Below, piece after piece: positions 1 through 64,000 of a stretch of 64,000 nt of DNA (positions are counted from its first letter, which is position 1; every line of letters starts with the position of its first letter). The stretch comes from a virus. The position numbers and the translations under genes are program-made. The stretch is taken from positions 1 to 64,000 of IMG/VR virus record IMGVR_UViG_3300046782_000218; one strand, 5' to 3'. The notes under the pieces were generated by a model, which worked only from the letters and a program-made list of their open reading frames with translations, did not search any database and was not told the DNA's origin.

Positions 1-175
1 AAGTGCTGTTATCGACCGGGCGTAGTCCACTTGGGCGGATACTGCGCGCCGTCTTGAGTCCATCGATCCGGACTGTGCGTGACCGGCGTTGGTGAGGTCG
101 TCAGTCCTTTGACCAGCACTGAAACGCCGAAACATACAGACAGAGTCAGAAACGCCACGCTGATTTTGAGCTTCA

Positions 176-934
176 TCACAACCCTTTCGCCAGCTTGGGC
201 CACGCACCCATTGGCCACGATGTGCCGCACTTTGAGCACCGGATGCTGACAGACCCCAGCCGGACAGACAGCAGGTTTCGGCAGGGAACACCATCGGTCA
301 ACGTCGGACAGTGCCCGAGCTGCAGTTTATGCGCAGCCTTAGCGTCAGGGTCGGTGGGGTCGATGATGCGCTTGCATTCGGTCACCAGACGCTCTACGTC
401 CTGCCGGAATTCACCAAAATCATCTCGGCATTCGGCTGCCCAAGACAAACTGGCCAGCAGAGCATTAATGGCGATGTCCAGCTGACCCAACACGAGCTTA
501 TCACCGACAATGTGCGAGATCGCAGGACCTGACCACACCACCCGCTGAAATTTGCGAGCAACGTGCCAGGTGTTGACCCAAAACCGCAAGGTAGCAACGG
601 CTCCGCTTTCCGCCGTCAAGCTCACTGCGTTAACGTTGAGAGGGGCAGGTGCCTCAACTCGCTTAGCGGACCTCTCGGACCTGCCGAACGAGGTCAACTC
701 GTAGGCACCTGCCCCCATACCGATCAACGTCGCGTAAAGACCGTGTTCACCGCCCAGAGTGATTAGCTTGCGCTCGATGTCTTCCTCACACACCGGACAC
801 ACTGACCGATTAAGCTCGACGTCTGAACGGCCCATTGACCGGTGACACGATGAGCAACGCACGTTACGCCATCCGGCTGTACGGAGGGAACTGCCGGACC
901 AGCGCTTTGGCCAGCTGGCGCGCTTGAAACGCAT
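176..934 (-). CDS. Hypothetical protein with Cys-pair (Zn-finger-like) motifs; true start probably nearer 835
   Basis: CPVC, HCP..PC and CSKC motifs in the ORF track; the 5' part overlaps the end of the NERD gene. Confidence 0.55.
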   Translation of the reverse strand: MRFKRASWPKRWSGSSLRTAGWRNVRCSSCHRSMGRSDVELNRSVCPVCEEDIERKLITLGGEHGLYATLIGMGAGAYELTSFGRSERSAKRVEAPAPLNVNAVSLTAESGAVATLRFWVNTWHVARKFQRVVWSGPAISHIVGDKLVLGQLDIAINALLASLSWAAECRDDFGEFRQDVERLVTECKRIIDPTDPDAKAAHKLQLGHCPTLTDGVPCRNLLSVRLGSVSIRCSKCGTSWPMGAWPKLAKGL

Positions 935-1592
935 TGGGCCGACCGTCCTGAACGGCCTTCAACGTGCTGACCAAGTTAGCCTGCTCGATCACGTAGAAGA
1001 ACTCGTTAACCGCGATCCACCCGGACGGATGCCGATGCCGGTCAACCGTGGCTCCGTCGAGAACCAGAATCGACACTGCCGGAACACCCAGCAGGTCGCT
1101 AACCCGGCTGGTCTCCCAAGCGATGGTCTGCACCGACCGGTCTTGATTCCACGGGCCGTAGAACAAGCTTTGGCCCTTCATGTACACTGGGGCGTTCTTG
1201 GCGTGCCAAGCCTTGGTGTCGCCTACCACTACACCGCGACCGGAAGGCATCACCCAAACGTGGTCGAGGTTGGCTTTCGACTTCGGTATCGACAGATCAT
1301 CGTAGAGTCGCCAGCCGGTGCGTCGAAGGCCACGCACCTTGCGGCTCGTCCGTCGTTCTCCGTCAGCCCCTTGTCGCCAGCGGGCACCCGCCGCACGCAC
1401 CCCACGAAAGCCCGGAACGGCCCCTCCGAGCGCTCCGAGGACGGCCCCCGCTACTGCGGCCCCTGAGCCGCCCACGGAGCCCACGGCACCCCCTCCGGCG
1501 GCTGTGATGAGCACCAGCTTGCCGGATTTTCTGATGTGTTCGTTGGTGAGCTGCCTGGCCTTGGCCCTGGCAGAGGACCCAGCTCTGTTCAT
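864..1592 (-). CDS. NERD-domain PD-(D/E)XK nuclease with N-terminal Gly/Ala-rich hydrophobic segment
   Basis: GWRLYDDLSIP..ANLDHVWV..GVVVGDTKAW and G..GE..T signature; AGGAGG RBS upstream. Confidence 0.8.
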   Translation of the reverse strand: MNRAGSSARAKARQLTNEHIRKSGKLVLITAAGGGAVGSVGGSGAAVAGAVLGALGGAVPGFRGVRAAGARWRQGADGERRTSRKVRGLRRTGWRLYDDLSIPKSKANLDHVWVMPSGRGVVVGDTKAWHAKNAPVYMKGQSLFYGPWNQDRSVQTIAWETSRVSDLLGVPAVSILVLDGATVDRHRHPSGWIAVNEFFYVIEQANLVSTLKAVQDGRPNAFQARQLAKALVRQFPPYSRMA

Positions 1593-1617
1593 TTTTTGAC
1601 CTCCTGGACTTTGCTAC

Positions 1618-1657
1618 GCGACGACCCCCCGGCTGGTCCGACTGCCGGGGGGTCGTT
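1618..1657. terminator. GC-rich hairpin after the 1675-2289 gene
   Basis: ACGACCCCCCGG ... CCGGGGGGTCGT inverted repeat. Confidence 0.55.
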
Positions 1658-1674
1658 CGGTTGTTGGGAACTGC

Positions 1675-2289
1675 TCAGAAGAGCGACTCGTCGTCGGAGC
1701 CGTTGGCGTCCGCGTCGGCCTCGGCCGGAGTGGTGGCCGCCTGAGCCGCAGCCTTGGCCGCCTTCGCGGCGTCCGCCTCCGCCTTCTTCGCGGCCTTCTT
1801 GGCAGCGGCCTCGGCTTCACGATCGGCCTTCTTGGCAGCGGCTTCCTCCTTCTTGGCCGCCTTGTCCGCCTCGGCCTGGGCCTTCTTGGTGTCGCGGACC
1901 TCGGCCTTCGCGGCCTTGTCGGCGAGCAGGGACTTGGCGCGAGCGATGCCGTCGGCGACCTTGGGGCCGAAGCCGTACTCGTTGGCCGCGTCCTGGGCGG
2001 ACATCTCGACGTCCTCGCCGTCCACGTTCTTGTAAACCGGGATGTCGGTCGCGCCGAGCTTGATGAGCTGGGACTTGAGCTTGGCGTCGTGGCCCGGGGC
2101 GAAGTTGCCGTTGGTGGTGGCGGTGCAGGGGACCAGCTCGTCCAGGACCGCGCTGTCACCCTCGCCGACGATCTTGCTGTACAGGCCGCACTTGCACTTG
2201 ACGGGAACCTTGGGCTCCTTGACCGGGGTCGCGGGGGCTTCGACCTCGTCGGTTGCGGCGGTCTCGTTCTCGACGGTTTCGGTGCTCAT
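1675..2289 (-). CDS. PGHDA-motif Zn-binding protein with Ala/Lys-rich tail (paralog 1)
   Basis: CKCG..C..FAPGHDAKLKSQLIK; ATG at 2289 after AAGGAG; own promoter at 2342-2371. Confidence 0.75.
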   Translation of the reverse strand: MSTETVENETAATDEVEAPATPVKEPKVPVKCKCGLYSKIVGEGDSAVLDELVPCTATTNGNFAPGHDAKLKSQLIKLGATDIPVYKNVDGEDVEMSAQDAANEYGFGPKVADGIARAKSLLADKAAKAEVRDTKKAQAEADKAAKKEEAAAKKADREAEAAAKKAAKKAEADAAKAAKAAAQAATTPAEADADANGSDDESLF

Positions 2290-2341
2290 TGGGCTTTTTC
2301 TCCTTGGTAGGAATTCACTGTATGTCCTGCGGTATGCTCCG

Positions 2342-2371
2342 ATTCTATCATAGCAACCGGGGGTCACGCAA
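2342..2371 (-). promoter_or_regulatory. sigma70/HrdB-type promoter with extended -10
   Basis: TTGCGT-N18-TAGAAT with TG before -10 on the minus strand; member of a repeated family. Confidence 0.75.
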
Positions 2372-2380
2372 GTGATTCGT

Positions 2381-2878
2381 TCAGGCTGCCAGAGCCATGC
2401 CGCTGGCCGCCCAAATCAGGTTGTCCGACGCGTCCCAAAGCAGGTCGGCCAGGTGGCTCAGGCCGTGAGCGTCAGCACGGTCCGCCCGGTCCGCGAGACG
2501 GTCCGACAGGCTCTCAGTGATCTCGATCGGACCCAACTCGGCCAGTTCGTCGGACACTTCGCGACGGTTGGCCTCGTTCTCTTCGCGAGGAACGACGAAT
2601 CCCATCCGGTGGATCGTGTAGAACAAGATGCGATCGATGCGGAATGACCGCTGTTCGCCGGTCTCACGGTCCATCGCGATAACTCGAATGTCGCCAACCT
2701 CGCTGACTGCCGCATCGAAAATCTCGATGGTTCGCACGGTCTCCACCAGACGGCCGGTCTTGCGGCCGGTGACCTCGTCTTTCTCCTCCTTGAGCGCCGT
2801 GATGGTTACGGCGTTCTTGCGGTCCATTGCGCGCAGCAGGTCCACCAGGGTCTTGTGCTGGTTGATTGCTTTGCGCAT
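2381..2878 (-). CDS. Stand-alone WYL-domain protein
   Basis: RTIE...VIAMDRETGEQRSFRIDRI matches the WYL core R.FR.DRI; promoter at 2918-2946. Confidence 0.75.
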   Translation of the reverse strand: MRKAINQHKTLVDLLRAMDRKNAVTITALKEEKDEVTGRKTGRLVETVRTIEIFDAAVSEVGDIRVIAMDRETGEQRSFRIDRILFYTIHRMGFVVPREENEANRREVSDELAELGPIEITESLSDRLADRADRADAHGLSHLADLLWDASDNLIWAASGMALAA

Positions 2879-3270
2879 GATGTCCGCCTCCGGGTTGTTC
2901 TCTGTCCTTGTGGTACTATTTTATCATGGGACAGGGCCCAGCACAATTCACGGCTTGCGTCGGTTTCGGAACAGGACAACTACCCCGTTGATGATAATAG
3001 CCAACGCAGTTAGCCAGCACGCGGCTCCGTACATCAAGCAAAAGAATCTGGTTTGATCACTGGTCATTGACGTTACCTCTCATTGCACGTCTGTGCCCCC
3101 ACCCGACACGGGTAAGGGGCAACAGCGTGGGGGCCGATCAGTGCTTGCGACTGACGGCTTCGCGGATCTTGGCCGCTTCTCGGTCGAAGGCTCGGCTGAT
3201 CGCCGAGTAGACTCCGATTCCGAGCGTCAGAACCGCCAGCAGAGCTAGCAGCAAAACGACGGGGTTCACG

Positions 3271-3519
3271 TCAATTCACCTCCTCAGCGTTGTCGAAAAC
3301 GGCTGTTGACCACACGAAGTTGACGACCTCGACCATGTTGGGATCGTAGTCGGTGTTGGCCAGTGCCCACTCGATGGCGGACACTTCCAGCTGAGCCTCG
3401 TTGAACAGGCCGTTAACGGTGCCGGAATTTTCCACGTGCGCCAACGCCAGTTCACCGTACTCGTTGCTGACGCTGAGTTCGGCGTGCCACACGAACTCGG
3501 TGATCACTCGGCCGTCCAC
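3271..3519 (-). CDS. Small acidic hypothetical protein
   Basis: GGGGAG RBS, GTG start, TGnTAGAAT -10 near 3553. Confidence 0.55.
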   Translation of the reverse strand: MDGRVITEFVWHAELSVSNEYGELALAHVENSGTVNGLFNEAQLEVSAIEWALANTDYDPNMVEVVNFVWSTAVFDNAEEVN

Positions 3520-3602
3520 GGTTTCTCCCCTGTATGTCCTGTTGTTAGTACCATTCTAACACAGGACGGCCCCCGGGGGAATTCCCCCGGGGGCCGTAAC
3601 CG

Positions 3603-4298
3603 TCAGTCAGCGTCGATCACGAAGTGCTCGTAGGCCACGGAGTAATCGGCCTTCTCAATGGTGGAGCTGCGAAGCTCGGTCTTGTCACCGAGCCACGCCT
3701 TGGCGTTCTTGGTGAACGTCTCCAGGTCGGTGCCGAAGCTGTATCCGATCGGCTCGTGGCTGTTCTTCTGGCCGTCCGACTTCTGCAGGTTCCTCATCAC
3801 GGCGCGCGTGGCCGGGTCCTCGCCGATCCGCGCGGTGATCGATTCCGCAAAGCGACGCTGTTCGCGGCTGATGCCCTCCGCTACCTTCATTGTGATCTTG
3901 TCGCCGAATTGCCTCGCGGCGTCCAGCGCGTGCTCGTGGCCGCCCATCATGTTACCCTTGGCGTTTCCCCACGCCCGGATCAGGAATCCCTTAGCCTTGG
4001 CGTCATGGCCGGGGAGGAACTTCCGGCCTTTGCCCGGGGTGCGGGTGACGTCGCAACCGGTGTGGTGGAGCACCCCGGCACGGTCCCGATATCCCAGGGT
4101 CGCGCACCCGCACACCGTGGCCTCGGCAAGGTCGGTTACCTTGTAGTCAGACCATCCGCTGGCCGTGGTGTGTGTGAACGCGGGGAGGAACTCCACGTGG
4201 ACGATCTCGCCGACCGGGGTCAGGGAGGGCTCGCTGCGAACCCAACCGATCTCGCCGTTCGGGGTCTTGACCACGGTCCCGATTTCCAGCATCTCCAC
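3603..4298 (-). CDS. PGHDA-motif protein with SH3-like N-terminus (paralog 2)
   Basis: CGC..HTGC..FLPGHDAKAKGFLIR; AAGGAG RBS; promoter at 4329-4358. Confidence 0.7.
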   Translation of the reverse strand: MEMLEIGTVVKTPNGEIGWVRSEPSLTPVGEIVHVEFLPAFTHTTASGWSDYKVTDLAEATVCGCATLGYRDRAGVLHHTGCDVTRTPGKGRKFLPGHDAKAKGFLIRAWGNAKGNMMGGHEHALDAARQFGDKITMKVAEGISREQRRFAESITARIGEDPATRAVMRNLQKSDGQKNSHEPIGYSFGTDLETFTKNAKAWLGDKTELRSSTIEKADYSVAYEHFVIDAD

Positions 4299-4414
4299 CA
4301 GCTCCTTCGTTTCCGTCCTTGTAATAAAATTTTATCATGCCACAACGGGGAAACGCAAGTCCCCTCGCCCGGTCGATCTCGGGCGAGGGGACGTCTTGCG
4401 AAGCGCGGATCGGG

Positions 4415-4819
4415 TCAGCCGACGTGCGGGTTGCTCTTGTTGGCCGCTACCTGGCGCACGAGGTCGGCGATCAGGTCGGCCAACGTGGCGTTCGGTCGGT
4501 TGGACACCCGGGCCTGCTCGGCTCCACTGGAGTCTTCCGCGACCAGATCACCGTACCCGTCCGCCACCACGGTCATGACGTGGAACCCGCCGTTGCCCGC
4601 GTTGATCGTCATGGGCTGCACCTTCACGTCGGTCGCCTTGACCGCGTGCGGGCTAAACTTGTCGGCGAGAGCCTCAGCCAGGATCTCGTTGAGGAGGTCC
4701 GCCGGGCTGATCTCGCGCGCTGCGGCTACCTGCTTGACGATCTGGGCAGTTGCCCCGGTCAGCCGTCCGTCGAAGTTGACGAACTGCAGAAAGTCGGGGA
4801 TGGGCTGGATGTCGGCCAC
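4415..4819 (-). CDS. Hypothetical protein in its own promoter/terminator cassette
   Basis: GAGGAG RBS, promoter 4864-4893, hairpin 4360-4392 downstream. Confidence 0.6.
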   Translation of the reverse strand: MADIQPIPDFLQFVNFDGRLTGATAQIVKQVAAAREISPADLLNEILAEALADKFSPHAVKATDVKVQPMTINAGNGGFHVMTVVADGYGDLVAEDSSGAEQARVSNRPNATLADLIADLVRQVAANKSNPHVG

Positions 4820-4911
4820 GGTGGTCTCCTCAGGTCGGGGCGGGGGGTCCCGCCGTTAGTACCATTCTACCACATCGCCCCCGGGTCACGCAACCCGGGG
4901 GCCGGAAGCCC

Positions 4912-5046
4912 TTAGGCCAACTCACCGTCGCAGTCGTCCCACACCCGGTGGTTGGCCGCCGCGTCGTCGCGAGCGTCGTCCAGGTCCGTGGACTCGGCGG
5001 TAAGGACGGTTCCGCACTCCTGGCAGGTGAACCGGAACTCGTTCAT
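4912..5046 (-). CDS. 44-aa Zn-finger-like microprotein (absent from the ORF track)
   Basis: Hand translation MNEFRFTCQECGT...HRVWDDCDGELA; GGAGG RBS; promoter 5076-5105. Confidence 0.6.
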   Translation of the reverse strand: MNEFRFTCQECGTVLTAESTDLDDARDDAAANHRVWDDCDGELA

Positions 5047-5145
5047 TTTGGGCCTCCGTCGTCGTCGTTAATACCATTCTATCATGGCAACCTGGGTTGG
5101 CACAAGTTGGCGGTCCGCCCGAACTCTGGCGGACCGCCGGTCAGG

Positions 5146-5373
5146 TCACAGCGGGAGGATCTGGTCCTCGGTAACGTCGGTCCGGCCCTCGTCTCCGTAC
5201 CCGTAGAACTCGGATTCGGCCCCGCTGATCTCTCCCCCCAAGCCATCGAGGTCCAGGTCCACCCCAACCATGCGGACGCCGGTGAACAGGTCCACGTACC
5301 ACGCGACCACGGTGGCCTCTGCTACCTCGCCGAAGTAGTCGACGCGCACCTTCTGACCCTTGGTGAACGGCAT
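5146..5373 (-). CDS. Small SH3-like hypothetical protein
   Basis: MPFTKGQKVRV...VTEDQILPL; GAGAGG RBS; promoter 5418-5447. Confidence 0.55.
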   Translation of the reverse strand: MPFTKGQKVRVDYFGEVAEATVVAWYVDLFTGVRMVGVDLDLDGLGGEISGAESEFYGYGDEGRTDVTEDQILPL

Positions 5374-5568
5374 CGGGTGTCCTCTCGTTAGGGGCGGGGT
5401 TCCCACCCTGTAGTACCATTCTACCACGGCACCCCGGGTTGGCACAAGCTGGCGACACGAGCCCACGGACGGCCGTCCCGCGACCTGGGAGGGGCTGGTC
5501 GGTACTCTGGGCCCCCGGGCACGCCGGAGCCCCCCGGTGACGTCACCGGGGGGCTCGGCGGGGGTAGA

Positions 5569-5775
5569 TCAGTGCCGCGTGATCTCGGTCGCGGTCCAGG
5601 TCTCGTCCCGGTCATTTCGCGCGCTGCGCGTGTCCAGTTCCTGCTCGGCCACCCGGCCAATCTCGGCCAAGGTCCCCTCCCGGTCGGCCTCCAGCTCGGC
5701 CAGCGTGGTGTCCACGTGTTGCACGTTGGTTCGACCGGTGGAAGAGGTCAGCTTCACGGAGTGGGTGATCTTCAT
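5569..5775 (-). CDS. Small hypothetical protein
   Basis: MKITHSVKL start after AAGGAG; promoter 5829-5858; hairpin 5527-5557 downstream. Confidence 0.55.
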   Translation of the reverse strand: MKITHSVKLTSSTGRTNVQHVDTTLAELEADREGTLAEIGRVAEQELDTRSARNDRDETWTATEITRH

Positions 5776-5979
5776 TAGGGTCTCCTTGGGGCCGGTGGTT
5801 GGGGGGTCGTCCCCCAACCTCTAATAAAATTATACCATACAACAAACGGTCTGCACAAGTCACCGGCGTGAGGTCTTCCGTAGGGCATCCGGCAACCTAT
5901 CGCAGGCTGGCCGATATTGTGGTACTCCAGACACGCCCGAGCCTCCCGGAATGGTCACGGGAGGCTCGGGCGGGGGTTG

Positions 5980-6558
5980 TCAGACGGTGCGCAGGACCTC
6001 GTACTTCGTGGTCTCCTTGCGGGTGTGGCCGTCCTTGGCCAGGTAGTAGAAGGTGCCGTCCTTCTCGATGCCCTTGTACTCCCACCGGCCTACCTTCGCG
6101 ATGACCTCGGGCTCCTCGGCCGGGGTCGGGGTGTTCTTGGCCTTCTTGGCGTCGCGGGCAATCTCGCGCTGGATTCGGGCCTCCTCGCGCTTCGCGGCCT
6201 TGGCCGCCTTGGCTGCAGCCTTCTCGGTGGCGGTCGCGATGCCATTGGCGACCATGTAGCCGAAGTCGTACCGGTTGGCATGGGTCTGCGCGTCAGCGGA
6301 GACGCTCATCCCGCCCTCGGTCCGGCGGATGTCCGCGCCGTTGATCGTCGCCATCTTGATCAGGAAGCTCTTGAGCTTGGCGTCGTGGCCGGGGGCGAAC
6401 GTGTTGCGGGTCGTCGCGGTGCAACCGGTCGTGAACTCGGCGTCCCAGGTCAGGTCGCCGTCCTCGGTGTCGCGGACGTTCACCAGGACGTCGTACTTGC
6501 TGCACTCGCAGGCGATGAGGTCCTTGACAGTTGCGGCGGGGGCGGTGGTCTCGGTCAT
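5980..6558 (-). CDS. PGHDA-motif protein (paralog 3)
   Basis: CEC..GC..FAPGHDAKLKSFLIK, AKAAK-rich helix; AAGGAG RBS; promoter 6606-6635. Confidence 0.75.
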   Translation of the reverse strand: MTETTAPAATVKDLIACECSKYDVLVNVRDTEDGDLTWDAEFTTGCTATTRNTFAPGHDAKLKSFLIKMATINGADIRRTEGGMSVSADAQTHANRYDFGYMVANGIATATEKAAAKAAKAAKREEARIQREIARDAKKAKNTPTPAEEPEVIAKVGRWEYKGIEKDGTFYYLAKDGHTRKETTKYEVLRTV

Positions 6559-7016
6559 TTCAGGCTCCTTCGGTCGGTGGGGCCGGAGCCCCTGTCGTTA
6601 ATACGATTTTATCATGCGACCGATAACCTGCGCAAGTACCCTTGACCGTGTGATTTGTGTCACACAGCTGACCCCCCGCCCAAGCTAACCAAGCGGAGGG
6701 TCAGTTTGACCGCTTAATCATTCATCGTCTCCAGCGGGGAACGGCTCATCGTCCTTCTTTCCGCACCAGTCGCACATCATGTCACCCCCTCACCACTCCG
6801 GCTCTGACATGATCTGGCTGAAACAGGGGCCGCAGGTGTTGGTGATCAGCAATTCGCGGTCGGCGGGGGTGAGGTACGGGAACGCGTCCTGCGCGAGCTT
6901 GCCGTGAAGGAACGCGTCGTAGTCGTCTGCGTAGACGTTGATGTTCTTACGTACCTCACACTTCGGGCTGACATCGGCAACGCACTTGATAGATACGGCG
7001 ACCATTGGGTCTCTCC

Positions 7017-7385
7017 TCAGTTGTGGCTTCGAAGTGACGGAAGGTGGTTGAGTTGCAGGATGTGGCAACTGGCGTAGTGACCGGCGGCTGGACCAACCCA
7101 TATCGGGATGTCCGGACCATCGACCCACGGAACCAGCCAGGTGGCTGTCAAGCCAACCGCCAGCGTGGTTCGGACGATCGGAATCATTACCTCGGTGCGG
7201 AAAGTGTACCACACTTCATTGGACTGAACACACCAGCCGCACACGCCGCAGCGGCCGGTCTTGCACCCCCGCTCAAGGTCCCAGGCAAGGCCGTGAACCA
7301 ACGAATTTACTTGCTTGGCGGCCAGCGTGTGAGTCGCCGAGCACCGGAGGACCTCGTCCCCCATACCTACGTGAAAATGGTTCAT
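7017..7385 (-). CDS. Hypothetical Cys/His-containing protein
   Basis: GGAGG RBS; CKTGRCGVCGWC. Confidence 0.5.
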   Translation of the reverse strand: MNHFHVGMGDEVLRCSATHTLAAKQVNSLVHGLAWDLERGCKTGRCGVCGWCVQSNEVWYTFRTEVMIPIVRTTLAVGLTATWLVPWVDGPDIPIWVGPAAGHYASCHILQLNHLPSLRSHN

Positions 7386-7435
7386 GGTTCCTCCGTCCGG
7401 CCCCCGCGTCTACGACGACGCGGGGGCGGTCAGGG

Positions 7436-7606
7436 TTACGGCTTGTGGAACAGCCCGGGATCGGGTGCGGGGGCGTTGGCGATGTCGCTTGCGTGCTCGT
7501 CCTCGGCCACCACGTCAGGAGCCGCGTTAGCGCCAGACCAGGCGACGCTGTCGAAATACTCGGCAGCGTCGGCGTCGTCCTTCGGTACCGGGTCGTACTT
7601 GGCCAT
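7436..7606 (-). CDS. 56-aa acidic microprotein (absent from the ORF track)
   Basis: Hand translation MAKYDPVPKDDADAAEYFDS...; GAGAGG RBS; promoter 7651-7680. Confidence 0.55.
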   Translation of the reverse strand: MAKYDPVPKDDADAAEYFDSVAWSGANAAPDVVAEDEHASDIANAPAPDPGLFHKP

Positions 7607-7650
7607 GCCGGTCCTCTCGTCGGTCGGGGTCTTGTCTCCCCGTTATCTCT

Positions 7651-7714
7651 ATTCTATCACGTGATACCGGTCATTCACAATGGATTGTGCCAACTCAGCG
7701 CGGGATGATAGAAT
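7651..7714. promoter_or_regulatory. Back-to-back divergent promoter pair
   Basis: Minus: TTGTGA-N18-TAGAAT (7651-7680); plus: TTGTGC-N18-TAGAAT (7685-7714). Confidence 0.75.
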
Positions 7715-7744
7715 GTTACTAACACTGAGAGATAGGGGCCAACC

Positions 7745-8017
7745 GTGGCGAAAAAGACGATACTTCCTCCGAGGCTGATCGAAGTTGAGGGGCAGACGCT
7801 CTACCTGTTTCCCTCGGAGAGCTATCCGTATCAGAGTGTCAAACTAACTCTGAACGCGTCCAAGGCGCTGGGGTTCAAGCGTCGAGTGTCGCGGAGCGGG
7901 TGGGTCAGCCTGCATCAGGTGTACAAGAGCGGCGGCATCGAATGGGTCAAGGTGTTGACACTCGCCGACAGTTCCAAGTACCTGGTTCCGGACAGCACCA
8001 TCAAAGCCAAGCCCTGA
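7745..8017 (+). CDS. Basic hypothetical protein; the only convincing plus-strand gene
   Basis: Own promoter 7685-7714; hairpin at 8024-8061 shared with convergent purB. Confidence 0.65.
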   Translation: MAKKTILPPRLIEVEGQTLYLFPSESYPYQSVKLTLNASKALGFKRRVSRSGWVSLHQVYKSGGIEWVKVLTLADSSKYLVPDSTIKAKP

Positions 8018-8023
8018 ACAACG

Positions 8024-8061
8024 CGACGCCCCCCGCCGGAGTCAACAAGGCGGGGGGCGTC
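8024..8061. terminator. Hairpin between convergent genes
   Basis: CGACGCCCCCCGCC ... GGCGGGGGGCGTCG perfect inverted repeat. Confidence 0.7.
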
Positions 8062-8072
8062 GGCGTGTCTGA

Positions 8073-9431
8073 TCATTGGTTAGTGACACCCAGCATTCGA
8101 GACAGCCGGTCGAACACGTGGTCGGTGTTGCCAACGGTCATCCGACATACTTCGTGAAGCTCGACCCAGTTCGGGTTGAACTTGGTGTCGTCTAGGTCTC
8201 CAGTCTTGACGCGGTGACGAGCTTCTCGGGCGACTTCGGCGGCCAGCCTGCTGCCCGCGTCGCAGTTGTCCACAGCTGCCTTGACCACGTGCCAGGCGTC
8301 CATGGGGTCGAGACCTTTCTCAACTAGCCAGGTCCTGGCCGTTGCACTCATGACCTCTGGCTCGTGGTCATACGCGTTGGCCGACATGCGGTCGGCGCGC
8401 ACTTCAAGAGTGCCGATCAGGCCGGTGGCCTTGTTGACCATGGTGTCGAGCAGGATCAACGCGGTAGGCAGCGCGATGCGCTCTACGCTGCTATGACTGA
8501 TGTCGCGTTCGTGATGCAACGCGATGTCTTCCAGCGTGGGGCCGACCTGAGCACGCACCAACCGGGCCAAGCCGGACAGATTCTCGCTAACGATCGGGTT
8601 GCGCTTGTGCGGCATGGCCGATGATCCTTGACGACGATCGGCCCCACCTTCGACCAGTTCGCCGACCTCAGTTCGCATTGACAGACGGACCTCCATGGCC
8701 AGCGACTCGATGACCGCTGCAGCCTGCGCGCAGGCGTACACCAAGTGCGCGATGGAATCGCGGAACACTACCTGCGTGGCCGTTATCGGAGCACTGACCG
8801 AAGGTCCGAGCAACAAATGCGCGAACTTGGCCTCGTCATCGTGGCTGATCCGCTTGTAGTCGCCAACCGGGCCGGACAGTTTGGGGGTAACGGCTTCGGC
8901 ACCGGCTCGTCGAAGTAGGCTGTGAGCCCGCACCATGGCAAACGTGACGTCGGCGACCTTGTACCCCCAGGTGGTAACCTCGGCAGCTTGTCCGTGCGTC
9001 CGGCCGATGCGAAGCGTGTTGCGGTGTTCGAGGGCGTGACCCGCAAGTGCCCGTACCAGTTTGTCCATCCGGCGGTCGATGACGGTCCACGAGTTGGCTA
9101 TGGCCAACGACATAGCCGAATCGACCAGGTCCGAGCTGGTCATGTTCCGGTGAACCCACCCATGAGCCACGAGGTGCATGTTACGTCGCCACGCGGCCAG
9201 GAACGCCATCACGTCGTGACCCGTCGTGGCCTCTTCCTCGGCTACGGCGTCCGGGGTGGGCACCTGAGCCCGTGCCATGGCTTCCGTGGCTTCGGAGGAG
9301 GCTCCCTGGGCCTTCGCGGCGGCAATCTCCACCCTAGCCCAGTCGCGATACTTGGCCTGTTCCGACCAGATGGCCGCCATCTCGCGGCCAAGATACCGCT
9401 TGGGCACCGGAATTTGGTCGAGCGTGTTCAT
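8073..9431 (-). CDS. purB: Adenylosuccinate lyase (fumarase/ASL superfamily)
   Basis: RY..EM..IWS, T.HDVMAF, VH..MTSSD, GRTHGQAAE.TTWG, GSSAMPHKRNP signature, LHHERDISHSSVER. Confidence 0.95.
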   Translation of the reverse strand: MNTLDQIPVPKRYLGREMAAIWSEQAKYRDWARVEIAAAKAQGASSEATEAMARAQVPTPDAVAEEEATTGHDVMAFLAAWRRNMHLVAHGWVHRNMTSSDLVDSAMSLAIANSWTVIDRRMDKLVRALAGHALEHRNTLRIGRTHGQAAEVTTWGYKVADVTFAMVRAHSLLRRAGAEAVTPKLSGPVGDYKRISHDDEAKFAHLLLGPSVSAPITATQVVFRDSIAHLVYACAQAAAVIESLAMEVRLSMRTEVGELVEGGADRRQGSSAMPHKRNPIVSENLSGLARLVRAQVGPTLEDIALHHERDISHSSVERIALPTALILLDTMVNKATGLIGTLEVRADRMSANAYDHEPEVMSATARTWLVEKGLDPMDAWHVVKAAVDNCDAGSRLAAEVAREARHRVKTGDLDDTKFNPNWVELHEVCRMTVGNTDHVFDRLSRMLGVTNQ

Positions 9432-9885
9432 TGCTGTCCTGTCTTGTCGTCAGCTTCGGTATTGCCGGTTTGCAGGTACTGCACCGTGTCCTCTCGGACC
9501 TGTTGGGACGGCTCGCTGTTGTCAAGCTGAGCACACGCCCACTGTGACGCCGCAAACTCAAGCGCGGTAGCTTCCTTGACCACGTCAGCCCTCCTGTGTC
9601 AGATATTGCCGGATGTCTGCCAGGTCGGCAGCGGCCTGCTCAAGCTCCGCTGCCGTCTGGTCGGCCTGCTGGCTGAACTCGTCCTCGGTCACGCGTTGCC
9701 CAGGTCGTACCACAGGGTGTGGGCGGCTTCCCTGGCGTCGTCGATGGCCTTACGGAGGTTGTCCCGTTGCGTGGTCATCTCCTCCAGGTCGCTGCGGAGC
9801 TGGTCCCGCTCGTTCTCCAGGTCGGAGACGTCCCCCCGCAGGTCCCCGATGATGGTGTTGGGGTCCTCTTCCGAGTAGCTGGCCA

Positions 9886-10224
9886 TCAGAAACTCACTCC
9901 CATCAGGAAGAACTTGCCGCTGACGCTCTGGTAGATCTTGACCGGGACGCCGTCCACGAACACCTGGTCCGCCGAGGAGGAGCCCACACGGTCCGTGATG
10001 TCGAAAGTGTCGCTGAGGTCCGACAGCCACAAGACCTCGGTGTAGTTCTCCCCGGAGTAGTCGCACTTGTTGACGGCCAGCTCGATGTCCCCGGCAGCTT
10101 CCTGGATCTTCTCCAGGGCCGCTATCAGGTCGCCGATCCTGGCCGCACGTTCCGACTTGTGCGGCCAGACGTTCGTCTCGGGGTCGATGGAATCCTTGTC
10201 GCGCCAGCGACGCTCTGTGGCCAC
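9886..10224 (-). CDS. Hypothetical protein, first gene of the operon ending in purB
   Basis: AGGAGG RBS; promoter TTGTAC-N18-TAGAAT at 10278-10307. Confidence 0.6.
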   Translation of the reverse strand: MATERRWRDKDSIDPETNVWPHKSERAARIGDLIAALEKIQEAAGDIELAVNKCDYSGENYTEVLWLSDLSDTFDITDRVGSSSADQVFVDGVPVKIYQSVSGKFFLMGVSF

Positions 10225-10312
10225 TGCTGCCTCCTAAGCTTAGGGGACCGTCCGGGCTGGACGGTCCCCGTACTACCATTCTACCATGGGGCGTGTAGCT
10301 GGTACAAGCTTC

Positions 10313-11236
10313 CTAGCGTCCGGTGGACCCGAACCCGTTGGAGCCCCTGACCTTGTCCCGGGTGTTGCCCCACTTGGCGTTGAAGCCGAGGGCAGCGGTC
10401 GGGAGGAGGATGATCTGCGCGACCCGCTCACCAGCCGCCACCGTGACCGGCTCGGTGCTGAGGTTCTGGCAGCCCGCGAACAGGACCCCGGTGTAGCCGT
10501 TGTCGATGATCCCGGTGGACACGAGGAGCTTCCTCGCGCGGAGCGTGGAAGACCGGCCGGTGATCATGCCCCACAGGCCGTCCGGGAGGTCCACGGCCAC
10601 CCCCGTGGGGACGTCCACGAACTCACCCGGCTGGATGGTGGTGTCCTCCAGAGTGTACAGGTCGTAGCCCGCGTCGTCGTCGTGCCCCCGGGTCGGCAGC
10701 TTCGAGTTCACGTTGTACGCCTGGAAGATCAGGTCCCACGAGGGCTTGCTCTCGATGGAGGGAACCCGGCGGACGGACTTCTGCAGCTCGCCCATCAGTT
10801 CCGCTCGGCGCTGCAGCCAGTCGGCGACGTCGTACCGAGCGTTGGACGTCTCGGGGCTGACTACCAGTACGTTGGCATCACCGGCCCACCCGCTGATGGC
10901 CCAACTGTTGTTGGTCTCGTCGGTGGCGATCACCACGGGGGTGCAGTTGTTGCGGGCACGCTCGACCTCGGCCGGAACCCCGTAGGTCACCACGCCAGAG
11001 GGCAGGTACGCAAACAGCGCGTGGGCAGCGTCGAGCGCGAACTCGTTGATCTCGCTGATGAACCCGGCAGGGTCACCCTGACCCGGGATGAAGGCGCCGC
11101 CAGGCAGGTAGGTCGACCAGCCGCTCTGGCTCATGGCCTGCTGCAGCTCGCACAGGAACTGAACGTGCTTGTGGTTAGGCTCCGTACCGTAGTCGAGCGG
11201 CTGGGCCCAGTACAGGAGCTTGCTCGGGCTATTCAT
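10313..11236 (-). CDS. N-deoxyribosyltransferase/NMP-glycosidase-like domain fused to a trimeric dUTPase-family domain (DutZ-like)
   Basis: C-terminal dUTPase motifs DAGYDL, GRSS, GIIDNGYTG, ERVAQ, RGSNGFGSTG; N-terminal LYWAQP..TYLP..INEFALDAA..TYGVPAEVERA...PVV resembles the NDT/Rcl fold. Confidence 0.8.
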   Translation of the reverse strand: MNSPSKLLYWAQPLDYGTEPNHKHVQFLCELQQAMSQSGWSTYLPGGAFIPGQGDPAGFISEINEFALDAAHALFAYLPSGVVTYGVPAEVERARNNCTPVVIATDETNNSWAISGWAGDANVLVVSPETSNARYDVADWLQRRAELMGELQKSVRRVPSIESKPSWDLIFQAYNVNSKLPTRGHDDDAGYDLYTLEDTTIQPGEFVDVPTGVAVDLPDGLWGMITGRSSTLRARKLLVSTGIIDNGYTGVLFAGCQNLSTEPVTVAAGERVAQIILLPTAALGFNAKWGNTRDKVRGSNGFGSTGR

Positions 11237-11509
11237 CGGGTTTGACTCCTACCTAGTTGGATGGGCTGCCGGGCGGGGCGATTACCCGCCCGGCAGGGTG
11301 TCACGGAGTGTGCAGCTCGGTGTAGACAGTGAACTCAGAGCCCTCGTCGCCGCTGTCCTTCCAATCGGACTCGTCGACGTCCAGGGCCTTGCCTCGGGTG
11401 ATGAACAGCTCCCCGGGGTACCGCTCGATGGCTTTGCCCACCGCCAGCGCCTCGGCCGATGTCATACCCTGCTCGACCAAGAACGCCAGGAACTTCATCT
11501 CGCCCCTGG

Positions 11510-12037
11510 TCACGGCCACTGCCCGTACTGCCGGATGAATTGGGCCATGGCCGCGTAAATCATCAGGTCACGAAGCGTGTCAACACTGGGCGCGACTCCC
11601 CGGATCATGGCGTCGGCCACGCGCTGCATCTTTCCGTATGCATAGACGAAGCAGCCGAGTTCGAGCGCTTCGGCCGGTTCGACCTCGCGCCCCTGGCCTC
11701 GGGCGTACAACCTGCCCATGGCCGCCAGCGAATTGGAGCCGTACTCCCTGGCCTTGGCCGCGATGGTGGGAGCCTCGGTGGCTACCAGCTTGGTCCACCA
11801 CTCGTCGAACTCCACGGGGCTGATGCCCAGTTCCCGCCGTAGTTCCGCCTCGGTCAGGGCTTCCGGCACTCCCACCCTGAGAGGGTTAACCATCGTTCTG
11901 TCCAGCATCTCTTGGAGCTTGGCCCGGTTGTCCTCCGCCGGACGGGGGCCGGGACCTCCGCAGGACGGGCAGTTGGGGACTCCGAACACCGGCTCGGTCG
12001 GGTGTCTCGGGTCCGTGCATTTGATGCGTTCGGTCAT
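11510..12037 (-). CDS. DUF1599/Nmad1 all-alpha NTP pyrophosphatase-like protein (putative MazZ role)
   Basis: KAREYG ... GKMQR ... DTLRDLMIYA pattern; directly downstream of purZ. Confidence 0.7.
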   Translation of the reverse strand: MTERIKCTDPRHPTEPVFGVPNCPSCGGPGPRPAEDNRAKLQEMLDRTMVNPLRVGVPEALTEAELRRELGISPVEFDEWWTKLVATEAPTIAAKAREYGSNSLAAMGRLYARGQGREVEPAEALELGCFVYAYGKMQRVADAMIRGVAPSVDTLRDLMIYAAMAQFIRQYGQWP

Positions 12038-12049
12038 GTTGCCATGCTC

Positions 12050-13153
12050 CTATCGGAGGAAGATGCCAGTGGCCGGACCGGTGCCCACGAAGTTGACGTG
12101 GGTGCCGACGTTGGCCTGAGTGATGCCGACGAGGGACGCCAGCTGACGCGCCGTGTCGTTGTCTACCCGACTGGCGTCGGAAACGCCTGCCAGCTTCGGA
12201 ATCAGCGTGTCGACCATGGTGAGAGCCAGCTTGACGCCGATGCCGCCGTTGTCCTCGACGGCGTTGCACACCATCTCGTTGTCCCACTCGCCGACGCGGC
12301 GAACCTTGTTGGTGACCGTGGTGCGCTCCTCCGGCAGGCCCAGCTCTTCCCAGGTGGTCTCACCCTTGAGGGGACCGGAATTACCGGCCACGCGGATCGG
12401 CCGGACACGAGCCGCCAGCCACACCTGGAGCTGGTCGACCGAGTCGTGCCAGGGGCTGAGTCCCGCCATGGCCAGGAAGTCGATGGCCCGGCAGTCGGAC
12501 GAGGTGCACTGCGGGTACATCCCGGCGTGCGTTCCGAGTCCGTAACCCTGCGTCCCCTCGATCAGGACGGAGTAACCCTGTCGGAGCTGGCCGTACATCC
12601 ACGGGGCGGAGTCGAAGTCGCCGCCGAACAGCTCGGCCTTGCGCCACACCCGGTCGGCACGAGCGGCGCCGATGCCCTTCGCCGTCGAGCCCAGTCGCTT
12701 GACCAGGTCGGATTGCTGCTCGTCGAAGATGTGGTGGGGCTTGAGCAGTGTCGCCGATCGGTCCACGGACAGCCGACTCGACACGTCGTATCCCGCGCGG
12801 TCGAGGGCGTCCTTCTCGGCGTCGAGCACGGCCAGGTCGACCTCGGATCCGGCCGCGATCACCAGATGCGCGTTACGGTTGCTGACCGCTGCGACCGGCA
12901 CGGACCGCAGCTTCCACAGGTGCGCCGTACCGTCGGGGATGGCGACGCCGTCCAGGTTGGTCATGACCACGTGATTGGTCTCGTCCGGCTTGCACCCCGG
13001 AGGGCACTTGCCCACTACGGTGTGACCCGCGTTCGGTCCGGCCACGCGGACGGCCACCAGGTGGGCCTCCCGCTGCGACAGCTGGTCAGCAACAGAACCC
13101 TTTCCCTCGCTTCCCAGTTGACCGCCAGCCACTACGATGAGCTTTCCGCTCAT
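12050..13153 (-). CDS. purZ: PurZ (PurZ0-type) N6-succino-2-amino-deoxyadenylate synthase, a PurA paralog
   Basis: GGQLGSEGKG (Ser where PurA has catalytic Asp, GDEGKG), GPNAGHT, GSTAKGIG, IEGTQG, YPQCTS, RVAGNSG, ERTTVTNKVRRV, LTMVD; short archaeal-type length (367 aa). Confidence 0.88.
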   Translation of the reverse strand: MSGKLIVVAGGQLGSEGKGSVADQLSQREAHLVAVRVAGPNAGHTVVGKCPPGCKPDETNHVVMTNLDGVAIPDGTAHLWKLRSVPVAAVSNRNAHLVIAAGSEVDLAVLDAEKDALDRAGYDVSSRLSVDRSATLLKPHHIFDEQQSDLVKRLGSTAKGIGAARADRVWRKAELFGGDFDSAPWMYGQLRQGYSVLIEGTQGYGLGTHAGMYPQCTSSDCRAIDFLAMAGLSPWHDSVDQLQVWLAARVRPIRVAGNSGPLKGETTWEELGLPEERTTVTNKVRRVGEWDNEMVCNAVEDNGGIGVKLALTMVDTLIPKLAGVSDASRVDNDTARQLASLVGITQANVGTHVNFVGTGPATGIFLR

Positions 13154-13187
13154 TCTGTACCGCCTCTCTGTGTTCTGGTACTACACT

Positions 13188-13217
13188 ATTGTACCATGCC
13201 CCGCACACCCGGCACAA
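13188..13217 (-). promoter_or_regulatory. Promoter of the purZ operon
   Basis: TTGTGC-N18-TACAAT with extended TG. Confidence 0.7.
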
Positions 13218-13226
13218 GCCGGGCTG

Positions 13227-13721
13227 TCATTTGGCGTTACCCTGACGCACCTGCTTAACCCAGAAATATCCAAGGCACTCGCTGTCCTTTGAGTGACCTC
13301 CGTGGCCGTAGCTCTTCCAAGCCCGGAGCGGCATCTGCGGCGGCATGAAGGCCATCGTCTTGTACAGCTTCTTGTGGTGACCAGCAAGATACCGCCGCAT
13401 TGGCACTGCGGTACGGCGACAGATGTGCTTCATGGCACCGATGAGTTCCGAAGTCTGGAACTCCGACCCGATCTGCTGCCCCATCAGTTCGCCGTAAAGC
13501 TGAAATTTCTCGTACACTACCAGATCGATCTTGCCAGCGTCGGTAACCTCGATCAACATGTCGACCATACGGTCCGGCGTGGTCTCCCATGACCGCAGAC
13601 ACTGGTCCCCAGACCAGGTGGTTACTCCCACGTGAATGTCCCCAGGGTCAATGGACGTCCAGCGGTCCGGCAGCAGGTTGGGCAGCGGGAACTCGAGCGG
13701 GTCGTTTATCACTGTATCCAC
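13227..13721 (-). CDS. RuvC-like Holliday junction resolvase
   Basis: SIDPGDIHVG, VVYEKF, ELIG, H..DS acidic residues of the RNase H fold. Confidence 0.75.
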   Translation of the reverse strand: MDTVINDPLEFPLPNLLPDRWTSIDPGDIHVGVTTWSGDQCLRSWETTPDRMVDMLIEVTDAGKIDLVVYEKFQLYGELMGQQIGSEFQTSELIGAMKHICRRTAVPMRRYLAGHHKKLYKTMAFMPPQMPLRAWKSYGHGGHSKDSECLGYFWVKQVRQGNAK

Positions 13722-15079
13722 CCAAACACGAAGATTACGGTGCCGTCATCTTTTCGGGACGGCATCCAACCAGTTGACTCGTCCGCTTTGACTCGGTACA
13801 CCGCTTGTTTAATCTGGCTAGGGGGCTCTCCCGGTTTGGGGGCTAGTAGGCTCATCTCTGGGAACACCGGGCAGCAGTATTGAGACGATGGGTGGATTAC
13901 CCCCGGGTACTCGACCACGGTGCCGTCGAATGGGCCTCCTACCAACTCCGCACGGTCGTTCATCACCACGCCTGCTCTGACGGGATGTGGATGTAACGGA
14001 GAGCGTTGCCGTCCGGGGTAAGTCGGATGCTGGCCTGGCCAACCTCTCCCGGGACCATGTCAGGCCGGTAGAGGGCTATCTTGAGATCCGACAGGTTTAG
14101 TTCCGCGTTGAACGGGGCGCTAAGGCCCTGGTCCGGAACTGCAATCGCCCCGTCGTGCATAAGGGCCCATCCTGGCAGTTCGTACCGGTCGCCGTCCATC
14201 GGCCCACCGATGAACTCGGCCATCTTGCCCGCCAGGTGAAAACCCCAGTTGATGTTGGTCACGGAAGGTTCCTCCAATCCAGGTCCAGGCAGTACGCGGC
14301 CTCGACGGCCTTGCCCCAGTGCTCGGCGTCCGGGTGCTGGTAGTCGTAGCAGTTCAGGCACGGGCAACTGAAACCCGCACGGACGACGCGCCGCAGCTGT
14401 CCGAACGTATCGAAGTTGCTGGCCGCCACCGCGTCCGCCATCTGCTTTTGGAGGTCCTCCGTGGTGATCTCGATGATCTCGATCTCGTCGCTCATCAGTC
14501 GGTTCCTGTCAGGAAGGGGTTCATTTGGTCGCCCCTGCGGGGGTGGTCAGGCCGGTGGATCTTGTGACACTCGCATTCACAGTTGCAGCAGTGCGAACCG
14601 CGAGGGCAGTGCCGAGGGCAACCGGCGTGATTGCCCTCGGCACACTCGGAGATCAATCTCGCCACTGTCGCAGTCTCCACCGTCGGGTGCTGTGTCGGCA
14701 GCGGTTCCATACCCAGGTTACCGTGCCACACCGGTGACAATACCAGCGCAGACTCATCGCCTACGTCCCGGGCAGTCACCCGCTCGGTGACCCTGCCGGA
14801 TGGTCTTGCACGCCTGCGGCGGGTGCTGGGTGCAGCTGTTGGCCACTCGGTTTCGAGCAACCAGACCGCACGGCTCCTGAGTGCACGGGCACTCGTCCTC
14901 CAGCTGGTGACTGTCCCAGCTCCGGCCGATGTGCATCACGTCGTCCGAAGTTAGCCCCGGACATGTAACGTCCGGCTCGTTCTCCTCGGGATACTCCGCG
15001 TACGGGTTCCATAGGTGCTTGTGGTGTACGTCCGGATTCGAGCACTTGACCATCAGTCTGCCTGCGCTGTTGTCAAACA

Positions 15080-17391
15080 TCAGTGCTTGTCCCTCCAGCG
15101 ATCCGGGGAAATCCCCCAGGTCATCGTGCGGCCTCTGACGTTGAAGTATTTCTGGAACTCACGCTCACCGATGGCTGACACTTGTTCAGCTTCCTTGCGC
15201 CCTGCCTCGTCGGCTGTGTGCCTAGTCACCAGGCTGTCGTGTATCTGCAGCAACAGAACGCCAGGCATCTCGCGTTCAACAGCCAGCATCCATTTAACCA
15301 TCCCCCTCGCCAAATTACCTTGAATCACCTGGTTTACCGCGCTGTTGGTCTTCTCGCTGGGGCTGTACCAGCGTCGCCAGCCATCCAGCATGGTCAGATA
15401 CCCACACCCGCCCTGCCAGCGGGTGACCTTCTGGGTTGCCTGGTTGGTCAGACGCCGGAACTCAGGGTATTCGGTGAAGAAACTCTCCATTGCGTCCTTG
15501 GTGGCCTGCATCGAAATCGGTACGCCGGATGCGGCCTCGATCTGTTCCATCAGTGCCTTGACGCCACCGCCGTACAGGATGCCGAACGTGCCTCGCTTGG
15601 CTGCGTTACGCAGGTCGTAGAATTGCGGGTGGTCGGGGTCGACGCCGAACAACGCTTTGGCGTTCATCGCGTGCAGATCGGCCCCGGAGTCGAGGGCGTC
15701 CCAGAGCTTGGTACTGCCCGCGATTACGGTAACCACACGCATTTCGCCGGTAGCGAGGTCGTGCTCGTACAGGTCGTACCCGGGCTCATCTCCGATGATG
15801 CTCCGGATAGGCTCCGTGTCTTCCGGGATGAGTCGTCCGTGCGGGATGGCCTGGGCCTGCCAGCGGCCCACCGCGAGCCTCCCAGATACCGTCCCGCCCT
15901 TTCCGTCGCTGGCCCGGTCGAAATCGCCCTTGGTCTGCTTGTATCGAGTCCGGATACGACCATCCTTGCCGGTGCGCTTGGCCCAACCGGTATACCACTT
16001 GGAGTCGGAATTCCGGTTCTTGGTCCAGGCCATGAACTCCTGAGCCCACGGTCGCCCTTCGCTGACCAGTTTTCGCAGCTCGGTCAGGTCCAATTGAGGC
16101 TGTCGGGTCTTCTCGGTCCGGCTGGTCGGCTCCAGCCCCATGCCGTTCTTCCCGCCACATTCCGGGCACGACTTCTCGCACACCGTGGGGAACGTCAGAT
16201 CTTCCGCCCACGGGTCACCGCCACCGGGTGCAGGAACCTGCACATCCGCAGACCGGCTGCACGTCGGGCCGTAGTAGAACCGTTTGGCCTGCGCGATCTT
16301 GGAGGGATCGAACGGCATCACAGCTGCGATCTTGCGGTTGCGGACGCGAAGCTTCGCACCCTCGGCCAGCGACCGATCTACCGCGTAGTAGACGCCTCGA
16401 CGCTCCATGCGGTAGAGCGTGGTCCGAAGCTCCATCTCGTCCTTGACCAGATCCCAGAACTTGGGCAGTACCTCGCCGTTGTCAGCGCACGCCAGCTGAT
16501 ATTCCTTGAGACGCGCGGTCAGCTGGGTGTCTTTGGCCGCGTACTTTGACATCGCTCCGGCCCAGACGAGCAGATCGTATCGCTTGGTCATCTGAACGCC
16601 GACCTTGGAAAGCTCGTCTTTCAGTTCCTCGGCCTCGGTGCCCTCGTCTTCACCCCACAGCCGCTTAGCTGTTTTCTTGAGGGCAGCCGGTTCGAGCGGG
16701 TCGATGAGCTGTTTCTGAATGACCAGGGTGCACCAGATGGCGCGACGCCGAGTAGCCGGGTTGACCGGCGGCTCCAACGTAGGTTCCATCATGTTGAGCC
16801 GCTGGGGTTTGTTCAATTCCCAGGTACCCGGCTCACTGTCAGGGTCCCACGCCCCCCAGCCGTCCCAGATTTCGGGGTTGCTCCCTGCACCCGCGCGCAG
16901 ACCGGCTGCGAACATCGGCATATCGTGGATCGAGTTGTGCATGGTCAGGTTGTCGCGTCGGTCGAGCCATGCGATCAACTTCGCGTACTCGGTAGCGGGC
17001 AGGTTGGGTGCCGCGTCCGCCATGGTGATATCGCGGCCGAGGACCTTCGACATAGCGGCCAGGATGCGGTCCTGCTCGGCCTGGTCGATGATGGCGAATT
17101 CGGCATGACCTGTCTCCGGGTCAACGGTCGGCTTGCCCGGCTTGCCGATGAGCGGCCCCTGATCGAACGGCCACGCGAAGTCGAGCAGTTCGTTGGTCTC
17201 GGGGTCGCGGAAGCTGAGCGACACCACCGAAATTCGGGCCTCAGGCTGCGGCGGATTGTTTCCCGATTTGAACGGCTCACCGTCTCGAAAAAGGCCGGAC
17301 GCTAAGAGCCCTCCGTGTCGACGCTAACGTCCCACCCCGAGGGGAGTTCCGGCAGCTCGACGTCACCTACGCGGGTGAATTGGAGAGTCAT
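15080..17391 (-). CDS. Family A DNA polymerase (DpoZ candidate) with 3'-5' exonuclease; as given, interrupted by an 8-nt insertion at 17298-17305
   Basis: ExoI VDTEGS|GL, ExoII MHNSIHD, ExoIII YAAKD, motif A HDLATGEMR, motif B RNAAKRGTFGILYG, motif C QIHDS; the upstream fragment 17391-17306 joins in frame to the 15080-17227 ORF if GACGCTAA is removed. Confidence 0.88.
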
Positions 17392-17920
17392 TGGCATCAC
17401 CTACTTTCGTGTGAGGGCACGCGCCGTAGGCGTGCTTAGCGAAGTTGCAGTTGTGGCACAGAGTTTGGAACCCCTCAGGGTACCCGTTCTTGTTTAGCCA
17501 CCGGTAGGTTACCAGAGATCCGCCGCTAGAAGCTTTACCCCTGATCTCCTCCCGGTGTACGTTACCATCATTGTTTACATGGTCTATGCAGAGAAATTCC
17601 TCATGGCTTTCTCCGCAACAAGCGCACAATAGCCCGTATGCGTCCAACGCTGCCTTGCGGTACCGATAATGACGGTATTTGGCACCTCGGCGCATGTTAG
17701 CTTTTATGGACTCATGCTGCTCGGTGGTCATCTGTGACCTGCGCCACGTGGCTACGTTTTCTCGGTTGCAAACACGGCACACCCAAACCTTGCCGTTGTG
17801 GTACGCGTTCTCCTCGGTGCGAGGGTGTCCTTTCTGGCACTCTTGGTCCGGCGTTACCCCGCAGTAACACGATTTAGCCCGCTGGCCCCGCCAGACGTGC
17901 TCGTGTTGTTCTGTGGTCAT
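17363..17920 (-). CDS. HNH endonuclease with Zn-finger modules
   Basis: CQKGH..EN..CRVC; CACCG..LCIDHV..GFQTLCHNCN; promoter TTGACA-N17-TAAAAT at 17928-17956 implies a near-leaderless start at 17920. Confidence 0.8.
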   Translation of the reverse strand: MTTEQHEHVWRGQRAKSCYCGVTPDQECQKGHPRTEENAYHNGKVWVCRVCNRENVATWRRSQMTTEQHESIKANMRRGAKYRHYRYRKAALDAYGLLCACCGESHEEFLCIDHVNNDGNVHREEIRGKASSGGSLVTYRWLNKNGYPEGFQTLCHNCNFAKHAYGACPHTKVGDANDSPIHPRR

Positions 17921-18469
17921 ACCCCCTATTTTATCATACGGGGGACTCTGTGTCAACTACATGCGTTTAGCCGAAGATCGTCACGAAGATCAGCCCGAGG
18001 ACGGCCACCAGGCCGATCACGGCCAGCCCGAGTACCATGAAGCTGTCGGCCAGCGAGGCCAGCACCTTGGCCACGGCCTGGGCCTGCTGCAGGGCGGAAG
18101 GTCGAGCGGGCTGGTTGATGACGGGCCCAGGAACTCCGGGGCCGGTGCGTATCAGGGTCATTTCATCCACCTATGAATTGGGGGCACTATTCAAGTTGAT
18201 GAATAGCGCCCCCAGTAAAACACGTCAAATAAACCTGACGCAAGTCCTACGGTGTCACCCGAACAGGTGATGCCAGGCCAGCGCGGTGCCGATCGTAAGG
18301 AACCCGATGGATGCCAGCAGCGAGACTGCCAGTACGGCCAGGAACCCGGCAACGTTCTTGACGCCGGTCCAGACCTTGTTGGTGGGGGGATTGAAGGTAG
18401 CGCATCCGCCGCAGCAGGCGCACCTCGGGCTAATCTGGACCAGAGGCTCGGCTACCTCGGTCATGGTGG

Positions 18470-20248
18470 TCATGGGTTCACTCTCCGGGTGTGGGTGCTG
18501 AACTTGCTGATGTGACGGGTGAGCGGGCTTTGACGCCACCGCAGATTATTGGCCCTGCTGTCCGCTATGTATACCCTGCCGTTGTCTTCAACGGTCCTTA
18601 CCAACCTACCTATGCCCTGGGCCAGGGTCTGCAGCATCGAGTCTGCATAGACCTGCCGACCGTGGATCTTCTCGATAGCCTTAACCTCGAGGGTTGGCAC
18701 CCCCCACGGAAGCCGGTAGATGATCACCTGCCGGAGTGCATGGCCGGGAACGTCTACGCCGGTCCACATCGAGGTCACTCCGCCCATCACCGCGTGGCCG
18801 TGCTTCTTGAACTGCTCCAGGCACTTGGCGGTGTCTTGCGGGTCGGACGACTGAGCGAATACCGGGACGTTATGCTTGAGACCCTTGGCCACGTGCGGCA
18901 TCACCTCGTTCAGGTCCTTCCACGAGGTGAACAGAATCAGGGTGCCGCCCCCGCCGTTCTCGTGCGACCGGCCGCACATGTCGTTGACAGCCGCGACAGT
19001 TTCTTGCACTCGGTCCCAAGCCACCTTGGGGTCATTGCCTCGGTGACGGCTGATGGCCAGCGTGGACCGCGAGAAGTCGAACGGAGTACCGACGTCCTCC
19101 AGTTCGGCGGTAGGGGTGCCCATCCGGCGCGGCAGGGTCTGCGGAACGGTCCCCGACACCAGCAGCGACGGCTGCTTGTTCAGGATGTCGCGGAAGATGA
19201 ACGAGGAGTCGACGCACGTGGTGTTCAGTGCAGGTGCCAGATCTTTGGACCCTTCGACACTTTCCATGGTGATGGTGCTGATGAACCGGCCTTCGGCCTC
19301 GTCGGCGTCCGCGAAGTCGAGGAATCGCTGCTGAGCCCGCATTTGTTTCTTGAGAACTCGGGCCAGCGCATGGTCCTTCTCCTCGACCGCCCAATCGAGC
19401 TGACGTTCGAGGGCATTCACGGCCTCGGCCGCCACCTTGACGATGTCGGCCAGCCGGGGGTCCTCGGTGTCAATGGCCATCTCGCGGTGAAACTCGTTCA
19501 GATCCTTGGTGACGACATCGACCCACGCCGACAGTCCCTCCACCTCACGGAACACGGCGCTGTTGCGCTTGATCTGGTCCGACATGCACGACCGGCCCAC
19601 ATCGTCCAGCGCGTGCGCCTCGTCCACGAACAGGGCACCGAACTCGGGCAGGAGGCCAACGGCCCCGTTGGTGAACCCGAGAACGCGCCAATCCCAGACC
19701 AGCATGTGTCCGTTGGTGATGATGACCTCGGCCTCAGCGGCTCGCTTGCGCGCGATCTGAACGGCGCACTTGTCGCCCATCTTGTCGTCGCAGTCGCCGG
19801 AGCAACCCCACGAGTTGTCAAGGCCGTGTTGGGCCCATTCCAGCTTGCCGCCCTCGACCAACTTGTCGAAGGTGGCGATGGGGTCGCGCTCCTGCGACAT
19901 TTGGAAAGACGCGGTGCACAGGTAGCGGTTCCGGCCCTTGAGATACTCGAACCGGCCCCCGGTCGTCTTGGAGATCTTGGGGGCGTCCTGTTCGACGTAC
20001 TGGTTGATGAGATTGTTGGTAGGACACACGATCACCGAGGGCTTGCGATCTGCGGAGGTCCTGGCAGCTTCCAGAGCGGTGCACAACAAGGCGTATGACT
20101 TGCCTGTCCCGGTACCGGCCTGCACGTAGGTTGCTTCACCGTCTGCCAACACTTCTCGGGCAAACTGTACAAGCTTGGTCTGTTGGGGCCGAGGAGACAA
20201 GCCCATCGATTTCAAAGCGTCTTCGAAGATGTTCTCTCCGAACTTCAC
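18470..20248 (-). CDS. DinG/Rad3-like SF2 helicase
   Basis: QAGTGTGKS, LKGRNRYLC, VDEAH, SGT, ILFTS, GVDVPG, QGIGRLVR; GTG start after GGAG; promoter 20322-20351. Confidence 0.9.
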   Translation of the reverse strand: MKFGENIFEDALKSMGLSPRPQQTKLVQFAREVLADGEATYVQAGTGTGKSYALLCTALEAARTSADRKPSVIVCPTNNLINQYVEQDAPKISKTTGGRFEYLKGRNRYLCTASFQMSQERDPIATFDKLVEGGKLEWAQHGLDNSWGCSGDCDDKMGDKCAVQIARKRAAEAEVIITNGHMLVWDWRVLGFTNGAVGLLPEFGALFVDEAHALDDVGRSCMSDQIKRNSAVFREVEGLSAWVDVVTKDLNEFHREMAIDTEDPRLADIVKVAAEAVNALERQLDWAVEEKDHALARVLKKQMRAQQRFLDFADADEAEGRFISTITMESVEGSKDLAPALNTTCVDSSFIFRDILNKQPSLLVSGTVPQTLPRRMGTPTAELEDVGTPFDFSRSTLAISRHRGNDPKVAWDRVQETVAAVNDMCGRSHENGGGGTLILFTSWKDLNEVMPHVAKGLKHNVPVFAQSSDPQDTAKCLEQFKKHGHAVMGGVTSMWTGVDVPGHALRQVIIYRLPWGVPTLEVKAIEKIHGRQVYADSMLQTLAQGIGRLVRTVEDNGRVYIADSRANNLRWRQSPLTRHISKFSTHTRRVNP

Positions 20249-20664
20249 TGCAACTCCGATCGTTCGTTTCGTTTGTGGCGCGGCCCAAAACCGGGGCCGA
20301 ACGGCTGACGTATCTTCTACCATTCTACACTGTCTGACCCCGTCCGGTCAAGCCGGACGGAGCGTTGTTTAATAGTCGGGATAGCTGTCCCACTGGGGGT
20401 GGTTGGCGTGCCACGGCGGGAGGGCCGAGAGGGGGTCTTCCTGGGCCTGGGAGCCCTGGGGTGGCCCTGGGGCCCCCGGAGCGGCTCCCATGTTCTCCGT
20501 GGTGCCCTCCTGCGTCACGGCGGGGCCCTCCTGCTCCAGTGCCGCCAGGAGGGCCCGCGTGCTGGCCAGTGCGGTATCTACCGCGTCTGCCAGGTTTCTT
20601 ATCGCTTGTGTTACTTCCGGGTTGATCTTGATGACCACGTCAACAGTGCGGAGACGATCGGCCA

Positions 20665-21015
20665 TCAGGCGTCGGCCTCGACGTCCGTGTCGATGTCCAC
20701 CAGGACGTTATCCTTACCCATGTACCGGGCGTGAATGCAGAAGCCTTCACCGTTCTCGGCCTTGCGGCTCGTCATCTCGAAGCCAGCCCAGTAGGACTGC
20801 TCACGCAGACGACGCCGGACGACGCCAGCGGACTTGATGCTGGTGTGACCTTCGCTGATCACGGCCCACTGGCCAGGGTGGTCGGTACGAAGCTTCTCGG
20901 CCAGCTCGCGGCGGTGACGCGCCAGCTCGGTCGAGTTCACCTCCGCACTGTTGAGCGGTCGGGGGTTACTGAACTGGATCTCGTCGCTTCCCATTTTGCT
21001 GTATCCTTCTGGCAA
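20665..21015 (-). CDS. Small putative DNA-binding protein
   Basis: LAEKLR..PGQWA...G FEM..R...IHARY pattern common in actinophage proteins; promoter 21054-21083. Confidence 0.5.
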   Translation of the reverse strand: MPEGYSKMGSDEIQFSNPRPLNSAEVNSTELARHRRELAEKLRTDHPGQWAVISEGHTSIKSAGVVRRRLREQSYWAGFEMTSRKAENGEGFCIHARYMGKDNVLVDIDTDVEADA

Positions 21016-21339
21016 GAGTGTGTGCCGAGGATGGCACAGTGCACGGTGTTCCCATTGTACTATGTGGGGGCCGATCGAGTCAATGTATCTTGACCGACTG
21101 CCCTAAAGTTCATCAACTGGCTCCCCGCGCAGAGCCCGCAACACCTGGTCCTTGTAGTACACTTTGAGGATTCGCCTTGCGGCGGCTTGCTGCTCCTGCA
21201 TTTCACGATACTGAGCGGCGTGAGCTTCCCTTAGTTCCAACTCGGCTTTCAAGGCATCCGCTCTGATTTGAGCTGCCAATTCGGCTCGTCGCATCTTCTC
21301 GTCACTACTCATGGCACCATTCTACCATACAGATACCTC

Positions 21340-21772
21340 CAGGAGGAACACCACTGCCGGAGAGACGCCGGGCCCCCCGGGGCCAGATAGACTGGCTAGC
21401 CAGTATGGGTGGGCGTAAAAAAAGAATTCACAGAGGGTGTTCCGGTGTTCCTATATATCTCTCACCCCCTCTGACCGGCCAGAAGACAGGAACACCTATA
21501 GTGTTCCGAGTAGTGTTCCTATATAAAAAAAGGGGTGTTCCCGGGGGGTTCCACGGGGGTAGTTGTGTGTATACAGTGTTGGTACGTTTTCTGTTTATTC
21601 TGTTTATGAGGAACACCAGGAACGCCCTGCGGAGCACCCCCGGGGTGTCCCCTCGCGGGGTATATTGTTGTACTGTTCCTGAGACCCCGCCAGCGGCCGG
21701 TGTTCCCGGCTCTTGACACGCCGCTGCCCCCTCTGGATGTACTCGGAGGGGGCAGTGTTCCCGGCTCTTAAC
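21340..21772. repeat. Probable replication origin: non-coding, AT-enriched, repeated GTGTTCC/GGAACAC
   Basis: At least 9 copies in both orientations, ATATAAAAAAA tract, 15-bp direct repeat GTGTTCCCGGCTCTT near 21700 and 21756; directly downstream of the primase. Confidence 0.6.
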
Positions 21773-21773
21773 G

Positions 21774-24551
21774 TTAGTTGAGGCTGCTCCGGTCGATGAT
21801 CACGGCCTGAGCACGAGTAAGCTTGCTGGGGTCGCGAACTTCCTCGGCCCCCACCTCGATGTTGACTCGGGTGAGGATCGATTGGGCAATGTGGTTCGGC
21901 AGACGCCTGTAGCGAGCTTTCGACCTCTTGACACCGGAGTCCGAGTTGGCTCGGTCGATCTCCATCATCGTCCAGTCAACGCCGCGTTCACCTGCCTTAC
22001 CTCCGACCATGCCGAGGCGGGCAGCCTGGTCTTCAAGAGCAGCCGCCGTTTCCGTGCGATCCGACACCTTGCCTCGGCGGTGCTGGTTCCACCACACCGC
22101 CAAATTCTCGGTGTGCACCCAGATGTGGTCGGCCTGATCCGCACTACCTGGAGCCGGTCCAATCAGTACCGGCGTCGGTACCCCGTAATGAGGAGCCCTG
22201 TCGGCACGGATCGGCCTGGCCATCGGCCCGATTACCGTCAACACCTCGGGAATCAGCTTCATGGTGAGAGCGTTCTCATCGCCCGTGTCCTTGACACCCG
22301 TTGACCATTCGTCCACTCGCTTGATGTGGGTATCGTCTCCGGTGATGTCGGCCAAGATCCTGGCTCCCACCCGCATCACGGCCATCTTGTCGGCATGACG
22401 CCCAGAGCTGGCCGAGTTGGATCGCGTGCGCAGTTCAGAGAACTCGGGCAGCCTGGCCTCAGCGTACTTGAGGATTAGCTGCACCAACGCCCCTGAGAAG
22501 ACGGTCAGACCCTCGCTGGTGTTATACCGGTCCATCATGTCGAGGACGTCGTCCCACTGGGGCTTGCTCGGGTCCTTCTTGGATTTACGTCCCTTGGGGT
22601 TGGGCAGCCCCATGGTTACGATTCGGTCGGACAAGGCTTTGTCTTCCAGCAGGCTAGAACCTTCCATAGAGATCCAAACCGGTGCCAGCAGCCGTGACTT
22701 TACTGTGGACAGTTTGTCCTCGCCGACCTTATCCGCCGCACCTTCGACCGTGGCCTGACGCAACAGCTCCTTGATGTTGTCCACGTTGTCTGCGTCGTCA
22801 ATGTGGACAGGAGCACCTCGATGGGCTGTCATCGCGTTGCGGATGCTAGCCATGGTGCCGATGCCGCCCTCTTTGGTGCGGTTGCCGAACAGCTGGTGGA
22901 TGAGTTGCGCGAACCCCTTGGACTTGCCCGACTCGCTGGCTGCCTGCACTAGGAAAATCGGGAACAGCGACGACTTGCGCACGAGCTGGCCCTTAATGAC
23001 ACCAGCCACCATCCACGAAGTGAACACCGAGGTGAACGTCTCATCGTGGAACGTCAACACTTCGCGAAGCACCGACCTGGTCTCGTGCTCCGGCCGAGCG
23101 TGGCCGTAGAAATGGTCAACCAGGTTATTGTTGGCCAAACTGCGTGATGGCCGTACCTTCGGGTTGATTGTGATGTTGTCCTTGGTGATGACCCCTTCGT
23201 AAGTAACGAACCCGGCGGCTTGGTCGTCCCAGCCGAGGTGATCGATGACCCGGCAATCGACCGGGTTCTGTGATCTCATGAATCGCTGCAGCCGTACGCC
23301 CGGTGATCCGTGAGCGTCCCGGTCGTCAGTGAAGAACAGCGAACACTGATAGCCAGCCGCCCACGCCCGGAGAGCCGACGTGCTGATCAGAGTCTTTGAC
23401 GGAAGGTCGATGTCACCGAAGATCACGCCATCATCTCGGAGCAGATCAACCACCCAGATGGTCTCTCCGTTCGAGGTGTTGACGCTGGTGGCTGTGACCT
23501 CGAAGTCGCTGAAAGTTACGATCTCGACTTCCTTGCCCTTCTTGGACACGAAGTCACGCCGGGTAGCATACCCGATCTTTCCGTCAGTGCGAGGGAACAG
23601 ACCTCCCGGAGCCATCGACATGGGATTGCCGTAGTTCTCGGCCGGAGACTCGTCGGCCTGCGGTTCCGCTGCGCTGATATCAGGTGGCCTGAACCCTTTG
23701 TTAGCGCGTTCCTCGGAATCCAGCCGCCAAATGCGGTTGAGTTTCTCCAGCACGACATTACGACCGATGGGCTGGTCCGACATGGCGTCGATGGCCACAG
23801 CCAATTCAGCTGCGTCGTCTCGGGTAAGACCGTCCTTCCCGTGGGCGACGGCCGACAGTTTACCAATCAGTTGGGTTACCCAGTTGTCTCCGCGACCTGC
23901 ATCATCGGACGGCAGCCTGGCCAGGTCGGCGATGGTGACTCGCGGTTTACCATTTTGAGACCAGGGCAGATTTTCCTTCCGCAAGCACTCAGGGGCATCA
24001 AGCAACTCGCCGTCAACCCACTTGTAGTCAAGGCCGCTACGGTGACGCGAAGGAGGTAGAACTACACCCCCACCATCGCCCCGAAAGTCGTAACCCATCG
24101 AGTTGTCGGAGTGTCCAGGCCACGGACGGTTGTCGTTGTCGGCGATCCGAAAATGAAGATGGAACTTGGTGCCGCCGTCTCGACCGGTACTGACCTTGAG
24201 CGCACGGTCGAAAATGTCGTCGCCGATCAGCTCACGCCACTTGTCAACAGCATCGTTGCCGTCGAGGTCGAGGACAACGCGCTTGGACACCTGGCCCGTG
24301 GCTACCCACAAACCTTGAGCCGGGAACGTAGAAGTGTCGAAGACGCGAGCAAGATCCGGCCACGTGGGGCGGCCAATCTTGATCCAATCTTCGCCCCACT
24401 GAATCCCCGACTGTCCGGGGTGTTTGTTGCCCAAGTTGAGGGGAAACACCTGCAGCCCCTGTTCGGCGTACAGTCTCCACTGTTCCGTGAACTTGGTGAC
24501 TTGAACCGAAGCCGCTTGCGCCCCTGACCCGTCTACTGTATTCTGGGACAC
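21774..24551 (-). CDS. Bifunctional primase-polymerase (Prim-Pol, AEP) fused to a helicase-like P-loop domain
   Basis: GLQVFPL..KHP, VVLDLD, FHLHFR, DFRGDGGGVVLPPSRH.SG..Y.W; ASESGKS and VHIDD Walker-like motifs. Confidence 0.88.
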   Translation of the reverse strand: MSQNTVDGSGAQAASVQVTKFTEQWRLYAEQGLQVFPLNLGNKHPGQSGIQWGEDWIKIGRPTWPDLARVFDTSTFPAQGLWVATGQVSKRVVLDLDGNDAVDKWRELIGDDIFDRALKVSTGRDGGTKFHLHFRIADNDNRPWPGHSDNSMGYDFRGDGGGVVLPPSRHRSGLDYKWVDGELLDAPECLRKENLPWSQNGKPRVTIADLARLPSDDAGRGDNWVTQLIGKLSAVAHGKDGLTRDDAAELAVAIDAMSDQPIGRNVVLEKLNRIWRLDSEERANKGFRPPDISAAEPQADESPAENYGNPMSMAPGGLFPRTDGKIGYATRRDFVSKKGKEVEIVTFSDFEVTATSVNTSNGETIWVVDLLRDDGVIFGDIDLPSKTLISTSALRAWAAGYQCSLFFTDDRDAHGSPGVRLQRFMRSQNPVDCRVIDHLGWDDQAAGFVTYEGVITKDNITINPKVRPSRSLANNNLVDHFYGHARPEHETRSVLREVLTFHDETFTSVFTSWMVAGVIKGQLVRKSSLFPIFLVQAASESGKSKGFAQLIHQLFGNRTKEGGIGTMASIRNAMTAHRGAPVHIDDADNVDNIKELLRQATVEGAADKVGEDKLSTVKSRLLAPVWISMEGSSLLEDKALSDRIVTMGLPNPKGRKSKKDPSKPQWDDVLDMMDRYNTSEGLTVFSGALVQLILKYAEARLPEFSELRTRSNSASSGRHADKMAVMRVGARILADITGDDTHIKRVDEWSTGVKDTGDENALTMKLIPEVLTVIGPMARPIRADRAPHYGVPTPVLIGPAPGSADQADHIWVHTENLAVWWNQHRRGKVSDRTETAAALEDQAARLGMVGGKAGERGVDWTMMEIDRANSDSGVKRSKARYRRLPNHIAQSILTRVNIEVGAEEVRDPSKLTRAQAVIIDRSSLN

Positions 24552-26230
24552 GCGTATCCCTCCCCGGGTGGCTAGCAGTATGGCCGCTGCTTCACCCGAT
24601 AGCGGTGCTATTGACGCCCCCGGTGATTACTGTGAGGTACCCCGGGGGCGTCGCTGTGTTATCAAGCTTTCTCGCTAGTGGTTACCCGGAGACCCTATCG
24701 TACCACGAGATGCGGCTCTCGCACAACGATACTACAATCTTAGCGGACTGCTTGCGGATACCGCGACGCTCCGTGGCCCCTGGGAGCGCCTCTCTCCCCC
24801 ACCCCGGTACTCGGTGCCCAGCACAGGGGGAGAGGTCGCGGGAGACCCCCTCCCGCGTCGCGGCGGTACCAGCGCGCCCCCTGGCCCTGGTGCGGGCGGA
24901 GGGGGCGCGCTGGAGAGGGCTGGAGTCACTCAGGGTCGGCAGAACCGCCCTCCCGGATTTCCGGGAAATTGCGATTGAATTCGTTGATCAGGTGTTCGAC
25001 CTCATCCGGGCTTACCGGCTTGATGACCCTTAGCAGTCGTTGATCGGGAGTCGGCTTGGGCATCAGGTTGAACCTCTCTTCTGAGGTCAGCGCGTGCCGC
25101 GTCTGGGTGAGAGTGTCCGGCCGATCTACCCTGACGGCATCTTCCTGACGACTGTAACCCCAACCGGCCCTTCGAAAATGTCTCATCGCGAGATCTATCA
25201 CCTTGGACTCCAAGGACGATATCAGCACGCCGTTGAGGGTGTACCTGACGCCGATACACACGACAACCGACCGGCCGAACACCGCCTCTACCTCCTGGAA
25301 CACCTTGGACAACACTGGGGCAGACTCGATGATGGAACGAGAGTACGTCATGCCCTTAGTAAAACACTCCTGTTGCGCAGCCGTCAATTACCCTGTTCGC
25401 TCGGGCCAATGCCAGGTCCGGCTCTGCTTGGTGACCTCGTCGTGACACACCGCGCGTAGGCTTACGCACTTGGTCGGCAGCATCACGTGCAACGCCACCC
25501 ACTCGGACCCCTCGACGCTTGGAATGATCTCTTCGTCGGGAAGGAAATTACCCTCTTCCCAAATTCGAGTGATCACTGCGGCTCGGCAGTGCGTTTCTCT
25601 GACCTGAATGTCGGTGTCCACAAAGTGGACCATGCGGCCTACGCTCGGTGTCATCGGTTCCACATTCCCGAAGCGATCTCGATGGCCAGGTCGTACAGCA
25701 TTTTGCGCTCCACCTCGGCGTCGTACCGATCCTTCTTTTCCTTGTCATTCATGTCCGGACTCATCTCCTGGCACCTGAACCAGAAGTCAAGCGTCGTCTC
25801 CCAGCAGTCCAGTTCCATGGGGTGGTAGTCTCCGTGCAGGAGGCAATACCCCGTCGCGGTGTCGGTCTTCATAGTTCATTCCTCGTCGTGCTCAGTGACG
25901 GCTCTGCGCAGTATGTCCTGACAGTGGGTGGTGGCCGTGCGGATCTCCAGGATATCAGCCCGCTCGTTCCAGTACTTAACCCGCTCCGCCAATTCTTCAA
26001 ACAAGCCCCGACGTTTCTTTGCCCACTGCGTCAGGCGCCGGTTTTGACTTTCCAGGTCGGATACCCGACTTTCCAGCTGCGCTAGTTGTTCCAGCCCCAG
26101 CCTAAGCCGAGTGGCCTCGTAGCTACTGAGCTTGTCCCGTTCTGCTCGGTCGGCCAGCGCCCTCATTTGCTCCATGGTTACCGGCACGTTTTCCCGTGCG
26201 CTTGGCTCTTCCCAACCATCCGCCCACGGC

Positions 26231-26530
26231 CTAGCCTTCTTGGGCACCGAGCGCCTCCTTGCGACGCTTGCTGATGATCTCGCCCATCTTGTGCATGTCC
26301 ACCGGGACGGCCCCCGACCGTATTGCCAAAACGCGTTTGGTCGGTACGATGTCGTAGTGCCAGGTGACGCCGTCCTTGTTCTGGAACCATGACCGCTTAA
26401 GCCCGATCAACTCGGCCATTTCGTGCAGCTCGTCCATAGTGTCAGCGGTCATGTGACACCATTTGGCGTGACCCAACAGCTGTTTGACCGTGTCCCCGTA
26501 GTCCACGATTTCGTCAACGTATACCACCAT
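26231..26530 (-). CDS. DUF4031 family protein
   Basis: MVVYVD..WCHMTADT.DELH.MA..IGLKRSWFQ..HYD....KR..AI..GA. Confidence 0.8.
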   Translation of the reverse strand: MVVYVDEIVDYGDTVKQLLGHAKWCHMTADTMDELHEMAELIGLKRSWFQNKDGVTWHYDIVPTKRVLAIRSGAVPVDMHKMGEIISKRRKEALGAQEG

Positions 26531-26612
26531 GTTGATGCCTCCAAACACGGCCGTGGCCGCCGTCTCCGGGGGGAAGAGAGCGGCGGCCACGGCGTCAAGG
26601 GGTGGTGGAACC

Positions 26613-27122
26613 TCAGAAAAGCGGTTCCTCGGTCGAGCCGCCGGTCACGGTGTCGGCACCGGGAGCCTCAGCGGGGTCGATCTTGCGCGGGCTGACGCCC
26701 AGGGTCTTGAGGGTCTCGTCGTCCGTGCCGGTCGGGCCGTCCTTGGGCAGCAGGCTCTCCAGGTTGTTGGACAGCTCGCCCATCCGGGCACCCTGGCCGA
26801 TGATCTGGTGGCCGACGACGCCCCGGACCTGACGGCCGATCAGGTCGTCGGTGTTCGTGGTGGTCGGGACCTCGAAGGCCGCGAAAACGGACTTGAGCCG
26901 GAAGAACGCGGCCTCGCTGAGCGAGGTGTTCTCGTAGAACCGGCGACCGGCGTTCTTCTGGCCCTCGGGGACGTCGAACCTCCACGACCAGTACGGCCCC
27001 TTCTGGCCCTCCTTGACGGTGACCTCGACGAGCTGCAGGAGATAGACCCCCGGGTCGAGGAGGGCGAACCCGTCCTCGGCGTTGTTGACCTTCTCGGCGA
27101 TGGTTTCGTTGAGCTGAGGCAT
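26613..27122 (-). CDS. DUF669-like ssDNA-binding protein
   Basis: F.LL.PG.Y...L.EV..K.G..GPY..W.F; acidic tail ending LF; follows the AAA_24 gene; promoter 27205-27234. Confidence 0.75.
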   Translation of the reverse strand: MPQLNETIAEKVNNAEDGFALLDPGVYLLQLVEVTVKEGQKGPYWSWRFDVPEGQKNAGRRFYENTSLSEAAFFRLKSVFAAFEVPTTTNTDDLIGRQVRGVVGHQIIGQGARMGELSNNLESLLPKDGPTGTDDETLKTLGVSPRKIDPAEAPGADTVTGGSTEEPLF

Positions 27123-27251
27123 TGACTGCGCTCCCTGATGTGTGCTAAACTTGGCTTGACGGATGTTTTCTGCCCGACTGTCCCCGGGCCGGGGTTGTTC
27201 TACCATCCTACCATGCCGTGTGTTCTGTGCACAATTACTGCACGTTACCGG

Positions 27252-28106
27252 TTAGGTAGAAGAGATCGCCGCGTTGGCGTTGGTACGAGCGCGGTAGGCT
27301 TCCTGGTACGGGTCCCCGGGAACGTCGCCGTCCTCGTTGACGTACTGCACGACCCTGTCGAACGTGGGGTTGACGAACGTGGACGGGAACACCCCGTACC
27401 GGTCCTTGCCACGGAATCGACCGGTGGGCACGGTGCTGGCCACGAACCTGGACAGGTCGCCGTCCTCGGTGTCCTCCTGACGGGTGCAGAACACCGCGTC
27501 GACGTAACCGATCAGGTCGGTGGAGAACGCCGGAGTAAGCGCCGGTCGGTAGAACACGCCGCCCGCGTCGTTGTCGACTTCCCGCTTGTCCAGGCAGACG
27601 AACGCCACATGGCACGGAAGGTCACGGAGACGACGGGCGACCCGTCGACACATCTCCGTCATCTTGCCCTGCTCCTTGATGTCCACCTCGAACGGGTCCA
27701 CGATCATGGTAGCCGCTCGCTTGGCGTTGCGCGTGTCCACGATGTCTTCGATGAACCGCTTCTGCAGCTCGGTGAACGAGTCGATGATGATGCCGACCAG
27801 CCGGTCCGCCGGATCGAGGTCGCCAGCCGCCAACTGCTCGGCTTCCTTGATCAGCTTGGCTTCCATCTGACCGGTGAGCTTGTTCATGGCGTCGAAGTTG
27901 GAAACCGGGTACGGGTGGATGTTCTCCACCGGTACGCCCATTCGCCGCAGGGGCCTCTTCTTGAGACCCGACTCGCAGTCGATGGCAACCACGTGGCCGC
28001 TCAGCTTGGCCATGTGAGCCGCATCGGTGCTCTTACCGGAACCGCCAGGCCCGAAATACAGGGCGTTGACGTATTCCTCCGTATCCGCCAGAGACGGAAG
28101 TGCCAT
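27252..28106 (-). CDS. AAA_24 / Sak4-like ATPase (single-strand annealing recombinase)
   Basis: LYFGPGGSGKST, IDCESG, IIIDSFTELQ, GYVDAV, GKDR; ATG at 28106 after AAGGAG (the ORF-track extension to 28337 overlaps RNA elements). Confidence 0.85.
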   Translation of the reverse strand: MALPSLADTEEYVNALYFGPGGSGKSTDAAHMAKLSGHVVAIDCESGLKKRPLRRMGVPVENIHPYPVSNFDAMNKLTGQMEAKLIKEAEQLAAGDLDPADRLVGIIIDSFTELQKRFIEDIVDTRNAKRAATMIVDPFEVDIKEQGKMTEMCRRVARRLRDLPCHVAFVCLDKREVDNDAGGVFYRPALTPAFSTDLIGYVDAVFCTRQEDTEDGDLSRFVASTVPTGRFRGKDRYGVFPSTFVNPTFDRVVQYVNEDGDVPGDPYQEAYRARTNANAAISST

Positions 28107-28156
28107 TGTTTGATTCTCCTTCATCCTGCAAGACACCGGTATTTCTACCGGCCGCG

Positions 28157-28219
28157 TGCGGTAAGGGAACGTCGAATCCCTACCCAAGTGTACTAGCCTG
28201 GGTGCGAACCTGCTACCGC
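28157..28219 (-). ncRNA. tRNA-like element lacking a D arm
   Basis: GCGGTA/TACCGC-A acceptor; ACCCAGG-CTAGTACA-CTTGGGT hairpin; AGGGA-TTCGACGT-TCCCT T-like arm. Confidence 0.45.
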
Positions 28220-28273
28220 CGTTCCGACCCCTGATCAGGGGGTCAGTCCAAGAGACCTCTGCAGCGGTCTCCG

Positions 28274-28338
28274 TGGTGTGGACGGGATTCGAACCCGCGC
28301 CTCCGATGCCTCGGTGCTCTGCCATTGAGCTACACACC
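28274..28338 (-). ncRNA. tRNA-like element with the anticodon arm reduced to CCGA-GGCA-TCGG
   Basis: GGTGTG/CACACC-A acceptor, TA-GCTC-AATGGCA-GAGC D arm, GCGGG-TTCGAAT-CCCGT T arm. Confidence 0.8.
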
Positions 28339-28473
28339 CGTCAAGTGCCCTCGACGTTTACCATTTCCTGCTGGTTAGGCTAGGAAACTTTGACGACCGG
28401 TAGAGATGAACACCAACTCCGTCGAGTGGGGATCGATTAGGAGACTTTTACAGTGCCACCTCTACCAGCGCCG

Positions 28474-28583
28474 TGGACAGGTGAGGACTTGAACCTCGTC
28501 GGCCCGATCGCCAGCTCCCGTGTTTGCAACACGTCGACTGAGACCGTCCTTTGCCTGATGGCCCGACCTACTGGGCCCTGCCC
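28474..28583 (-). ncRNA. 110-nt tRNA-like element with expanded core; contains a CGTG-TTGCAAA-CACG hairpin (GCA, Cys-like loop)
   Basis: GGGCAGG/CCTGTCC-A acceptor; GAGG-TTCAAGT-CCTC T arm. Confidence 0.55.
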
Positions 28584-28730
28584 TTGATTGAGTTGTTTTG
28601 ACGTGGCGGCTCCGGTGTCGTACCGACTTTGACGTCGGGCCGGAGCCGCCATCGGGCGACTTTCTTGCACCACCCGGCAAGGCCAATCCGGGTCCCGGGG
28701 CCGGTCTGCCTAAACAAACCACCCGGTGCG

Positions 28731-28797
28731 TGATGTGAACGGGATTCGAACCCGCATCCCCGATGCCTCGGTGCTCTTGCCGTTGAGCTATCACATC
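28731..28797 (-). ncRNA. tRNA-like element with the anticodon arm reduced to CCGA-GGCA-TCGG (second copy)
   Basis: Perfect 7-bp GATGTGA/TCACATC-A acceptor, GCTC-AACGGCAA-GAGC D arm, GCGGG-TTCGAAT-CCCGT T arm. Confidence 0.85.
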
Positions 28798-29052
28798 GGC
28801 CGGATGCCTCCGGCTTTTACCATGCCCGCGTGTTAGGCTGGGCAGTCTGTGTCAGTGCGGGTGGCCGTCCTCGCGGGCGGGCTGGTCCTCCCACTGCGGC
28901 GGGGCCTCGTCGTCGGTCTCCTCGTGCTCGTCGCCCTTGACGATGCTGCCGGTGATCTTGAGCTTCATCGACTACCCCAATTCCCGAGGACCCTGTGCCC
29001 TCGTTCTGCGCCCATTCTATCATGGGAGGGGTTGCTCTGTCTACCCCTGCTG

Positions 29053-29307
29053 TCAGCCGGTCTTGGTGAGCGTCTTGCCCACCTCAGGCGCGGTCTCCAG
29101 CGCCTTGCGGATCGCGGCCTCGCGCCGCTTGGTCACCGCGATGTTCCAGCGCGCCGAGTAGATATTGACGCACTTCGAGCAGTTGTCCGGGCTGTGCCGG
29201 TCACCGCAAACGCGCTTCTTCCACGCCTTGCCGTTCCGGCGGTTGGAGTTGCTACCGGTCTCGACCAGCTTCTTCGCGGGTGCGGCCTTCTGCAGCGAAT
29301 TCGCCAT
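29053..29307 (-). CDS. Small basic Cys/His protein inside the RNA array
   Basis: GAGGGG RBS; promoter TAGACA-N18-TACAAT at 29339-29368; C..H...C..C. Confidence 0.6.
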   Translation of the reverse strand: MANSLQKAAPAKKLVETGSNSNRRNGKAWKKRVCGDRHSPDNCSKCVNIYSARWNIAVTKRREAAIRKALETAPEVGKTLTKTG

Positions 29308-29371
29308 TGCTAATCCCCTCGTCGTGTCCTGTGCCCCTATTGTACCACGGGGGGTGTTGTGCTGTCTAGTG

Positions 29372-29451
29372 TGGACTCGACAGGATTCGAACCTGCAACC
29401 GCCGAGGTGGTGCCTCGGTCAACCAGCGTCTACCAATTCCGCCACGAGTCC
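29372..29451 (-). ncRNA. Leu-type tRNA-like element without a normal anticodon arm
   Basis: GGACTCG/CGAGTCC-A acceptor; TGGCGGAATTGGTAGACGC Leu-type D arm; CCGAGG-CACCA-CCTCGG hairpin; GCAGG-TTCGAAT-CCTGT T arm. Confidence 0.8.
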
Positions 29452-29638
29452 CGCTATTAAATTATGCCTTTGTGTAGTTGGTTTACCGGTCCACCGAGCA
29501 CCACCGTCCCCACGTAAAATGCTCGGTGGACCAGACCTCGGGCAGGGACCCCGTTACCCGAGGGGCGGGAGTCACTCGACGGGGGGGACGAGATCTTCCC
29601 TGCTAGTGGACGGTGGCGCGCACAACCGGGGGTCTGCG

Positions 29639-29738
29639 TGGTCGTATCAGGAATCGAACCTGCATTGCCCTACGCTGGTCCTTCAACGATTTCCCGGGTT
29701 AGTTGGGCTCGGGTGGCTTACCATTAGCCGAAACGACC
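29639..29738 (-). ncRNA. 100-nt tRNA-like element with enlarged anticodon and variable regions
   Basis: GGTCGT/ACGACC-A acceptor; GGCT-AATGGTA-AGCC D arm; CAGG-TTCGATT-CCTG T arm. Confidence 0.65.
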
Positions 29739-29873
29739 TCGGTATTTAATTAGCTCCGGTCCTGCCTCAAGGGAGAACGGACGGAAAACCCTTGAGGCAG
29801 GACCGGACCGGCTGCTCGCGGTTTGGTAGCCAGAGACTTGCCCTACCGCGAACTCAGGGGCACCGAACCCCAG

Positions 29874-29998
29874 TGGCGGCCAGAGGAATCGAACCTCCAC
29901 TTGAGACCCCAACGGGGAGAGAGTCTCGTGATCTCGATGCTGGCGTTTCAGGTGGGGTTCAGGGGGCCCCAACGCCTTGATCGAACCAGACAACCGCC
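29874..29998 (-). ncRNA. 125-nt tRNA-like element: acceptor and T arm around a non-tRNA core
   Basis: GGCGGTT/GGCCGCC-A acceptor; GGAGG-TTCGATT-CCTCT T arm; internal GGCGTT/AACGCC and GAGAC/GTCTC stems. Confidence 0.55.
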
Positions 29999-30072
29999 TT
30001 GCTTTTCGGAAAACCGGCCGGAACGCCATCATCGCCGTTCGAAACGTCCGGCCGGTCCCCCTTCGCACCCTT

Positions 30073-30387
30073 CTAGGGTACCATACCGTTTGCCTGGCTG
30101 TCAATCCCTCCGGGACGCCAGCCGCGCACCTCCTTGGCAGCAGCTCTCCAACCGTCCTGCCACTCGCCGTATCCATCCTGGTTGAACCGACTGAACAGCA
30201 TCTCGGCCGCTCCGTCCACCGCCTCGGCCTGCCCGCTGGCGAAAGCCCGGTTCAGTTCCTCCGCCACCGCCTCAGCGATACGCTTGGTCTTGAACTGCAG
30301 AACCGAGATCTTAACGGTCTTGCCGTTCTCGTCCACAATGTCTATGGGGTGGGTTGCCCCACGAGCATTGACCTGATACTGTCTCAC
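30073..30387 (-). CDS. Hypothetical protein heading the RNA array
   Basis: GGAGG RBS, GTG start; promoter TTGCTG-N18-TACAAT at 30422-30451. Confidence 0.55.
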   Translation of the reverse strand: MRQYQVNARGATHPIDIVDENGKTVKISVLQFKTKRIAEAVAEELNRAFASGQAEAVDGAAEMLFSRFNQDGYGEWQDGWRAAAKEVRGWRPGGIDSQANGMVP

Positions 30388-30461
30388 TCGCTCATCCTCC
30401 GGTCTGTCCGTTCTGTGCCCTATTGTACCATGCGGGTTGTCCCGGCAGCAAGTAGGGCGGA

Positions 30462-30962
30462 TCAAGACGCGAGAGCCCAGGCTTCGTTGTCGGGAACTGC
30501 CCACACCGGATACCGGCCTCGCCGATAAATCAGGGTGGGCACACCGGATTTGACCGATCGGTGAATGCAGTCCCAGGTACCGTTGGAATGCTCCTGCCAC
30601 ACAAACCCAAGCGTGGCGAGGGGATGCTCGTCAACCATCCGCTGGTTGCGGTAGTTACCTTGAGCAGGACAGAAGTCGGACACACCGTTCCAACGGCGGT
30701 GCCTCGGGGTGCAGGTCGGCAAGCACGGGTCCGACCACCGAGCCTCTACTCGCTTGACCCGAACGCCTTCGTAGTACCGGTTCACCGCCCAGCCGTCCGC
30801 CAAGTTGTCGGCTCCGCTACGGTTCTTCCCGTGCATCACCGTCATTAACGTGAACGGACCAGCCACTACCAGCGAGCAGTACGCTTCCCACAACGCGTTG
30901 TCCAACATGCCAGGGTCAGCCCACGTCCTGCTGCCGGTAACCAGTATTAGTGCTTCGCTCAC
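30462..30962 (-). CDS. SLOG (YspA/DUF2493-like) family protein
   Basis: ILVTGSRTWAD, VMHG..GAD..A..WA, GNYRNQRMV, SNGTWDCI. Confidence 0.85.
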   Translation of the reverse strand: MSEALILVTGSRTWADPGMLDNALWEAYCSLVVAGPFTLMTVMHGKNRSGADNLADGWAVNRYYEGVRVKRVEARWSDPCLPTCTPRHRRWNGVSDFCPAQGNYRNQRMVDEHPLATLGFVWQEHSNGTWDCIHRSVKSGVPTLIYRRGRYPVWAVPDNEAWALAS

Positions 30963-30982
30963 GGTTCAGACCCCCTCACGGG

Positions 30983-32929
30983 TCAGTGTCGGGTGTGATC
31001 GATCTCCCAACCGGTGTCGAGCAGGAACCGCTCTTCCCGGTCGTCCCCCAGCTTACGGCCGGTGAGGCACGCCTCGCGCATCGAGCACATGCGCTTGCAG
31101 CGCTCGGCGTCCGGGTGTCGGGTGTGCTTGTTCGCCTTGGAATGCAGGTACCTGGCCGTTTCCAAGGTCTCCTGCAACAGCGTGCGGACCTCCTGGTCTG
31201 TGCGGTTGGTGGGGACTCGGGCGAACCTACCATCGATCGGCTGCGGCTTAGGCTGGGCACCCGGCTTGAGGCCAGCGGCCTTGTCGGCGTGCCATTGAGC
31301 CACGACGTCCGGATGATCACCCTTGTTCCGGGTGGTCCGCACGCCGTTGTACAGGCAGGCAAAGATGTTCTTGTCGAGCAGATTCAAGGCACCTTTGTAT
31401 ACGCCGAACTGATCGTGGAAGTCGAGATCCTGGGTGTCCCCCGGCAAGTTGGCTGCACTGTTGTGGGTCATCACGCCGTTAACCGCAAACAGGCTATCAG
31501 CGGCTCGGACTTCCAAGTCGGTACACGCTCTCTCGCCTATCGGTTCAACACTTACTACCGACAGCCGTTCTTGCAGAGAAGCCTTAGACCGCTTCCACCG
31601 ACTTAGTTTTTCCTCATGATGGTACGGTGCGGGGAAGTCACTCGGAAACCGCATTTTGACTTCCCAGTTGGGGGCACCTACGCCGCCTTGATACTTTGGT
31701 CCCTTGTTACACCAAACGGTTGCCACCCCGCCCAGTGATTCAACCAGCTTTATTACATCATTGGCCAGCTGCTTGGAACCTGTCTGGTACAACGGGACAC
31801 CCTTACGGTGAGATCCGTCCGTATCCATCAGTCCACGAAGCAGCTCCAAGCGCTGATTAAATGACCCCAGCAGGTATCCGGACGGGATGAACTTATGGGG
31901 GCCATCCGACCCGTGCAGTCCCAGAGACTTTACCACGTCCCCTAGGGTTCCTGCCAGTCGGTACGTGTCCGCTTTGGTCGGGTGTTTGTACACGCCGGAC
32001 ACGTAGCTGCCCTCGGGCAAAGCAGCTTTAACCCGAGCCACGGTCCCCGGGTGATTCTTAGTGAATGTTACGGGCAGAGAAGTGAACCCGCCGTCCCCCA
32101 ACAGCGCTCCTAGCAAGTAGGGGTCTAGTTGGAAAGTGCGTTCCGGCCGGTCGGACCTCGGAGACTGCAACATCCGGTAGGTCACTCCGGAAGCAACGTT
32201 AGCAGCCATTTCGGCTGTAGTGATCTCTTCACGCACATACCGGCCGGTATGCACTGACCTGTCTACGGGCCACACGTGGTCTCCGGAACACACTACTTCA
32301 ATCCCGTTTCGCAGAGTGACCAGGTAACAGTCAAGCTGAATGCTGCGGCTAGCTGCGACAACCTCAGTCCAGGTCCCATCGGATGACAGCACCAGGTCTC
32401 CAGCCGTTACGTCGCCGATGCGTGTCTTACCGGAGAACGTCTGTATGGGCGTATCGTCACTCAGGCACTTGTGATCCCACACCCAGCGGCGACCGGTCAT
32501 CCGATGTTCGGCCACCAGGTCAACGCCGCCCTTGAGGGTGAATCCGGACAGCCGACCGCTGGCCGTCCTGAGCGGTACTTCGAACCGGTATTCGACCGCG
32601 AGGATCTTCCATTCCTCATCGACGCCGTAATGTTCGACGTACCCTTCGAACATCCACCTTACCAGATCGATGGTGTCAGGGTCCTTGCCGGTGGCGGCCA
32701 GATCGGCGAACACCTGGTCAACCGACGACATGGCCACGGCCTTGTTGCCCGGAACCCGTAGCAATGATCGGTACCAGGTCTCCAACACGAGGTGGAACAT
32801 GGACCCCTTGGCGAGAGGGCCGGTTCCGTCGTTCTCCTTGGTCCACCTTTGGGCGTATGTCCTCCAGTGATAGTGGGGGCACATCCTACCGCGTTGGATC
32901 TCGGAGTAGCTAACCGTTACTGTCGACAC
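30983..32929 (-). CDS. Cas4/RecB-like PD-(D/E)XK exonuclease containing an intein
   Basis: SYSEI..CP, GSMFHLVLE, AVE, GGVDLV, VWDHK|S, QFGVY, C..MC.MR.AC (1+3 Cys, Fe-S pattern). Confidence 0.88.
   Translation of the reverse strand: MSTVTVSYSEIQRGRMCPHYHWRTYAQRWTKENDGTGPLAKGSMFHLVLETWYRSLLRVPGNKAVAMSSVDQVFADLAATGKDPDTIDLVRWMFEGYVEHYGVDEEWKILAVEYRFEVPLRTASGRLSGFTLKGGVDLVAEHRMTGRRWVWDHKCLSDDTPIQTFSGKTRIGDVTAGDLVLSSDGTWTEVVAASRSIQLDCYLVTLRNGIEVVCSGDHVWPVDRSVHTGRYVREEITTAEMAANVASGVTYRMLQSPRSDRPERTFQLDPYLLGALLGDGGFTSLPVTFTKNHPGTVARVKAALPEGSYVSGVYKHPTKADTYRLAGTLGDVVKSLGLHGSDGPHKFIPSGYLLGSFNQRLELLRGLMDTDGSHRKGVPLYQTGSKQLANDVIKLVESLGGVATVWCNKGPKYQGGVGAPNWEVKMRFPSDFPAPYHHEEKLSRWKRSKASLQERLSVVSVEPIGERACTDLEVRAADSLFAVNGVMTHNSAANLPGDTQDLDFHDQFGVYKGALNLLDKNIFACLYNGVRTTRNKGDHPDVVAQWHADKAAGLKPGAQPKPQPIDGRFARVPTNRTDQEVRTLLQETLETARYLHSKANKHTRHPDAERCKRMCSMREACLTGRKLGDDREERFLLDTGWEIDHTRH
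31460..32467 (-). mobile_element. Intein (336 aa) with LAGLIDADG homing endonuclease
   Basis: Starts CLSDDTPI, block B CSGDHVW, YLLGALLGDG and LLRGLMDTDG, ends NGVMTHN followed by Ser. Confidence 0.92.
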
Positions 32930-32992
32930 TGTCGTCCTTCGTTAGATGTGGGCACGTTCCGCCGTTAAGATGCTTACCCAGAGTTCGCTTGT

Positions 32993-33472
32993 TCACGACA
33001 GCCGACCAGCAAGCTTGGCCTGCAGCTTCGGGCTGTCAACCAGCTCGGCAAGAGCATCGTCCCGAGACTTGGTGCCGGAGGTTACCTCCTGCTGCAAACG
33101 GCTCAGAAGCTTGGCGTCGTGACCGGGCCGGAACCGTCCTCCGCAAGTCTCCCCGCAGCCACACCCGCAGGTGCCCCCAGAGGCTCGTCCCGACGTCGTA
33201 CGGGGGCTCCGGGGCGCTCTCGTAGCCGCCCGGGTCCTCAGTGCCGTGGTGGCCGTCGTAGGCGCGGAGAGGGGCCCTTCCGCCTCACGGCGGTTCTCGT
33301 TCTCTGCGTGCACCTGCGTGGCCTGGTAGGCGTGGCTCGGCGTACCGCATTCCTTGCCCGGGTACCCGCAACGGCACGCGCTACGGAACTTTACCCCGTA
33401 CATCTCTGGGGGCCCCGGAACGTGTTTGATGTTGGGATCGATCTCCCTAGGCAGAATCGTGGGGACCGTCAT
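32993..33472 (-). CDS. PGHDA-motif protein (paralog 4) with an extra N-terminal Zn finger
   Basis: CRCG..H; CGCGCGETCGGRFRPGHDAKLLSRL; AGGAGG RBS. Confidence 0.75.
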   Translation of the reverse strand: MTVPTILPREIDPNIKHVPGPPEMYGVKFRSACRCGYPGKECGTPSHAYQATQVHAENENRREAEGPLSAPTTATTALRTRAATRAPRSPRTTSGRASGGTCGCGCGETCGGRFRPGHDAKLLSRLQQEVTSGTKSRDDALAELVDSPKLQAKLAGRLS

Positions 33473-33483
33473 GGGCCGACCTC

Positions 33484-34068
33484 CTATTCTCCAGTGGTAC
33501 TGTGCAGTCTATCATGGCCTTGCCCCGTGGGCAAGTTGTCCTGTTTGTGTCCCGTAACCGAGGCCCATATCCGGCCGTGCCAAATCCGGGATACAGTGGC
33601 GTGCGATACCCCAAACTGAGCAGCCACCTCGATACGCGTTGCCGTTCCTTTGAGCCTGTACACTGCCAACGCCTGTCCGGCTGACAGCCTGGCTTGGCTG
33701 CTGGTCTTCTCGAAGCTCCGATGTGCAGGACTAATGCACCGATAATCGCCGCAGGTCAGCGTCGTATACTGGTCGTTTATCGCGGGAAACCATTCATTCA
33801 TCATCCACCAGAACGCGGAATGACGAGGGCTGGTTTTGCTCGGGCCGCGTGACCGGCAGTCGAACACCGGATACAGCGCACCGTTTTTGCGCTTGTTGAA
33901 CCGACCGACCCACACCCAGCAGCCGTCAGGAGTTCTCTCAACTCGGGACAGCCAGCTGGCCCTAGGTCCTTCCAGTTTCTTGAACGTCAGTCGGTGCATA
34001 TACGCAGGCCGAGCGGTCGGCCGGGACACTATCGCCCAAGCCGACCGCTCCGTGGTGGGAAACGCCAT
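33484..34068 (-). CDS. Degenerate HNH (His-Me)-like protein with C-terminal HTH
   Basis: DGCWVWVG, TCGDYRCISPAH, VAAQFGVSHATVSRI. Confidence 0.7.
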   Translation of the reverse strand: MAFPTTERSAWAIVSRPTARPAYMHRLTFKKLEGPRASWLSRVERTPDGCWVWVGRFNKRKNGALYPVFDCRSRGPSKTSPRHSAFWWMMNEWFPAINDQYTTLTCGDYRCISPAHRSFEKTSSQARLSAGQALAVYRLKGTATRIEVAAQFGVSHATVSRIWHGRIWASVTGHKQDNLPTGQGHDRLHSTTGE

Positions 34069-34820
34069 CAGATCTTTCCCGCGCAAACCGGGCCCATACC
34101 GCGCTCGATCGATTCCTCATCAGTAAGCAGAGCGGCACACCTTACACACCGCCCGTACAGCTTGCCGAATTCCCGGGCCTGCTCCATCGTCATCCGGTCA
34201 GCCGGGGCGATCTTCCGCATGCCGCCCACGATCCGCTCGAAGAACCACTCGTCGCCGTCCTGCGTCAGCTTCTTGGCGTACAGTCGGCCGGACCCGTGCA
34301 CCGCGCGCTGCACCTTGTAGATGTCGCCGTTCGCGGTCTTGTACATGCCCTCCGTGACCTCAGCCACGGGCTCGTCAGCAACGACCTTCTTCTTGTACGG
34401 CCACGGCTGGCTCAGCATGTGCTCCCGAGCGGCGTCCACGTCGGCCATCTTCATCGCCCCAAGGAACGTCTCCAGCTCCTGGCCGAGATATTCCGTGATG
34501 TTCTTCGCGGCGGCCAGCTTGCGGATCATGTTCTTCTGGGGCTCGCTGGCCTCACGGTCGTTGCGGCGGGGGGTTTTCGAGGTGCCGAACCCGTTGCCGG
34601 AACCCTGCGGGCGGGGGGCGGTGGAGGCAACCGGCGTGCGGTGAGCCGCCGGACGGGCAGTCTGGGCGGTGAGTTGGCCGAGGACGATTTCCATGCCCTT
34701 GCGGAGGGTGCAGGGCTCGTTGGCGGTGCAGCACCCGGCGTCGTGCACCTGCAGACCCTCGCGGATCATCGTGGCCTGCTCGCTGGCTTCGGCCTTGGTG
34801 TTCGGGATGATGACCGGCAT
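34068..34820 (-). CDS. Protein with C-terminal DUF6011-like Zn ribbon
   Basis: YGRCVRCAALLTDEESIERGMGPVCA; AGGAGG RBS; promoter 34852-34881. Confidence 0.7.
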   Translation of the reverse strand: MPVIIPNTKAEASEQATMIREGLQVHDAGCCTANEPCTLRKGMEIVLGQLTAQTARPAAHRTPVASTAPRPQGSGNGFGTSKTPRRNDREASEPQKNMIRKLAAAKNITEYLGQELETFLGAMKMADVDAAREHMLSQPWPYKKKVVADEPVAEVTEGMYKTANGDIYKVQRAVHGSGRLYAKKLTQDGDEWFFERIVGGMRKIAPADRMTMEQAREFGKLYGRCVRCAALLTDEESIERGMGPVCAGKI

Positions 34821-35097
34821 TTTGTCCTCCTGGTGTCTCGCTGTTGATACTATTTTATCATGCCCAGGAGTGCACGCACAAGTCGGCCCCCGAGATCGTG
34901 TTGATGAATCTCGGGGGCCGACCGTCAGGTTAGTTCGCGTTGCCACCGAGGAGGCATGTCGTCTATCTCGGTGTGCAGCTCGTCCGCGTTGGCCCAGGTT
35001 CGGACGCCCCACGTTCCGGTTTCCTTGTCAGCGTCTGCCGTGACGCCAATCAGGCATTTCCGGAGCTTGCGGGCCACCACCTTGGCCTGTTCCTCGG

Positions 35098-35583
35098 TCA
35101 CCACAGCCTGCCGTAGTAGGCGTGGCGGCCACCGCCGAGATACTCGCTAATCGGAGCGTATACGACGCGGTAACCTCGATAGGAGCCGGAGTTGGCGTTG
35201 ATCATCCAGGACTTGCCCGACCAGTACCCGGCGTAGATACCGACGTGGGTAATGCGGCTTGACGAGTAGCCGATGGCCACCAGGTCACCGACCCTGCGGT
35301 AGCTCCACGAGATGTGATGCATCGAGTTGTACTGGGACTGCGCCGTTCGCGGCACCGCATGACCCGCGTGTCCGAAGGCGTAGTAGGTCAGGCCGGAGCA
35401 GTCGAAGCGGTACGGACCGGCCGCGCCGTACTGATACGGGTAGCCGTTCTTGCTCTTGGCGATGCTGTATGCTTTGGTCTCGATCTGGGTCGGGGTAAGG
35501 GCCGACGAGGGCGTGGCTTCGGCCATTCCCAGAGCCGTCATCATTGCGGTGGCGACGGCCACGGTAACAAGCTTACTGTTCAC
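35098..35583 (-). CDS. Secreted NlpC/P60 peptidoglycan endopeptidase
   Basis: Signal peptide; GYPYQYGAAGP..FDCSGL, PRTA..Q, GDLV, THVGIY. Confidence 0.9.
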   Translation of the reverse strand: MNSKLVTVAVATAMMTALGMAEATPSSALTPTQIETKAYSIAKSKNGYPYQYGAAGPYRFDCSGLTYYAFGHAGHAVPRTAQSQYNSMHHISWSYRRVGDLVAIGYSSSRITHVGIYAGYWSGKSWMINANSGSYRGYRVVYAPISEYLGGGRHAYYGRLW

Positions 35584-36315
35584 GATCAGATCTCCAATGT
35601 GGGACTACTGGGGGGCAACACTGAACCTGCGAGCAGCTCGGCCTTCCTCTCGACGTGCCTCGTTGCGGTCCATCCGACGCTCGATGATCTCGGTCTGATC
35701 GAACTTCTCCTGGGCCACGTTAGCTATCCTTGGGGTCTTCCGCGTGGAGTTCCCACGCGTGGTATCGGAACCAGCCGTCGGTCCAGGGCTGCGGGTCGAA
35801 CTTGGTCCTCGGCTCGTGGTGTACCGGATTTTGCAGCCCCCACACCGGCCGGATGACCTTGCCCGCAGCCGCTGCTTTCACCAGCTGCCGGGTGTTGGGA
35901 CCCTTGCCCTTGAACGCTGCTCGGTACTCCATCGTCGCCATACCCCTAGTAAAACATAGGCTTGCCCCAGGCGCAATCCCCCAGATACACCAGCAGCCGG
36001 GGACCCCTCGACGGAGCCCCCGGCTGCTGGGTTTATCAATGTGATACGGTGAACATGACGAGATCGAACCGGCCGATCAGCTTCCACACTTCGTTCAGCT
36101 CGCCGAACAGTCCCTGGATCTTGATCACCTGGAACGGCTGATTGGCACGGCCTCGGTAGAACCGTACTGTGCCCTCGCCGTACACGTAGTTGGTTTCGAT
36201 CTCGATGGGGCTGTCAGGCGCGATGAGCAAGTTGCGCCATCGGCCGTACTTGACCTGTTCGAAATCCACTCCGTTGAGCACGTTGACCAGATCGGTCATA
36301 TGCTGCTGCACAAGC

Positions 36316-36609
36316 TTACACCGCGACGCGTTGGTGTCGGTGTCCGCTGTTGCTGTCGCCACTCGGTTTCCCATCCTGCTCGAAGACATTGACACGGAGG
36401 AAACGACCGAACGCGGTCTTGCCGGAAACGTACGCTTCGAGAGCTTCCTCCGGGTCGAGTCGGTACTCATGGACGATCCGGCCGAGTAGTTCCCGACCGG
36501 GAAGACGGCCCCCGGACTTGATCCGAGACACCGTGGTGAAATGACATCCCACTCGGGCAGCGAACTGCCCCAGCGTGACCACTTCCCTACTCATTTCCAT
36601 GACTGCCAT
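36316..36609 (-). CDS. XRE-family HTH regulator
   Basis: TLGQFAARVGCHFTTVSRIKSGGRLP. Confidence 0.75.
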   Translation of the reverse strand: MAVMEMSREVVTLGQFAARVGCHFTTVSRIKSGGRLPGRELLGRIVHEYRLDPEEALEAYVSGKTAFGRFLRVNVFEQDGKPSGDSNSGHRHQRVAV

Positions 36610-36645
36610 GGTACCATACCCCTTGTCTACGTAGCAATGGTGTAT

Positions 36646-37164
36646 CTATTCGATCGACTCCAGCAGTTCGTACAGGCTGGATGGTGCGACATACCCAGGC
36701 CAACGGTTGTTGGTGAACAACCGGTAACCGGCGTCGAGGTAGCACTGATCCACGATTTGGCTGCAGATCATGTGCTTGGAACTGGCGATGTATCGTTTGA
36801 GGCCCGGTGCCGGTAGGTGCAGCCGATGAGCGACCATGGCCCCGTAATCGAGGAAGCTGTACGGTACGCCAATGTACCCTTTGGCAGCGCTTACGATAGC
36901 TGCGCGCTGCTTGTCCTCGTCGGTCCAGTCCCGAAGCTTGCCCGAAGACCACAGAATCTCGCGATCACTGTACTCGGACAACAAGTTGAACTGTGCACCC
37001 CCCGGCATGGCCTCGACCACATGACCATCACCGACGTACACAAAAGCGTGTTCCAGATCACGGAACGTACCGTCATACGCCCACTGGCCCAGCCGGATGG
37101 CCAACCCGACACCGCCCGTTATGCGGGTCAGACCGAAGTCTCCCAGTTTGAGTGCGGTTTTCAC
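36646..37164 (-). CDS. Permuted papain-like amidase (YiiX/YaeF-type NlpC/P60)
   Basis: GDF, EHAFVYVG..VVEA, AKGYIGVPYS, MICSQIV (His before Cys). Confidence 0.8.
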   Translation of the reverse strand: MKTALKLGDFGLTRITGGVGLAIRLGQWAYDGTFRDLEHAFVYVGDGHVVEAMPGGAQFNLLSEYSDREILWSSGKLRDWTDEDKQRAAIVSAAKGYIGVPYSFLDYGAMVAHRLHLPAPGLKRYIASSKHMICSQIVDQCYLDAGYRLFTNNRWPGYVAPSSLYELLESIE

Positions 37165-38027
37165 GGTGCGGCCAGGAACGCGTGCCGGTGGGCCAGGCTG
37201 GTCAGGCTCTTGATGCCGGGATAGCCGTTGGCGTCCTTGCCGGAGTATCCGAGCTTGTGCTGCCATCCAGCGTACGCCGAAACAGTCATGCTGCCGAACG
37301 ATCCGTCAACCCATTTGGATGCCAGCAAACCCTCGGCGTTTAGCGCGTGCTCCACGATCTTGACCTCAGAAGCAAAGGTCGTGTGACCTTGTGGAGCCCT
37401 GGGGTCTCTGGCCGCCGCTGCCAGCAGATGCGACAGGTGGACCGTAGGGAGGACTACCGGCGACGCTGGGCGCGGGTACTGCCCGAAGTCGGTGGTGTGG
37501 GCGTAGTCGATGTCGGCTTTTCCGCCCAGCGCCGTTCCCTCTTGGGTGATGTTGGCATGAACCGACCACACGCCGTTGGACCACGCCTGAGTTTGCCACA
37601 GGTAGTGGATTCCTGAGGCGTGCGCACCCTCCATGATGCGAACTCCGCCGTATGCACCGACACGACCGATACCGATCTGTCGGATTACGCCCTGGAAATA
37701 CGGCAGCACGCTGGCCCAGGACGTGTCTTCGTCCACCGCGAAGTACAGGACGTGGTTCGGGGGAAGCCCAACCGCTGCCCGCTGAGCATCGGCACTCTGG
37801 GCGTCGGTGACGCCTCCGCTATATCCGACCGTGGCTCTTCCCGCGCTGGTTTCCCAGATTGTGACGAGGCCCAAATCAGCAGCGTGGTAGGCCGTCACCT
37901 CGTCCTTGTGCAGGTCCTTGGAGTCGTCCCGAGAGAAGTACCGGGCCACCCAATGCGCCCCGGTTGCCTTGATGTCCGCGACACTGGGACGGTCCCAGGC
38001 CAGATCCAGGCCCTTGACAGATGTCAT
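37161..38027 (-). CDS. Endolysin: DUF1906 (GH25-like) domain plus peptidoglycan-binding domain
   Basis: VARYFS, LVTIWE, LYFAVDED, GAYGG, WQTQAWS; VDGSFG..T..AY..WQ..LG. Confidence 0.88.
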   Translation of the reverse strand: MTSVKGLDLAWDRPSVADIKATGAHWVARYFSRDDSKDLHKDEVTAYHAADLGLVTIWETSAGRATVGYSGGVTDAQSADAQRAAVGLPPNHVLYFAVDEDTSWASVLPYFQGVIRQIGIGRVGAYGGVRIMEGAHASGIHYLWQTQAWSNGVWSVHANITQEGTALGGKADIDYAHTTDFGQYPRPASPVVLPTVHLSHLLAAAARDPRAPQGHTTFASEVKIVEHALNAEGLLASKWVDGSFGSMTVSAYAGWQHKLGYSGKDANGYPGIKSLTSLAHRHAFLAAP

Positions 38028-38032
38028 CAGCG

Positions 38033-39064
38033 TTACTTTCCTTTCGCTGCTCGCCAAGCGGAGAACGCCGCGATGAGGTCGACGTCCGGGTCTCCCGTGG
38101 GGGTCGGAGATGGGGGGACAGGGGCCGTGATCAGGTTGGGAACCGTTACGTCACCCTGTTGTGACAACAGCCAGGTGAGTTCGTCTGTGGTGACGTAACC
38201 CCAGCCGTCGAGGCCCCAATCGGTGTCCCACGAGTTCGGGAACCAGTACCGCCCGGTTTCCAGCTCGAACCTCGGCAGCTCCAGCTCGTGGCCGCCAGCC
38301 TCTCCCGAGTTCTTGTCCACCTTGATGTGACCGTCCGAGTCGGTGTTAAACATGGAGTTCATCCACACCGTGCCGACGATGACAGGGCCCTTCTGGAGAG
38401 CCGAGTTGACTGCTGCCAGGCTGAACGCGTGTGTGTATTTGTCGGCCAGGCCGAGGGCGACCAGCGCTTTCGCAACTCCCAGGCCGGATGAGCCGGTGTC
38501 GGTGGGCGGATACTGACCGGAGAACGAGTCGAGGATCGTGGCCAGTGAGTAGAGCTTCACCGCGAAGTCTTCGTTGAGCTGATGAACACCGGCCGCAAAC
38601 ACGCCGTGTGAAGCTGCAGCACCCGCAGCGCTGACGGTGACCGAGGTTGTAGCTGTGCGATTGGCGAAATCGGTGCCTAGCAGTCCCGTTGCCGCGTTGC
38701 CGGTGCACGACCCGAGGTTGCCCTGATTCAGGATCGGTATGCGCCTGGTCCAGTTGACCGAGCTGACAGCACCTTTCGGCAACACCGGTTCTGCGAAGGC
38801 CACCGACCGAGAGTCGTGGTTGATGTGTCGGCCAAGCCGCAGCGTGGCGTAATTGGCTTCGGGCAACCGGCGGTGGTTCGGGGTGTTCGTCTCTTCCACG
38901 GGCGGAGTCTCCTCGTTGCTGTTCTGTTCTTTGATCAGGTGGTGCAGTCGGCCAATATGCCGCCGCATCAACCAGTGGTGCAGCCCGACCAGGGGCACCC
39001 AGAGTAGGTTAGCTTCCAGGTTTGGCCAGACTTGACCCCAACTAGCTAGCGCCGACGACATCAT
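38033..39064 (-). CDS. Papain-like (C1) cysteine protease; probable internal start at 38899
   Basis: [27 protein letters not shown]; GAGGAG before GTG at 38899. Confidence 0.85.
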
Positions 39065-39073
39065 CCCCTACTT

Positions 39074-39421
39074 TCACATTTTCTTGAGCTGGAGTATCGC
39101 CAGTACGACTAGCAGAACTGTCAGCAAAGTGGGAATGGACCACCTGCGCCACTCCGTGGTTTTAGACGCTACCTTGTCTTCTACCTCTTCGGCCTTGACA
39201 ATCCCGTCGATTCGGGTGCGTTCGTGATGCAGCCGAGCGTCCAGGTCACGGACATCTCGTTGGAGTTGGCTGGTGATGCTCAAGACCTCTTCGCGGTCAG
39301 CTTTAGCCGTGAGCTTGATATCCAGCCGGTCGATAGACGACTTGATTTCCCCCAACAGTTCCTTAACACTGTAACTGACTACACTGCTGCTGTCCCGATC
39401 TTCGTCGTGCGGCTGGGGCAT
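39074..39421 (-). CDS. Coiled-coil protein with C-terminal membrane anchor (holin-like, lysis block)
   Basis: C-terminal hydrophobic helix; GGAGG RBS; position before lysis genes. Confidence 0.55.
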   Translation of the reverse strand: MPQPHDEDRDSSSVVSYSVKELLGEIKSSIDRLDIKLTAKADREEVLSITSQLQRDVRDLDARLHHERTRIDGIVKAEEVEDKVASKTTEWRRWSIPTLLTVLLVVLAILQLKKM

Positions 39422-39503
39422 CCTATTGCCTCCACCCCCTTCTAGCGTAGTGCATATCATTGACTAACCTCACCCCCCCTGGGGCGAGAGCTGGAGGTCG
39501 GGC

Positions 39504-41822
39504 CTACAGGATGACGACTCCGTTGGCCTGAGCAGTAACGGAGTCGTAAGTTATCTGGGACACCGTGGCGAACGGCTTCACTGTCTCCGGAGACAGTTGC
39601 ATCACTACGTCGGAGAAGAACACCGTGTTGCCAGCGGCAGGAGTTGCGATCTCGGTGGGCGCCAAGGTGGCCGACGCTGCCGTCAGAGGGGCCTGATACA
39701 GCTTGGCCACGTTGGTCCAGGTGGCAGCCGTTAGAGACACGATGGAGCTGCTGGTACTGATGAACCCGCCAGCGCTGTTGTACCAGTTTACCGACAGCGA
39801 GAAGTTGGCGTAGCCGCCGGGGGAGTAGAACCACCCATTGGGGGCTATCCAACGCTCGGTACCCAAGGCTGCGTTGCTGCTGCCGATTGGGATCTTCTCC
39901 GACTCCGCGTAGGCGATGCTGAAACCGCCCGTGGGGGTCAGCAGACCGGAGAACGGGAACCCACCGTGAGTCTGTGCCGCCGACTGCACGAAAGTGCCAT
40001 TGTGGGCCGTCCACGAGGTAACGCCGCTGGTGAACGTGGGGTTTACGTTCAGCGCGTCGTTGGGCTGGGTGGTTGCTTCCAAGTACCCGATCGGCCGACG
40101 CAACTCGTCATACACGGTGGTGGTTACTCGGGCGGCCCGGTTGGAGGTGTACGCCGATCCGGTGTTGCTGGGGTCTTCCCAGGTGTGGTGCACCGAGTTG
40201 CTGACCGAGGTGTCGTATACCGACATCGGCATCGAGTTGCCCGCCGAGTAGGTGGACCAAGAGTTGGCGTTCCTCAGGCTGGACCGGGCATCGGTAGGCA
40301 AGCCAGCCGCGTTGATGCCGTAGGAAAGGTAACTAGACGCGCTTTCCGACTTGTTCTGTTGCAGCACCACGTGGTACGTTCCGCCGTTGGTCAGCCCTGT
40401 GGCGTAAAGTGGCACCGAGATCATCGGCACCGGGGTTAGCGTGGTGGCCTCGTAGTACTGATTTACAGGGTACAACCCGATCATGTCATACGAGCCGTCA
40501 CCGTTGCTGAACGCGCCCACCTGTGCATTGGTGGTGTGAGGCCAGGTTGTGGACACCCAGCCGTCAGCAGGTCCCGCCACGTCGTCGAACGTCAGCACGT
40601 TCACGTTGTTTGCCGGTAGCACCGGGTTTCCCACCAGCACCATGGCGCGGTCCGTGGTGGCCAGGTTCCATCCGTTTTGAGCGTCAGTGTACGCGGAAGG
40701 AAGAGAAGGAGCGGTCTGCCACCCGCCAAGCGACCCATCAGGGTATATCCTGGAATAGTACGTGGACGACAACCTCGCTCCGCCGTTGATGAACCCGCCC
40801 GCTACCACCAGCCAGGTGCCTATAACTTCGGCGAAGCACAGGTCAGTGCCCTGGAGCAGCGGCGCACAGGTCACCCAAGGCCCTATCTGGCCGTTGGTTA
40901 TAGTGGCGGAATAGACCGTGTCCACCTGGGCGTTGGCCGCGTTGGACCCCCCGATTACGTACACGAAACTGTCGTTCCAGGTAACCATTTCTGCGGGAAC
41001 GAGCGCCACCGGTAGCGGGGTTTGAGCGCTCCATGACCCCATTGCTCCGGTGGTAGGGTCCCAGCTAGCCACGTACACATTCTTGGTTGCTGAGGCCAGC
41101 GTGGTCCCGGTAGTGCCCCCCGCTGTCAGCACCAGACTGGAGGTGGTAGTGGACGCGGGCTGTGATATCCCTATGGGGAGGCTGGGCTGCGGTATCGGGA
41201 GATCAACCGATCCAGTGCCGGTGTGCTTGGTGGAGGTTACAACGCTTGCCGCAGCGCTGGTGCTCGGGTCTGCACCGCCCGCACTAACTATGAAGTTCCC
41301 CGAGGTGGTGGCAGCAGAGTCTATCGAGTTGCCCCCGCTGGTCGAGTTGGCGGACACCCAAGGCTTCTGTGTTATTCCCCCCGTCGTGTACATCGTGTTG
41401 GACTTGGAGGTGGCCAGCGGGGCGCCATCGGTTATTCCGTCCGGCGCGGCCAGCGCGTTTATCCACTCCTTGGGGATCATCGTGGACGACAGTACGTTGG
41501 TGATGTCCGGGTTGCCGCCGGAGTCTGGGTACAACGTTACCAGAAGGTCGGCGCCGTCACCCACTGGCAGGAGTGGCAGGGTAACCCGCCCAACCGAGGT
41601 TCCACTTAGGACGAACGGCTGGTCGAAGTCGGAGGTGTTCCCCAGATTTATCCACGAGAAACCGCCAGCGGAGCCGTTGGGGGTGAGCACCTGGGTGCCC
41701 TGGTAGATCGGGTACGCAACGTGAGTGCCCAGCTCTTGGTCGACCTGGTTGGCCCGGTTGGTGGCGGTGAGGTCGCCCGGTAGGCCGTTTTTGGCTGCCT
41801 GCCAAGACGGGGTAGTGTTCAC
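39504..41822 (-). CDS. Minor tail / receptor-binding protein with Kelch-like propeller and carbohydrate-binding-like domain
   Basis: Repeated YVIGG/VAGG..W...LP units; NPTF.SG..SW..W.N.G.FIS CBM-like C-terminus; N-terminal P.WQAA shared with 42317-43069. Confidence 0.7.
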   Translation of the reverse strand: MNTTPSWQAAKNGLPGDLTATNRANQVDQELGTHVAYPIYQGTQVLTPNGSAGGFSWINLGNTSDFDQPFVLSGTSVGRVTLPLLPVGDGADLLVTLYPDSGGNPDITNVLSSTMIPKEWINALAAPDGITDGAPLATSKSNTMYTTGGITQKPWVSANSTSGGNSIDSAATTSGNFIVSAGGADPSTSAAASVVTSTKHTGTGSVDLPIPQPSLPIGISQPASTTTSSLVLTAGGTTGTTLASATKNVYVASWDPTTGAMGSWSAQTPLPVALVPAEMVTWNDSFVYVIGGSNAANAQVDTVYSATITNGQIGPWVTCAPLLQGTDLCFAEVIGTWLVVAGGFINGGARLSSTYYSRIYPDGSLGGWQTAPSLPSAYTDAQNGWNLATTDRAMVLVGNPVLPANNVNVLTFDDVAGPADGWVSTTWPHTTNAQVGAFSNGDGSYDMIGLYPVNQYYEATTLTPVPMISVPLYATGLTNGGTYHVVLQQNKSESASSYLSYGINAAGLPTDARSSLRNANSWSTYSAGNSMPMSVYDTSVSNSVHHTWEDPSNTGSAYTSNRAARVTTTVYDELRRPIGYLEATTQPNDALNVNPTFTSGVTSWTAHNGTFVQSAAQTHGGFPFSGLLTPTGGFSIAYAESEKIPIGSSNAALGTERWIAPNGWFYSPGGYANFSLSVNWYNSAGGFISTSSSIVSLTAATWTNVAKLYQAPLTAASATLAPTEIATPAAGNTVFFSDVVMQLSPETVKPFATVSQITYDSVTAQANGVVIL

Positions 41823-42301
41823 GAGGTCGCCAAACTGACCAGCACCAGGCCAAACCGGAAGGTGGTGATGGTGATGGTTCCGCCCGAGTTCTGGTTTGCA
41901 TACACCTCGATGTAGTCTCCGGCTTGAAGAACTTCAAGGCCGGAGCACACGGCAGCCACGTTACCCACGCTTCCTGCTACGGTGTTAAACTTGGTGTTCG
42001 TGATGGTCACGCCGTTTACCTCAATCTGGGCGCGGCCCAGATTGGTCGCCCCCAGAGCGCCTGGCCACACCATAGTGCCGGAAACCTGATAGGTGCCGCC
42101 CACTATCGCTGTTACCCTGGATGGGTTGGTACCAGAGGACCAGGTTATGTTGCCGCTTTTGGACAGTTGGGTAGTCAGAGGCAACGCGAAGTACGTGGAC
42201 GCGTTAGACGCCAGAGAAGGAGCACCCGACAGGTTTACCATGGGGGGGTTGCGCAACGCGGCTATCTGCGCCGCGTTCAGCACTTCAAGTGTGGTGGCCA
42301 T
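41819..42301 (-). CDS. Minor tail protein, C1q/TNF-like beta domain
   Basis: GGTYQVSG..L.AGDYIEVYANQNSG. Confidence 0.6.
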   Translation of the reverse strand: MATTLEVLNAAQIAALRNPPMVNLSGAPSLASNASTYFALPLTTQLSKSGNITWSSGTNPSRVTAIVGGTYQVSGTMVWPGALGATNLGRAQIEVNGVTITNTKFNTVAGSVGNVAAVCSGLEVLQAGDYIEVYANQNSGGTITITTFRFGLVLVSLATS

Positions 42302-42316
42302 GCTGTTCCCTCCCGG

Positions 42317-43069
42317 TCAGGCTATCGACGCCAGCATACCGCTGCTGTACGTGTAGGTTCTGAGAGACTGCAGGTACCCGGTGGCCGTCTGACCGGCAGT
42401 GTACTCGGCGTACGTGGATATCTGCTGGGTTGCGTTGTACGTGGTGGCTGTCCAGCGAGCGCCGGAGTCGTCCCAGGTGCTGGTGAGCAGCCCGGTAGCC
42501 GACTGGTCGAAGACTCGGTACTGGAACCCGTAGGCTTGAGCGGCCCAGGTGGTTCCGTTGGCAGAAGTAGACGCGCCGGACGCCTGGTTGGATCGGTACC
42601 AGTTGTAATGGTCCGTTCCGTTTCCGGCCGCCGGAGTGACCAACCAGTACGTAGTGGACGCCGTCAACCCGCTGACCGGAAGCGGGTAGATGATCGGAGT
42701 GTTCAGGACAGCCGTGGTGGCGTACTCTAGTGTGATGGTGACACTAGCCAATGGGGCTCCGGTGGGAGCGCCGCCGGAGTTTGCGTACAGCCGCAGCGTG
42801 GTAGGGGCCAGGTTGGCAGCCGTAACCGATGCTGTTCTCACCGGCACGATCACGTAGCCGATTTGCGTCTGACCTACCGCTGTAGTGAATGATTCGGCCA
42901 ACCAGGTGCCGCTGGTGTTGGTGGAGGTGGCGCCAGCGGTGGCCTGGGCTGCGGTCTGGGTGGCCGCGTACAAGACCGTGGACGCGTGGCCGCCAAGCAA
43001 CTGGTTGACGTGACCGGCTAGCGGGGGCTGCCCGCTGGTGGCGGCTTGCCAGGTAGGTACGATCGGCAC
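42317..43069 (-). CDS. Minor tail protein
   Basis: Thr/Ala-rich beta protein; LYANSGGAP and GLT..TTYWLV similar to 39504-41822. Confidence 0.6.
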   Translation of the reverse strand: MPIVPTWQAATSGQPPLAGHVNQLLGGHASTVLYAATQTAAQATAGATSTNTSGTWLAESFTTAVGQTQIGYVIVPVRTASVTAANLAPTTLRLYANSGGAPTGAPLASVTITLEYATTAVLNTPIIYPLPVSGLTASTTYWLVTPAAGNGTDHYNWYRSNQASGASTSANGTTWAAQAYGFQYRVFDQSATGLLTSTWDDSGARWTATTYNATQQISTYAEYTAGQTATGYLQSLRTYTYSSGMLASIA

Positions 43070-43070
43070 G

Positions 43071-43628
43071 TCACACTCCCGATATACTGAACGTAGCCTG
43101 CAGAATCAGGGTGTCCGACGTGGGCACGCTGACCGTAGGCGAGAAGGCCCAGTGGTCCAGCAACACGCCAGCGGTGATTACCGAGGTGTCATCGGAGCTT
43201 CCGTTGGCGAACACTCCGGCCTCCGTTACCGTCCAGGTGGACACAGGGGACGGGAAGTAGAACAGCCAGGTGACCTCAGACCCGAGGGTGGACGTTGCCG
43301 GGGACGACGCTCCGGCGCCTACCGGCTGCCTGCCCAGCTCACTGAACAGCAGCGTGTCGGAGGCAGCTACAGTTCCGGCTCCGGAACCTACCGCGCCCCA
43401 CAGCGGGGTTAGGTAGGTGGGCTGGGTAACACCCTGGCTGGCTGCCACGTCCTGGATTCCCGACCACACCAGGGCTGAGGCCAGCACTGTCAGGCCCGCA
43501 GTGCACATGATGTTGTTGCCTTCTCGACGGTCCCGGATCGATCCGTCTGGCTTCACCACCGTGACCGACAGCCTGCCGTGAATCCCTATCAGCCCCGACG
43601 CTTTTATCCCCACGTGAGAGCCCCCCAC
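43071..43628 (-). CDS. Minor tail protein
   Basis: N....G...GSG....DT.L.SELGR, TVTEAGVF pattern of tail fibre-base proteins. Confidence 0.6.
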   Translation of the reverse strand: MGGSHVGIKASGLIGIHGRLSVTVVKPDGSIRDRREGNNIMCTAGLTVLASALVWSGIQDVAASQGVTQPTYLTPLWGAVGSGAGTVAASDTLLFSELGRQPVGAGASSPATSTLGSEVTWLFYFPSPVSTWTVTEAGVFANGSSDDTSVITAGVLLDHWAFSPTVSVPTSDTLILQATFSISGV

Positions 43629-43831
43629 ACTCCGGCGTCGTACACCGAGTTTAGTTGCACGGTTGTAGCCATCGAATCGGCCATTGACGCGGTTTCGTCC
43701 GTTTCGGCGAAAACTCCCAGCCCGTTTACGATGGCGTCACTGCCGATGTTGGCTGTGGATTGGTCGTTTAGAGTGCCCAGCACATCGACCAGGGTATAGG
43801 GCCGGAATACTCCGGGCACTGTGTACTCCCA

Positions 43832-45241
43832 TCAACTAAACAGCCTGATTCCCTTGAGGCTGGCCTGCCGGTACCCGCCTGCCCCGAAGTTAATCGAGTT
43901 ACTGATCACCAGGAAGGTATCATTGATGCCAGGCAAGTAGCTGTTGGTGGAATCAGGTATGAACTGGTTCACGACTTGACACGCTTCACCCGCTCGCACC
44001 CAACCGGCCCACGACTCGTCGGTGGTCCACGTCAGTCGCTCAGCCGGGAATGAGTATTCCTGTCGTTCTCGTTGGGCCCGGCTGAGTGCCATCGGCACCG
44101 TAGTTAGGCTTGTGTCGTTTATGTACTCGCCAAAAACGCCGTTGTTAGGCCCAGTGTACTTAGCCTGCGACGAGAAGTCATTAACCTGGGCCACCACCGG
44201 CACCTGGTAGTCGTACCAGAGCCGAATCACCACGCCCTGCGCGGGTGTCAGGGTGGTGCTGGTGAGGAACCATCCTCCGACGCTGTTCTGAGTTATCTGC
44301 CACTTGCTAGAACTTGGTGCGCTACCTGCGCTGACCAAATCCACGGGGGTCTTAGTCCCGTTCACTGTCAGCGCGGGGGACCCACTAACCGTGTACCGGA
44401 GAGGCCACGACTGCTGAGCCCCGTTACCCTGCCAAGTGTCGGTTGGTGGGTTTTTGGTGCTACCAAAAGACACGGTCTGGGTGGCTCCCTGTACCAAGAT
44501 CCGGTTGTACAACGAGGTGCCGTCCCACTCGTAGCCAAAACTTCCGTCTAGCATAAAGTGGCCTTGCGTGGCTGACCCACCCGTGCCGGTGGGCGCGGTG
44601 GTGAAAGTAACTCCGGAACTTTGCGCCGATTGAACGTCGAAGAAGTGTAGCGCCAGGTTTTCGTCTACGTACCAACCGTACGGGATGGCCTGTCCGGCCA
44701 ACTGAGCTAGCTTGCGCCACGCACCCGACAGGCTGGTGTAGTTCAGCACGAAGCTGGCCAACTGCGGCCCGGGACTGACGAATCCACCGTTGGCCACGGT
44801 GTCGGCTGTGATGCCGCAACCGGCCTGCTGAGTCAAGGCTATAACTATTTGGTCCACGGTCTTGCCATAGAACACGCCGTGTACGATGCTTTTGTCAGCG
44901 TAGAACGTGAAGTCGGTACACTGCAACGACCACTCGTTGCGGGTGGGGGCGGTTACGGAAAACTGAGGGTTATTACACACCCCAGCGAATAGGGTGGTGG
45001 AGATGCTGTTGTCCACCAGCTTTACCACTGACAGAGCCGGTATGTTTACCGTTGGGCTGCCGGTGCCGTAGTCGTCGACCAGCGGCATTGTCGCCGTGTC
45101 GCCCTGTCTTCCGAAGTTTTGCGTGATGATTGGTGTCTGGGCGGTTCCCGACCAAGCCAGTTTGCTGGTGTAGTTGGTCGGGGAACCGCCCGGCGGCGTG
45201 ACGGTGAAAGTCAGGTTAGGTGAAGCTACCGGACCAGGCAT
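43832..45241 (-). CDS. Tail hub / baseplate protein
   Basis: Directly follows the tape measure; WYVDENLALHFF, YNRILVQG. Confidence 0.65.
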   Translation of the reverse strand: MPGPVASPNLTFTVTPPGGSPTNYTSKLAWSGTAQTPIITQNFGRQGDTATMPLVDDYGTGSPTVNIPALSVVKLVDNSISTTLFAGVCNNPQFSVTAPTRNEWSLQCTDFTFYADKSIVHGVFYGKTVDQIVIALTQQAGCGITADTVANGGFVSPGPQLASFVLNYTSLSGAWRKLAQLAGQAIPYGWYVDENLALHFFDVQSAQSSGVTFTTAPTGTGGSATQGHFMLDGSFGYEWDGTSLYNRILVQGATQTVSFGSTKNPPTDTWQGNGAQQSWPLRYTVSGSPALTVNGTKTPVDLVSAGSAPSSSKWQITQNSVGGWFLTSTTLTPAQGVVIRLWYDYQVPVVAQVNDFSSQAKYTGPNNGVFGEYINDTSLTTVPMALSRAQRERQEYSFPAERLTWTTDESWAGWVRAGEACQVVNQFIPDSTNSYLPGINDTFLVISNSINFGAGGYRQASLKGIRLFS

Positions 45242-45244
45242 CCG

Positions 45245-47959
45245 TCACATCCTAATGTGTGTTCCGCCAGCGGGCAAGGTGCGCGTAGCCAGCCGGTTAC
45301 CGATCTTGTTGACCAGGGCGTCCATGTCCCTGTCGGACATAACCTGAGATCCGCGAAGGTCAAGGTAAGTTACGTTTCCGCCACCTCCTGCTCCGCCGGA
45401 CAGAGCGGCCAGCGACGTGCCGGACATCCGGATGCTAGACCCAGACGCTTGTCCGGCTATAGCGTTGGTGACGTGGTGCATGGCCTGAGTGGCCAACGGG
45501 GCGTTGTCCATCATGCCTTTAGTAAGCATCTTGATGATTGTTCGGCCGCTCAGCTCGGGGCTGCCGCTACCGGAAAGCGGGCCTTCCTTGACTGGCGAGT
45601 GGGGCAGGTGGTTCCAAATGGTGCTAGCCACATTGCTGATGATGTCCTTCACCCCGCCGATCATAGACTTCATCCCGCCGATCAGGCCCTTGATGACGTT
45701 CTGGCCAGCGTCCCACAGCAGCGTACCGAACCCGGATGCGGCGTCCTTGATGGCGGTTACGGCGTTGCTCATGGCGTCGCTGGCCAGCTTCTTGAGGTCC
45801 TTCCAAGCCTTACCCCAGTGGCCGGTGATGACGTCCAGAACGACGGTGATGAAATCGCGGATGTAGTCCACCCAGAACTTAATCACGTTGCCGATGTTGG
45901 TCCAGATCATTTTGGTGGCGTCGCGGATGAAGTCCCACGTGGTTATGAAAGCCCGCTTCCAGATGGTCAGCATTGGCTTAAGCACCACGTTCCACCAGAC
46001 GGTAACTATCACCTTGCAATAGTCCCATAGTGCGTGCCAAACCTGCTTGACCTCGGACGCATTGGTCTTCCACCAGCTCTTGAACCCGTTCATGACGGAC
46101 CGCAGTTTGCCCATCACGTCGGTGGAGAACCACTGCACCACTGCGCCAACAGCTTGCCAAGCGCCCACGAACACGGTCTTCATGAACGTGCCGATATCGG
46201 CCAGGATGGTGCGGAAGGTGCTGAAATGTGTGTAGCAGTAGTACACGCCGAGGGCCAGGGCAGCGATGGCCAGGACTATCAGGCCCACCTCGCTGAACAG
46301 CACCGTGACCACGGCCGTGATGGCAGATATGGCCAAGGTGAGCACACCCAACGCTATCGCGCCGATCAGGATGTACCTGGTCAACGTCTGGTGCTTGGCG
46401 ATCCACTGTGTTAGCGGCACCAGCATTTTGGCCACCTCGCCGATGATCCGGGTAACCACCGGCAGCATCACGGTGCCCAGTTCCACACCTGCGTTGTGAA
46501 TGGCAGCCTTGGCCTGGTCCACCTTGAACCCCATGGTCTCCTGGATCTCTCCGAAGCCCTTGACGTCCTGGCCCGCCTTAGTGGTGGTGCCCGCCATCTG
46601 GTTGATGATGTCCTGAGTGGCGGCGAAGTTCTCACCCGTGGTTCCAAGTGCTGCGTTGGCACCCGCTGCGGTGCCGACCAGGTTCTTTAGTGCCGCCGCA
46701 AACTCGGGAGTGCCTTCCTTGCCCGCCTTGGTAGCTAGGGTGGACAGGTACTGCATCGCGTCGCTAAGGCCGTTAGGCCCGTGCAGCTTCTCCCGCAGTG
46801 TCTTGGTCGACCCACCGAACTGGTCTAGCGCCTTCTTCATGGTGTTGGTGGGGTTCAGCAGGGAACGCAGCGCCTGGGCCAAGTTCATGGCCGCTCGGCG
46901 CGCGGTGAAGCCGTGGTTGGTCATTTCGGCCAGGGTAGCGCCTGCGTCGTTGAAGCTGATGCCTGCAGCGCTGGCCGCCGGGATGATGCTAGCGAATGCG
47001 CCGGAGAATTCCTCCAGGTTGGTCTTACCGTGCGAGATGGCCACAACCATCTTGGAGGTGACGTCAGCCGCCGCACCCGCCTTGAGGTGGTAGTCAACCA
47101 GGACGTCGGTCAGTGCCTTGGACACGGTAGTGACGTCGGCACCCTCGGCCTTGGCGCCTTGAGATGCGGCCTTGAGGACCTCCAGGCCCTGTGCGGCGTG
47201 GTACCCGGCGGCCTCGACGTAATACATCGCCTTGGCTTCCTCGTTGGACGAGGTGGCCGTCTCGTTGGAGATGTCCAGCATGCCCTTGCGGACCAGCCCC
47301 AGCTTGCTCATCTGCTCGCCAGCGGAGGTCACCAAGCGGGTGGTGAGAGTCTGGTACTCGGTGGCGGCCTTGATCGACTCGTAGGTGATGGCAGCAGCTC
47401 CGGCAGCGACGAACAAGCTGCCCTTGTGTGCTGCAGACGCTGCCGCAACCATCCCGCGTTGTGCGCTGGCCAGCCGGGTAGAAGACGCTGCGGCGGCGTC
47501 GGTCCGGCCGGTGGCGGCGGTAACTGCAGCGGCCTGGCTGGTCTCAGCGTCTCGCAGCCCTCGGGCCGCTGCAGCGGCTTCCCGCTGAGCCACGTTGAAC
47601 CGGTTTATGGCAGCTACTTGGGCATTGAGTACCTCGGCGTCGGTTTGGCCGGACGCTGCCACCTGACGCTGAATGTTGATTAGCTGTAGTTCAGCCTCAG
47701 CTTGAGCCCGAGTGGCCGCCTCCAGTTTGGTTCTGGAAGCAGACACTCGGGCGTTGGCCACGTCGAGAGCGTCAGCGCCGGAGGCAGTCCGCAGCATGCT
47801 CTCGTCGATGATGGTTCCCGCTTCGGCCGCCGTGTCAGCGGTGGCTCTGGCGGTACCAGCGAAGTGCTGGAAGGACTCGTCTACCCGGCTCATTATCTCG
47901 GAGGCCCTGTCGCGGGCTTCCAGTACCGCCAGGATGGTGAATTCCTCAACCCCGGGCAT
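45245..47959 (-). CDS. Tape measure protein
   Basis: 904 aa, Ala-rich helical, TP901-like core, TM segment, Trp-periodic repeats, LPHSPVKEGPLSG. Confidence 0.92.
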   Translation of the reverse strand: MPGVEEFTILAVLEARDRASEIMSRVDESFQHFAGTARATADTAAEAGTIIDESMLRTASGADALDVANARVSASRTKLEAATRAQAEAELQLINIQRQVAASGQTDAEVLNAQVAAINRFNVAQREAAAAARGLRDAETSQAAAVTAATGRTDAAAASSTRLASAQRGMVAAASAAHKGSLFVAAGAAAITYESIKAATEYQTLTTRLVTSAGEQMSKLGLVRKGMLDISNETATSSNEEAKAMYYVEAAGYHAAQGLEVLKAASQGAKAEGADVTTVSKALTDVLVDYHLKAGAAADVTSKMVVAISHGKTNLEEFSGAFASIIPAASAAGISFNDAGATLAEMTNHGFTARRAAMNLAQALRSLLNPTNTMKKALDQFGGSTKTLREKLHGPNGLSDAMQYLSTLATKAGKEGTPEFAAALKNLVGTAAGANAALGTTGENFAATQDIINQMAGTTTKAGQDVKGFGEIQETMGFKVDQAKAAIHNAGVELGTVMLPVVTRIIGEVAKMLVPLTQWIAKHQTLTRYILIGAIALGVLTLAISAITAVVTVLFSEVGLIVLAIAALALGVYYCYTHFSTFRTILADIGTFMKTVFVGAWQAVGAVVQWFSTDVMGKLRSVMNGFKSWWKTNASEVKQVWHALWDYCKVIVTVWWNVVLKPMLTIWKRAFITTWDFIRDATKMIWTNIGNVIKFWVDYIRDFITVVLDVITGHWGKAWKDLKKLASDAMSNAVTAIKDAASGFGTLLWDAGQNVIKGLIGGMKSMIGGVKDIISNVASTIWNHLPHSPVKEGPLSGSGSPELSGRTIIKMLTKGMMDNAPLATQAMHHVTNAIAGQASGSSIRMSGTSLAALSGGAGGGGNVTYLDLRGSQVMSDRDMDALVNKIGNRLATRTLPAGGTHIRM

Positions 47960-48182
47960 GTCCGGCTCCCTTGGGCTGCCTAGCCGCCTGCGCGGTTTCT
48001 TCCCTGGCGATCATTTCGATGTAAGTCAGATAATCCTCCACCTCTCGCCAGGGCCGTTTCAGCAGGTCGTCACGTCGTAGGCCGAGCTGCTTCCACAGTT
48101 CCCGTTCGAGCAAGAACGTGCCCAGCGATGACGGTGTGCCTTCCACCGTCGTTCCCATCCTGATGGTCGCCGACACCGCCAT
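47946..48182 (-). CDS. Tail assembly chaperone, downstream (T-like) frame
   Basis: Overlaps 48070-48549 in the +1 frame and abuts the tape measure start. Confidence 0.6.
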   Translation of the reverse strand: MAVSATIRMGTTVEGTPSSLGTFLLERELWKQLGLRRDDLLKRPWREVEDYLTYIEMIAREETAQAARQPKGAGHARG

Positions 48183-48549
48183 CAGGAAACTGACGCTTTT
48201 CCGGACCCGTGGCCGGTTTGTTGCTGTCGTTGATGATGGTGAACAGTCGGTCGAACTCGATGCCGGGCATGCGCTTGACGTTGGCCATCGTCACGTCCCA
48301 GACGGTGCCGTCTTCCTCGTCCAGGTTCCAGGCGATGATGGACGCCAACACCATCTCCTGACGGAACGTGGTGGTGTCCATTTCGATCTGGACACCTCGG
48401 TCGCCGTCCACGTGGCCGCTGGTCAGGGCCCTTTCCGCTTGTTCCTTGTCCCCCTGGGACAGTACCTCTCGGATCTCTACCCAGTACCCAGAACCCTCGG
48501 AGCCGATCGGAACCCTGCGGGTGCCGGAGTAGGCGGAAAGGAATCCCAT
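48070..48549 (-). CDS. Tail assembly chaperone (G-like)
   Basis: Between tail tube and tape measure; SIIAWNLDEEDG. Confidence 0.75.
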   Translation of the reverse strand: MGFLSAYSGTRRVPIGSEGSGYWVEIREVLSQGDKEQAERALTSGHVDGDRGVQIEMDTTTFRQEMVLASIIAWNLDEEDGTVWDVTMANVKRMPGIEFDRLFTIINDSNKPATGPEKRQFPDGGVGDHQDGNDGGRHTVIAGHVLARTGTVEAARPTT

Positions 48550-48562
48550 CGCAGCCTTCTTT

Positions 48563-49999
48563 CTAGTACGGGAGGTAAACGCTGTTGTTGATGATCGCGC
48601 GAATCGTGTACTGATTCGCGCCGCTGAGCGGGCGGCTGGCCTCGTAGGTGAGCGTGGACATGACCACGTCGTCGATCTTGAGATCGTTCGCGTACTTGCT
48701 CAAGGCGATCTGCGGCATCTGGATGTCGATGGTGCCGCCGTTGGCCGGGTGCACCAGGGTGAAGTCCAGGGCGCCCAGGGTGCCGTTGGCCATGCGGCTG
48801 AAGTCGCCGTAGGTGGCGTCGTTGAGGCTGTCGAACACCACATCGAGAGCGCCACTGGTGTGGATCGTGAGCGGGGTGATGAACGAGGGTCCGTGCTGGC
48901 CGGAGTAGGTGTACGTCTCCTTGAGCCCGTTGTCCACGCTGACACTGATGTTGCTGGCCTCAGTGCGCAGCGTGCCGTAGATGGACAGGTTGGCCTCGGC
49001 GAAGACGTAGGGCATCTCGTCGACTATGTTGATGCCGGTCGGGCTGCCCAGGATGGCCACCGACTGGCCGGAGATGTCCAGCGACATCTCCACGGCGGTG
49101 TTGCCTACGGGAGCCTTGAGGTCCCACTTGCCGACCTTACACCCGGCAAACTGGAGGGACTGAAACCCGCCGATGTTCTTCTCTACCGTCAGGGACGACA
49201 ACGTGTTGGCCTGCGTCACGGTGTGCGTGAACGGGGTCGACACAATGATGACCTGAGCTGCCGATGCGTGGTTGAACGTCAGCGGCGAGTCCAGGGTAAG
49301 TGTGTTGGTCACCACGTTGGTAACCTTGCGCACCTCGGACGTGATGCCGCCAGCCACCGTGTTGACGTCGATCTGGATGATCGTTCCGGTGACGATGCCG
49401 GTGGCCGAGGTGACATCGGCTGTGGACGTCGGAGCGGTTATCGGGGCCGACAGGGTGGTGGTGGTTCCCGTGACAGCCGGGTCCAGGGCGGCGTGCGCGT
49501 ATGTGAACGCGTCCGGCACCGTGACGACCGATCCGACCAGGTTGGAGATCAGCCGAGCTTCTCGGGTGCTGCCCGACCCGATGATGATCTCCTGGCCGAT
49601 GGCGAATCCGGTGGGAGACGTCAGCGTGGCGGTGAAGGTGCCAGCGGCTGCGGTTCCGGTGATCGTAGTAGACACCGGGGTGGTGATGGTGCCGTAGACG
49701 CCCCACCCGACAGCCGAGTCAGCGCCGATGGACGCTACGGTGACTTCCATGGCGTTGGACGGGAAGATCGGGCCGGTCACGGTGCCGGTGAACTTGGCCT
49801 CGCCGTACAGGTTGTAGATCTGCTTGTCTCGCACGCCCTGCATCAGCGCCGGAGAGAACCAACCGGGGTCCTCCTCCATGGTGTTGGACGCCATGGGCAG
49901 GAACGTGTTGGCCGCTATCGGAGTGCCGAAGGTTGTCTCCTTGGCGAATCCGGTGGCGGAAAGAGACCCGTACTTTTCCAGGCTCGTGGGGTATGCCAC
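48563..49999 (-). CDS. Major tail tube protein with two inserted beta-rich repeats
   Basis: G.AKETTFGT, SLTVEK..F.GCKV; repeated TT.S...G...G..I.I....E.R.....T.....FNH units. Confidence 0.8.
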   Translation of the reverse strand: MAYPTSLEKYGSLSATGFAKETTFGTPIAANTFLPMASNTMEEDPGWFSPALMQGVRDKQIYNLYGEAKFTGTVTGPIFPSNAMEVTVASIGADSAVGWGVYGTITTPVSTTITGTAAAGTFTATLTSPTGFAIGQEIIIGSGSTREARLISNLVGSVVTVPDAFTYAHAALDPAVTGTTTTLSAPITAPTSTADVTSATGIVTGTIIQIDVNTVAGGITSEVRKVTNVVTNTLTLDSPLTFNHASAAQVIIVSTPFTHTVTQANTLSSLTVEKNIGGFQSLQFAGCKVGKWDLKAPVGNTAVEMSLDISGQSVAILGSPTGINIVDEMPYVFAEANLSIYGTLRTEASNISVSVDNGLKETYTYSGQHGPSFITPLTIHTSGALDVVFDSLNDATYGDFSRMANGTLGALDFTLVHPANGGTIDIQMPQIALSKYANDLKIDDVVMSTLTYEASRPLSGANQYTIRAIINNSVYLPY

Positions 50000-50311
50000 A
50001 GACCTCCTCAGCGGTCGATGTCGTCAGCAGAACCGCTGCTGTCGGTCTTGGCGGCTGGCCGCTTGCGGATGGGGGCGTCCCGGGGCGGGACGGGGGTCTC
50101 TGCGACCTCGGACGGCGTGGCGGGGCTCTCGGCCGTAGGCAGCTCTTCTAGGCCCTCGGTGCCCCCTTCTACGGCTTCTACGTCCGTCCGGTGTATCAGG
50201 CGATCAATGTCGTCATCAGACACCCAGAATTCCTGGCCGGGTTCGACGGTTCCTATCGGAGGCGAAAGGAACGTCACGGTTTTGTCTCCGGTGTACCTCA
50301 GCTTCACAGTG

Positions 50312-50770
50312 TCACCTTCTCCTGAACTCGGCCAGCATGGCATCTCGGTACTGCTGCCGAAGTGACGGCATCATCGGCATCATCGCTCTGCGCGGGAACG
50401 GATCGGGCCTGGTGCCCGGGTGATTAACCCGTTTGGCGAAACGGCCGTGGCCGTCCCTGCCCGTCCAGTGCAGCGCTTTGGCGCGTTTCGCTTCGATGAT
50501 GTGAGGAGGGGTGCCATTCAACACATATTTGGCGTATGGTACCGAGGTAGTGAAGATCACCGACACGCCGAGCATCGAATGGGACATGGTCCGATAGATG
50601 ATGCTGTCTCGCAGCCTACCACCCTCCGGACCAGGAGCCACGGGGGCAAACTGCTTGAGCACCATCCTGCTCCGAGGTGCAGCCTGATTGGCCCAGGTAA
50701 CGGCGGCTCGCTGCCACTTGAACCCGTGGATCGGGTTGTTTTCGGTTCCGGACACCATGACGCTGATCAT
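50312..50770 (-). CDS. HK97 gp10-like neck/tail completion protein
   Basis: APV..GRLRDSI, PYAKYV..GT.PH.I, VNHPGTRP.PF. Confidence 0.75.
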   Translation of the reverse strand: MISVMVSGTENNPIHGFKWQRAAVTWANQAAPRSRMVLKQFAPVAPGPEGGRLRDSIIYRTMSHSMLGVSVIFTTSVPYAKYVLNGTPPHIIEAKRAKALHWTGRDGHGRFAKRVNHPGTRPDPFPRRAMMPMMPSLRQQYRDAMLAEFRRR

Positions 50771-51249
50771 ATCTGCACCGCCTCGTACACATCGAGCCCG
50801 ATCCTAGCAGTGTAATACAACATCCGGAGAGTGGACGGAGTACGTTCCGGCGGATATTCCAGCTCGAAGTCCTCGCCGATGGCCAGAATTTGCGACACCA
50901 CACCGGTTGTTGGGTCGGTGATGAACAGCGGCATCGTTGTCGTCCAAGTCTTGGTCATCACCGCATCAACAATCAGCGGGAATTCTTGATCGACGCTCGG
51001 CTCATCAGGCATCGTCTCCCACGACAGATAGACGTCAACCATCCAGTTCAGGCGTTTGAATCCGGGGCCGCGAGGAGCCGACTGCCGCATACCGCGAAGT
51101 CGGGCCCCGTAGATGTACGCCTTGGGTCGGTCGATGTCCTCGACGGTGGGGGGCGTGATGTACGCCTCCAAATTTCGGTCGAGAGCTGGAATGGGAAGGT
51201 CAGCCAACAGTGACTGCACGTATATCTGTACCGAGTTGAGCGGCATCAA
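50767..51249 (-). CDS. Putative tail terminator
   Basis: Size and synteny only. Confidence 0.45.
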   Translation of the reverse strand: MMPLNSVQIYVQSLLADLPIPALDRNLEAYITPPTVEDIDRPKAYIYGARLRGMRQSAPRGPGFKRLNWMVDVYLSWETMPDEPSVDQEFPLIVDAVMTKTWTTTMPLFITDPTTGVVSQILAIGEDFELEYPPERTPSTLRMLYYTARIGLDVYEAVQI

Positions 51250-52268
51250 ATCACCCGCTTGTACGGCTTGAGCAGTTCCTTGTACTGATCCATCAGATCC
51301 TCGGTTCCGTGGCCGCCCACGGTTTGCGATCCAGGCAGGTTCTGAATCGACACCGACGTGATGCCCGCGTCGAGAGCCTGGGTAGTGGCCGCCAACGTGG
51401 CCGCCCAGATTACATCAGCCGGAAGGGACGACACCAGTACCGTAGCCGGGTTGCCTCCGTTGTGTCCGAACATCAGAGGTTCAGCCAACTGCAACGTTCC
51501 GGGACCGGCCGGAGCCGTTCCGCCACCATTGGGCAAAACCGTTGGGTTGGTGGCCGTTACAGATAGTACGTTTATCACCTCGGTGGATGATCCGTCGTAG
51601 ATGAACGCTGCGGCTCCCGTGAACCCAGTTACGTTGTCAACCGTCAGCGTCGTAGCTCCGGCCGTAGCATCGGACATAAGGCCGCTGTGAGGCCAGCCGT
51701 TGACGTACGAGCAGGCAAACCGGAAGCCGTTCCGCCCAAGAGTCCACCCGGCAAACCCTGGAGCAATGAGAATAGACTGACCACCGGCACCGCCAGAACC
51801 CGAGGGTACGTTAGACCCGTACACGCCGATCACTGGGTTTTCGATGTCGGTCATCGTCGGAGGAACTTGGTTCCACTGCCGAGGGAACGTGCCGTTGGGC
51901 GAAATCTGTACGGCCAACACCTCGGTAACAGGCCACCGGCTTAGCACCCATCGAATATTTCCGGTGCCCTGCTCCAAATTGATCCGAAAATCGCCCGGTC
52001 CGGATCGTTGCTCGTTATCGACCGTGGCTCTCAGCGCCTGGTTGCAGTATCCATCAACGATCGTCGTAGCTCGCCAGCAGATGTTCTGTTGTTCCGCCAA
52101 CTGGTCGGCTGTAGACGCCTTGGGAAACGGGATGATCGACCAGCTGATGCCTGTAGGAGCGTTGCTGATGATGTTGGGGGTTATGTAGGGAGTAGCGATA
52201 TACCCTCCTCCTTGGCCAGCCGCCGAGCGCATTGAGAGCACAACCAGCGCTCGTTGGTCGAGTCCCAT
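51246..52268 (-). CDS. Head-tail adaptor-like protein with a beta insertion
   Basis: AT..VDGYCN, SY..GW, LPADV..A, ELLKPYKR. Confidence 0.6.
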   Translation of the reverse strand: MGLDQRALVVLSMRSAAGQGGGYIATPYITPNIISNAPTGISWSIIPFPKASTADQLAEQQNICWRATTIVDGYCNQALRATVDNEQRSGPGDFRINLEQGTGNIRWVLSRWPVTEVLAVQISPNGTFPRQWNQVPPTMTDIENPVIGVYGSNVPSGSGGAGGQSILIAPGFAGWTLGRNGFRFACSYVNGWPHSGLMSDATAGATTLTVDNVTGFTGAAAFIYDGSSTEVINVLSVTATNPTVLPNGGGTAPAGPGTLQLAEPLMFGHNGGNPATVLVSSLPADVIWAATLAATTQALDAGITSVSIQNLPGSQTVGGHGTEDLMDQYKELLKPYKRVI

Positions 52269-52388
52269 GTCCCGTGTCGGTCACAGAATGACGATCGGCA
52301 GCTATCGCAGTTCCCGACCGGAGGGCGTCCCCGTTGGGGGCACAACTTGCACGAATTCCGGCCCCTCAACGGGTCACCTCCTTCGGCG

Positions 52389-52928
52389 TCAGCTGCTGGC
52401 GGGAGGCTTGCGGGCAGGTGCTGCTGCCTTCTTGGCCGGAGCCGGTGCCTGCTTGACAAGGGGCGGGGTGTTGTCCGGCGCCACCAGCATCGACACGCCG
52501 CATTCCGGGCAGAACTTGGTGCCGGTCGGAACCACGTGGCCACTCGGGCACTCCTCGGTGGTGGGTCCGGTCTGACCCTGGAGAGTACCACCGGTCATGA
52601 TCTGAGCCAACTGCTCGATGGCCTTGGGAAGGTCGCCGAGCTTGGACAGCTCCTGAATGGCGTCATGGGTCGAGTTCTCTCGCTGACGCTTGCCTGCGCG
52701 CTGGTCGGATTCGCGCCGCATCTGCTCGTCGGGAGTCTCGGGGATGTCGTCCGGGTGCCCCGCCCAGTGCGGGTCACTGCGAAGGATGTCTTCGCAGGGG
52801 CCGCAGGTCAGAGCCCAGATCTTGTCAGGCGCACCCTCGCGTACGGGTCGGCTGTGAGTTTCTCCACAGCCTCCGTGCTGGGGCGAAATCGAAACGCCCA
52901 TCACGTCGCTACGAGCGTAAGCGGTCAT
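52389..52928 (-). CDS. Zn-ribbon protein in the head module
   Basis: CGETH, CGPC, CPSGH..KFCPECG. Confidence 0.6.
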   Translation of the reverse strand: MTAYARSDVMGVSISPQHGGCGETHSRPVREGAPDKIWALTCGPCEDILRSDPHWAGHPDDIPETPDEQMRRESDQRAGKRQRENSTHDAIQELSKLGDLPKAIEQLAQIMTGGTLQGQTGPTTEECPSGHVVPTGTKFCPECGVSMLVAPDNTPPLVKQAPAPAKKAAAPARKPPASS

Positions 52929-52958
52929 CGCAACCTCATTTTCCTACTTGTCAAGCGC

Positions 52959-53237
52959 TTAAACAGCGCGAGTCGGTTCCCCGCAGCGGGGGCAGATCTT
53001 GTTCCAGGCATTCCACAGCCGACCACACGGGTCGCACCGTTGGCCGTTCTTAGTTCCGAAAGAGACGGCACCCTTGGCCTCTACCAGGCCGGTAGACCCG
53101 AACTGGCCACGGTTGATAGCGGAAGCGTGACGGTCATCGACCGTAATCGATCCGCCGGGTCGAGACGCCGTGTACTTGGTGCCGTCCTTGCAGTCGAACC
53201 CAGAACAGCCGGGGGGTAGCTGAACCTTCACGCTCAC
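52959..53237 (-). CDS. Small Zn-ribbon protein
   Basis: CDPCG..CPRCG. Confidence 0.55.
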   Translation of the reverse strand: MSVKVQLPPGCSGFDCKDGTKYTASRPGGSITVDDRHASAINRGQFGSTGLVEAKGAVSFGTKNGQRCDPCGRLWNAWNKICPRCGEPTRAV

Positions 53238-53249
53238 TGCGCGACTCCC

Positions 53250-53543
53250 TTACTGTGCGGTTGATATGAACGCGCCGACCGGAGTCGGACCGGCAACCGA
53301 TCCGATGCCGTACAGGGTGACACCCTTGGAGCCTACGAAAGTGGTCAGAGTGACAGACTGGCCGCCCACTATGGGCGCTCCGTTGGCCGTGGTGACGTTG
53401 GCGGAGGTGCCTATGTACACGATGGTGGTGCTGGCTGCCCCTACGGTCAAGGTGACGCTGCTGGCCCCTGGAGGAACGTCGCAGATCTTGACGGCAGACG
53501 CCGTCACGGAAGCCTGATACGCGGTTATGGCCACGGAGGTCAT
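53250..53543 (-). CDS. Small beta-rich virion protein (paralog C)
   Basis: VYIG...VT..NG.PI..GQSV. Confidence 0.55.
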   Translation of the reverse strand: MTSVAITAYQASVTASAVKICDVPPGASSVTLTVGAASTTIVYIGTSANVTTANGAPIVGGQSVTLTTFVGSKGVTLYGIGSVAGPTPVGAFISTAQ

Positions 53544-54025
53544 ACCCCGCTGACCACGCGCACCGCGCCGTTGTTGGAAGCACTGAGCTGGCCGAAAGTT
53601 ACGCCGGTACCGTGGTCGAAAGCCAGAGCAGACACGACCACGCTAGTGCCAGTGGACCCAGCACCTACCGTGACCACCTCGGTGCTGTTACCGTCCTGGA
53701 CCACTACCACCATGCCGTTGGTGTAGCTTGCGCCGCCGGAAGCCACGGGGAGGGCGGTACCGGTGGCCACCACACTGCCGGACGTTACGCTGGTGGGAGC
53801 CTTGACTGCGCCTGCACCCGACACGGCGTAGATGGACTGCGCCACGGACGGCAGGCTGATCTCCTGGTTGGGCGCCAGGGGGAACCCGGTGGCCGACGTC
53901 ACACCGGTCTGACCGAGGTACACAGTCACCGGGCTGGTGTTGGTGATGATGAAGTTCTGGGCGTTCGCCTGCGGAGCAAAAACCAGAACCGGAGCCGTGC
54001 CGACCGTTGCGGTCGAGGTCGCCAT
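53540..54025 (-). CDS. Small beta-rich virion protein (paralog B)
   Basis: IITNTS..TVYLG..VT..TGFPLAP.Q.I...IYAV. Confidence 0.6.
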   Translation of the reverse strand: MATSTATVGTAPVLVFAPQANAQNFIITNTSPVTVYLGQTGVTSATGFPLAPNQEISLPSVAQSIYAVSGAGAVKAPTSVTSGSVVATGTALPVASGGASYTNGMVVVVQDGNSTEVVTVGAGSTGTSVVVSALAFDHGTGVTFGQLSASNNGAVRVVSGV

Positions 54026-54089
54026 ACTGTAGCCTTTCTTGGCCAACGCCCGACCCCCGCACACCAGGGGTCGGGCTGCTGCGGGCGGA

Positions 54090-54410
54090 CTAGTCGACGA
54101 CGTTGCCGGTGGCGAAACCGGCCTCGATCGTGGTTGTTCCGGACGCGGTGATGGCGTACACGTCGCCGAGGGTGTTGCCCTTGACGTACTTGTAGCCGTT
54201 GATCACGATCTGCTGGCCGGGAGCCAGCCGCAGGCCGGTGACGGTCACAGCCGCGATGCCGACGAAGCAGGTCGTGGTGCCGGTGTTGATGATGGTAAGG
54301 TCAGTCAAATTGGCACCTGTGGAGTACAGGGCCGAGGTGGTGTCGAACACCTTGGTCGCCGAGTTGGTGACGGTGGTGTTCTGCACCGTAGATGCAGCAA
54401 AGATGGCCAT
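54090..54410 (-). CDS. Small beta-rich virion protein (paralog A), possible capsid decoration
   Basis: IINTG..TCFVG..VT.TGLRLAPGQ.I...VYAI; directly after the capsid gene. Confidence 0.6.
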   Translation of the reverse strand: MAIFAASTVQNTTVTNSATKVFDTTSALYSTGANLTDLTIINTGTTTCFVGIAAVTVTGLRLAPGQQIVINGYKYVKGNTLGDVYAITASGTTTIEAGFATGNVVD

Positions 54411-54497
54411 GCCGCTGGTTCCTCTCTACACGAGCCGAAGGAGGGCAACCGGGCGACCTGCTCCACCCTCGAAGAGCAGGTCGCCCGGTAGTGTGCG

Positions 54498-56324
54498 TCA
54501 GCTAAACGGGGTGACGTCGCTGACCTGGAGGCCCTGGATCAGGCCGGAGTAGAACGGGGCGTGGCTGACCAGCGCGCCGTACATGAAGATCGAGTAGCGG
54601 AACGTAGCGTCGATGACGGGCCAGGCGATGGACACATAGTCCTGCACCATGGTCATCTCCCACGCGTTGGCGACGTTGGTCCACGTCTGCGGGAGCTGGT
54701 AGGTCATGAGCATCGCCGTGCCCTGGGTGAGCCACGGGTGGACGACGAGCTTGAGCACCGACCGGGTGATCGGGTTCTGGAACTCGGAGACCGCAGCGCC
54801 GACGCGAACGCCGGGAACCTCGGACTGTTCCAGGAACAGCCGGTAGTTCGTGGCCGAACCCTGCGCGATCACGTCGTTGGACAGGCGCATGATGTCGCCA
54901 CCATCGCCGACGATCTCGGCCGGGTCGGCACGGAACGCACCCGGGTTGTTGCTGCTCTGGTTCTCCCACAGGGAGTCGAGCGCGGTGTACAGAACGTTGT
55001 AGTTCAGGTGGCTGGCCGCCGACGGGTTGTAGTACCCGCCCTGCCATCCCGAGGGGTAGATGCCCGAACCGGCGGACTTGCCCGCCAGCGTCGGGATGAT
55101 GCCCTCCATGCGGGTCGGGGAACCCGTGGTGGTGTCGGAGGTCGGGGGGATCGGCTGGGTGGAGAGAGCCGCCGCGCCCTGCAGGGTGTACTTGACACCG
55201 CCCACGCCGGTCGCGAAGCGGTACCAGTTGGTGCCGTCCGTCGAGGTGTAGATGTTGTAGGTGAGAGCACCGGTCGAGGGGCCGATGGTGAGGTCCACCA
55301 CCTGGCTGGCCGCTACGGTGGTGGCGGTGGACGCCGAGGGGACGGTCTCGCCGTAGTAGTTCGCGGCGGTGACCTTGACCGAGGTGACCGAGGTCGCCAG
55401 CGCGGTTTCGCCGGAACCCGCCGCGCGCACGACTGCCGACACGATGGTCGGAGCGGCCAGCGTGGTTGAGGTTGCCGCCAGCATTTGGTATTCCTCGCCG
55501 AGCATCATCTCCTGCAGGAGGATGAGGTTGGCGAGGGCCGACACGTCCTCGAAGCCCTGACCGGCGAACTGCGCCAGCCACGACAGCGATTCCGTCAGAC
55601 CGAAGAACCGGTAGGGCACGTTGATCGTGACCTCGGTCTGGCTGCCGGACTGCGGGAGGTTGAGCGGCCACGAGGTCATGCTCGGGTTGCCGGTCTGGAC
55701 CAGCTCGGGGATCGAGATGTCGAGCACGCCCTGACCGCCGGTCTGAGAACCGGAGATGCCCGTGAACACCTTCTCGATACGGCTGGTACCCTGACCGGCC
55801 GGTCGCGGAAGCTTGTTCCGGAATACCGTGTACATCGGGTAGATCAGCCGGGACGGAGCCAGTAGGTCGAACGGGACCAGGCCGGAGACCGTGCCGATGC
55901 CGAGGTTACCGGCAGTGAACGACTTCAGCGCGTCTGCACCGCCCGGCATGTTGCCGAGGACCTGGGAGAGCTGCTCTCCGAGCGACGGGGTGTTGAGCGC
56001 GGTCTTGAGGTAACCGAACTGGTTGAGGAAACCCGGGTTCAGACCCTTGACCACGTCCGACTTGGCGTAGAACCCGCGCTGCGTCTCTGCCCGCAGGTCC
56101 ATGGCCGCCTGGTGCGACTTGGTCATGATGGCGACCGGGTCGGTCAGCGGCTCGTTGCCGCCACCTGCATACCCGGCACCCTTGACCATGAACGGCATGC
56201 GAGCCTTGAGCATGTCGCCCGAGTGGTTGTAGCGCGTGGATTCCGCCTCAGCGGCCTTCACGACCTGTCCGGCCTGAGCAGCCGGGGCAGCCGGGGCAGG
56301 GTCCATGGTGAGGATGTCAGCCAC
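54498..56324 (-). CDS. Major capsid protein (608 aa, with inserted beta/FN3-like domain)
   Basis: Follows the protease; AAGGAG RBS; strong GC3 bias; FDL.AP...IYP....RN.LPR..GQG; hairpin 54449-54489 downstream. Confidence 0.8.
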   Translation of the reverse strand: MADILTMDPAPAAPAAQAGQVVKAAEAESTRYNHSGDMLKARMPFMVKGAGYAGGGNEPLTDPVAIMTKSHQAAMDLRAETQRGFYAKSDVVKGLNPGFLNQFGYLKTALNTPSLGEQLSQVLGNMPGGADALKSFTAGNLGIGTVSGLVPFDLLAPSRLIYPMYTVFRNKLPRPAGQGTSRIEKVFTGISGSQTGGQGVLDISIPELVQTGNPSMTSWPLNLPQSGSQTEVTINVPYRFFGLTESLSWLAQFAGQGFEDVSALANLILLQEMMLGEEYQMLAATSTTLAAPTIVSAVVRAAGSGETALATSVTSVKVTAANYYGETVPSASTATTVAASQVVDLTIGPSTGALTYNIYTSTDGTNWYRFATGVGGVKYTLQGAAALSTQPIPPTSDTTTGSPTRMEGIIPTLAGKSAGSGIYPSGWQGGYYNPSAASHLNYNVLYTALDSLWENQSSNNPGAFRADPAEIVGDGGDIMRLSNDVIAQGSATNYRLFLEQSEVPGVRVGAAVSEFQNPITRSVLKLVVHPWLTQGTAMLMTYQLPQTWTNVANAWEMTMVQDYVSIAWPVIDATFRYSIFMYGALVSHAPFYSGLIQGLQVSDVTPFS

Positions 56325-56363
56325 AGACTTCTCCTTAACATTATGGTGTAGCGGGAAGGTGGT

Positions 56364-59030
56364 TCAGGTGGTGGGCAGCCCGCGCATCTTGACGAGCGCG
56401 TTCCAGGCAGCTTCCCGCTGCGCCGGGTCAGGGCTGGCGCGGAACTGAGATTCCAGTTCGCGCATCATCATCATCTGGGTCCGCTCTGCGGTCTCAGCGA
56501 CTGTGGCAATGCCGGTCAAACCGGCAGACTTGGTGACCGGATTCTGTCCGGCCCCCTTGAAAGCAGCGACCCGGGGGTCAGGCAGGTCACCCAGAGCATC
56601 GACGTTCTTGGACAGGCTGGCGACCTGCTCACTGAGCGAGGTTACCTGCTTGAGCAGTTCGGTGATGACCGGGTCCTGCGCGTGTTCGGCCTTGAGAAGC
56701 TTGGCCTTCTTGTGCTTCTTGGCCTTGGGCTCCGCGTTCTTGCCGACCCCCATGGGAGCGGGCCGAGCGCCGACCGGAGGAGTTCCCGCGAGTCCCGGTG
56801 CCACCATGGGGCAGAGGTCGGGGAATGTCTGGGAGATGTGGTCGTGCATGCTTCGCATGGCGTTGGCTGCCGCGTTGCGAATCGAAGACGCGTACTCGAC
56901 ACGGCTGATGATGCCGGTGTTCTTGTTGGACGGGCTGTCCGAAGCGTGGCCTCCGGCGAGGTACCCTCGGGTGTAGTCGCTGGCGTCCATGTGTCGAGTG
57001 GGCACGTTGGCCGTGTTGGGGCCGCTGGCTCCCGGACTGTTGTCCGCGTGACCGGCCGAGATGTACGGACGGTTGAACTTGGACGGGCTTAGTTCGGTGG
57101 GCGTCGGGAAGGTTGCCGGGCCCTGGTTCGCGTCGCGGAATGCCTTGTGCGATTCGATCCGCAGATCGTTGATGACCTCGTCACCGGCCATCTTGAGCGT
57201 GTCGGCCTCCTGCCAGAGCGCCGTTGCCTTGGTCGCCTGTTCCAGGGTGCCGCCCGTGGCTGCGTCCAGAGCTGCCGACTGCCAGTACCCGAGGTCCATG
57301 CCGCTGACCTTGAACGAGGGGTGAGACTTAGCCACGTCGTCCGGGTGGTACCCCGCGCACAGAGTGTCGTGCAAGGCAGCCAGGTCGTAGGGGACACCGA
57401 TCGTCTTGATGCGGGTCAGCGACTTCATGGCCGCCGTGTCCGGGTCGGTCGGCAGACCAGCGTCGTGTTCGAGCGCTTCCACCGCTTCTCCGTCCGGCTC
57501 ACGGTGTGCAGGCACCGGCTTGACGTCCGATGCACCTTCACCGACCACGCCAGCACCCGGGGTAGGCTTTCCCGCCTTGTTGTTCATGCCCTCGTACCCC
57601 GGGTTCTGCTTTCCGCACCTCGGGCAATACTTCTCGTCGTCGTCCAGCTCGCGACCGCACCCGAGGCAGTTGAAGTCGTGCCCCTTCTGGGCCTTCATGC
57701 AACCGTCGCACCCGCAAGTGCACCCAGTCTGGCACGAGCAATCGGGACCGCAACCGCAGTCGCACTTGTTGGCCGCCTTCACAGCCGACATGTCGTTGCC
57801 GCACTCCGGGCAGAAGTTGTGATCAGCATCGATATTGGCACCGCAGCCAGCGCACATGCACTTGATCTTGTCGCCCTTGACGGCCGTGGAGTCCTCAACT
57901 CCCTTGGCCATGGGCAGGCCCGTGCCGCACTTGTCGCACTTACGGAGCTTCGAGTCAGCGTGGAACGACTTGCCGCAGTTGGGGCAGTCCTTCGCACCCT
58001 TGGTTGACTCGGCCGGAGGCTGGTGTTCACTGGAGAACGTCGGGTGCGCTCCGGCGAACGGGGAAGAGCCGCCGCTCATCTCGTCAGCCTTCTTCTTGCG
58101 CTTGTCCTTCTTCTTCTCGACCAGCGTGTCGGTCGTAGATTCTCCCTTCCAGCTCTCCGGAAGCTCTTGTACGAACTCCGGTCCGAGTCGCCTCGCAATC
58201 CGGATGATGTTCTCCTTGAGCTTGTCCGAACTGTAGTTGTCCGTACCTGCCCGACCGATCGAACTGGCCGCGTCGGACACATCGCCCGGCTTGACGATCG
58301 GGAACGATCGGTCACGTCCGGCAAAGTTGGCCGCCGGGATCTTGTCCCGGTCCACGCCACCGCCAACGCTGGGGTCCATCTGGCGCTTTTCCGCCAGCGC
58401 ACGATGTTCGAGCAGCTTGGCCAGATCAGCCGGGCTGAACGTCGAGTGGGCGGGAAGCTCGACGGTCTTCACATCGTCGGCTGCCTTCTGGATGAGCGTA
58501 CTGTTGCCGAACACCTTGCCGACCCATTCGGCATGGCCGTCGTCGCCAGCTGACTTGACCAGTTGGATGCCGCAGTTCTTGTTGGCCGGACGATCCACGA
58601 GGCTGATCTCGACGATCTCGCCGCCGACGATCCGGCCACCTCGGGCCACAGAATCCCGGACGATCTTGGGCCGAGCGATGCCGACCGAGTACGCTCGGAG
58701 AGCACCCTTCTCGACCAGACGCTTGGCTACCGGTTCGATCACCAGTGATTTTACCCAGGTCTCTCCGTCGCCGCCGGAGTTGACCTCGATTCCCACGCCT
58801 GCCGGGTCTCGCTGGGCATTGTGCTGAACACGTACGTTGGCTCCACTAGACAGCCAATCGGCGATGGCCTTGGAACTGAAATCCGGGTCAACGATCTGTT
58901 CGTCGGAGTCCACGCTGCCGTCAGTGGCCTTGCCGTAAACCAGCAGGTCACCATCGGGGGTGGTCTCAGTCTTCTCGATGGGGAAGCTGACGTAGGTCAG
59001 CTCCGAATTGGGCGTTAGAGTCGCAGCCAT
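56364..59030 (-). CDS. HK97-type prohead protease fused to Zn ribbons and a scaffold-like tail
   Basis: VYGKAT..DSDEQIV, QH, GALRAYSVG, EISLVDRPAN. Confidence 0.88.
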   Translation of the reverse strand: MAATLTPNSELTYVSFPIEKTETTPDGDLLVYGKATDGSVDSDEQIVDPDFSSKAIADWLSSGANVRVQHNAQRDPAGVGIEVNSGGDGETWVKSLVIEPVAKRLVEKGALRAYSVGIARPKIVRDSVARGGRIVGGEIVEISLVDRPANKNCGIQLVKSAGDDGHAEWVGKVFGNSTLIQKAADDVKTVELPAHSTFSPADLAKLLEHRALAEKRQMDPSVGGGVDRDKIPAANFAGRDRSFPIVKPGDVSDAASSIGRAGTDNYSSDKLKENIIRIARRLGPEFVQELPESWKGESTTDTLVEKKKDKRKKKADEMSGGSSPFAGAHPTFSSEHQPPAESTKGAKDCPNCGKSFHADSKLRKCDKCGTGLPMAKGVEDSTAVKGDKIKCMCAGCGANIDADHNFCPECGNDMSAVKAANKCDCGCGPDCSCQTGCTCGCDGCMKAQKGHDFNCLGCGRELDDDEKYCPRCGKQNPGYEGMNNKAGKPTPGAGVVGEGASDVKPVPAHREPDGEAVEALEHDAGLPTDPDTAAMKSLTRIKTIGVPYDLAALHDTLCAGYHPDDVAKSHPSFKVSGMDLGYWQSAALDAATGGTLEQATKATALWQEADTLKMAGDEVINDLRIESHKAFRDANQGPATFPTPTELSPSKFNRPYISAGHADNSPGASGPNTANVPTRHMDASDYTRGYLAGGHASDSPSNKNTGIISRVEYASSIRNAAANAMRSMHDHISQTFPDLCPMVAPGLAGTPPVGARPAPMGVGKNAEPKAKKHKKAKLLKAEHAQDPVITELLKQVTSLSEQVASLSKNVDALGDLPDPRVAAFKGAGQNPVTKSAGLTGIATVAETAERTQMMMMRELESQFRASPDPAQREAAWNALVKMRGLPTT

Positions 59031-59038
59031 AAGGCCCC

Positions 59039-59206
59039 CTAATTGTCGGTCGACAGCACGTCAGCGACCGTGTCCACGATGTTGTTGACAGCGTCAACAA
59101 CGGAAATTCCCGCTGCATCGGCCGCTGCCTGGAGGTCCGACAGGGTAACGTGCCTGTCGTCACCATGACCAGCCTCGGGCTTATGACACCCGCAGCTCAG
59201 GCACAT
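59039..59206 (-). CDS. 55-aa MCxSCGC microprotein (absent from the ORF track)
   Basis: Hand translation MCLSCGCHKPEAGHGDDRHVTLSDLQAAADAAGISV...; GGAGG RBS; fills the gap before the protease. Confidence 0.65.
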   Translation of the reverse strand: MCLSCGCHKPEAGHGDDRHVTLSDLQAAADAAGISVVDAVNNIVDTVADVLSTDN

Positions 59207-59416
59207 ATTGCGCTCAACCTCCCGGGTCAGTCGTCTTCGTCGTCAGGTGGCGCAAGCTCGGTGTAGAGCAGCGTACGGGCCACCCATCGGTCATTTTCGA
59301 CCGGCAGTATGTAGCCAGCCCTGGTGTACGCTGCTCCGTGTTTGAACTTCACCTTTATGCCCGCGTCAGTGCATTTGTTCAACACGTCGGCAAGAGCAGT
59401 TAGCAGGGCAGCAGCG

Positions 59417-62400
59417 TCAGTCGCCGAGGATTCCCCGATAGACTCGCGGCCAGTCACCAGCCAGCTCCTCACGAATTGCCGGGTTATCTATCATGTCCTG
59501 CGGGGACCACCAGGCCAGAGCCTCGACGCTGTCACCGTCCGGATCGTCCGGGTTAGTTACACTGTCGAATCGGCCATCAAATATCGGCAGCTGATCCTCG
59601 TGGCTGATGAGGAAGATGAACCCTGCGTAGACGCCGTTCTCCGACAGCCATTGGCCGACCAACTTGGCGTCTTCCGGGAATATCATCCCGGTCTCTTCGG
59701 ACCATTCCCGAGTTGCTGCGGCTTGAGGCAGTTCGCCGTCTTCCAGGCACCCGCTTGGGAATTCCCAGCTACCGGCTGCCGGGTCGTCCTCGTCGTACGC
59801 TCGTTGGAGCAGGAGCACTCGTTCTGTGTCCTCGGCCACCACGCAGACACCGGCCGCTTTCGGACCTTCTGACTTGTCCTGATAGGCGTACTCGCTGGTT
59901 CCGGCGTCACCCTCAGTGCGCTGATACGAATGGGTTTCGTCCCAAGGGCCGTCCTCCGTGGGAACCTTGCCGACGTACGCCCTGACGGGTTTACCCACGA
60001 GCCGAGAAGCCAGGGCACGGTGGTGCCCATCAACAATTACGGCCTTGGACCGGCCTGGCTTCTCGACCAGCAGGATCGGCCGGAGATCCTCGCCATCGGC
60101 GAGTTTCCGAGCGAACTTGGCGACCTTTTTGGGCTCGTGGCTGGCTGCCCACGACTTGACATCTTCGAAGTCGATGTCCTCCGTGTTGACCTCTTCTGGA
60201 CCCCGCCACGGAATGGACGGTATCCAGGTCAGAGCGTGCGCCGGAAAATCGTCCTTCATGCTGTCCATCGGGCCGCGCCACGCGACCTGGTCAGCTCGCC
60301 CGCAATGCGGACAACCCGCGTCGTGCATCGTTGGGTCACGGAACATTTCGTCACAGTTGGGAGTGCCTTCATCAGACGGATAGAGAGTTCCGCTTGCGTC
60401 ACATCGGTAGCACTCGTGCCCGGTAACGTGTTCGCCCGTTCCGTTGCAGCAGTCACACAATGGACGCGCGTTCTTGTGCACTTCGGCGTCAATGAATAGA
60501 CCGCATATAACACACCTACTGCCAGCCTTAGGATTGCCAAACGAGTGGGCTACGTCCTGGGCGTCACCGGCTGTTCCGTCAATACCAGCTGCCAACCGTT
60601 GACGATCGCCGTCGTCTCCTGACGCCTCGTCTGCGCTCTTGGCGTGATAAATACCGTCAGCGTCGTGCGGAGCTAGGAACGGGCCGCCTCCGCCTGCCGG
60701 GTTGGACCAGGGCTTGACACCCTCTTCCGTCCAGAACTCGACGCCGTTGGTGTCAACCCACCTGGTGGCCATGGTCTGCCGGGCGGCTTCCTTGTAGCTA
60801 ACGCCCTCGTTCAGGAGCCGATAAAGCTCCAAGGTGTCGCCTGAGGTTACACTACGCTTGTTCCAGTCTTCCGGGGCGAGACCCTTGCTGAGGTGCCGAG
60901 CCAACGCCTCCATCTCGGAGTAAATCGTTCGGTACTTGGTGCTGGCCAGCAGGTCGCGATGGCTGGGGGGATTCGATACCGATGACAAAAACTGCTTGCC
61001 GTCGTCCGCTGACCCTCCGTGCAGAGCCTGCATTTCAGCCGTGTGGGTCCGGTAATAATCGGTCTCGGCCTGTTCCGACTGTGCCGGTTGGCCGTACCGA
61101 GTGACCTCGTCTTCCCGCTTGATGTACTCCAAGCTGCAGTTACAGTTTGGGCCACCGAGGCAGAAACCACCGAAACCGCTGTCACCCGGGTACCCAGGCA
61201 GACTGTCGAACGTGAACACCTGGCCGTCGCGGTTGACACACAGCATGCAGTTTTGTTCTACTATGCCGATGTGCCAAATGATGTCGTAGTCGCCGGAAGC
61301 CTGAACGGTCTTACCGAACGCCGCGTTATACGCCGCGATGAGAGACCGGCCGTAAAGGGCAAGACGACTCTTGAGCTTAGCCAGCGGGGTGGTTGAGTCG
61401 CTGCCGGACAGGTCCTTGAACAAACCCATCAGGAACGGTCGCTGAGATTCGGCCCGTGTACGGGCGTCGCTGGACATGTCAACCGCAGTAACTGCAGCTT
61501 TGGCCGCTGTGTGGTCGTGCTTGGCGTCGCGAGATGCAGCGCTCATCACGGAGTCGTAACCAGCCGCCAAGTGCTGCACGGCCAGGTCGGTGGCGGTATT
61601 GGCGTCGAACACTCCGTCCTGGAACTGACGAACCAATCGATCCAATGACGCAACTACACGGGCCGACGCTGTGTCTACCCGGGTGCCCCGCCGTGCCTGG
61701 TGGCGTGCTGCTGCCGGGTGCGGGGGCCGTGTGGTCTTCTGTGCCCCCGTCGTGACGCGGGAGGGGGCCGAGGAGGCACTCTCATGCCCCTCTGCGGCCT
61801 CATGCCCGGGAGACTGGGCAGAGGTCGCGGGAGACCCCCCCGGAGGCTTCTGGCCGCCGGGAGCTGACGAACCACCGCCGGGCGTAGCCGGTGCTCCCGG
61901 CTTGGGCGGACGTTCGCCGATACCGGCAGCAGCCAGAATGCCCGCTTGCCGAGCCTTCGAAGCTTCGTCCAGGGTGACAAAGCCGGTGGTTGTGGTGGAC
62001 CATCCAGGGTCGGACGTCTCGGGCAGCCCCCAAGGCTGCAGATTGAGTTCCTCGCGCGCCTCGTCAATCGACCGCAGGCCCGTGCTGACCTGTCTGGCCA
62101 GCATCTCGGTACGGGTGTTCTCGTCCTCTTCCTCGGCCTGACCTTCGAAGATGAACTGCATATCTTCTTGGCCGCAGATGCCCTGAATCACGGCGTTGAA
62201 TATGTCAGACAGGAAATTGAGAGTTGGCTTGGTGGCCTTGCGCTCCGAGATGGAGCTTGTCATCTTGGACATCTGGTTGGCCGCGCCGGGTGACTGCGTG
62301 GTGCTGACCTTGGGGGAAATTCCCAGCTCCATCGGCATAACGTCGAACGCCATGCACACCTGGTTCATCACCACTTCGTCAAACTGGTCAGCAATCTGCG

Positions 62401-63586
62401 GGGGCCGCTGAGGGTCCACCTTGCTGCCAGCCGGAAGAACCAGGATTTTGTGCTTCCATGCCGGGTCGCCAGCGATTGCGTTAAGCGCATCCTGTAGTTC
62501 CCGGATCTGGTTCGGTGTCATGGCGTTTGCGTCGCCCGGAGAAACGTACACTGCCGGAACAGTGCCTTCGCGGAAGTAATCGAGTTGATAACCTTGCTTC
62601 TGCAGACCGGCCATCACTGGGATCAGTGCACGTTCGATGGGCGGGAATCCGTACGGGGTCCATCTCCTCGGAGTCATCGGCAGGTAGACCATTTGGTCAG
62701 CCTTGAAACTGGCGACCTCGGCCCCAGTCAACCCGCCGTATTCGAGGTCTCTGTCCGTGACCAGGGTCATCAGGTCTACGCGAGGAACACCGTACAGGAA
62801 CTGCTGATAGGCCGGAGCCGGGGGCCGAGGGGTCTCGCCGTGCATGCCGAGCAGCGGCCGGATGGTCTGACCGGACAGCAGCGACAGTGAATCGAGATCG
62901 GACCCGAGCAGGCCGCGACCCTGGTTCTTGGCCCACTTGTTCCGGAACAGCAACGACAACGCGTCGAACACGAACACCTCTTCCATGAAGGCGTCGATGA
63001 ACGTGTTCCACGAGAAATAGTCGGGGTCCGGCTTCTTGAAAAACTTGACGGCCTGAGCCTTGCGTTCCCCGAAGTCGCGCATTGCCTTGGGGTCGCCCCG
63101 CATCGCTTTCGACGCTTCCTTGGTAGGCATGATGTCCCACTCAAGCGACCGAATCTCGGACTTCCGAAGTTGAATCGCTGCTCGGGCCACCGAGTACACG
63201 TCGGCCAGCGTACGCAGAGTGTTGAAGTCCGCCAGCTTGATGCCCTCGGAGCCAGGCTGGCCGACCGGAAGGTTCCACCCAACCTCGTACTGGAACAACC
63301 GGGGGTCAGGGAGGTTAGACCCCTCCGACGGTGCGTCTACCGGGACCGGAAGAATCGGACTGAACGGGCCGAAGGCGCCGTCTGTGAAGGTGTCCGCCGG
63401 GCGAGGAAGATACGACCGGTACGCACTGGACCAAGTGCCGGAGGAGCCCCCGGCGTCCAGCTCCCTGGCCAGCGGCGACAACGGGGCCGACCCGATCCCC
63501 GGCAGCCCCTGGTTGGCCGACGTAGGGCTCTGCTGGCCCGGTATGGCCTTGATGCTGCTGATTATCGACCCTCTAGCCACGGTCAC
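59417..63586 (-). CDS. Portal protein fused to MuF-like, Zn-finger, ParB/Srx-like and NUDIX domains
   Basis: Portal: PYGFPPIE, YFREGTVP, FDV.PMELG, SIDEAREEL.L.P; MuF-like: W....NC..C...DG.VF..PNCNC.L; ParB-like: PILL..IVDGHHRALA; NUDIX: WEFPSG..E.GE....AA.RE..EETG. Confidence 0.88.
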   Translation of the reverse strand: MTVARGSIISSIKAIPGQQSPTSANQGLPGIGSAPLSPLARELDAGGSSGTWSSAYRSYLPRPADTFTDGAFGPFSPILPVPVDAPSEGSNLPDPRLFQYEVGWNLPVGQPGSEGIKLADFNTLRTLADVYSVARAAIQLRKSEIRSLEWDIMPTKEASKAMRGDPKAMRDFGERKAQAVKFFKKPDPDYFSWNTFIDAFMEEVFVFDALSLLFRNKWAKNQGRGLLGSDLDSLSLLSGQTIRPLLGMHGETPRPPAPAYQQFLYGVPRVDLMTLVTDRDLEYGGLTGAEVASFKADQMVYLPMTPRRWTPYGFPPIERALIPVMAGLQKQGYQLDYFREGTVPAVYVSPGDANAMTPNQIRELQDALNAIAGDPAWKHKILVLPAGSKVDPQRPPQIADQFDEVVMNQVCMAFDVMPMELGISPKVSTTQSPGAANQMSKMTSSISERKATKPTLNFLSDIFNAVIQGICGQEDMQFIFEGQAEEEDENTRTEMLARQVSTGLRSIDEAREELNLQPWGLPETSDPGWSTTTTGFVTLDEASKARQAGILAAAGIGERPPKPGAPATPGGGSSAPGGQKPPGGSPATSAQSPGHEAAEGHESASSAPSRVTTGAQKTTRPPHPAAARHQARRGTRVDTASARVVASLDRLVRQFQDGVFDANTATDLAVQHLAAGYDSVMSAASRDAKHDHTAAKAAVTAVDMSSDARTRAESQRPFLMGLFKDLSGSDSTTPLAKLKSRLALYGRSLIAAYNAAFGKTVQASGDYDIIWHIGIVEQNCMLCVNRDGQVFTFDSLPGYPGDSGFGGFCLGGPNCNCSLEYIKREDEVTRYGQPAQSEQAETDYYRTHTAEMQALHGGSADDGKQFLSSVSNPPSHRDLLASTKYRTIYSEMEALARHLSKGLAPEDWNKRSVTSGDTLELYRLLNEGVSYKEAARQTMATRWVDTNGVEFWTEEGVKPWSNPAGGGGPFLAPHDADGIYHAKSADEASGDDGDRQRLAAGIDGTAGDAQDVAHSFGNPKAGSRCVICGLFIDAEVHKNARPLCDCCNGTGEHVTGHECYRCDASGTLYPSDEGTPNCDEMFRDPTMHDAGCPHCGRADQVAWRGPMDSMKDDFPAHALTWIPSIPWRGPEEVNTEDIDFEDVKSWAASHEPKKVAKFARKLADGEDLRPILLVEKPGRSKAVIVDGHHRALASRLVGKPVRAYVGKVPTEDGPWDETHSYQRTEGDAGTSEYAYQDKSEGPKAAGVCVVAEDTERVLLLQRAYDEDDPAAGSWEFPSGCLEDGELPQAAATREWSEETGMIFPEDAKLVGQWLSENGVYAGFIFLISHEDQLPIFDGRFDSVTNPDDPDGDSVEALAWWSPQDMIDNPAIREELAGDWPRVYRGILGD

Positions 63587-63595
63587 CTCCCTCGC

Positions 63596-64000
63596 TTATC
63601 GCTTGTACCAGGACCAAACTGTACTTACTCTCGCTGGGAACAGGTTGACGCTACTCCACTGCGCGGGAAGAGACGCCGTAGCAGCTCCGTCAATGGTCTC
63701 TCCAGCCTGAGCCGCCACGGTAACCGCGTTGGCACTGGCGTCGATCTTCTTGACAGTGTACACGTTGGGGGTCCATGCTGCGCTGATCAGCGTTATGGTT
63801 ACGGGACCGGCGGTGGCGTCCACCAAAACCGTGTCGTCCAGCACCGTTACCGTGTAGTTAGCAGAGTGTACGTTGGAGACGAAACCCTGCTGGCCGTTGA
63901 CTATCTTCAACCCAGTAGGGTTGGTGACGGTGATGGTGTCCACGCTGACCAGACCCACCAGGTTGATTTCTCCCAGTAGAGCGGCCAACCCCGCACCGGA
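63596..64000 (-). CDS. Small beta-rich virion-type protein, 5' end probably outside the window
   Basis: ANYT...D..VLVDAT.G.VTITL...VKKIDAS.N.VTV....GETIDG. Confidence 0.55.
   Translation of the reverse strand, partial: SGAGLAALLGEINLVGLVSVDTITVTNPTGLKIVNGQQGFVSNVHSANYTVTVLDDTVLVDATAGPVTITLISAAWTPNVYTVKKIDASANAVTVAAQAGETIDGAATASLPAQWSSVNLFPARVSTVWSWYKR

Follow-up and report, generated by a model that had tools for sequence, protein, structure and literature searches.

Two kinds of gene set with related logic have been described for phages in which 2-aminoadenine (Z) takes the place of adenine. The classical Z-clusters of phiVC8 and S-2L comprise PurZ, MazZ or DUF550, DatZ, and DpoZ or PrimPol, i.e., a synthetase derived from PurA together with enzymes that deplete dATP and provide dGMP, and they encode a small helical protein directly after purZ. 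Their PurZ forms a distinct clade, has the P-loop GSTGKG and carries N or Q in place of the guanine-pocket Asp. Among five such PurZ-proper loci that we fetched, the gene after purZ was annotated as MazZ, MazG or DUF550 in three, and PurB was annotated in none. The PurZ0 phages differ in their helpers: according to the available part of a 2026 NAR paper (PMC12884076), all 98 PurZ0 genomes have dutZ, 85 have dmtZ, and 77 have both fused. The same part reports that the fused DmtZ-DutZ of the Arthrobacter phage Wayne, a protein of 307 aa, was measured to hydrolyse dATP, dGTP and dUTP, and to carry out dAMP hydrolysis and transfer. In Wayne the order is PurZ0, DUF5664, a 73-aa ORF and DmtZ-DutZ. 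In the Gordonia phage Ghobes, DmtZ (gp53) and DutZ (gp55) are separate genes, and the adenylosuccinate lyase (gp36) is short (377 aa), very divergent, and encoded 7 kb away on the opposite strand.

We studied a locus of an uncultivated soil phage. The window, i.e., the whole stretch of 64 kb that was analysed, is the start of the 89-kb IMG/VR record IMGVR_UViG_3300046782_000218, a genome with a CheckV completeness of 99%. It has the four-gene layout of Wayne and the same fusion architecture (Table 1). Like Ghobes, it encodes PurZ0, a member of the family of the 175-aa protein directly after it (gp51 in Ghobes), DmtZ, DutZ and a PurB-like lyase, but with DmtZ and DutZ fused. Among cultured phages, the closest to it are the Streptomyces phages of the genus Hiyaavirus (Hiyaa, Galactica, Keanu, Spocter), which share its gene order: PolA, then PurZ, a hypothetical protein with a conserved C-terminal domain and a dUTPase of about 290 aa, and further on a PurB-like lyase. 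Identities with Galactica are 59% for PurZ, 58% for PolA, 50% for PurB and 48% for the conserved domain of the 175-aa protein. At the DNA level the match to Hiyaaviruses covers just 7% of the 5.1-kb stretch. The span from purZ to purB is 5.1 kb in the window and about 7 kb in Hiyaaviruses, the protein after purZ has 175 aa instead of 315-419 aa, and the polymerase gene is interrupted, unlike in Hiyaaviruses. In the literature we found no enzyme assay or nucleoside analysis for any Hiyaavirus. We read the phage as a soil actinophage akin to the Streptomyces Hiyaaviruses, and the cluster as the module with which a Z-genome phage of the PurZ0 type runs its nucleotide metabolism, in which the enzymatic steps and the presence of Z in virion DNA are predicted from the genes; we give this joint reading a probability of about 0.8.

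Table 1. Features of the cluster and of the polymerase region, with positions in the window.
Feature	Position	Strand	Basis or remark
PurB-like adenylosuccinate lyase, 452 aa	8073..9431	-	Lyase_1 (6e-35); predicted dSMP to dZMP + fumarate
Probable 65-aa coiled-coil-like ORF	9689..9886	-	GC3 0.92 in frame from internal ATG
112-aa ORF	9886..10224	-	GC3 0.88
DutZ (dUTPase-fold) C-terminal domain	10313..10726	-	Pfam dUTPase; predicted dATP/dGTP/dUTP diphosphatase
DmtZ (NDT-like) N-terminal domain	10727..11236	-	Aligns with Ghobes DmtZ; predicted dAMP N-hydrolase and deoxyribose-5-phosphate transferase
72-aa ORF	11301..11519	-	GC3 0.88; in the slot of the Wayne 73-aa gp51
175-aa protein, no assigned family	11510..12037	-	C-terminal domain directly downstream of purZ0
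PurZ0-type succino-amino-deoxyadenylate synthase, 367 aa	12050..13153	-	NF038379, PurZ0 clade, motifs
Family-A DNA polymerase, nearest Wayne-type DpoZ	15080..17227	-	NF038381 best model
Upstream polymerase fragment in another frame, 31-aa ORF ending VSVDTEGS-stop	17298..17397	-	Galactica PolA alignment

A sequence-only reading of this DNA had described a PurA paralog with the motif GSEGKG, an intact TTVT..RR loop and TMVD. All three were read in the 367-aa ORF, whose translation contains GSEGKG (residues 14-19), ERTTVTNKVRRVGEW and LALTMVD, and where the loop reads TTVTNKVRR. The protein matches Pfam Adenylsucc_synt (5e-30) and phrog_1211 (6e-75), and scores 319 bits with the NCBIfam PurZ model NF038379, above its curated cut-off of 300; the second-best model, PRK04293 (archaeal-type PurA), gives 172.8 bits. 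As controls, five cellular short PurA-like proteins scored 232-255 bits with NF038379 and ranked PRK04293 first, and phage references scored 346-397 bits (phiVC8, S-2L, Ghobes) and 367-374 bits (Hiyaa, Wayne). The phylogeny that the earlier reading had proposed as a check, here a quick ML tree of 56 rows with three fragmentary rows removed beforehand, places the window inside a PurZ0 clade of 36 rows (SH-aLRT 100) with Wayne, Ghobes, Goodman and Hiyaa, as the sister of the Hiyaavirus group (SH-aLRT 99); the five PurZ-proper rows stand apart. The PDB ranking has 7vf6 as the best match (1.3e-78), followed by Pyrococcus PurA (1.3e-31) and the PurZ of phiVC8 (1e-18). We therefore class the protein as a PurZ0-type synthetase, with a predicted activity.

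The Ser of GSEGKG occupies the position of the catalytic Asp13 of PurA. Taken alone it is not diagnostic, because 70 of the 72 cellular short PurA-like homologues have Ser there too. The Asp of TMVD, which we take to be the residue of the guanine-reading pocket, as in E. coli PurA, is retained in all seven PurZ0 rows shown in the alignment; the four PurZ-proper rows have N or Q instead. Since this Asp is kept, GTP is probably the donor for PurZ0. The available parts of two sources are in conflict over the GTP preference, whether it belongs to PurZ0 or to PurZ (PMC12884076; bioRxiv 10.1101/2025.10.22.683976). The synthetase also has a Cys-containing insert at about residues 47-78, common to its Hiyaa-like relatives and present in Hiyaavirus PurZ0; C50, C54 and H78 are invariant across 28 relatives.

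The NDT-dUTPase fusion recognised in the sequence-only reading is a single ORF of 307 aa (10313-11236, minus strand), matching the Wayne enzyme in length and architecture. Its dUTPase domain (residues 178-306) is matched by Pfam (7.5e-25) and by phrog_135 (4e-45), scores 100.9 bits with TIGR00576 (NCBIfam dut), just below the cut-off of 102.55, and is 42-53% identical to the Dut domains of Wayne and Ghobes. The Pfam search of the N-terminal half was empty even at E 10, and this half aligns with the NDT-like DmtZ of Ghobes and Wayne. Seven residues of Ghobes DmtZ, the Tyr/Asn/Glu triad and Asp12, Pro57, Gly99 and Trp124, are assigned roles in the available part of PMC12884076. All seven (Y6, D12, P57, N77, G99, E103 and W124 in Ghobes) are conserved in the window as Y9, D15, P45, N64, G86, E90 and W112, respectively, and they are also kept in Wayne, Hiyaa and Galactica; the NDT-type triad corresponds to Y9/N64/E90. 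The protein is thus a DmtZ-DutZ fusion, with predicted activities; the enzymes with known biochemistry are those of Wayne and Ghobes.

The purB gene reported for the cluster encodes a Lyase_1 protein of 452 aa whose top NCBIfam family is indeed purB (TIGR00928), ahead of every other family by 120 bits. We call it PurB-like because its score (289.9 bits) falls under the equivalog cut-off of 326.2; the Hiyaa PurB passes (335) and the Ghobes lyase scores 152 bits. Both GRTHGQAAE and GSSAMPHKRNP are present in the translation. Within them, we take GRTHGQ to be the catalytic His motif of PurB and SSAMPHKRNP its Ser-containing signature loop, and the lyase looks catalytically intact from its motifs. 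A Pfam search found no ADSL_C domain (PF10397) in the protein. This domain is carried by the nearest cellular PurBs and is absent from the listed viral-type relatives, i.e., those lacking a PF10397 match or coming from named phages. The lyase groups with sequences from viral contexts, apart from the nearest cellular PurB. PurB-like genes occur in 31 of the 80 related IMG/VR loci, in seven of them at most 1.5 kb downstream of purZ0 and on the same strand, and are annotated in the Gordonia phages Ghobes, Archimedes, Sapo and Frizzle. For Wayne, a region of 16 kb was examined and gave no match to PurB, and none of the 35 phage records matching the window PurB is from an Arthrobacter phage.

These genes suggest the following pathway. 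The DutZ domain would hydrolyse dATP and dGTP to dAMP and dGMP, thereby removing dATP and supplying the substrate of PurZ0. The DmtZ domain would destroy dAMP, releasing adenine and deoxyribose-5-phosphate, and could move the sugar-phosphate onto free Z base. PurZ0 would join dGMP and aspartate into dSMP, probably with GTP as the donor, and the phage PurB-like lyase would convert dSMP to dZMP and fumarate. The phage encodes no guanylate kinase, and the steps from dZMP to dZTP are therefore left to the host, whose kinases would make the dZTP to be incorporated by the Wayne-type DpoZ-like PolA.

Searches of the whole 89-kb record found no HD, HD_3 or YfbR-like (DatZ) domain at E ≤ 1, and no MazG/MazZ, DUF550 or DUF5664 domain at the same threshold, with the positive controls matched in both cases. 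The absence of an HD-domain DatZ from the window, already seen in the sequence-only reading, thus extends to the complete record, and the phage lacks the DatZ and MazZ of the phiVC8 and S-2L clusters. In its proposal of an A-to-Z module, the elements that stand by family, phylogeny and context are PurZ, a dUTPase-like hydrolase replacing DatZ/MazZ, and PurB. The description of the helpers as non-standard does not, given the DutZ/DmtZ set already described for PurZ0 phages (PMC12884076, available part). Nor is the cluster unusually self-sufficient, as had been claimed: the same order is found in Galactica and Hiyaa, Gordonia phages have the lyase too, and a guanylate kinase is lacking. The cluster is typical of its lineage, since the PurB-like lyase is common there. 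The gene set is the already described PurZ0 type, plus its own PurB-like lyase and an uncharacterised protein adjacent to purZ0.

The latter protein has an N-terminal C..H...CPSC stretch, and its C-terminal part (residues 77-175, nt 11513-11809) is a conserved domain of about 100 aa. It had been labelled DUF1599, a label that we could not retain: PF07659 has no match in the protein at E ≤ 10, none in the genome translated in six frames at E ≤ 1, and none among 118 family members at E ≤ 0.1. Comparison by hhalign with a profile built from 34 Bacteroidota DUF1599 proteins gave probabilities of 0.2-2%, with the motifs K..[DE]YG, K..R and D...D..Y lining up, and the look-alikes in the ESM Atlas were DUF1599 or DUF6378 clusters (feature score 0.92, TM of predicted structures 0.63-0.69). 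The resemblance to DUF1599 may thus lie at the level of the fold, which we treat as a lead and not as a test. Pfam, PHROG and NCBIfam searches found no match to the protein, and the papers we could search contained no mention of the family.

The family is bound tightly to PurZ0. It is matched by 936 representative clusters at E ≤ 1e-3, and its HMM places the C-terminal domain directly downstream of purZ0 in all 80 IMG/VR PurZ0 loci. By tblastn it occurs in 31 of 50,697 phage records, in five genera, all with phages carrying a PurA/PurZ homologue; two queries, one of them a divergent member, gave the same records count and the same genera. It was not found in the five PurZ-proper loci, in 74 cellular loci, or in Wayne, where the slot after purZ0 holds DUF5664 (Pfam 3.5e-32), to which the Pfam-less family of the window is unrelated (hhalign probability 0.3%). 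From its position alone, we infer a helper that handles nucleotides, most likely a dNTP pyrophosphohydrolase that would be the counterpart of MazZ, DUF550 or DUF5664. All 118 family sequences share K95, Y99, G108, K136 and R139, and the domain also has a nearly invariant Glu and two nearly invariant Asp; within some 100 aa, the invariant Lys, Lys and Arg with these acidic residues would fit a metal- and phosphate-binding site. The protein might instead be no enzyme of nucleotide metabolism at all and serve PurZ0 as a structural or regulatory partner, or bind DNA and just accompany purZ0, which we regard as the less probable but still a serious alternative. Homology to any NTP pyrophosphohydrolase is undetectable (hhalign probability ≤ 2% against MazZ, DUF550, DUF5664 and DUF1599, and no PDB match), the N-terminal parts of the family are variable, Cys/His-rich and similar to zinc ribbons, and a further hydrolase is not required, because DutZ in the characterised relatives already supplies dGMP and removes dATP. 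The slot argues for the hydrolase, since Wayne has DUF5664 there and three of the five PurZ-proper loci have MazZ, MazG or DUF550, and so does a natural fusion to a PurZ0-like protein (P0224, one among the 10 long family members scanned), which suggests that the two act in one pathway.

The divergent PolA noted 2 kb upstream is a family-A polymerase located 1.9 kb upstream of purZ. Its best model is NF038381 (phage_DpoZ_2, the type of the Wayne polymerase), with 239.6 bits for a cut-off of 350, and it scores 34.5 bits with the phiVC8-type NF038380 (cut-off 500). The Hiyaa PolA is also under the NF038381 cut-off (192). Alignment with Galactica PolA reveals a frame shift in the window, residues 11-41 mapping to frame -2 and residues 41-789 to frame -1. 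Within the ExoI motif a nearby 8-mer is repeated; the 8 extra nucleotides shift the frame and create a TAG, so that the motif (DTEGS) falls in the separate 31-aa frame and the main ORF, as assembled, has no ExoI. Proofreading has been proposed as the basis of the preference of phiVC8 DpoZ for Z over A (PMC8599892, available part).

Adenine might therefore not be fully excluded, or the genome might be a defective variant. We consider this unlikely, even though the two frames are confirmed, the polymerase is under the DpoZ cut-off, and a second assembly, the Logan contig of the probable source run (X1), has no differences over this stretch at depth 22. Both assemblies share the same reads, and a systematic error or a minority variant could account for the break. 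S-2L excludes adenine by removing dATP, without a selective polymerase (bioRxiv 10.1101/2025.10.22.683976, available part), and DutZ and DmtZ could likewise remove dATP here. All remaining genes are intact.

The conversion of IMP to AMP takes two steps, PurA and then PurB, which are exactly the functions that an auxiliary metabolic pair boosting this conversion, and no 2-aminoadenine pathway, would need. The P-loop Ser shared with cellular proteins and the score on the archaeal-type PurA model would fit such a pair, but we judge it very improbable: the PurZ model scores 146 bits above the PurA model and passes its cut-off, with the reverse order in cellular homologues, the synthetase lies inside the PurZ0 clade, the linked DmtZ-DutZ would oppose adenylate supply, as its relatives destroy dATP and dAMP (PMC12884076, available part), and in the 74 loci of cellular homologues neither PurB nor Dut nor the 175-aa family occurs at a distance of up to 3 kb.

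The 72-aa ORF (Pfam, PHROG) and the 112-aa ORF had no family match, and neither was found by tblastn in the 80 related loci. The cluster genes named in the sequence-only reading are all real and lie where it had placed them; the end coordinate that it gave for the cluster, 13217, is 64 nt past the start of purZ.

The module for a 2-aminoadenine (Z) genome that the sequence-only reading had proposed was recognised correctly, and it belongs to the known PurZ0/DutZ/DmtZ kind. With this cluster, the PurZ0 branch of Z-genome phages gains a member from an uncultivated soil phage. The window spans bases 1-64000 of the 89,118-bp IMG/VR record, whose completeness CheckV puts at 99%. The window has a GC content of about 62%, almost all of its credible ORFs are encoded by the minus strand, and its replication module includes a helicase, a primase-polymerase, a Sak4-like protein and a family-A polymerase.

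Genes of the Z cluster and the neighbouring polymerase gene, in window coordinates
Feature	Position	Strand	Remark
PolA	15080-17227	-	family-A polymerase
PurA-like synthetase (PurZ0-type)	12050-13153	-	367 aa
175-aa ORF	11510-12037	-	next downstream of purZ0
72-aa ORF	11301-11519	-	
307-aa protein, dUTPase domain C-terminal	10313-11236	-	DmtZ-DutZ
112-aa ORF	9886-10224	-	
65-aa ORF, probable	9689-9886	-	
Lyase_1 protein (PurB-like)	8073-9431	-	452 aa

All three motifs attributed to the PurA paralog (GSEGKG, TTVT..RR and TMVD) were found in its 367-aa translation. The protein scored 319 bits on the curated NCBI PurZ model (cut-off 300) and 173 on the archaeal-type PurA model. On the PurZ model, phiVC8, S-2L and Ghobes scored 346-397 bits, Hiyaa and Wayne 367-374, and five cellular short PurA-like controls 232-255, the PurA model ranking first for the latter. 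The suggested phylogeny (a quick maximum likelihood tree of 56 rows, three fragmentary rows having been dropped beforehand) placed the synthetase in the PurZ0 clade and apart from PurZ proper. The former has 36 rows (SH-aLRT 100), including Wayne, Ghobes, Goodman and the Hiyaaviruses, and the Hiyaavirus group is the sister of the window synthetase (99). The five PurZ-proper rows form their own clade (support 100). In the alignment, the Asp of TMVD is kept in PurZ0 rows and is N or Q in PurZ-proper rows, and the P-loop reads GSE[GA]KG in PurZ0 versus GSTGKG in PurZ proper. By sequence, the window synthetase is of the PurZ0 type, and it is predicted to favour dGMP over IMP, with GTP as donor. 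The Asp-to-Ser substitution is not diagnostic on its own, because 70 of the 72 cellular short PurA-like homologues from prokaryote genomes also carry Ser at the position of PurA Asp13 (the other two carry Gly). Many of these cellular proteins are encoded on Mb-sized bacterial chromosomes, and they reach the cut-off of neither the PurZ nor the archaeal PurA model. No PurB, Dut or member of the 175-aa family was found within 3 kb of their genes.

The best PDB match of the synthetase was chain 7vf6 (1.3e-78), a 367-aa chain deposited under the title 'PurA-like adenylosuccinate synthetase', with lower matches to Pyrococcus PurA (1.3e-31), phiVC8 PurZ (1e-18) and S-2L PurZ (6e-15). The window protein and the Hiyaa-like PurZ0 have in common a Cys-containing insert after AGHTV (residues ~47-78, 12920-13015), which the alignment shows to be absent in Wayne, Ghobes, PurZ proper and the cellular homologues. 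All of the 28 relatives compared keep its residues C50, C54 and H78, and the insert may be a small metal-binding knuckle. A literature search found nothing linking PurZ with Hiyaa. The published accounts of the phosphate donor are in conflict: the accessible text of PMC12884076 has PurZ0 and PurZ preferring ATP and GTP 'respectively', whereas the introduction of bioRxiv 10.1101/2025.10.22.683976 has PurZ shifted to ATP/dATP. The statement is probably inverted in one of these two texts.

The 307-aa protein had been called an NDT-dUTPase fusion, and it is indeed DmtZ-DutZ. Its N-terminal half, which lacks a Pfam match, aligns with the DmtZ proteins of Wayne and Ghobes and keeps seven of the seven published key residues (Y9, D15, P45, N64, G86, E90 and W112). 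According to the accessible text of PMC12884076 (2026), which characterised a 307-aa NDT-Dut protein of Wayne and separate proteins of Ghobes, the Dut parts convert dATP, dGTP and dUTP to monophosphates, and dAMP is hydrolysed by DmtZ, which also transfers deoxyribose-5-phosphate to Z. The same text reports dutZ in 98 of 98 PurZ0 genomes and dmtZ in 85, the two being fused in 77. Given these frequencies and the seven conserved residues, the helper set described as non-standard is the published standard of the PurZ0 branch. The absence of an HD-domain DatZ, noted for the window, holds for the whole 89-kb record, where we found no YfbR-like, HD_3, HD (DatZ), MazG, DUF550, DUF5664 or guanylate kinase match at E<=1. 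Since the record lacks a guanylate kinase, the cluster cannot cover the kinase steps by itself.

The 175-aa protein was recognised by none of the family libraries searched. No Pfam model covers its C-terminal domain of about 100 residues, which has the pattern K-x3-Y-G ... K-x2-R ... D-x3-D-x3-Y ... C-terminal W-P. The family is large: when 1.84 billion representatives were searched with its profile, 936 clusters matched at E<=1e-3, of which 759 reached E<=1e-10. Across 118 sequences, K95, Y99, G108, K136 and R139 are invariant, and E126, D153, D157, Y161, W174 and P175 nearly so. With an HMM of the family, derived from 102 domain sequences, we found the domain directly downstream of purZ0 in 80 out of 80 IMG/VR loci with a PurZ0 relative, these being contigs and not independent lineages (about 30, L013-L045, have a common layout, and phage Hiyaa is among them as L010). 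Wayne, five loci of PurZ-proper phages and 74 cellular PurA-like loci gave no match to the HMM. With tblastn, the window protein and a divergent member (P0280) each matched 31 out of 50,697 phage records (Microbacterium 18, Gordonia 6, Streptomyces 5, Micrococcus 1, Curtobacterium 1), all from genera with PurZ0-carrying phages. The 31 are the cultured PurZ0 phage records with a host other than Arthrobacter, and the matches whose annotation was inspected lie immediately downstream of the synthetase gene. A narrow pattern scan of IMG/VR retrieved six loci, all with purZ upstream. A 485-aa metagenomic protein (P0224) is a PurZ0-like synthetase fused to the domain, its P-loop being GSCGKG and not GSEGKG; the ten long family members scanned comprised one PurZ fusion and nine proteins without a Pfam domain. 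In Wayne, the only Arthrobacter phage checked, the slot after purZ0 encodes a DUF5664 protein (Pfam 3.5e-32), which was found in no other of the 37 records searched. The slot after purZ is annotated as MazZ, MazG or DUF550 in S-2L, ZP6 and BUCT555, and as a hypothetical protein in phiVC8 and Barton. The family is therefore tied to PurZ0 function, and its activity is not given by the facts of position and fusion.

The protein had been labelled DUF1599. At the model level this membership is rejected, as none of the 118 family members matches DUF1599. Against a profile made from 34 tandem-DUF1599 proteins of Bacteroidota, the family aligned with a probability of at most 2%. We keep a relation at the level of the fold as a lead: the nearest ESM Atlas clusters are DUF1599 and DUF6378 (feature score 0.92, predicted-structure TM 0.63-0.69), and they are the sole positive pointer in this direction. 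DUF6378 itself matched two of the 118 members, weakly, and PDB profile searches with the 175-aa protein gave chance matches or none. Homology to MazZ, MazG, DUF550 or DUF5664 was rejected (hhalign probability <1%, with single sequences and with a four-sequence alignment). DUF1599 occurs as a tandem repeat pair in one protein of ~185-220 aa in 35 of 41 sampled genomes of one Bacteroidota class, and the literature found on it, like that found on Nmad1, concerned unrelated topics only.

The claim of a purB gene stands in part. The best family of the lyase is purB, the next family scoring 120 bits lower, and the His motif and SSAMPHKRNP loop were read in its translation. The score of 290 bits is below the cut-off of 326, and no ADSL_C domain was detected. 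Annotated PurB-like lyases of Hiyaaviruses are 48-50% identical to that of the window, and more divergent ones are annotated in the Gordonia phages Ghobes, Archimedes, Sapo and Frizzle. A PurB-like gene lies in the fetched flank of 31 of the 80 IMG/VR loci, and in 12 of the 30 whose flanks reach 5 kb or more to each side. Hence the cluster, described as unusually self-sufficient, is typical of its lineage. In seven loci the PurB-like gene is at most 1.5 kb downstream of purZ0, forming a compact PurZ0 - domain - PurB - DmtZ-DutZ block. In a PurB tree of 50 rows, a branch with an SH-aLRT of 99 parts 38 viral-context rows from the 12 nearest cellular PurBs, which are 43-45% identical to the window lyase (one is named Trebonia sp.). 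Viral context was verified where a row is a named phage or an IMG/VR locus, and assigned to the P-numbered rows by similarity and the lack of PF10397. Given the narrow cellular sample, the tree does not establish a single origin.

We give a probability of roughly 0.4 to the reading that the domain is a core part of the PurZ0 pathway that has so far gone undescribed. In its boldest form, the domain would be a new dGTP/dATP pyrophosphohydrolase family, analogous to MazZ, or an obligatory partner of PurZ0, and the phage-specific PurB would be a dedicated dSMP lyase, giving a four-enzyme phage-encoded route. The searchable papers did not treat the purZ0-adjacent domain and left PurB host-encoded or unmentioned, although earlier mentions of either may exist elsewhere. 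Relative to these papers, the phage PurB-like lineage and the Pfam-less domain accompanying purZ0 in all examined loci are new, and both deserve follow-up. An association study that works with Pfam domains would have overlooked the latter. If dZTP synthesis requires either of them, the minimal PurZ0-route gene set for ZTGC-DNA engineering would have to change.

A divergent PolA does lie upstream of the cluster. Its best model is NCBI phage_DpoZ_2 (Wayne/Goodman/Ghobes type), at 240 bits for a cut-off of 350, and the Hiyaa polymerase is likewise below it (192 bits). As assembled, the polymerase gene is interrupted: residues 11-41 of its relatives align to 17397-17305, and residues 41-789 to 17299-15086 in another frame. 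A 31-aa upstream ORF (17298-17397, minus strand) ends with VSVDTEGS and a stop inside the ExoI motif, where a second copy of an 8-mer (the first is 22 nt upstream) shifts the frame and makes a TAG right after DTEGS. The independent Logan assembly of the probable source run has no differences in the break region (depth 22), so that two assemblies agree there. The break matters because proofreading has been proposed as the basis of the Z preference of phiVC8 DpoZ, according to the accessible text of PMC8599892.

The whole cluster stretch is present in one soil metagenome run, its probable source. Three further soil or rhizosphere runs carry small identical pieces, none covering the polymerase break, and no RNA run was listed as carrying the stretch. 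The module, known from cultured phages, occurs widely across viromes of soil and rhizosphere. At the DNA level, only 7% of the 5.1-kb cluster matched among 50,697 phage records, the best being Streptomyces phage Galactica. Promoter and terminator scans of the cluster gave counts near the shuffled expectation, which together with the tight gene spacing makes co-transcription plausible. Just upstream of purZ0, as in 28 of the 80 related loci, lies a 164-aa ORF (13227-13721, minus strand) of phrog_5202 (unknown function), whose homologue in Galactica is annotated as a Cas4 family exonuclease.

What the first reader, a model, noticed from the sequence alone, without database searches (positions are those of the whole stretch)
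8073..9431. Phage-encoded adenylosuccinate lyase, a candidate dedicated dSMP lyase
Seen: a full-length PurB with all catalytic signatures, 0.9 kb from the purZ operon and under a separate promoter (10278-10307). In the Z pathways I know of, this step is done by host PurB. A phage copy suggests specialisation for the 2-amino-2'-deoxy substrate, or a need to bypass a poor or inhibited host enzyme (inference).
Basis: partly seen in the sequence, partly recalled or inferred. Interest (0 to 1): 0.75.

Follow-up and report, generated by a model that had tools for sequence, protein, structure and literature searches.

The report
Phage's own adenylosuccinate lyase for Z-DNA
A high-GC phage that carries the genes for replacing adenine with 2-aminoadenine (Z) in its DNA also encodes its own intact adenylosuccinate lyase, so it probably does the second step of Z synthesis itself rather than relying on the host as published pathway descriptions say; cultured relatives already carry the same annotated gene.

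Summary
The ORF at 8073-9431 (minus strand, 452 aa) is a real, intact PurB-family lyase. Its catalytic and AMP-contact residues are conserved, the fold model is confident, and it lies 881 bp downstream of a PurZ0-type Z cluster in a 99%-complete 89-kb virus record.

It is not a recent host capture: the nearest cellular PurBs are at most 48% identical. It belongs to a single phage clade. All 33 PurBs from PurZ-bearing records can be held as one clade, sister to short-type Actinomycetes PurBs. PurB and PurZ distances co-vary across 30 records (Mantel r 0.78). Of 19 near-complete PurZ0-like IMG/VR genomes, 15 carry a PurB.

The clade has lost the Pfam ADSL_C signature, but a helical domain III is still predicted. 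No ligand-contact residue points to specialisation for the 2-amino-2'-deoxy substrate.

The promoter-like site at 10278-10307 belongs to a five-copy motif family. It heads a five-ORF unit in which purB is last, overlaps the previous ORF's stop (ATGA) and is followed by a strong hairpin.

GenBank already annotates "PurB-like adenylosuccinate lyase" in Hiyaavirus and Ghobesvirus phages. This scan has reported the same pairing on other DNA several times. It is a new member of a known kind, and no biochemistry was found in print.

The parts
8073..9431 (-). purB-like gene, 452 aa: phage adenylosuccinate-lyase-family enzyme, the proposed dSMP (N6-succino-2-amino-2'-deoxyadenylate) lyase
   Evidence: ORF. 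Lyase_1 and TIGR00928 at 289.9 bits. PDB PurB matches at E 4e-62. AF2 model pLDDT 93.5. Foldseek TM 0.86/0.90 to 2pfm. Clade placement.
10278..10307 (-). Promoter-like site TTGTAC-N18-TAGAAT with TG before the -10 element; one of five copies of a window-wide motif
   Evidence: Sequence read. Motif family has 5 matches against 0.04 expected. Not listed by the generic scan. Function not shown.
10243..10269 (-). Perfect 11-bp stem with a 5-nt loop between the promoter-like site and the first small ORF. It could be a 5' leader hairpin or an end signal for the purZ-dutZ unit.
   Evidence: Sequence. Fold of 10215-10320: -41.8 kcal/mol, z -2.0. Role inferred.
9886..10224 (-). Small ORF A (112 aa, GTG start preceded by AGGAGG); no known family
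   Evidence: No Pfam hit. No homologue in relatives' loci.
9689..9886 (-). Small ORF B (about 65 aa). Its ATG overlaps ORF A's stop (TGATG). It is the only plausible part of the listed 196-aa ORF 9689-10279.
   Evidence: The N-terminal two thirds of the 196-aa frame is Arg/Gly/Pro-rich and overlaps ORF A. No homologue.
9585..9713 (-). Small ORF C (42 aa, or 35 aa from a GTG that overlaps ORF B's stop); hypothetical
9428..9583 (-). Small ORF D (51 aa). Its stop overlaps the purB start codon (ATGA), which implies co-transcription and probably coupled translation with purB.
8026..8060 (-). GC-rich hairpin (12-bp core stem) starting 13 nt after the purB stop, between purB and a convergent plus-strand ORF (7745-8017). 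Probable bidirectional terminator.
   Evidence: Sequence. Fold -39.4 kcal/mol, z -4.39, 0 of 200 shuffles as stable. Not listed by the T-run-based scan.
10313..11236 (-). 307-aa protein with a C-terminal dUTPase domain (residues 178-306) and a ~170-aa N-terminal extension. This is the DmtZ-DutZ-type fusion layout described for PurZ0 phages.
   Evidence: Pfam dUTPase 7.5e-25. Fusion described in PMC12884076. The N-terminal NDT-like fold was not tested here.
11510..12037 (-). 175-aa ORF directly downstream of purZ. It is conserved next to purZ in relatives and has no family match.
   Evidence: No Pfam, NCBIfam or PHROG hit. tblastn hits in 8 of the 10 PurZ-linked loci L002-L009, L044, L045.
12050..13153 (-). 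purZ (PurZ0-like succino-amino-deoxyadenylate synthase); produces the proposed PurB substrate
   Evidence: NF038379 at 319 bits, cut-off 300. P-loop GGQLGSEGKG has Ser where PurA has Asp.

Best explanation
The gene encodes a catalytically competent adenylosuccinate-lyase-family enzyme that belongs to the phage's Z-genome toolkit. PurZ (12050-13153) condenses dGMP with aspartate to give N6-succino-2-amino-2'-deoxyadenylate (dSMP). This PurB then removes fumarate by the usual beta-elimination (Ser of the GSSAMPHKRNP loop as base, His146 as acid) to give dZMP, which kinases raise to dZTP.

The enzyme descends from one old capture of a short-type (about 435-aa) Actinomycetes PurB by an ancestor of PurZ0-type phages, and has been co-inherited with purZ since. 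It is transcribed as the last gene of its own unit: promoter-like site 10278-10307, four small ORFs, purB, terminator hairpin.

Shown here: gene integrity, family, conserved catalytic residues, clade, co-occurrence and co-variation with PurZ.

Inferred: that dSMP is the substrate, and that the benefit is extra or host-independent lyase capacity.
For: Family and integrity.

Catalytic and ligand-contact residues are invariant or nearly so across the 109-row phage clade and a 42-row alignment. Within the clade, pairwise identity to the window protein is only 38-57%, so this conservation indicates purifying selection.

Z context in the window:
- PurZ is above its curated cut-off and has a Ser P-loop.
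- A dUTPase-fusion gene and a family A polymerase are present.
- The same layout occurs in Streptomyces phage Galactica.

Clade:
- FastTree, 287 rows: the window, 10 PurZ-linked viral loci, 3 further viral loci and 95 unnamed proteins form one starred set (99) with no cellular row among 90.
- The 3 further loci carry PurZ elsewhere on their contigs at 330-341 bits.
- IQ-TREE quick, 85 rows: 31 of 32 PurZ-linked rows plus the window are together (SH-aLRT 99), sister (100) to 7 Actinomycetes rows.
- Holding all 33 together gives a tree 51 log-likelihood units better than the free search; p-AU 0.884.

PurZ on the same record: 13 of 14 clade records are above the NF038379 cut-off; the fourteenth scores 283 bits.

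Converse: of 50 PurZ0-like IMG/VR records (the 50 of 80 hits with contigs over 10 kb), 31 hold a PurB. Among those at least 90% complete, 15 of 19 do. Eight of the 31 are records I already had.

Co-variation: Mantel Spearman r 0.779 between PurZ and PurB distances over 30 records; 0 of 2000 permutations as high.

Not a recent capture: the best cellular matches are 36-48% identical, and local G+C (0.63) equals the genome's.
Against: - No activity was measured here, and I found none in print.
- The ligand-contact residues are the same as in housekeeping PurB, so the sequence cannot tell dSMP from adenylosuccinate or SAICAR as the substrate.
- The window protein has Arg at the position of S. aureus Gln259. 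That residue binds the dicarboxylate-site ligand in that structure; it is Gln in 99% of 178 non-clade rows and 88% of clade rows.
- TIGR00928 scores below its cut-off.
- Pfam ADSL_C is undetectable even at E 10.
- A phage PurB is dispensable for Z genomes. In GenBank phages, 199 records have a PurZ-like match, but only the 5 Streptomyces and 6 Gordonia records show a PurB; no PurB match came from an Arthrobacter, Microbacterium or Vibrio phage (105, 18 and 38 PurZ-like records). The 4 Acinetobacter records with a lyase match (155-175 kb, plus one 11.8-kb record) were not cross-checked against the 10 Acinetobacter PurZ-like records.
- 4 of 19 near-complete PurZ0-like IMG/VR genomes lack a PurB.
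Confidence: 0.75

Rival explanations
1. General purine auxiliary metabolic gene. The phage PurB boosts the host's ordinary SAICAR and adenylosuccinate steps (IMP/AMP supply for RNA, ATP and GTP) and is not specifically the dSMP lyase.
For: PurB genes occur in many large phages outside this clade, e.g. Microcystis phage MaAM05 and 31 IMG/VR records. The active site is indistinguishable from housekeeping PurB at the known contact residues.
Against: Every clade member with known context sits on a PurZ-bearing record and co-varies with PurZ. These phages carry genes of the type shown to destroy dATP (PMC12884076), so extra AMP synthesis is not an obvious need. Even outside the clade, 10 of the 14 viral PurB records that have any PurA-family gene have the PurZ-like Ser P-loop. 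No other de novo purine gene was found in the window ORFs scanned.
Confidence: 0.12
2. Specialised or insulated enzyme. The clade has shifted towards the 2-amino-2'-deoxy substrate, or escapes a block that the phage or host places on host PurB. The remodelled C-terminal domain III underlies this.
For: Clade-wide loss of the ADSL_C signature. Residues more than 97% conserved in non-clade PurBs are replaced: Trp to His at window position 306, Asp to Thr or other at 323, Arg to Pro at 376, Tyr to Trp at 380, Gln to variable at 384. PurB evolves faster than PurZ, with mean p-distance 0.61 against 0.44.
Against: None of the changed positions is among the ligand contacts listed for S. aureus PurB. 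In that structure the 2'-OH is read only by a main-chain carbonyl, and host PurB is reported to do the step in other Z phages. No inhibitor of host PurB is known or was found here.
Confidence: 0.12
3. Passenger gene: a recently captured host purB with no role in the phage.
For: The closest cellular group is from Actinomycetes, the likely host class of related cultured phages.
Against: It is at most 48% identical to any cellular PurB found. It is a deep, diverse phage-only clade with invariant catalytic residues. Composition equals the genome's. It is embedded in a phage transcription unit.
Confidence: 0.01

Closest known systems
'PurB-like adenylosuccinate lyase' of Streptomyces phages Galactica (gp75), Hiyaa (gp76), Keanu and Spocter (genus Hiyaavirus), as annotated in GenBank
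   Same: Same clade. 48-50% identity over residues 12-383. Same gene order: PurA-like, a hypothetical gene, dUTPase, small genes, PurB-like. Also lacks a Pfam ADSL_C match.
   Different: Only about half the residues are identical. The gap between the dUTPase gene and purB is 0.9 kb here against 2.8 kb in Galactica. The window's promoter motif is not found in those loci. The window protein has Arg-Gln where the clade has Gln-Arg before the GSS loop.
Gordonia phage Ghobes gp36 'adenylosuccinate lyase' and its Sapo, Archimedes and Frizzle homologues (genus Ghobesvirus)
   Same: PurZ0-type phages with their own PurB-family gene. They fall in the same PurZ-linked clade in both trees.
   Different: Shorter (about 365 aa). 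30-35% identity over 54-62% of the query. Long branches. The gene lies beside the helicase, on the strand opposite to purZ.
Bacterial short-type PurB (B. anthracis 2PFM, S. aureus 2X75, T. maritima 1C3C/1C3U)
   Same: Same fold over the full length (TM 0.83-0.92). Same catalytic and AMP-contact residues.
   Different: 30-33% identity in the structural alignment. The domain III sequence signature ADSL_C is lost. Clade-specific replacements occur at positions conserved in 97-99% of non-clade rows.
The host PurB step of the published Z pathway (PurZ, then bacterial PurB, then kinases)
   Same: Same proposed chemistry: dSMP to dZMP plus fumarate.
   Different: The papers I could read assign the step to the host enzyme (bioRxiv 10.1101/2025.10.22.683976, passage; PMC12783734, passage). 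Here the phage supplies a lyase. PMC12884076, which surveys PurZ0 phages, contains neither 'PurB' nor 'lyase' in its main text.
purB genes of large phages outside this clade (e.g. Microcystis phage MaAM05; IMG/VR records of 100-430 kb)
   Same: Phage-encoded short-type PurB, 33-43% identical.
   Different: They group separately, among cellular PurBs. Their PurA-family partners score below the PurZ cut-off, although 10 of 14 have the Ser-type P-loop.

Membership tests
Adenylosuccinate lyase PurB (EC 4.3.2.2), short Bacillus/Thermotoga type | Lyase_1 (fumarase/aspartase superfamily) core domain | tested here: met
   PF00206, E 6.1e-35, residues 29-292.
Adenylosuccinate lyase PurB (EC 4.3.2.2), short Bacillus/Thermotoga type | Score at or above the curated cut-off of the NCBIfam equivalog TIGR00928 (326.2 bits) | tested here: not met
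   289.9 bits, aligned to model positions 3-390 of 436. The shortfall lies in the C-terminal domain.
Adenylosuccinate lyase PurB (EC 4.3.2.2), short Bacillus/Thermotoga type | Catalytic residues: Ser of the GSSxMPxKxN loop, general-acid His (S. aureus His141), His68, Lys268, Glu275 | tested here: met
   S270/S271, H146, H72, K276 and E283 in the window protein. Each is 99-100% conserved in the 109-row clade. Residue roles are taken from PMC2917274.
Adenylosuccinate lyase PurB (EC 4.3.2.2), short Bacillus/Thermotoga type | AMP-contact residues of S. aureus PurB: Arg4, Tyr5, Asp69, Ser94, Thr95, Gln212, Gln259, Ser306, Arg310 | tested here: met
   R12, Y13, D73, S99, S100, Q220, S314 and R318 are present. 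The exception is Gln259, which is Arg267 in the window protein (Gln in 88% of the clade).
Adenylosuccinate lyase PurB (EC 4.3.2.2), short Bacillus/Thermotoga type | C-terminal domain recognised as Pfam ADSL_C (PF10397) | tested here: not met
   No match even at E 10 for the window protein or Galactica's. A sister-group cellular protein scores 4e-19. The listed clade proteins carry PF00206 alone, apart from P0016 and P0070.
Adenylosuccinate lyase PurB (EC 4.3.2.2), short Bacillus/Thermotoga type | Three-domain all-helical fold including domain III | tested here: met
   AF2 pLDDT 93.5, with helices through residue 446. Foldseek alignment spans 440-452 columns with TM 0.86-0.92 to 2pfm and 1c3u.
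Adenylosuccinate lyase PurB (EC 4.3.2.2), short Bacillus/Thermotoga type | Lyase activity on adenylosuccinate and SAICAR (and, for the proposal here, dSMP); active homotetramer | not testable with these tools
   Needs enzyme assays. Oligomer state was not modelled.
PurZ0-type Z-genome gene set (PurZ0 + DutZ, with or without DmtZ, + family A polymerase; PMC12884076) | PurZ above its curated cut-off, with Ser replacing the catalytic Asp of PurA | tested here: met
   NF038379 at 319 bits against a cut-off of 300. P-loop GGQLGSEGKG. The Ser criterion is from PMC12884076 section 24. PurZ0 versus PurZ subgroup was judged only by best matches to actinophage PurZ, not by a tree.
PurZ0-type Z-genome gene set (PurZ0 + DutZ, with or without DmtZ, + family A polymerase; PMC12884076) | Dut-like gene, often fused to an N-terminal NDT-like DmtZ domain | tested here: inconclusive
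   The dUTPase domain (residues 178-306 of 307 aa) is present, and the length and layout match the fusion described. The N-terminal fold was not tested.
PurZ0-type Z-genome gene set (PurZ0 + DutZ, with or without DmtZ, + family A polymerase; PMC12884076) | 2-aminoadenine actually replaces adenine in virion DNA | not testable with these tools
   Needs nucleoside LC-MS or modification-aware sequencing of the phage.
Phage 'PurB-like adenylosuccinate lyase' clade (Hiyaavirus/Ghobesvirus type) | Groups with these phage proteins to the exclusion of cellular PurBs | tested here: met
   Starred clades. The one-clade constraint is not rejected and gives the better tree.
Phage 'PurB-like adenylosuccinate lyase' clade (Hiyaavirus/Ghobesvirus type) | A PurZ-type gene on the same genome | tested here: met
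   Window. 13 of 14 clade records are above the cut-off.

The most novel reading that the evidence does not exclude
The PurZ-linked phage PurBs are a dedicated 'Z-lyase' lineage. After one capture from an actinobacterium they were retuned, through the rewritten domain III and the Trp-to-His and Asp-to-Thr changes near the HERD/SHSS segment. The retuned enzymes favour dSMP, or work when host purine (adenine) synthesis is shut down. PurZ0 phages that carry one would therefore be independent of, and perhaps hostile to, the host PurB step.
Probability: 0.18. Interest if true: 0.7.

Novelty: new member of a known kind. Interest (0 to 1): 0.42.

Why it matters
Papers on 2-aminoadenine (Z) genomes that I could read say the lyase step is done by the host. 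A 2026 survey of PurZ0 phages does not mention a phage lyase in its main text.

The data here point the other way. A phage-owned PurB is the rule rather than the exception among near-complete PurZ0-like environmental genomes: 15 of 19 carry one. It has one origin and travels with PurZ.

This gives a directly testable addition to the pathway, using cultured phages (Hiyaa, Galactica, Ghobes). It also gives a candidate part for building host-independent dZTP synthesis.

For this window alone the result is modest. The same gene is already annotated in relatives, and this scan has noted the pairing on other DNA.

Tried and rejected
Generic promoter/terminator scan. It listed neither 10278-10307 nor the hairpin after purB. 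I replaced it with a motif-family count and folds. A shorter -10 word search gave 9 matches against 2.7 expected and adds only weak further candidates. The promoter motif is absent from the relatives' loci L002-L009, so its conservation could not be used.

The 196-aa ORF 9689-10279 as a gene: rejected. It has no family and no homologue. Its first two thirds overlap a better-signalled 112-aa ORF. The four small ORFs have no homologues either, so they remain hypothetical.

Metagenome scan with the PurB protein. All 80 loci kept looked cellular: 14 had only weak PurA-type matches to PurZ (49-75 bits), and none had a PurZ-level match. It added no clade members.

Single-protein PurZ scan of viral contigs. 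It found one locus, so I replaced it with an alignment query.

NF038379's cut-off as a clean negative control: rejected. 0 of 31 non-clade viral PurB records pass it. But of the 14 that have any PurA-family match, 10 have Ser and 3 have Asp at the P-loop, and 1 could not be read. 'Non-clade' therefore does not mean 'no PurZ-like enzyme'.

Host-type hypothesis (phages carry PurB where the host has only the long mycobacterial-type PurB). In 151 genomes of the class of G001, 50 have a short-type match (E 1e-73 or better). Most of the rest have only weak matches at 28-36% identity over residues 10-335.

My recollection that PDB 5VKW is mycobacterial was wrong: it is Candida albicans. The mycobacterial entries are 4NLE, 9OO0 and 9OP0.

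PurZ-PurB complex prediction returned no verdict. It counts neither for nor against binding.

Literature. Searches, and in-paper finds, gave no paper that discusses a phage-encoded PurB in Z phages. The 2021 Science papers and Tong et al. 2023 (Nature Microbiology) are not held (for the latter). I know them only from memory, so prior mention there cannot be excluded.
Full report
**Where the window lies.** The window is the first 64 kb of an 89,118-bp IMG/VR virus record estimated 99% complete. G+C is 0.59-0.66 throughout and 0.63 around the finding.

**Observation: the gene.**
- The ORF 8073-9431 on the minus strand (452 aa, ATG) is as described.
- It matches Pfam Lyase_1 (6e-35).
- Among NCBIfam models it matches purB TIGR00928 far best: 289.9 bits, against 167 for the next model, another adenylosuccinate-lyase subfamily, and 159 for the best other enzyme. 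That score is still below the curated cut-off of 326.2.
- phmmer against the PDB finds short-type PurBs first: B. anthracis 2PFM 4e-62, S. aureus 2X75, T. maritima 1C3U.
- An AlphaFold2 model built on a 42-row alignment has mean pLDDT 93.5 and pTM 0.91, with helices to residue 446.
- Foldseek aligns it over 440-452 columns to 2PFM and 1C3U (TM 0.86-0.92). Mycobacterial PurBs (4NLE, 9OO0) are much more distant, at 22-24% identity.

**Observation: the active site.** I read passages of PMC2917274, the S. aureus PurB-AMP structure.
- It lists Arg4, Tyr5, Asn276, Ser306 and Arg310 on the phosphate.
- The Arg67 main-chain carbonyl contacts the 2'-OH. Asp69 and Arg4 contact the 3'-OH.
- Thr95, His141 and Gln212 contact the base. 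Ser94 and Gln259 contact the dicarboxylate site.
- Ser262 is the likely base and His141 the acid.

By the alignment these correspond to R12, Y13, N284, S314, R318, G71, D73, S100, H146, Q220, S99, R267 and S270. All side-chain contacts are present except Gln259, which is Arg here; Asn276 and Arg326 vary in cellular PurBs too. The neighbouring Lys is Gln, a local swap in the mobile loop that is mostly peculiar to this protein (Gln in 88% of clade rows).

**Context.**
- purZ is 12050-13153 (NF038379 at 319 bits, cut-off 300). Its P-loop is GGQLGSEGKG, with Ser where PurA has Asp. PMC12884076 section 24 gives that Ser as universal in phage PurZ.
- Downstream on the same strand lie a 175-aa ORF with no family match and a 307-aa protein with a C-terminal dUTPase domain and a ~170-aa N-terminal extension. 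That is the DmtZ-DutZ fusion layout described for PurZ0 phages in PMC12884076.
- Then comes the 881-bp stretch, then purB.
- A family A polymerase and a helicase lie upstream of purZ.

**Transcription unit.**
The generic scan missed it.
- TTGT-N19-21-TAGAAT occurs five times in the window against 0.04 expected. Each copy has TG before the -10 element. The other copies are at 5076-5105, 5418-5447 and 7651-7680 (minus strand) and 7685-7714 (plus strand).
- An 11-bp hairpin follows the site.
- Next come four small ORFs linked by TGATG, GTGA and ATGA overlaps. The last overlap is with the purB start codon.
- The listed 196-aa ORF is probably an artefact.
- Thirteen nucleotides after the purB stop there is a 12-bp GC hairpin (-39.4 kcal/mol, z -4.4). 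It faces a convergent plus-strand ORF.
- So purB is the last gene of its own unit rather than having a private promoter.

**Relatives.**
- In GenBank phages the best tblastn matches (48-50% identity) are the annotated 'PurB-like adenylosuccinate lyase' genes of five Streptomyces Hiyaavirus records. Six Gordonia Ghobesvirus records match at 30-35%.
- Galactica has the same gene order as the window. Sapo has purZ and purB on opposite strands.
- PurZ-like matches occur in 199 phage records: Arthrobacter 105, Vibrio 38, Microbacterium 18, Acinetobacter 10, Gordonia 6, Streptomyces 5.
- Of those groups, only the Gordonia and Streptomyces counts reappear in the PurB search, apart from 4 large Acinetobacter records that I did not cross-check.
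- I did not match the two lists record by record.

**Phylogeny.**
- *Sampling.* The 5.8-billion-protein search lists the best 120 of 7,897 matches. About 70 of these (identity 41-57%) carry Lyase_1 only and come from contigs of up to 84 kb. The 435-aa cellular PurBs with ADSL_C begin at about 45% identity. The representative search found 749 proteins at E 1e-30 or better. Genome scans gave cellular relatives at 34-46% and up to 48%.
- *FastTree (287 rows).* One starred set (99) of 109 rows holds the window, all 10 PurZ-linked viral loci, 3 other viral loci and 95 unnamed proteins. It holds none of the 90 cellular rows and none of the 30 other viral rows. The 3 other loci have PurZ at 330-341 bits elsewhere on their contigs.
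- *IQ-TREE quick, LG+G4 (85 rows).* 31 of 32 PurZ-linked rows plus the window group together (SH-aLRT 99), sister (100) to seven Actinomycetes rows (Nocardiopsaceae and Mycobacteriales MAGs, and unnamed handles). The stray row is L044, with a very long branch.
- *One-clade test.* Forcing all 33 together gave a tree 51 log-likelihood units better than the free search; p-AU 0.884.
- *Limits.* The root is not inferred. 'Capture from an actinobacterium' rests on the sister relation and is an inference.

**Co-occurrence.**
- Clade records with PurZ above the cut-off: 13 of 14. L044's record scores 283.
- Non-clade viral PurB records above the cut-off: 0 of 31.
- This control is not clean. Ten have Ser, three have Asp, and one could not be read.
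- Phage PurB therefore tends to accompany PurZ-like enzymes in at least two separate PurB lineages.
- Converse test: an alignment of 11 PurZ sequences found 369 relatives in IMG/VR, of which the tool kept the best 80. I searched the 50 with contigs over 10 kb. Of these, 31 hold a PurB (8 of them records I already had). Among records at least 90% complete, 15 of 19 do.
- Across 30 records with both genes, PurZ and PurB distances correlate (Mantel Spearman 0.779; 0 of 2000 permutations as high). PurB is the faster-evolving of the two, with mean p-distance 0.61 against 0.44.
- Shared phage ancestry alone would give such a correlation. It argues for co-inheritance, not for functional coupling as such.

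**What distinguishes the clade.**
- Catalytic and contact residues are 94-100% conserved.
- Positions conserved in 97-99% of the 178 non-clade rows are replaced in the clade: Trp to His at window 306 (63% His), Asp315-equivalent to Thr or other at 323, Arg to Pro at 376, Tyr to Trp at 380, and Gln and Ala to variable residues at 384 and 387. Pro to Val or Leu at 152 is a further replacement, at a position 92% Pro in non-clade rows.
- Pfam ADSL_C is undetectable in the window protein and in Galactica's even at E 10. A sister-group protein scores 4e-19.
- None of these positions is among the published ligand contacts.
- I therefore see a remodelled domain III of unknown meaning, not evidence of a substrate shift.

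**Mechanism and verdict.**
- Most likely (0.75): the protein is the phage's own lyase for the PurZ product, giving host-independent or additional flux to dZMP.
- The specialised-enzyme reading and the general purine-gene reading are each kept at about 0.12.
- A passenger gene is excluded for practical purposes.

**Novelty.**
- The gene type is annotated in cultured phages.
- This scan has reported PurZ-linked phage PurBs on other genomes.
- Within the library I could search I found no paper that discusses it (finds).
- The papers I read assign the step to the host.
- Key subscription papers and all supplements were not available to me.
- I class it as a new member of a known kind, of moderate interest.

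Noticed in passing
window 5076-5105(-), 5418-5447(-), 7651-7680(-), 7685-7714(+), 10278-10307(-): A five-copy promoter-like motif, TTGT(G/A)C...TGnTAGAAT, found 5 times against 0.04 expected. The pair at 7651-7714 is divergent. The motif is absent from the related loci L002-L009.
   Followed up: partly
window 11510-12037(-): A 175-aa ORF directly after purZ has no Pfam, NCBIfam or PHROG match. It is conserved next to purZ in 8 of the 10 PurZ-linked loci L002-L009, L044, L045 (38-60% identity). It is a candidate uncharacterised Z-cluster gene.
   Followed up: partly
loci L012/L143, L022, L034, L142, L335-L340 (records G159, G176, G187, G158, G192, G188, G168, G178, G175, G190): PurA-family genes on large phage records that also carry PurB have Ser instead of Asp in the P-loop, yet score only 170-246 bits on the PurZ model (cut-off 300). 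They may be divergent PurZ-like enzymes that the curated model misses.
   Followed up: partly
L341 (G172:C1:99800-101000): The PurA-family match on this 193-kb phage record lies in an 821-aa open frame. Just before the conserved region resumes, the sequence ends in a His-Asn-Thr motif typical of intein C-termini. This may be an intein inside a PurZ/PurA-like gene.
   Followed up: no
window 17363-17956(-): A 197-aa ORF between the polymerase and helicase genes matches PHROG HNH-endonuclease families (3.7e-07).
   Followed up: no
genomes of the class of G001: Two PurB types split this actinobacterial class. 50 of 151 genomes have a short-type match (43-48% identical to the phage protein). Most others have only a distant long-type match. 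Some genomes have both.
   Followed up: partly
window 7745-8017(+): A 90-aa plus-strand ORF converges on purB and has its own copy of the promoter motif. It is the only clear plus-strand gene in this minus-strand block.
   Followed up: no

What the first reader, a model, noticed from the sequence alone, without database searches (positions are those of the whole stretch)
10313..11236. N-deoxyribosyltransferase-like domain fused to a dUTPase: possible two-step dATP destroyer
Seen: the first ~160 aa carry an NDT/Rcl/MilB-like pattern (Y.A.P; G...E nucleophile in TYGVPAEVERA). The C-terminus has all five dUTPase motifs, with motif 3 reading GIIDNGYTG. Inference: the dUTPase-fold domain converts a purine dNTP (perhaps dATP) to dNMP and the NDT domain then cleaves or swaps the base. 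This would deplete dA beyond the monophosphate, replacing DatZ, or salvage diaminopurine.
Basis: inference. Interest (0 to 1): 0.72.

Follow-up and report, generated by a model that had tools for sequence, protein, structure and literature searches.

The report
DmtZ-DutZ dATP-clearing fusion enzyme

Summary
The ORF at 10313-11236 (minus strand, 307 aa) is real and has two domains. Residues 178-306 match Pfam dUTPase (E 7.5e-25) and carry all five motifs. Residues 1-156 match no Pfam or NCBIfam model. They fold with high confidence (pLDDT 89.5) into the nucleoside deoxyribosyltransferase (NDT) fold; the best PDB matches are DNPH1/Rcl and MilB (Z 14.7).

The whole protein aligns end to end with the Arthrobacter phage Wayne fusion enzyme (36% identity, E 2e-48). 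Poubanne et al. (NAR 2026, PMC12884076) showed that this enzyme converts dATP to dAMP (DutZ domain) and then to adenine (DmtZ domain). [quoted passage not shown]

All seven residues the paper names in DmtZ are conserved here: Y9, D15, P45, N64, G86, E90 and W112. The gene lies two genes downstream of a PurZ0-type synthetase. The 89-kb phage record has no Pfam-detectable DatZ, MazZ, DUF550 or DUF5664.

This is a new, divergent member of a known kind. This scan reached the same reading at least four times on other DNA.

The parts
10313..11236 (-). Whole dmtZ-dutZ fusion gene, 307 codons plus a TAG stop
   Evidence: Single ORF. GC3 is 0.906. Aligns end to end with the Wayne fusion at 36% identity, E 2e-48. 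The full-length model has pLDDT 91.5 and pTM 0.68.
10769..11236 (-). DmtZ domain (residues 1-156): NDT-fold dNMP N-glycosidase / deoxyribose-5-phosphate transferase domain
   Evidence: The model has five strands in an alpha/beta fold, pLDDT 89.5, pTM 0.83. Foldseek top hits are 7m5h, Rcl and DNPH1, with MilB at rank 6. VIA-align gives Z 14.7 to DNPH1 and 14.6 to MilB. tblastn hits the Wayne N-terminus at 4e-7 and Ghobes gp53 at 1e-5.
11198..11212 (-). YWAQP: Tyr9 (triad Tyr, equivalent to Ghobes Tyr6) on strand beta-1
   Evidence: Y9 and P13 are invariant in 115 sequences. The paper reports that Y6A abolishes activity.
11192..11194 (-). Asp15, equivalent to Ghobes Asp12, the proposed reader of the adenine 6-amino group
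   Evidence: Invariant in 115 sequences. Mapping. D12A and D12R lose dAMP hydrolysis in the paper's Table 2; D12A keeps only residual dGMP activity.
11102..11104 (-). Pro45, equivalent to Ghobes Pro57 (transferase-type, water-excluding Pro)
   Evidence: Conserved in at least 90% of 115 sequences. Mapping.
11045..11047 (-). Asn64, equivalent to Ghobes Asn77 (triad residue; Asp in most NDT hydrolases)
   Evidence: Conserved in at least 90% of 115 sequences. Mapping.
10955..10981 (-). GVPAEVERA: Gly86 (phosphate contact, equivalent to Gly99) and Glu90 (catalytic nucleophile, equivalent to Glu103)
   Evidence: G86 is invariant and E90 is at least 90% conserved in 115 sequences. E90 is invariant in the 95 fused forms. 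It aligns with the GV.VE segment of solved NDT 8pqp.
10901..10903 (-). Trp112, equivalent to Ghobes Trp124 (proposed active-site lid contributed by the partner subunit)
   Evidence: Invariant in the 5-sequence alignment. Mapping.
10712..10768 (-). Inter-domain linker (residues 157-175)
   Evidence: Mean pLDDT is 68-69 for the residue blocks 151-170 in the full-length model and 55 in the N-domain model.
10316..10711 (-). DutZ domain (residues 176-307): trimeric-type dUTPase fold with motifs 1-5
   Evidence: Pfam PF00692 E 7.5e-25. PDB dUTPases down to E 2.2e-20. 48% identical to Ghobes DutZ and 40% to the Wayne C-domain. Falls inside the DutZ-type group of the tree.
10538..10576 (-). LWGMITGRSSTLR: DutZ-group signature around motif 2 (W222, G227, R233)
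   Evidence: W222 is found in 93% and G227 in 90% of 40 DutZ-type rows, and in 0 of 12 other phage dUTPases. R233 is found in 80% against 8%. All three are present in the Wayne and Ghobes DutZ sequences.
12050..13153 (-). Context: PurZ0-type 2-aminoadenylosuccinate synthetase, two genes upstream
   Evidence: phrog_1211 E 6.1e-75. The GSEGKG loop is visible in the translation. 56-59% identical to Streptomyces phages Hiyaa and Galactica, 42-45% to Arthrobacter and Gordonia PurZ0, and 27-30% to Vibrio-type PurZ.
8073..9431 (-). Context: PurB-like adenylosuccinate lyase, two genes downstream
   Evidence: Pfam Lyase_1 E 6.1e-35. The same gene is annotated in Streptomyces phage Keanu.

Best explanation
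The gene encodes a DmtZ-DutZ fusion enzyme of a PurZ0-type phage, one that writes 2-aminoadenine (Z) in place of adenine.

The C-terminal dUTPase-fold domain (DutZ) hydrolyses dATP to dAMP plus pyrophosphate. It also hydrolyses dGTP to dGMP, which feeds PurZ0, and dUTP to dUMP.

The N-terminal NDT-fold domain (DmtZ) attacks dAMP with Glu90. Tyr9 and Asn64 position the Glu, and Asp15 reads the adenine 6-amino group. Adenine is released and a deoxyribose-5-phosphoryl-enzyme intermediate forms. Either water resolves the intermediate, so adenine deoxynucleotide is destroyed irreversibly, or free Z base does, giving dZMP as a salvage route to dZTP.

Together the two halves keep dATP away from the phage polymerase. 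They do the job that HD-type DatZ and MazZ do in PurZ-type phages.

Shown here: the two-domain anatomy, the fold, homology to the two characterised enzymes, conservation of the named residues, and the genomic context. Inferred by homology and not measured here: every catalytic activity and its substrate preference.
For: - **Co-linear homology.** The protein aligns with the characterised Wayne fusion over residues 5-307 (36% identity, E 2e-48). The N-domain alone matches the characterised Ghobes DmtZ (E 4e-12 pairwise; tblastn 1e-5).
- **Named residues.** All seven DmtZ residues named in the paper that are conserved between the Wayne and Ghobes enzymes are conserved here: Y9, D15, P45, N64, G86, E90, W112. 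Across 115 family sequences Y9, P13, D15 and G86 are invariant, and P45, N64 and E90 are at least 90% conserved.
- **Fold.** pLDDT 89.5. The top PDB matches are NDT-superfamily dNMP N-glycosidases: Foldseek 9e-6, with TM-score up to 0.76 normalised to the target, and Z 14.7 with rmsd 2.5 A over 129 residues.
- **dUTPase half.** All five motifs are present. It groups with Wayne, Ghobes, Keanu and 34 fused metagenomic forms, apart from all 6 known non-Z phage dUTPases and the 6 IMG/VR dUTPases of unknown status (SH-aLRT 91; its own sub-clade scores 99).
- **Context.** The gene order PurZ0 - small gene(s) - fusion is the same as in Wayne, MrGloopy and Keanu. The N-domain occurs in 113 of 50,697 phage records: 105 Arthrobacter, 5 Streptomyces and 3 Gordonia. 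PurZ homologues were found in 105 Arthrobacter, 5 Streptomyces and 6 Gordonia records.
- **No alternative enzymes detected.** The 99%-complete 89,118-nt record has one dUTPase. It has no match at E <= 1 to HD, YfbR-like, HD_3, MazG, DUF550, DUF5664 or DUF1599.
- **Published biochemistry.** The activities of the homologues are given in PMC12884076.
Against: - No assay exists for this protein. It is only 36% identical to the Wayne enzyme, and its N-domain is 28% identical to Ghobes DmtZ, so specificity may differ. The paper itself found that Wayne DmtZ acts only on dAMP, whereas Ghobes DmtZ also cleaves dZMP.
- The two modelled phosphate and base contacts that vary, Ghobes Gln13 and Val98, are Tyr16 and Tyr85 here.
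- The N-domain matches no Pfam or NCBIfam model even at E <= 10. This shows that Pfam-based absences of DatZ or MazZ in this divergent phage are weak evidence.
- The neighbouring ORF 11510-12037 is an uncharacterised conserved protein and could be a second nucleotide hydrolase.
- Support for the DutZ group is moderate: SH-aLRT 91 on a quick tree with only 12 outgroup rows.
- Whether this uncultured phage really contains Z in its DNA cannot be read from the sequence.
Confidence: 0.85

Rival explanations
1. An ordinary house-keeping dUTPase carries an N-terminal DNPH1/Rcl-like domain that works on pyrimidine or modified dNMPs, such as dUMP or 5-hydroxymethyl-dUMP. On this view the gene has nothing specific to do with adenine removal.
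For: The best structural matches are DNPH1, a 5hmdUMP hydrolase, and MilB, a CMP/hmCMP hydrolase. The Wayne fusion still prefers dUTP kinetically (kcat app 16.4 s-1 against 5.9 s-1 for dATP; Table 1 of the paper). This is the only dUTPase in the record, so it must also cover dUTP sanitation.
Against: The homologous Wayne N-domain converted only dAMP among the dNMPs tested. Asp15, needed for dAMP hydrolysis in Ghobes DmtZ, is invariant in 115 sequences. The domain is confined to actinophage genera that carry PurZ0. Sequence identity to DNPH1 and MilB is only 12-17%.
Confidence: 0.05
2. The N-domain works in vivo mainly as a Z-base salvage phosphodeoxyribosyltransferase (dAMP + Z gives dZMP + adenine). 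Hydrolysis would be a side reaction, so the fusion would be chiefly a second dZTP supply line rather than a dATP destroyer.
For: Pro45, the water-excluding Pro of transferases, and Asn64, found in a few transferases, are conserved. The paper measured transfer of deoxyribose 5-phosphate only to Z and proposes Z salvage.
Against: In vitro transfer reached only 20%, and hydrolysis to adenine predominated with dATP as substrate. The P57A mutation did not change the transfer/hydrolysis balance by HPLC. A source of free Z base in an infected cell is hypothetical.
Confidence: 0.08
3. The N-terminal domain is a catalytically dead structural or oligomerisation appendage, and only the dUTPase half is active.
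For: There is no Pfam or NCBIfam match for the N-domain.
Against: The catalytic Tyr, Asn and Glu, together with Asp15, are conserved across 115 sequences averaging about 30% identity to this one. That pattern indicates selection on the active site. The isolated Wayne N-domain is active.
Confidence: 0.02

Closest known systems
DmtZ-DutZ fusion of Arthrobacter phage Wayne (NC_041946.1, locus tag FDH63_gp52, YP_009602979.1), characterised by Poubanne et al., NAR 2026 (PMC12884076)
   Same: It has the same two-domain order, an almost identical length (306 aa translated against 307 aa here) and a linker in the same place. It aligns over residues 5-307 (E 2e-48). The DmtZ residues and all five dUTPase motifs are the same. 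The gene sits in the same place downstream of PurZ0.
   Different: Identity is only 36%. Wayne also encodes a DUF5664 pyrophosphatase (PF18909, E 3.5e-32), which this record lacks at E <= 1. The host phage is about 44 kb (Korravirus), against 89 kb here. Positions 16 and 85 are Tyr and Tyr here, against Phe and Trp in Wayne.
Separate DmtZ (gp53) and DutZ (gp55) of Gordonia phage Ghobes (KX557278.1), characterised and mutated in the same paper
   Same: The catalytic residues Y, D, P, N, G, E and W are all matched. The DutZ domain is 48% identical. The protein between PurZ0 and DmtZ (Ghobes gp51) is homologous to the window's ORF 11510-12037 (E 2e-21).
   Different: In Ghobes these are two genes rather than a fusion. 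The N-domain is only 28% identical. Ghobes DmtZ has an insertion of about 18 residues after helix 1 and also hydrolyses dZMP.
'Deoxyuridine triphosphatase' of Streptomyces phages Keanu gp67, Galactica gp67 and Hiyaa gp69 (Hiyaavirus)
   Same: These are the nearest sequence relatives: 41.6%, 39.1% and 37.2% identity over 98% of the length. They have the same fusion. The cluster contains PurZ0 and a PurB-like lyase. In the tree the window's dUTPase half falls in a clade with Keanu's (SH-aLRT 99).
   Different: They are not characterised biochemically and are annotated only as dUTPase. In Keanu a 450-aa hypothetical gene separates PurZ0 from the fusion, whereas here it is a 175-aa gene.
DNPH1/Rcl and MilB (NDT-superfamily dNMP/NMP N-glycosidases)
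   Same: They share the fold (Z 14.7 and 14.6), use a nucleoside monophosphate substrate, and work by a covalent Glu mechanism (mechanism as described in the paper).
   Different: Identity is 12-17%. The triad has Asn where most hydrolases have Asp, and a transferase-type Pro is present. These enzymes are not fused to a dUTPase. Their substrates differ: 5hmdUMP and dNMPs, or CMP/hmCMP.
DatZ (HD-domain dATP triphosphohydrolase) and MazZ/DUF550 of PurZ-type phages such as S-2L and PhiVC8
   Same: They have the same physiological job: excluding dATP and supplying dGMP (paper Discussion).
   Different: The folds and chemistry are unrelated. DatZ yields dA plus triphosphate. None is detectable in this record.

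Membership tests
DmtZ (NDT-superfamily dAMP hydrolase / dR5P transferase of PurZ0 phages) | NDT-type alpha/beta fold with a five-stranded sheet | tested here: met
   The model has strands at 6-11, 40-43, 73-77, 101-104 and 123-126, with pLDDT 89.5. PDB matches are DNPH1, Rcl, MilB and NDTs.
DmtZ (NDT-superfamily dAMP hydrolase / dR5P transferase of PurZ0 phages) | Catalytic triad Tyr6 / Asn77 / Glu103 (Ghobes numbering) | tested here: met
   The equivalents are Y9, N64 and E90. In 115 sequences they are invariant or at least 90% conserved.
DmtZ (NDT-superfamily dAMP hydrolase / dR5P transferase of PurZ0 phages) | Asp12 (adenine 6-amino reader), Pro57 (transferase-type), Gly99 (phosphate contact), Trp124 (lid) | tested here: met
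   The equivalents are D15, P45, G86 and W112. D15 and G86 are invariant and P45 is at least 90% conserved in 115 sequences.
DmtZ (NDT-superfamily dAMP hydrolase / dR5P transferase of PurZ0 phages) | Significant sequence similarity to the characterised DmtZ proteins | tested here: met
   tblastn of the N-domain gives Wayne 4e-7 and Ghobes 1e-5 in a 2.3-Gb database. Pairwise E-values are 2e-48 for the full length against Wayne and 4e-12 for the N-domain against Ghobes.
DmtZ (NDT-superfamily dAMP hydrolase / dR5P transferase of PurZ0 phages) | [quoted passage not shown] | not testable with these tools
   This needs purified protein and LC-MS or HPLC assays.
DutZ (purine-accepting dUTPase of PurZ0 phages) | Trimeric-type dUTPase fold with motifs 1-5 | tested here: met
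   PF00692 positions 3-129 of 129, E 7.5e-25. Motifs located. PDB dUTPases at E 2.2e-20.
DutZ (purine-accepting dUTPase of PurZ0 phages) | Falls in the monophyletic DutZ group that the paper reports (its Fig. 6A) | tested here: met
   In my tree of 52 rows, the 40 DutZ-type rows (Wayne, MrGloopy, Keanu, Ghobes, L005, 34 fused metagenomic forms and the window) form one group at SH-aLRT 91. The window's sub-clade scores 99. Support is moderate and there are only 12 outgroup rows.
DutZ (purine-accepting dUTPase of PurZ0 phages) | Hydrolyses dATP and dGTP as well as dUTP | not testable with these tools
   No published sequence determinant is known to me. The group-specific W222, G227 and R233 are candidates only.
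PurZ0-type Z-DNA system (context) | PurZ with Ser in place of the PurA catalytic Asp13, lying nearer PurZ0 than PurZ | tested here: met
   The GSEGKG loop is visible in the translation; its equivalence to Asp13 is taken from the paper's statement and the motif, not from an alignment to E. coli PurA made here. Identity is 42-59% to actinophage PurZ0 against 27-30% to Vibrio-type PurZ. This is a ranking by identity; no tree was built.
PurZ0-type Z-DNA system (context) | Z replaces A in virion DNA | not testable with these tools
   The phage is an uncultured record, and the base modification is invisible in the sequence.
Pfam Nuc_deoxyrib_tr (PF05014) | Scores above the family's gathering threshold | tested here: not met
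   There is no hit for the N-domain at E <= 10. However, 59 of 115 homologues match at E <= 0.01, and a family profile reaches solved NDTs at 2e-5. The domain is therefore a member of the superfamily, though not of the Pfam model.

The most novel reading that the evidence does not exclude
In this Hiyaavirus-like lineage the fusion may be the only dNTP pyrophosphatase, doing the DatZ, MazZ and Dut jobs in one protein. The DutZ-group signature around motif 2 may be what opens a uracil-specific pocket to purines. That signature is W222 and G227 (absent from all 12 other phage dUTPases compared), together with R233 and D208. A dimeric NDT fold joined to a trimeric dUTPase fold would force a hexameric assembly that hands dAMP directly from one active site to the other. 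The aromatic pair Tyr16/Tyr85 (Phe/Trp in Wayne, Gln/Val in Ghobes) may be what spares dZMP from hydrolysis.
Probability: 0.2. Interest if true: 0.45.

Novelty: new member of a known kind. Interest (0 to 1): 0.22.

Why it matters
The gene adds a divergent example of the DmtZ-DutZ enzyme from an uncultured 89-kb phage. It is at most 41.6% identical to any phage-record relative and 36% to the characterised Wayne enzyme.

The exhaustive search shows the family is much wider in metagenomes than the 85 NCBI genomes counted in the paper: 219 clusters at 50% identity, with most of the 149 listed being fused forms.

For annotation, such genes should be named DmtZ-DutZ rather than "dUTPase". They mark a phage as a likely Z-DNA phage.

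The group-specific residues and the natural variation at the two variable substrate-contact positions (16 and 85, equivalent to Ghobes Gln13 and Val98) give concrete mutagenesis targets. These could show how a dUTPase came to accept purines and how DmtZ tells dAMP from dZMP.

It does not open a new question.

Tried and rejected
**Searches that gave little or nothing**
- Pfam and NCBIfam scans of the N-domain alone at E <= 10 found nothing. A Pfam PF05014 scan of the whole record at E <= 10 also found nothing.
- The search for homologous proteins on residues 1-170 returned only the query itself (1 of 306 candidates). This reflects the tool's word-index limit and is not evidence that the domain is an orphan. 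The exhaustive HMMER search then found 219 clusters.
- Two of its listed hits, P0003 (1798 aa, 16 stretches) and P0111 (905 aa, 8 stretches), are tandem-repeat proteins. I treated them as spurious and left them out of every alignment.
- Megablast of 5.8 kb around the gene found no close phage, only 77-80% matches over 3-6% of the query, inside purZ.
- The search for related loci in IMG/VR returned 11 loci that all matched only the dUTPase half.

**Limits of the tree**
- I used every third fused metagenomic protein that passed a length filter and a motif-5 filter, giving 34 rows.
- I used 6 of the 9 distant IMG/VR dUTPase loci, leaving out L009, L013 and L014 as near-duplicates of L008 and L012, and L006 as a fragment.
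- I added 6 named non-Z phage dUTPases.
- Two long branches (Lactococcus and Enterococcus phages) were flagged. The 6 named non-Z rows did not form one side of any branch.

**Readings considered and rejected**
- Two separate genes misjoined: there is no stop and no frameshift, and the alignment to Wayne is co-linear.
- A dead N-domain: the active site is conserved.
- Motif 3 GIIDNGYTG as a specificity marker: Thr249 also occurs in non-Z dUTPases.

**Not done**
- A PurZ0/PurZ tree; only an identity ranking was made.
- Any analysis of model coordinates for the pocket.
- A test of Z content in the DNA.

**Papers**
- PMC12884076: I read the outline and abstract, searched passages, all of Results and the Discussion. 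Its figures and supplements were not seen; supplements are closed. They may hold the list of the 98 PurZ0 genomes and any data on Hiyaa-like phages or on Ghobes gp51.
- bioRxiv 10.1101/2025.10.22.683976: searched passages only.
- Other papers: search listing only.
Full report
**The gene**

The coordinates given match a single minus-strand ORF at 10313-11236. It has an ATG start, 307 codons and a TAG stop. GC3 is 0.906 in a window of about 62% GC. A TAGGAG ribosome-binding site lies about 8 nt before the ATG. GC-rich hairpins lie just upstream of the site and just downstream of the stop.

**C-terminal half**

Residues 178-306 match the complete Pfam dUTPase model (positions 3-129 of 129, E 7.5e-25). 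PHROG 135 'dUTPase' matches at 4e-45. NCBIfam dut matches at 4.8e-29, with 100.9 bits, just under its 102.55-bit cut-off. Among solved structures, 88 distinct PDB sequences match at E <= 1, nearly all listed as dUTPases, with FIV dUTPase best at 2.2e-20. It is the only dUTPase in the 89,118-nt record, which is rated 99% complete.

**N-terminal half**

Residues 1-175 match no Pfam or NCBIfam model even at E <= 10. The word-indexed protein search returned only the query itself. An exhaustive HMMER search of 1.84 billion cluster representatives found 219 proteins at E <= 0.001.

Of the 149 listed hits other than the query, 120 are 261-330 aa long, which is the length of fused forms. Eighteen are under 200 aa, which is stand-alone size, and two are spurious repeat proteins. 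Of 115 sequences in the alignment (the window's N-domain plus 114 homologues), 98 match Pfam dUTPase and 59 match Pfam Nuc_deoxyrib_tr at E <= 0.01.

With that alignment AlphaFold2 gives a confident model (pLDDT 89.5, pTM 0.83) of a five-stranded alpha/beta domain ending near residue 156.
- Foldseek against the PDB puts the E. faecalis NDT-like protein 7m5h, rat Rcl and human DNPH1 at the top (E 9e-6 to 2e-5), with MilB next at 3e-5; TM-score reaches 0.76 normalised to the target.
- VIA-align gives Z 14.7 (rmsd 2.5 A over 129 residues) to DNPH1 and 14.6 to MilB. The first 38 entries listed are all NDT-superfamily proteins.
- A sequence profile of the window's domain plus 18 stand-alone homologues reaches solved NDTs at E 2e-5, with the Tyr, the Asn and the Gly...Glu segment aligned.

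The full-length model (pLDDT 91.5, pTM 0.68) shows two well-folded domains joined by a low-confidence linker at about residues 151-170.

**What it is**

tblastn of the whole protein against 50,697 phage records finds 110 records with a match covering at least 80% of its length. The best are Streptomyces phages Keanu (41.6%), Galactica (39.1%) and Hiyaa (37.2%), followed by about a hundred Arthrobacter Korravirus phages at about 37%. The N-domain alone hits 113 records: 105 Arthrobacter, 5 Streptomyces and 3 Gordonia. These include Arthrobacter phage Wayne (4e-7) and Gordonia phage Ghobes gp53 (1e-5).

A literature search led to Poubanne et al., NAR 2026 (PMC12884076). They purified the Wayne fusion, its two halves and the two separate Ghobes proteins.
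- The dUTPase-like part (DutZ) hydrolyses dATP, dGTP and dUTP to dNMP.
- The NDT-like part (DmtZ) converts dAMP to adenine.
- Y6A and E103A abolish both activities, D12A and D12R lose dAMP hydrolysis, and N77D and P57A lower hydrolase efficiency.
- All 98 PurZ0 genomes they counted have dutZ, 85 have dmtZ, and in 77 the two are fused.

A 2025 preprint reports an association of NDT with dZ phage contigs and notes an NDT/dUTPase dual protein in Wayne-like phages (passages only).

**Membership tests made here**

The window's protein aligns with the Wayne enzyme over residues 5-307 (36% identity, E 2e-48). Its N-domain aligns with Ghobes DmtZ (28% identity, E 4e-12).

Mapping the paper's residues through the alignment gives:
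- Tyr6 to Y9
- Asp12 to D15
- Pro57 to P45
- Asn77 to N64
- Gly99 to G86
- Glu103 to E90
- Trp124 to W112

In 115 family sequences Y9, P13, D15 and G86 are invariant, and A11, I14, P45, A48, N64, A76, P79 and E90 are at least 90% conserved. In the 95 fused forms E90 is invariant as well. The three modelled contact residues that differ among the known enzymes (Ghobes Val11, Gln13 and Val98) are Leu14, Tyr16 and Tyr85 here, against Ile, Phe and Trp in Wayne.

For the dUTPase half I built a tree of 52 rows. The 40 DutZ-type rows form one group (SH-aLRT 91), apart from all 6 known non-Z phage dUTPases and the 6 IMG/VR dUTPases of unknown status. These rows are Wayne, MrGloopy, Keanu, Ghobes DutZ, an unfused IMG/VR form, 34 fused metagenomic forms and the window. 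The window sits in a sub-clade supported at 99 with Keanu, P0028 and the unfused L005 protein. This was a quick search with few outgroups, so support is moderate.

Positions conserved in at least 80% of the 40 DutZ-type rows and absent or rare in the 12 others are D208, W222, G227 and R233. The window has all four. Wayne and Ghobes have them as well. These are candidate determinants only.

**Context**

All genes listed below are on the minus strand, given here in gene order:

| Gene | Coordinates |
|---|---|
| PrimPol | 21774-24551 |
| Helicase | 18470-20323 |
| Family-A polymerase | 15080-17227 |
| RuvC-like protein | 13227-13721 |
| PurZ-type synthetase | 12050-13153 |
| 175-aa ORF | 11510-12037 |
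| Possible 72-aa ORF | 11301-11519 |
| DmtZ-DutZ fusion | 10313-11236 |
| 112-aa ORF | 9886-10224 |
| PurB-like lyase | 8073-9431 |

The synthetase carries GSEGKG. It is 56-59% identical to Streptomyces phage PurZ, 42-45% to Arthrobacter and Gordonia PurZ0, and 27-30% to Vibrio-type PurZ. This fits the PurZ0 branch, though I made no tree.

The order PurZ0 - small gene(s) - fusion is the same in Wayne and MrGloopy. In Keanu one 450-aa gene intervenes.

The whole record gives no match at E <= 1 to HD, YfbR-like, HD_3 (DatZ types), MazG, DUF550, DUF5664 or DUF1599. These absences are weak evidence, because the N-domain itself escapes its own Pfam family.

**Mechanism**

The best-supported reading is the published two-step route. 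DutZ strips pyrophosphate from dATP, and also from dGTP (feeding PurZ0 with dGMP) and dUTP. DmtZ then uses Glu90, held by Tyr9 and Asn64, to displace adenine from dAMP. The deoxyribose-5-phosphoryl-enzyme intermediate is resolved by water or by Z base.

The anatomy, fold, homology, residue conservation and context are shown here. All the chemistry is inferred from enzymes that are 28-48% identical. I put the probability at 0.85.

The rivals are less likely, for the reasons given in their entries: a house-keeping dUTPase with a pyrimidine-dNMP glycosidase, a chiefly salvage transferase, and a dead N-domain.

**Novelty**

This scan has reached the same reading on at least four other genomes. This is a new, divergent member of a known kind, from an uncultured phage whose nearest cultured relatives are Streptomyces Hiyaaviruses.

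What is modestly new:
- The breadth of the family in metagenomes (219 clusters at 50% identity).
- The DutZ-group signature residues.
- Two other fusion partners of the DmtZ domain, seen in passing.

**Limits**

- The paper's supplements and figures were not available.
- No activity, oligomeric state or DNA composition can be tested with these tools.

Noticed in passing
window 11510-12037 (-): The 175-aa ORF lies between purZ0 and the fusion. Its C-terminal ~100 residues are homologous to Ghobes gp51 (E 2e-21) and to an ORF in the same slot of IMG/VR contig L005 (E 6e-29). It has no Pfam or PHROG hit and no significant similarity to Wayne's DUF5664 protein (E 0.43). Its N-terminus has a Cys-rich stretch (C..H..CPSC). 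It appears to be a conserved, unstudied member of PurZ0 clusters and could be another nucleotide hydrolase.
   Followed up: partly
library proteins P0143 (303 aa) and P0061 (230 aa), hits: The DmtZ-type domain is also found fused behind other partners. P0143 is DUF5664 (PF18909, 7e-15) followed by NDT (PF05014, 1.8e-10). P0061 is a weak DUF1599-like region (E 0.0076) followed by NDT (E 0.0011). Wayne's DUF5664 is a dATP/dGTP pyrophosphatase in the paper, so P0143 would be the same two-step device built with a different first enzyme.
   Followed up: partly
L005 (IMG/VR contig) 5094-7757: This uncultured contig carries a PurZ0-like gene (GSEGKG), an ORF175-like gene and an unfused 178-aa DutZ. 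That DutZ is the closest relative of the window's C-domain (54% identity). No DmtZ-like ORF appears in the 4000-10500 stretch I read.
   Followed up: partly
library proteins P0006 (440 aa), P0082 (392 aa), P0009 (360 aa): These are DmtZ-DutZ fusions with linkers of roughly 50 to 140 residues rich in Ala, Glu and Arg, in place of the ~20-residue linker here.
   Followed up: no
window 10538-10621 (-), residues 206-233: D208, W222, G227 and R233 are conserved in 80-93% of 40 DutZ-type dUTPase domains. They occur in 0-8% of the 12 other phage dUTPases compared. This is a small control set, and their function is untested.
   Followed up: partly
window 30983-32929 (-): This 648-aa ORF combines a PD-(D/E)XK exonuclease N-terminus (PF12705, 6.8e-13; phrog_1218, 2.2e-40) with a LAGLIDADG_3 match at residues 359-408. 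It also has P-loop, terminase, primase and helicase-like PHROG hits at residues 152-445. It may be an intein or homing-endonuclease insertion, or a fusion.
   Followed up: no
window 11265-11300 and 10240-10270 (-): GC-rich inverted repeats flank the gene. One lies between the stop of the 72-aa ORF and the fusion's ribosome-binding site. The other lies after the fusion's stop, just before the AGGAGG and GTG of the next ORF. They look like terminators or RNA-processing hairpins but lack a clear T-run.
   Followed up: no
phage records: Eighteen Microbacterium phage records carry a PurZ0-like gene (about 41-44% identity to the window's). None appears among the 113 records with a DmtZ-type domain. 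This is consistent with the paper's count of 13 PurZ0 genomes without dmtZ.
   Followed up: no
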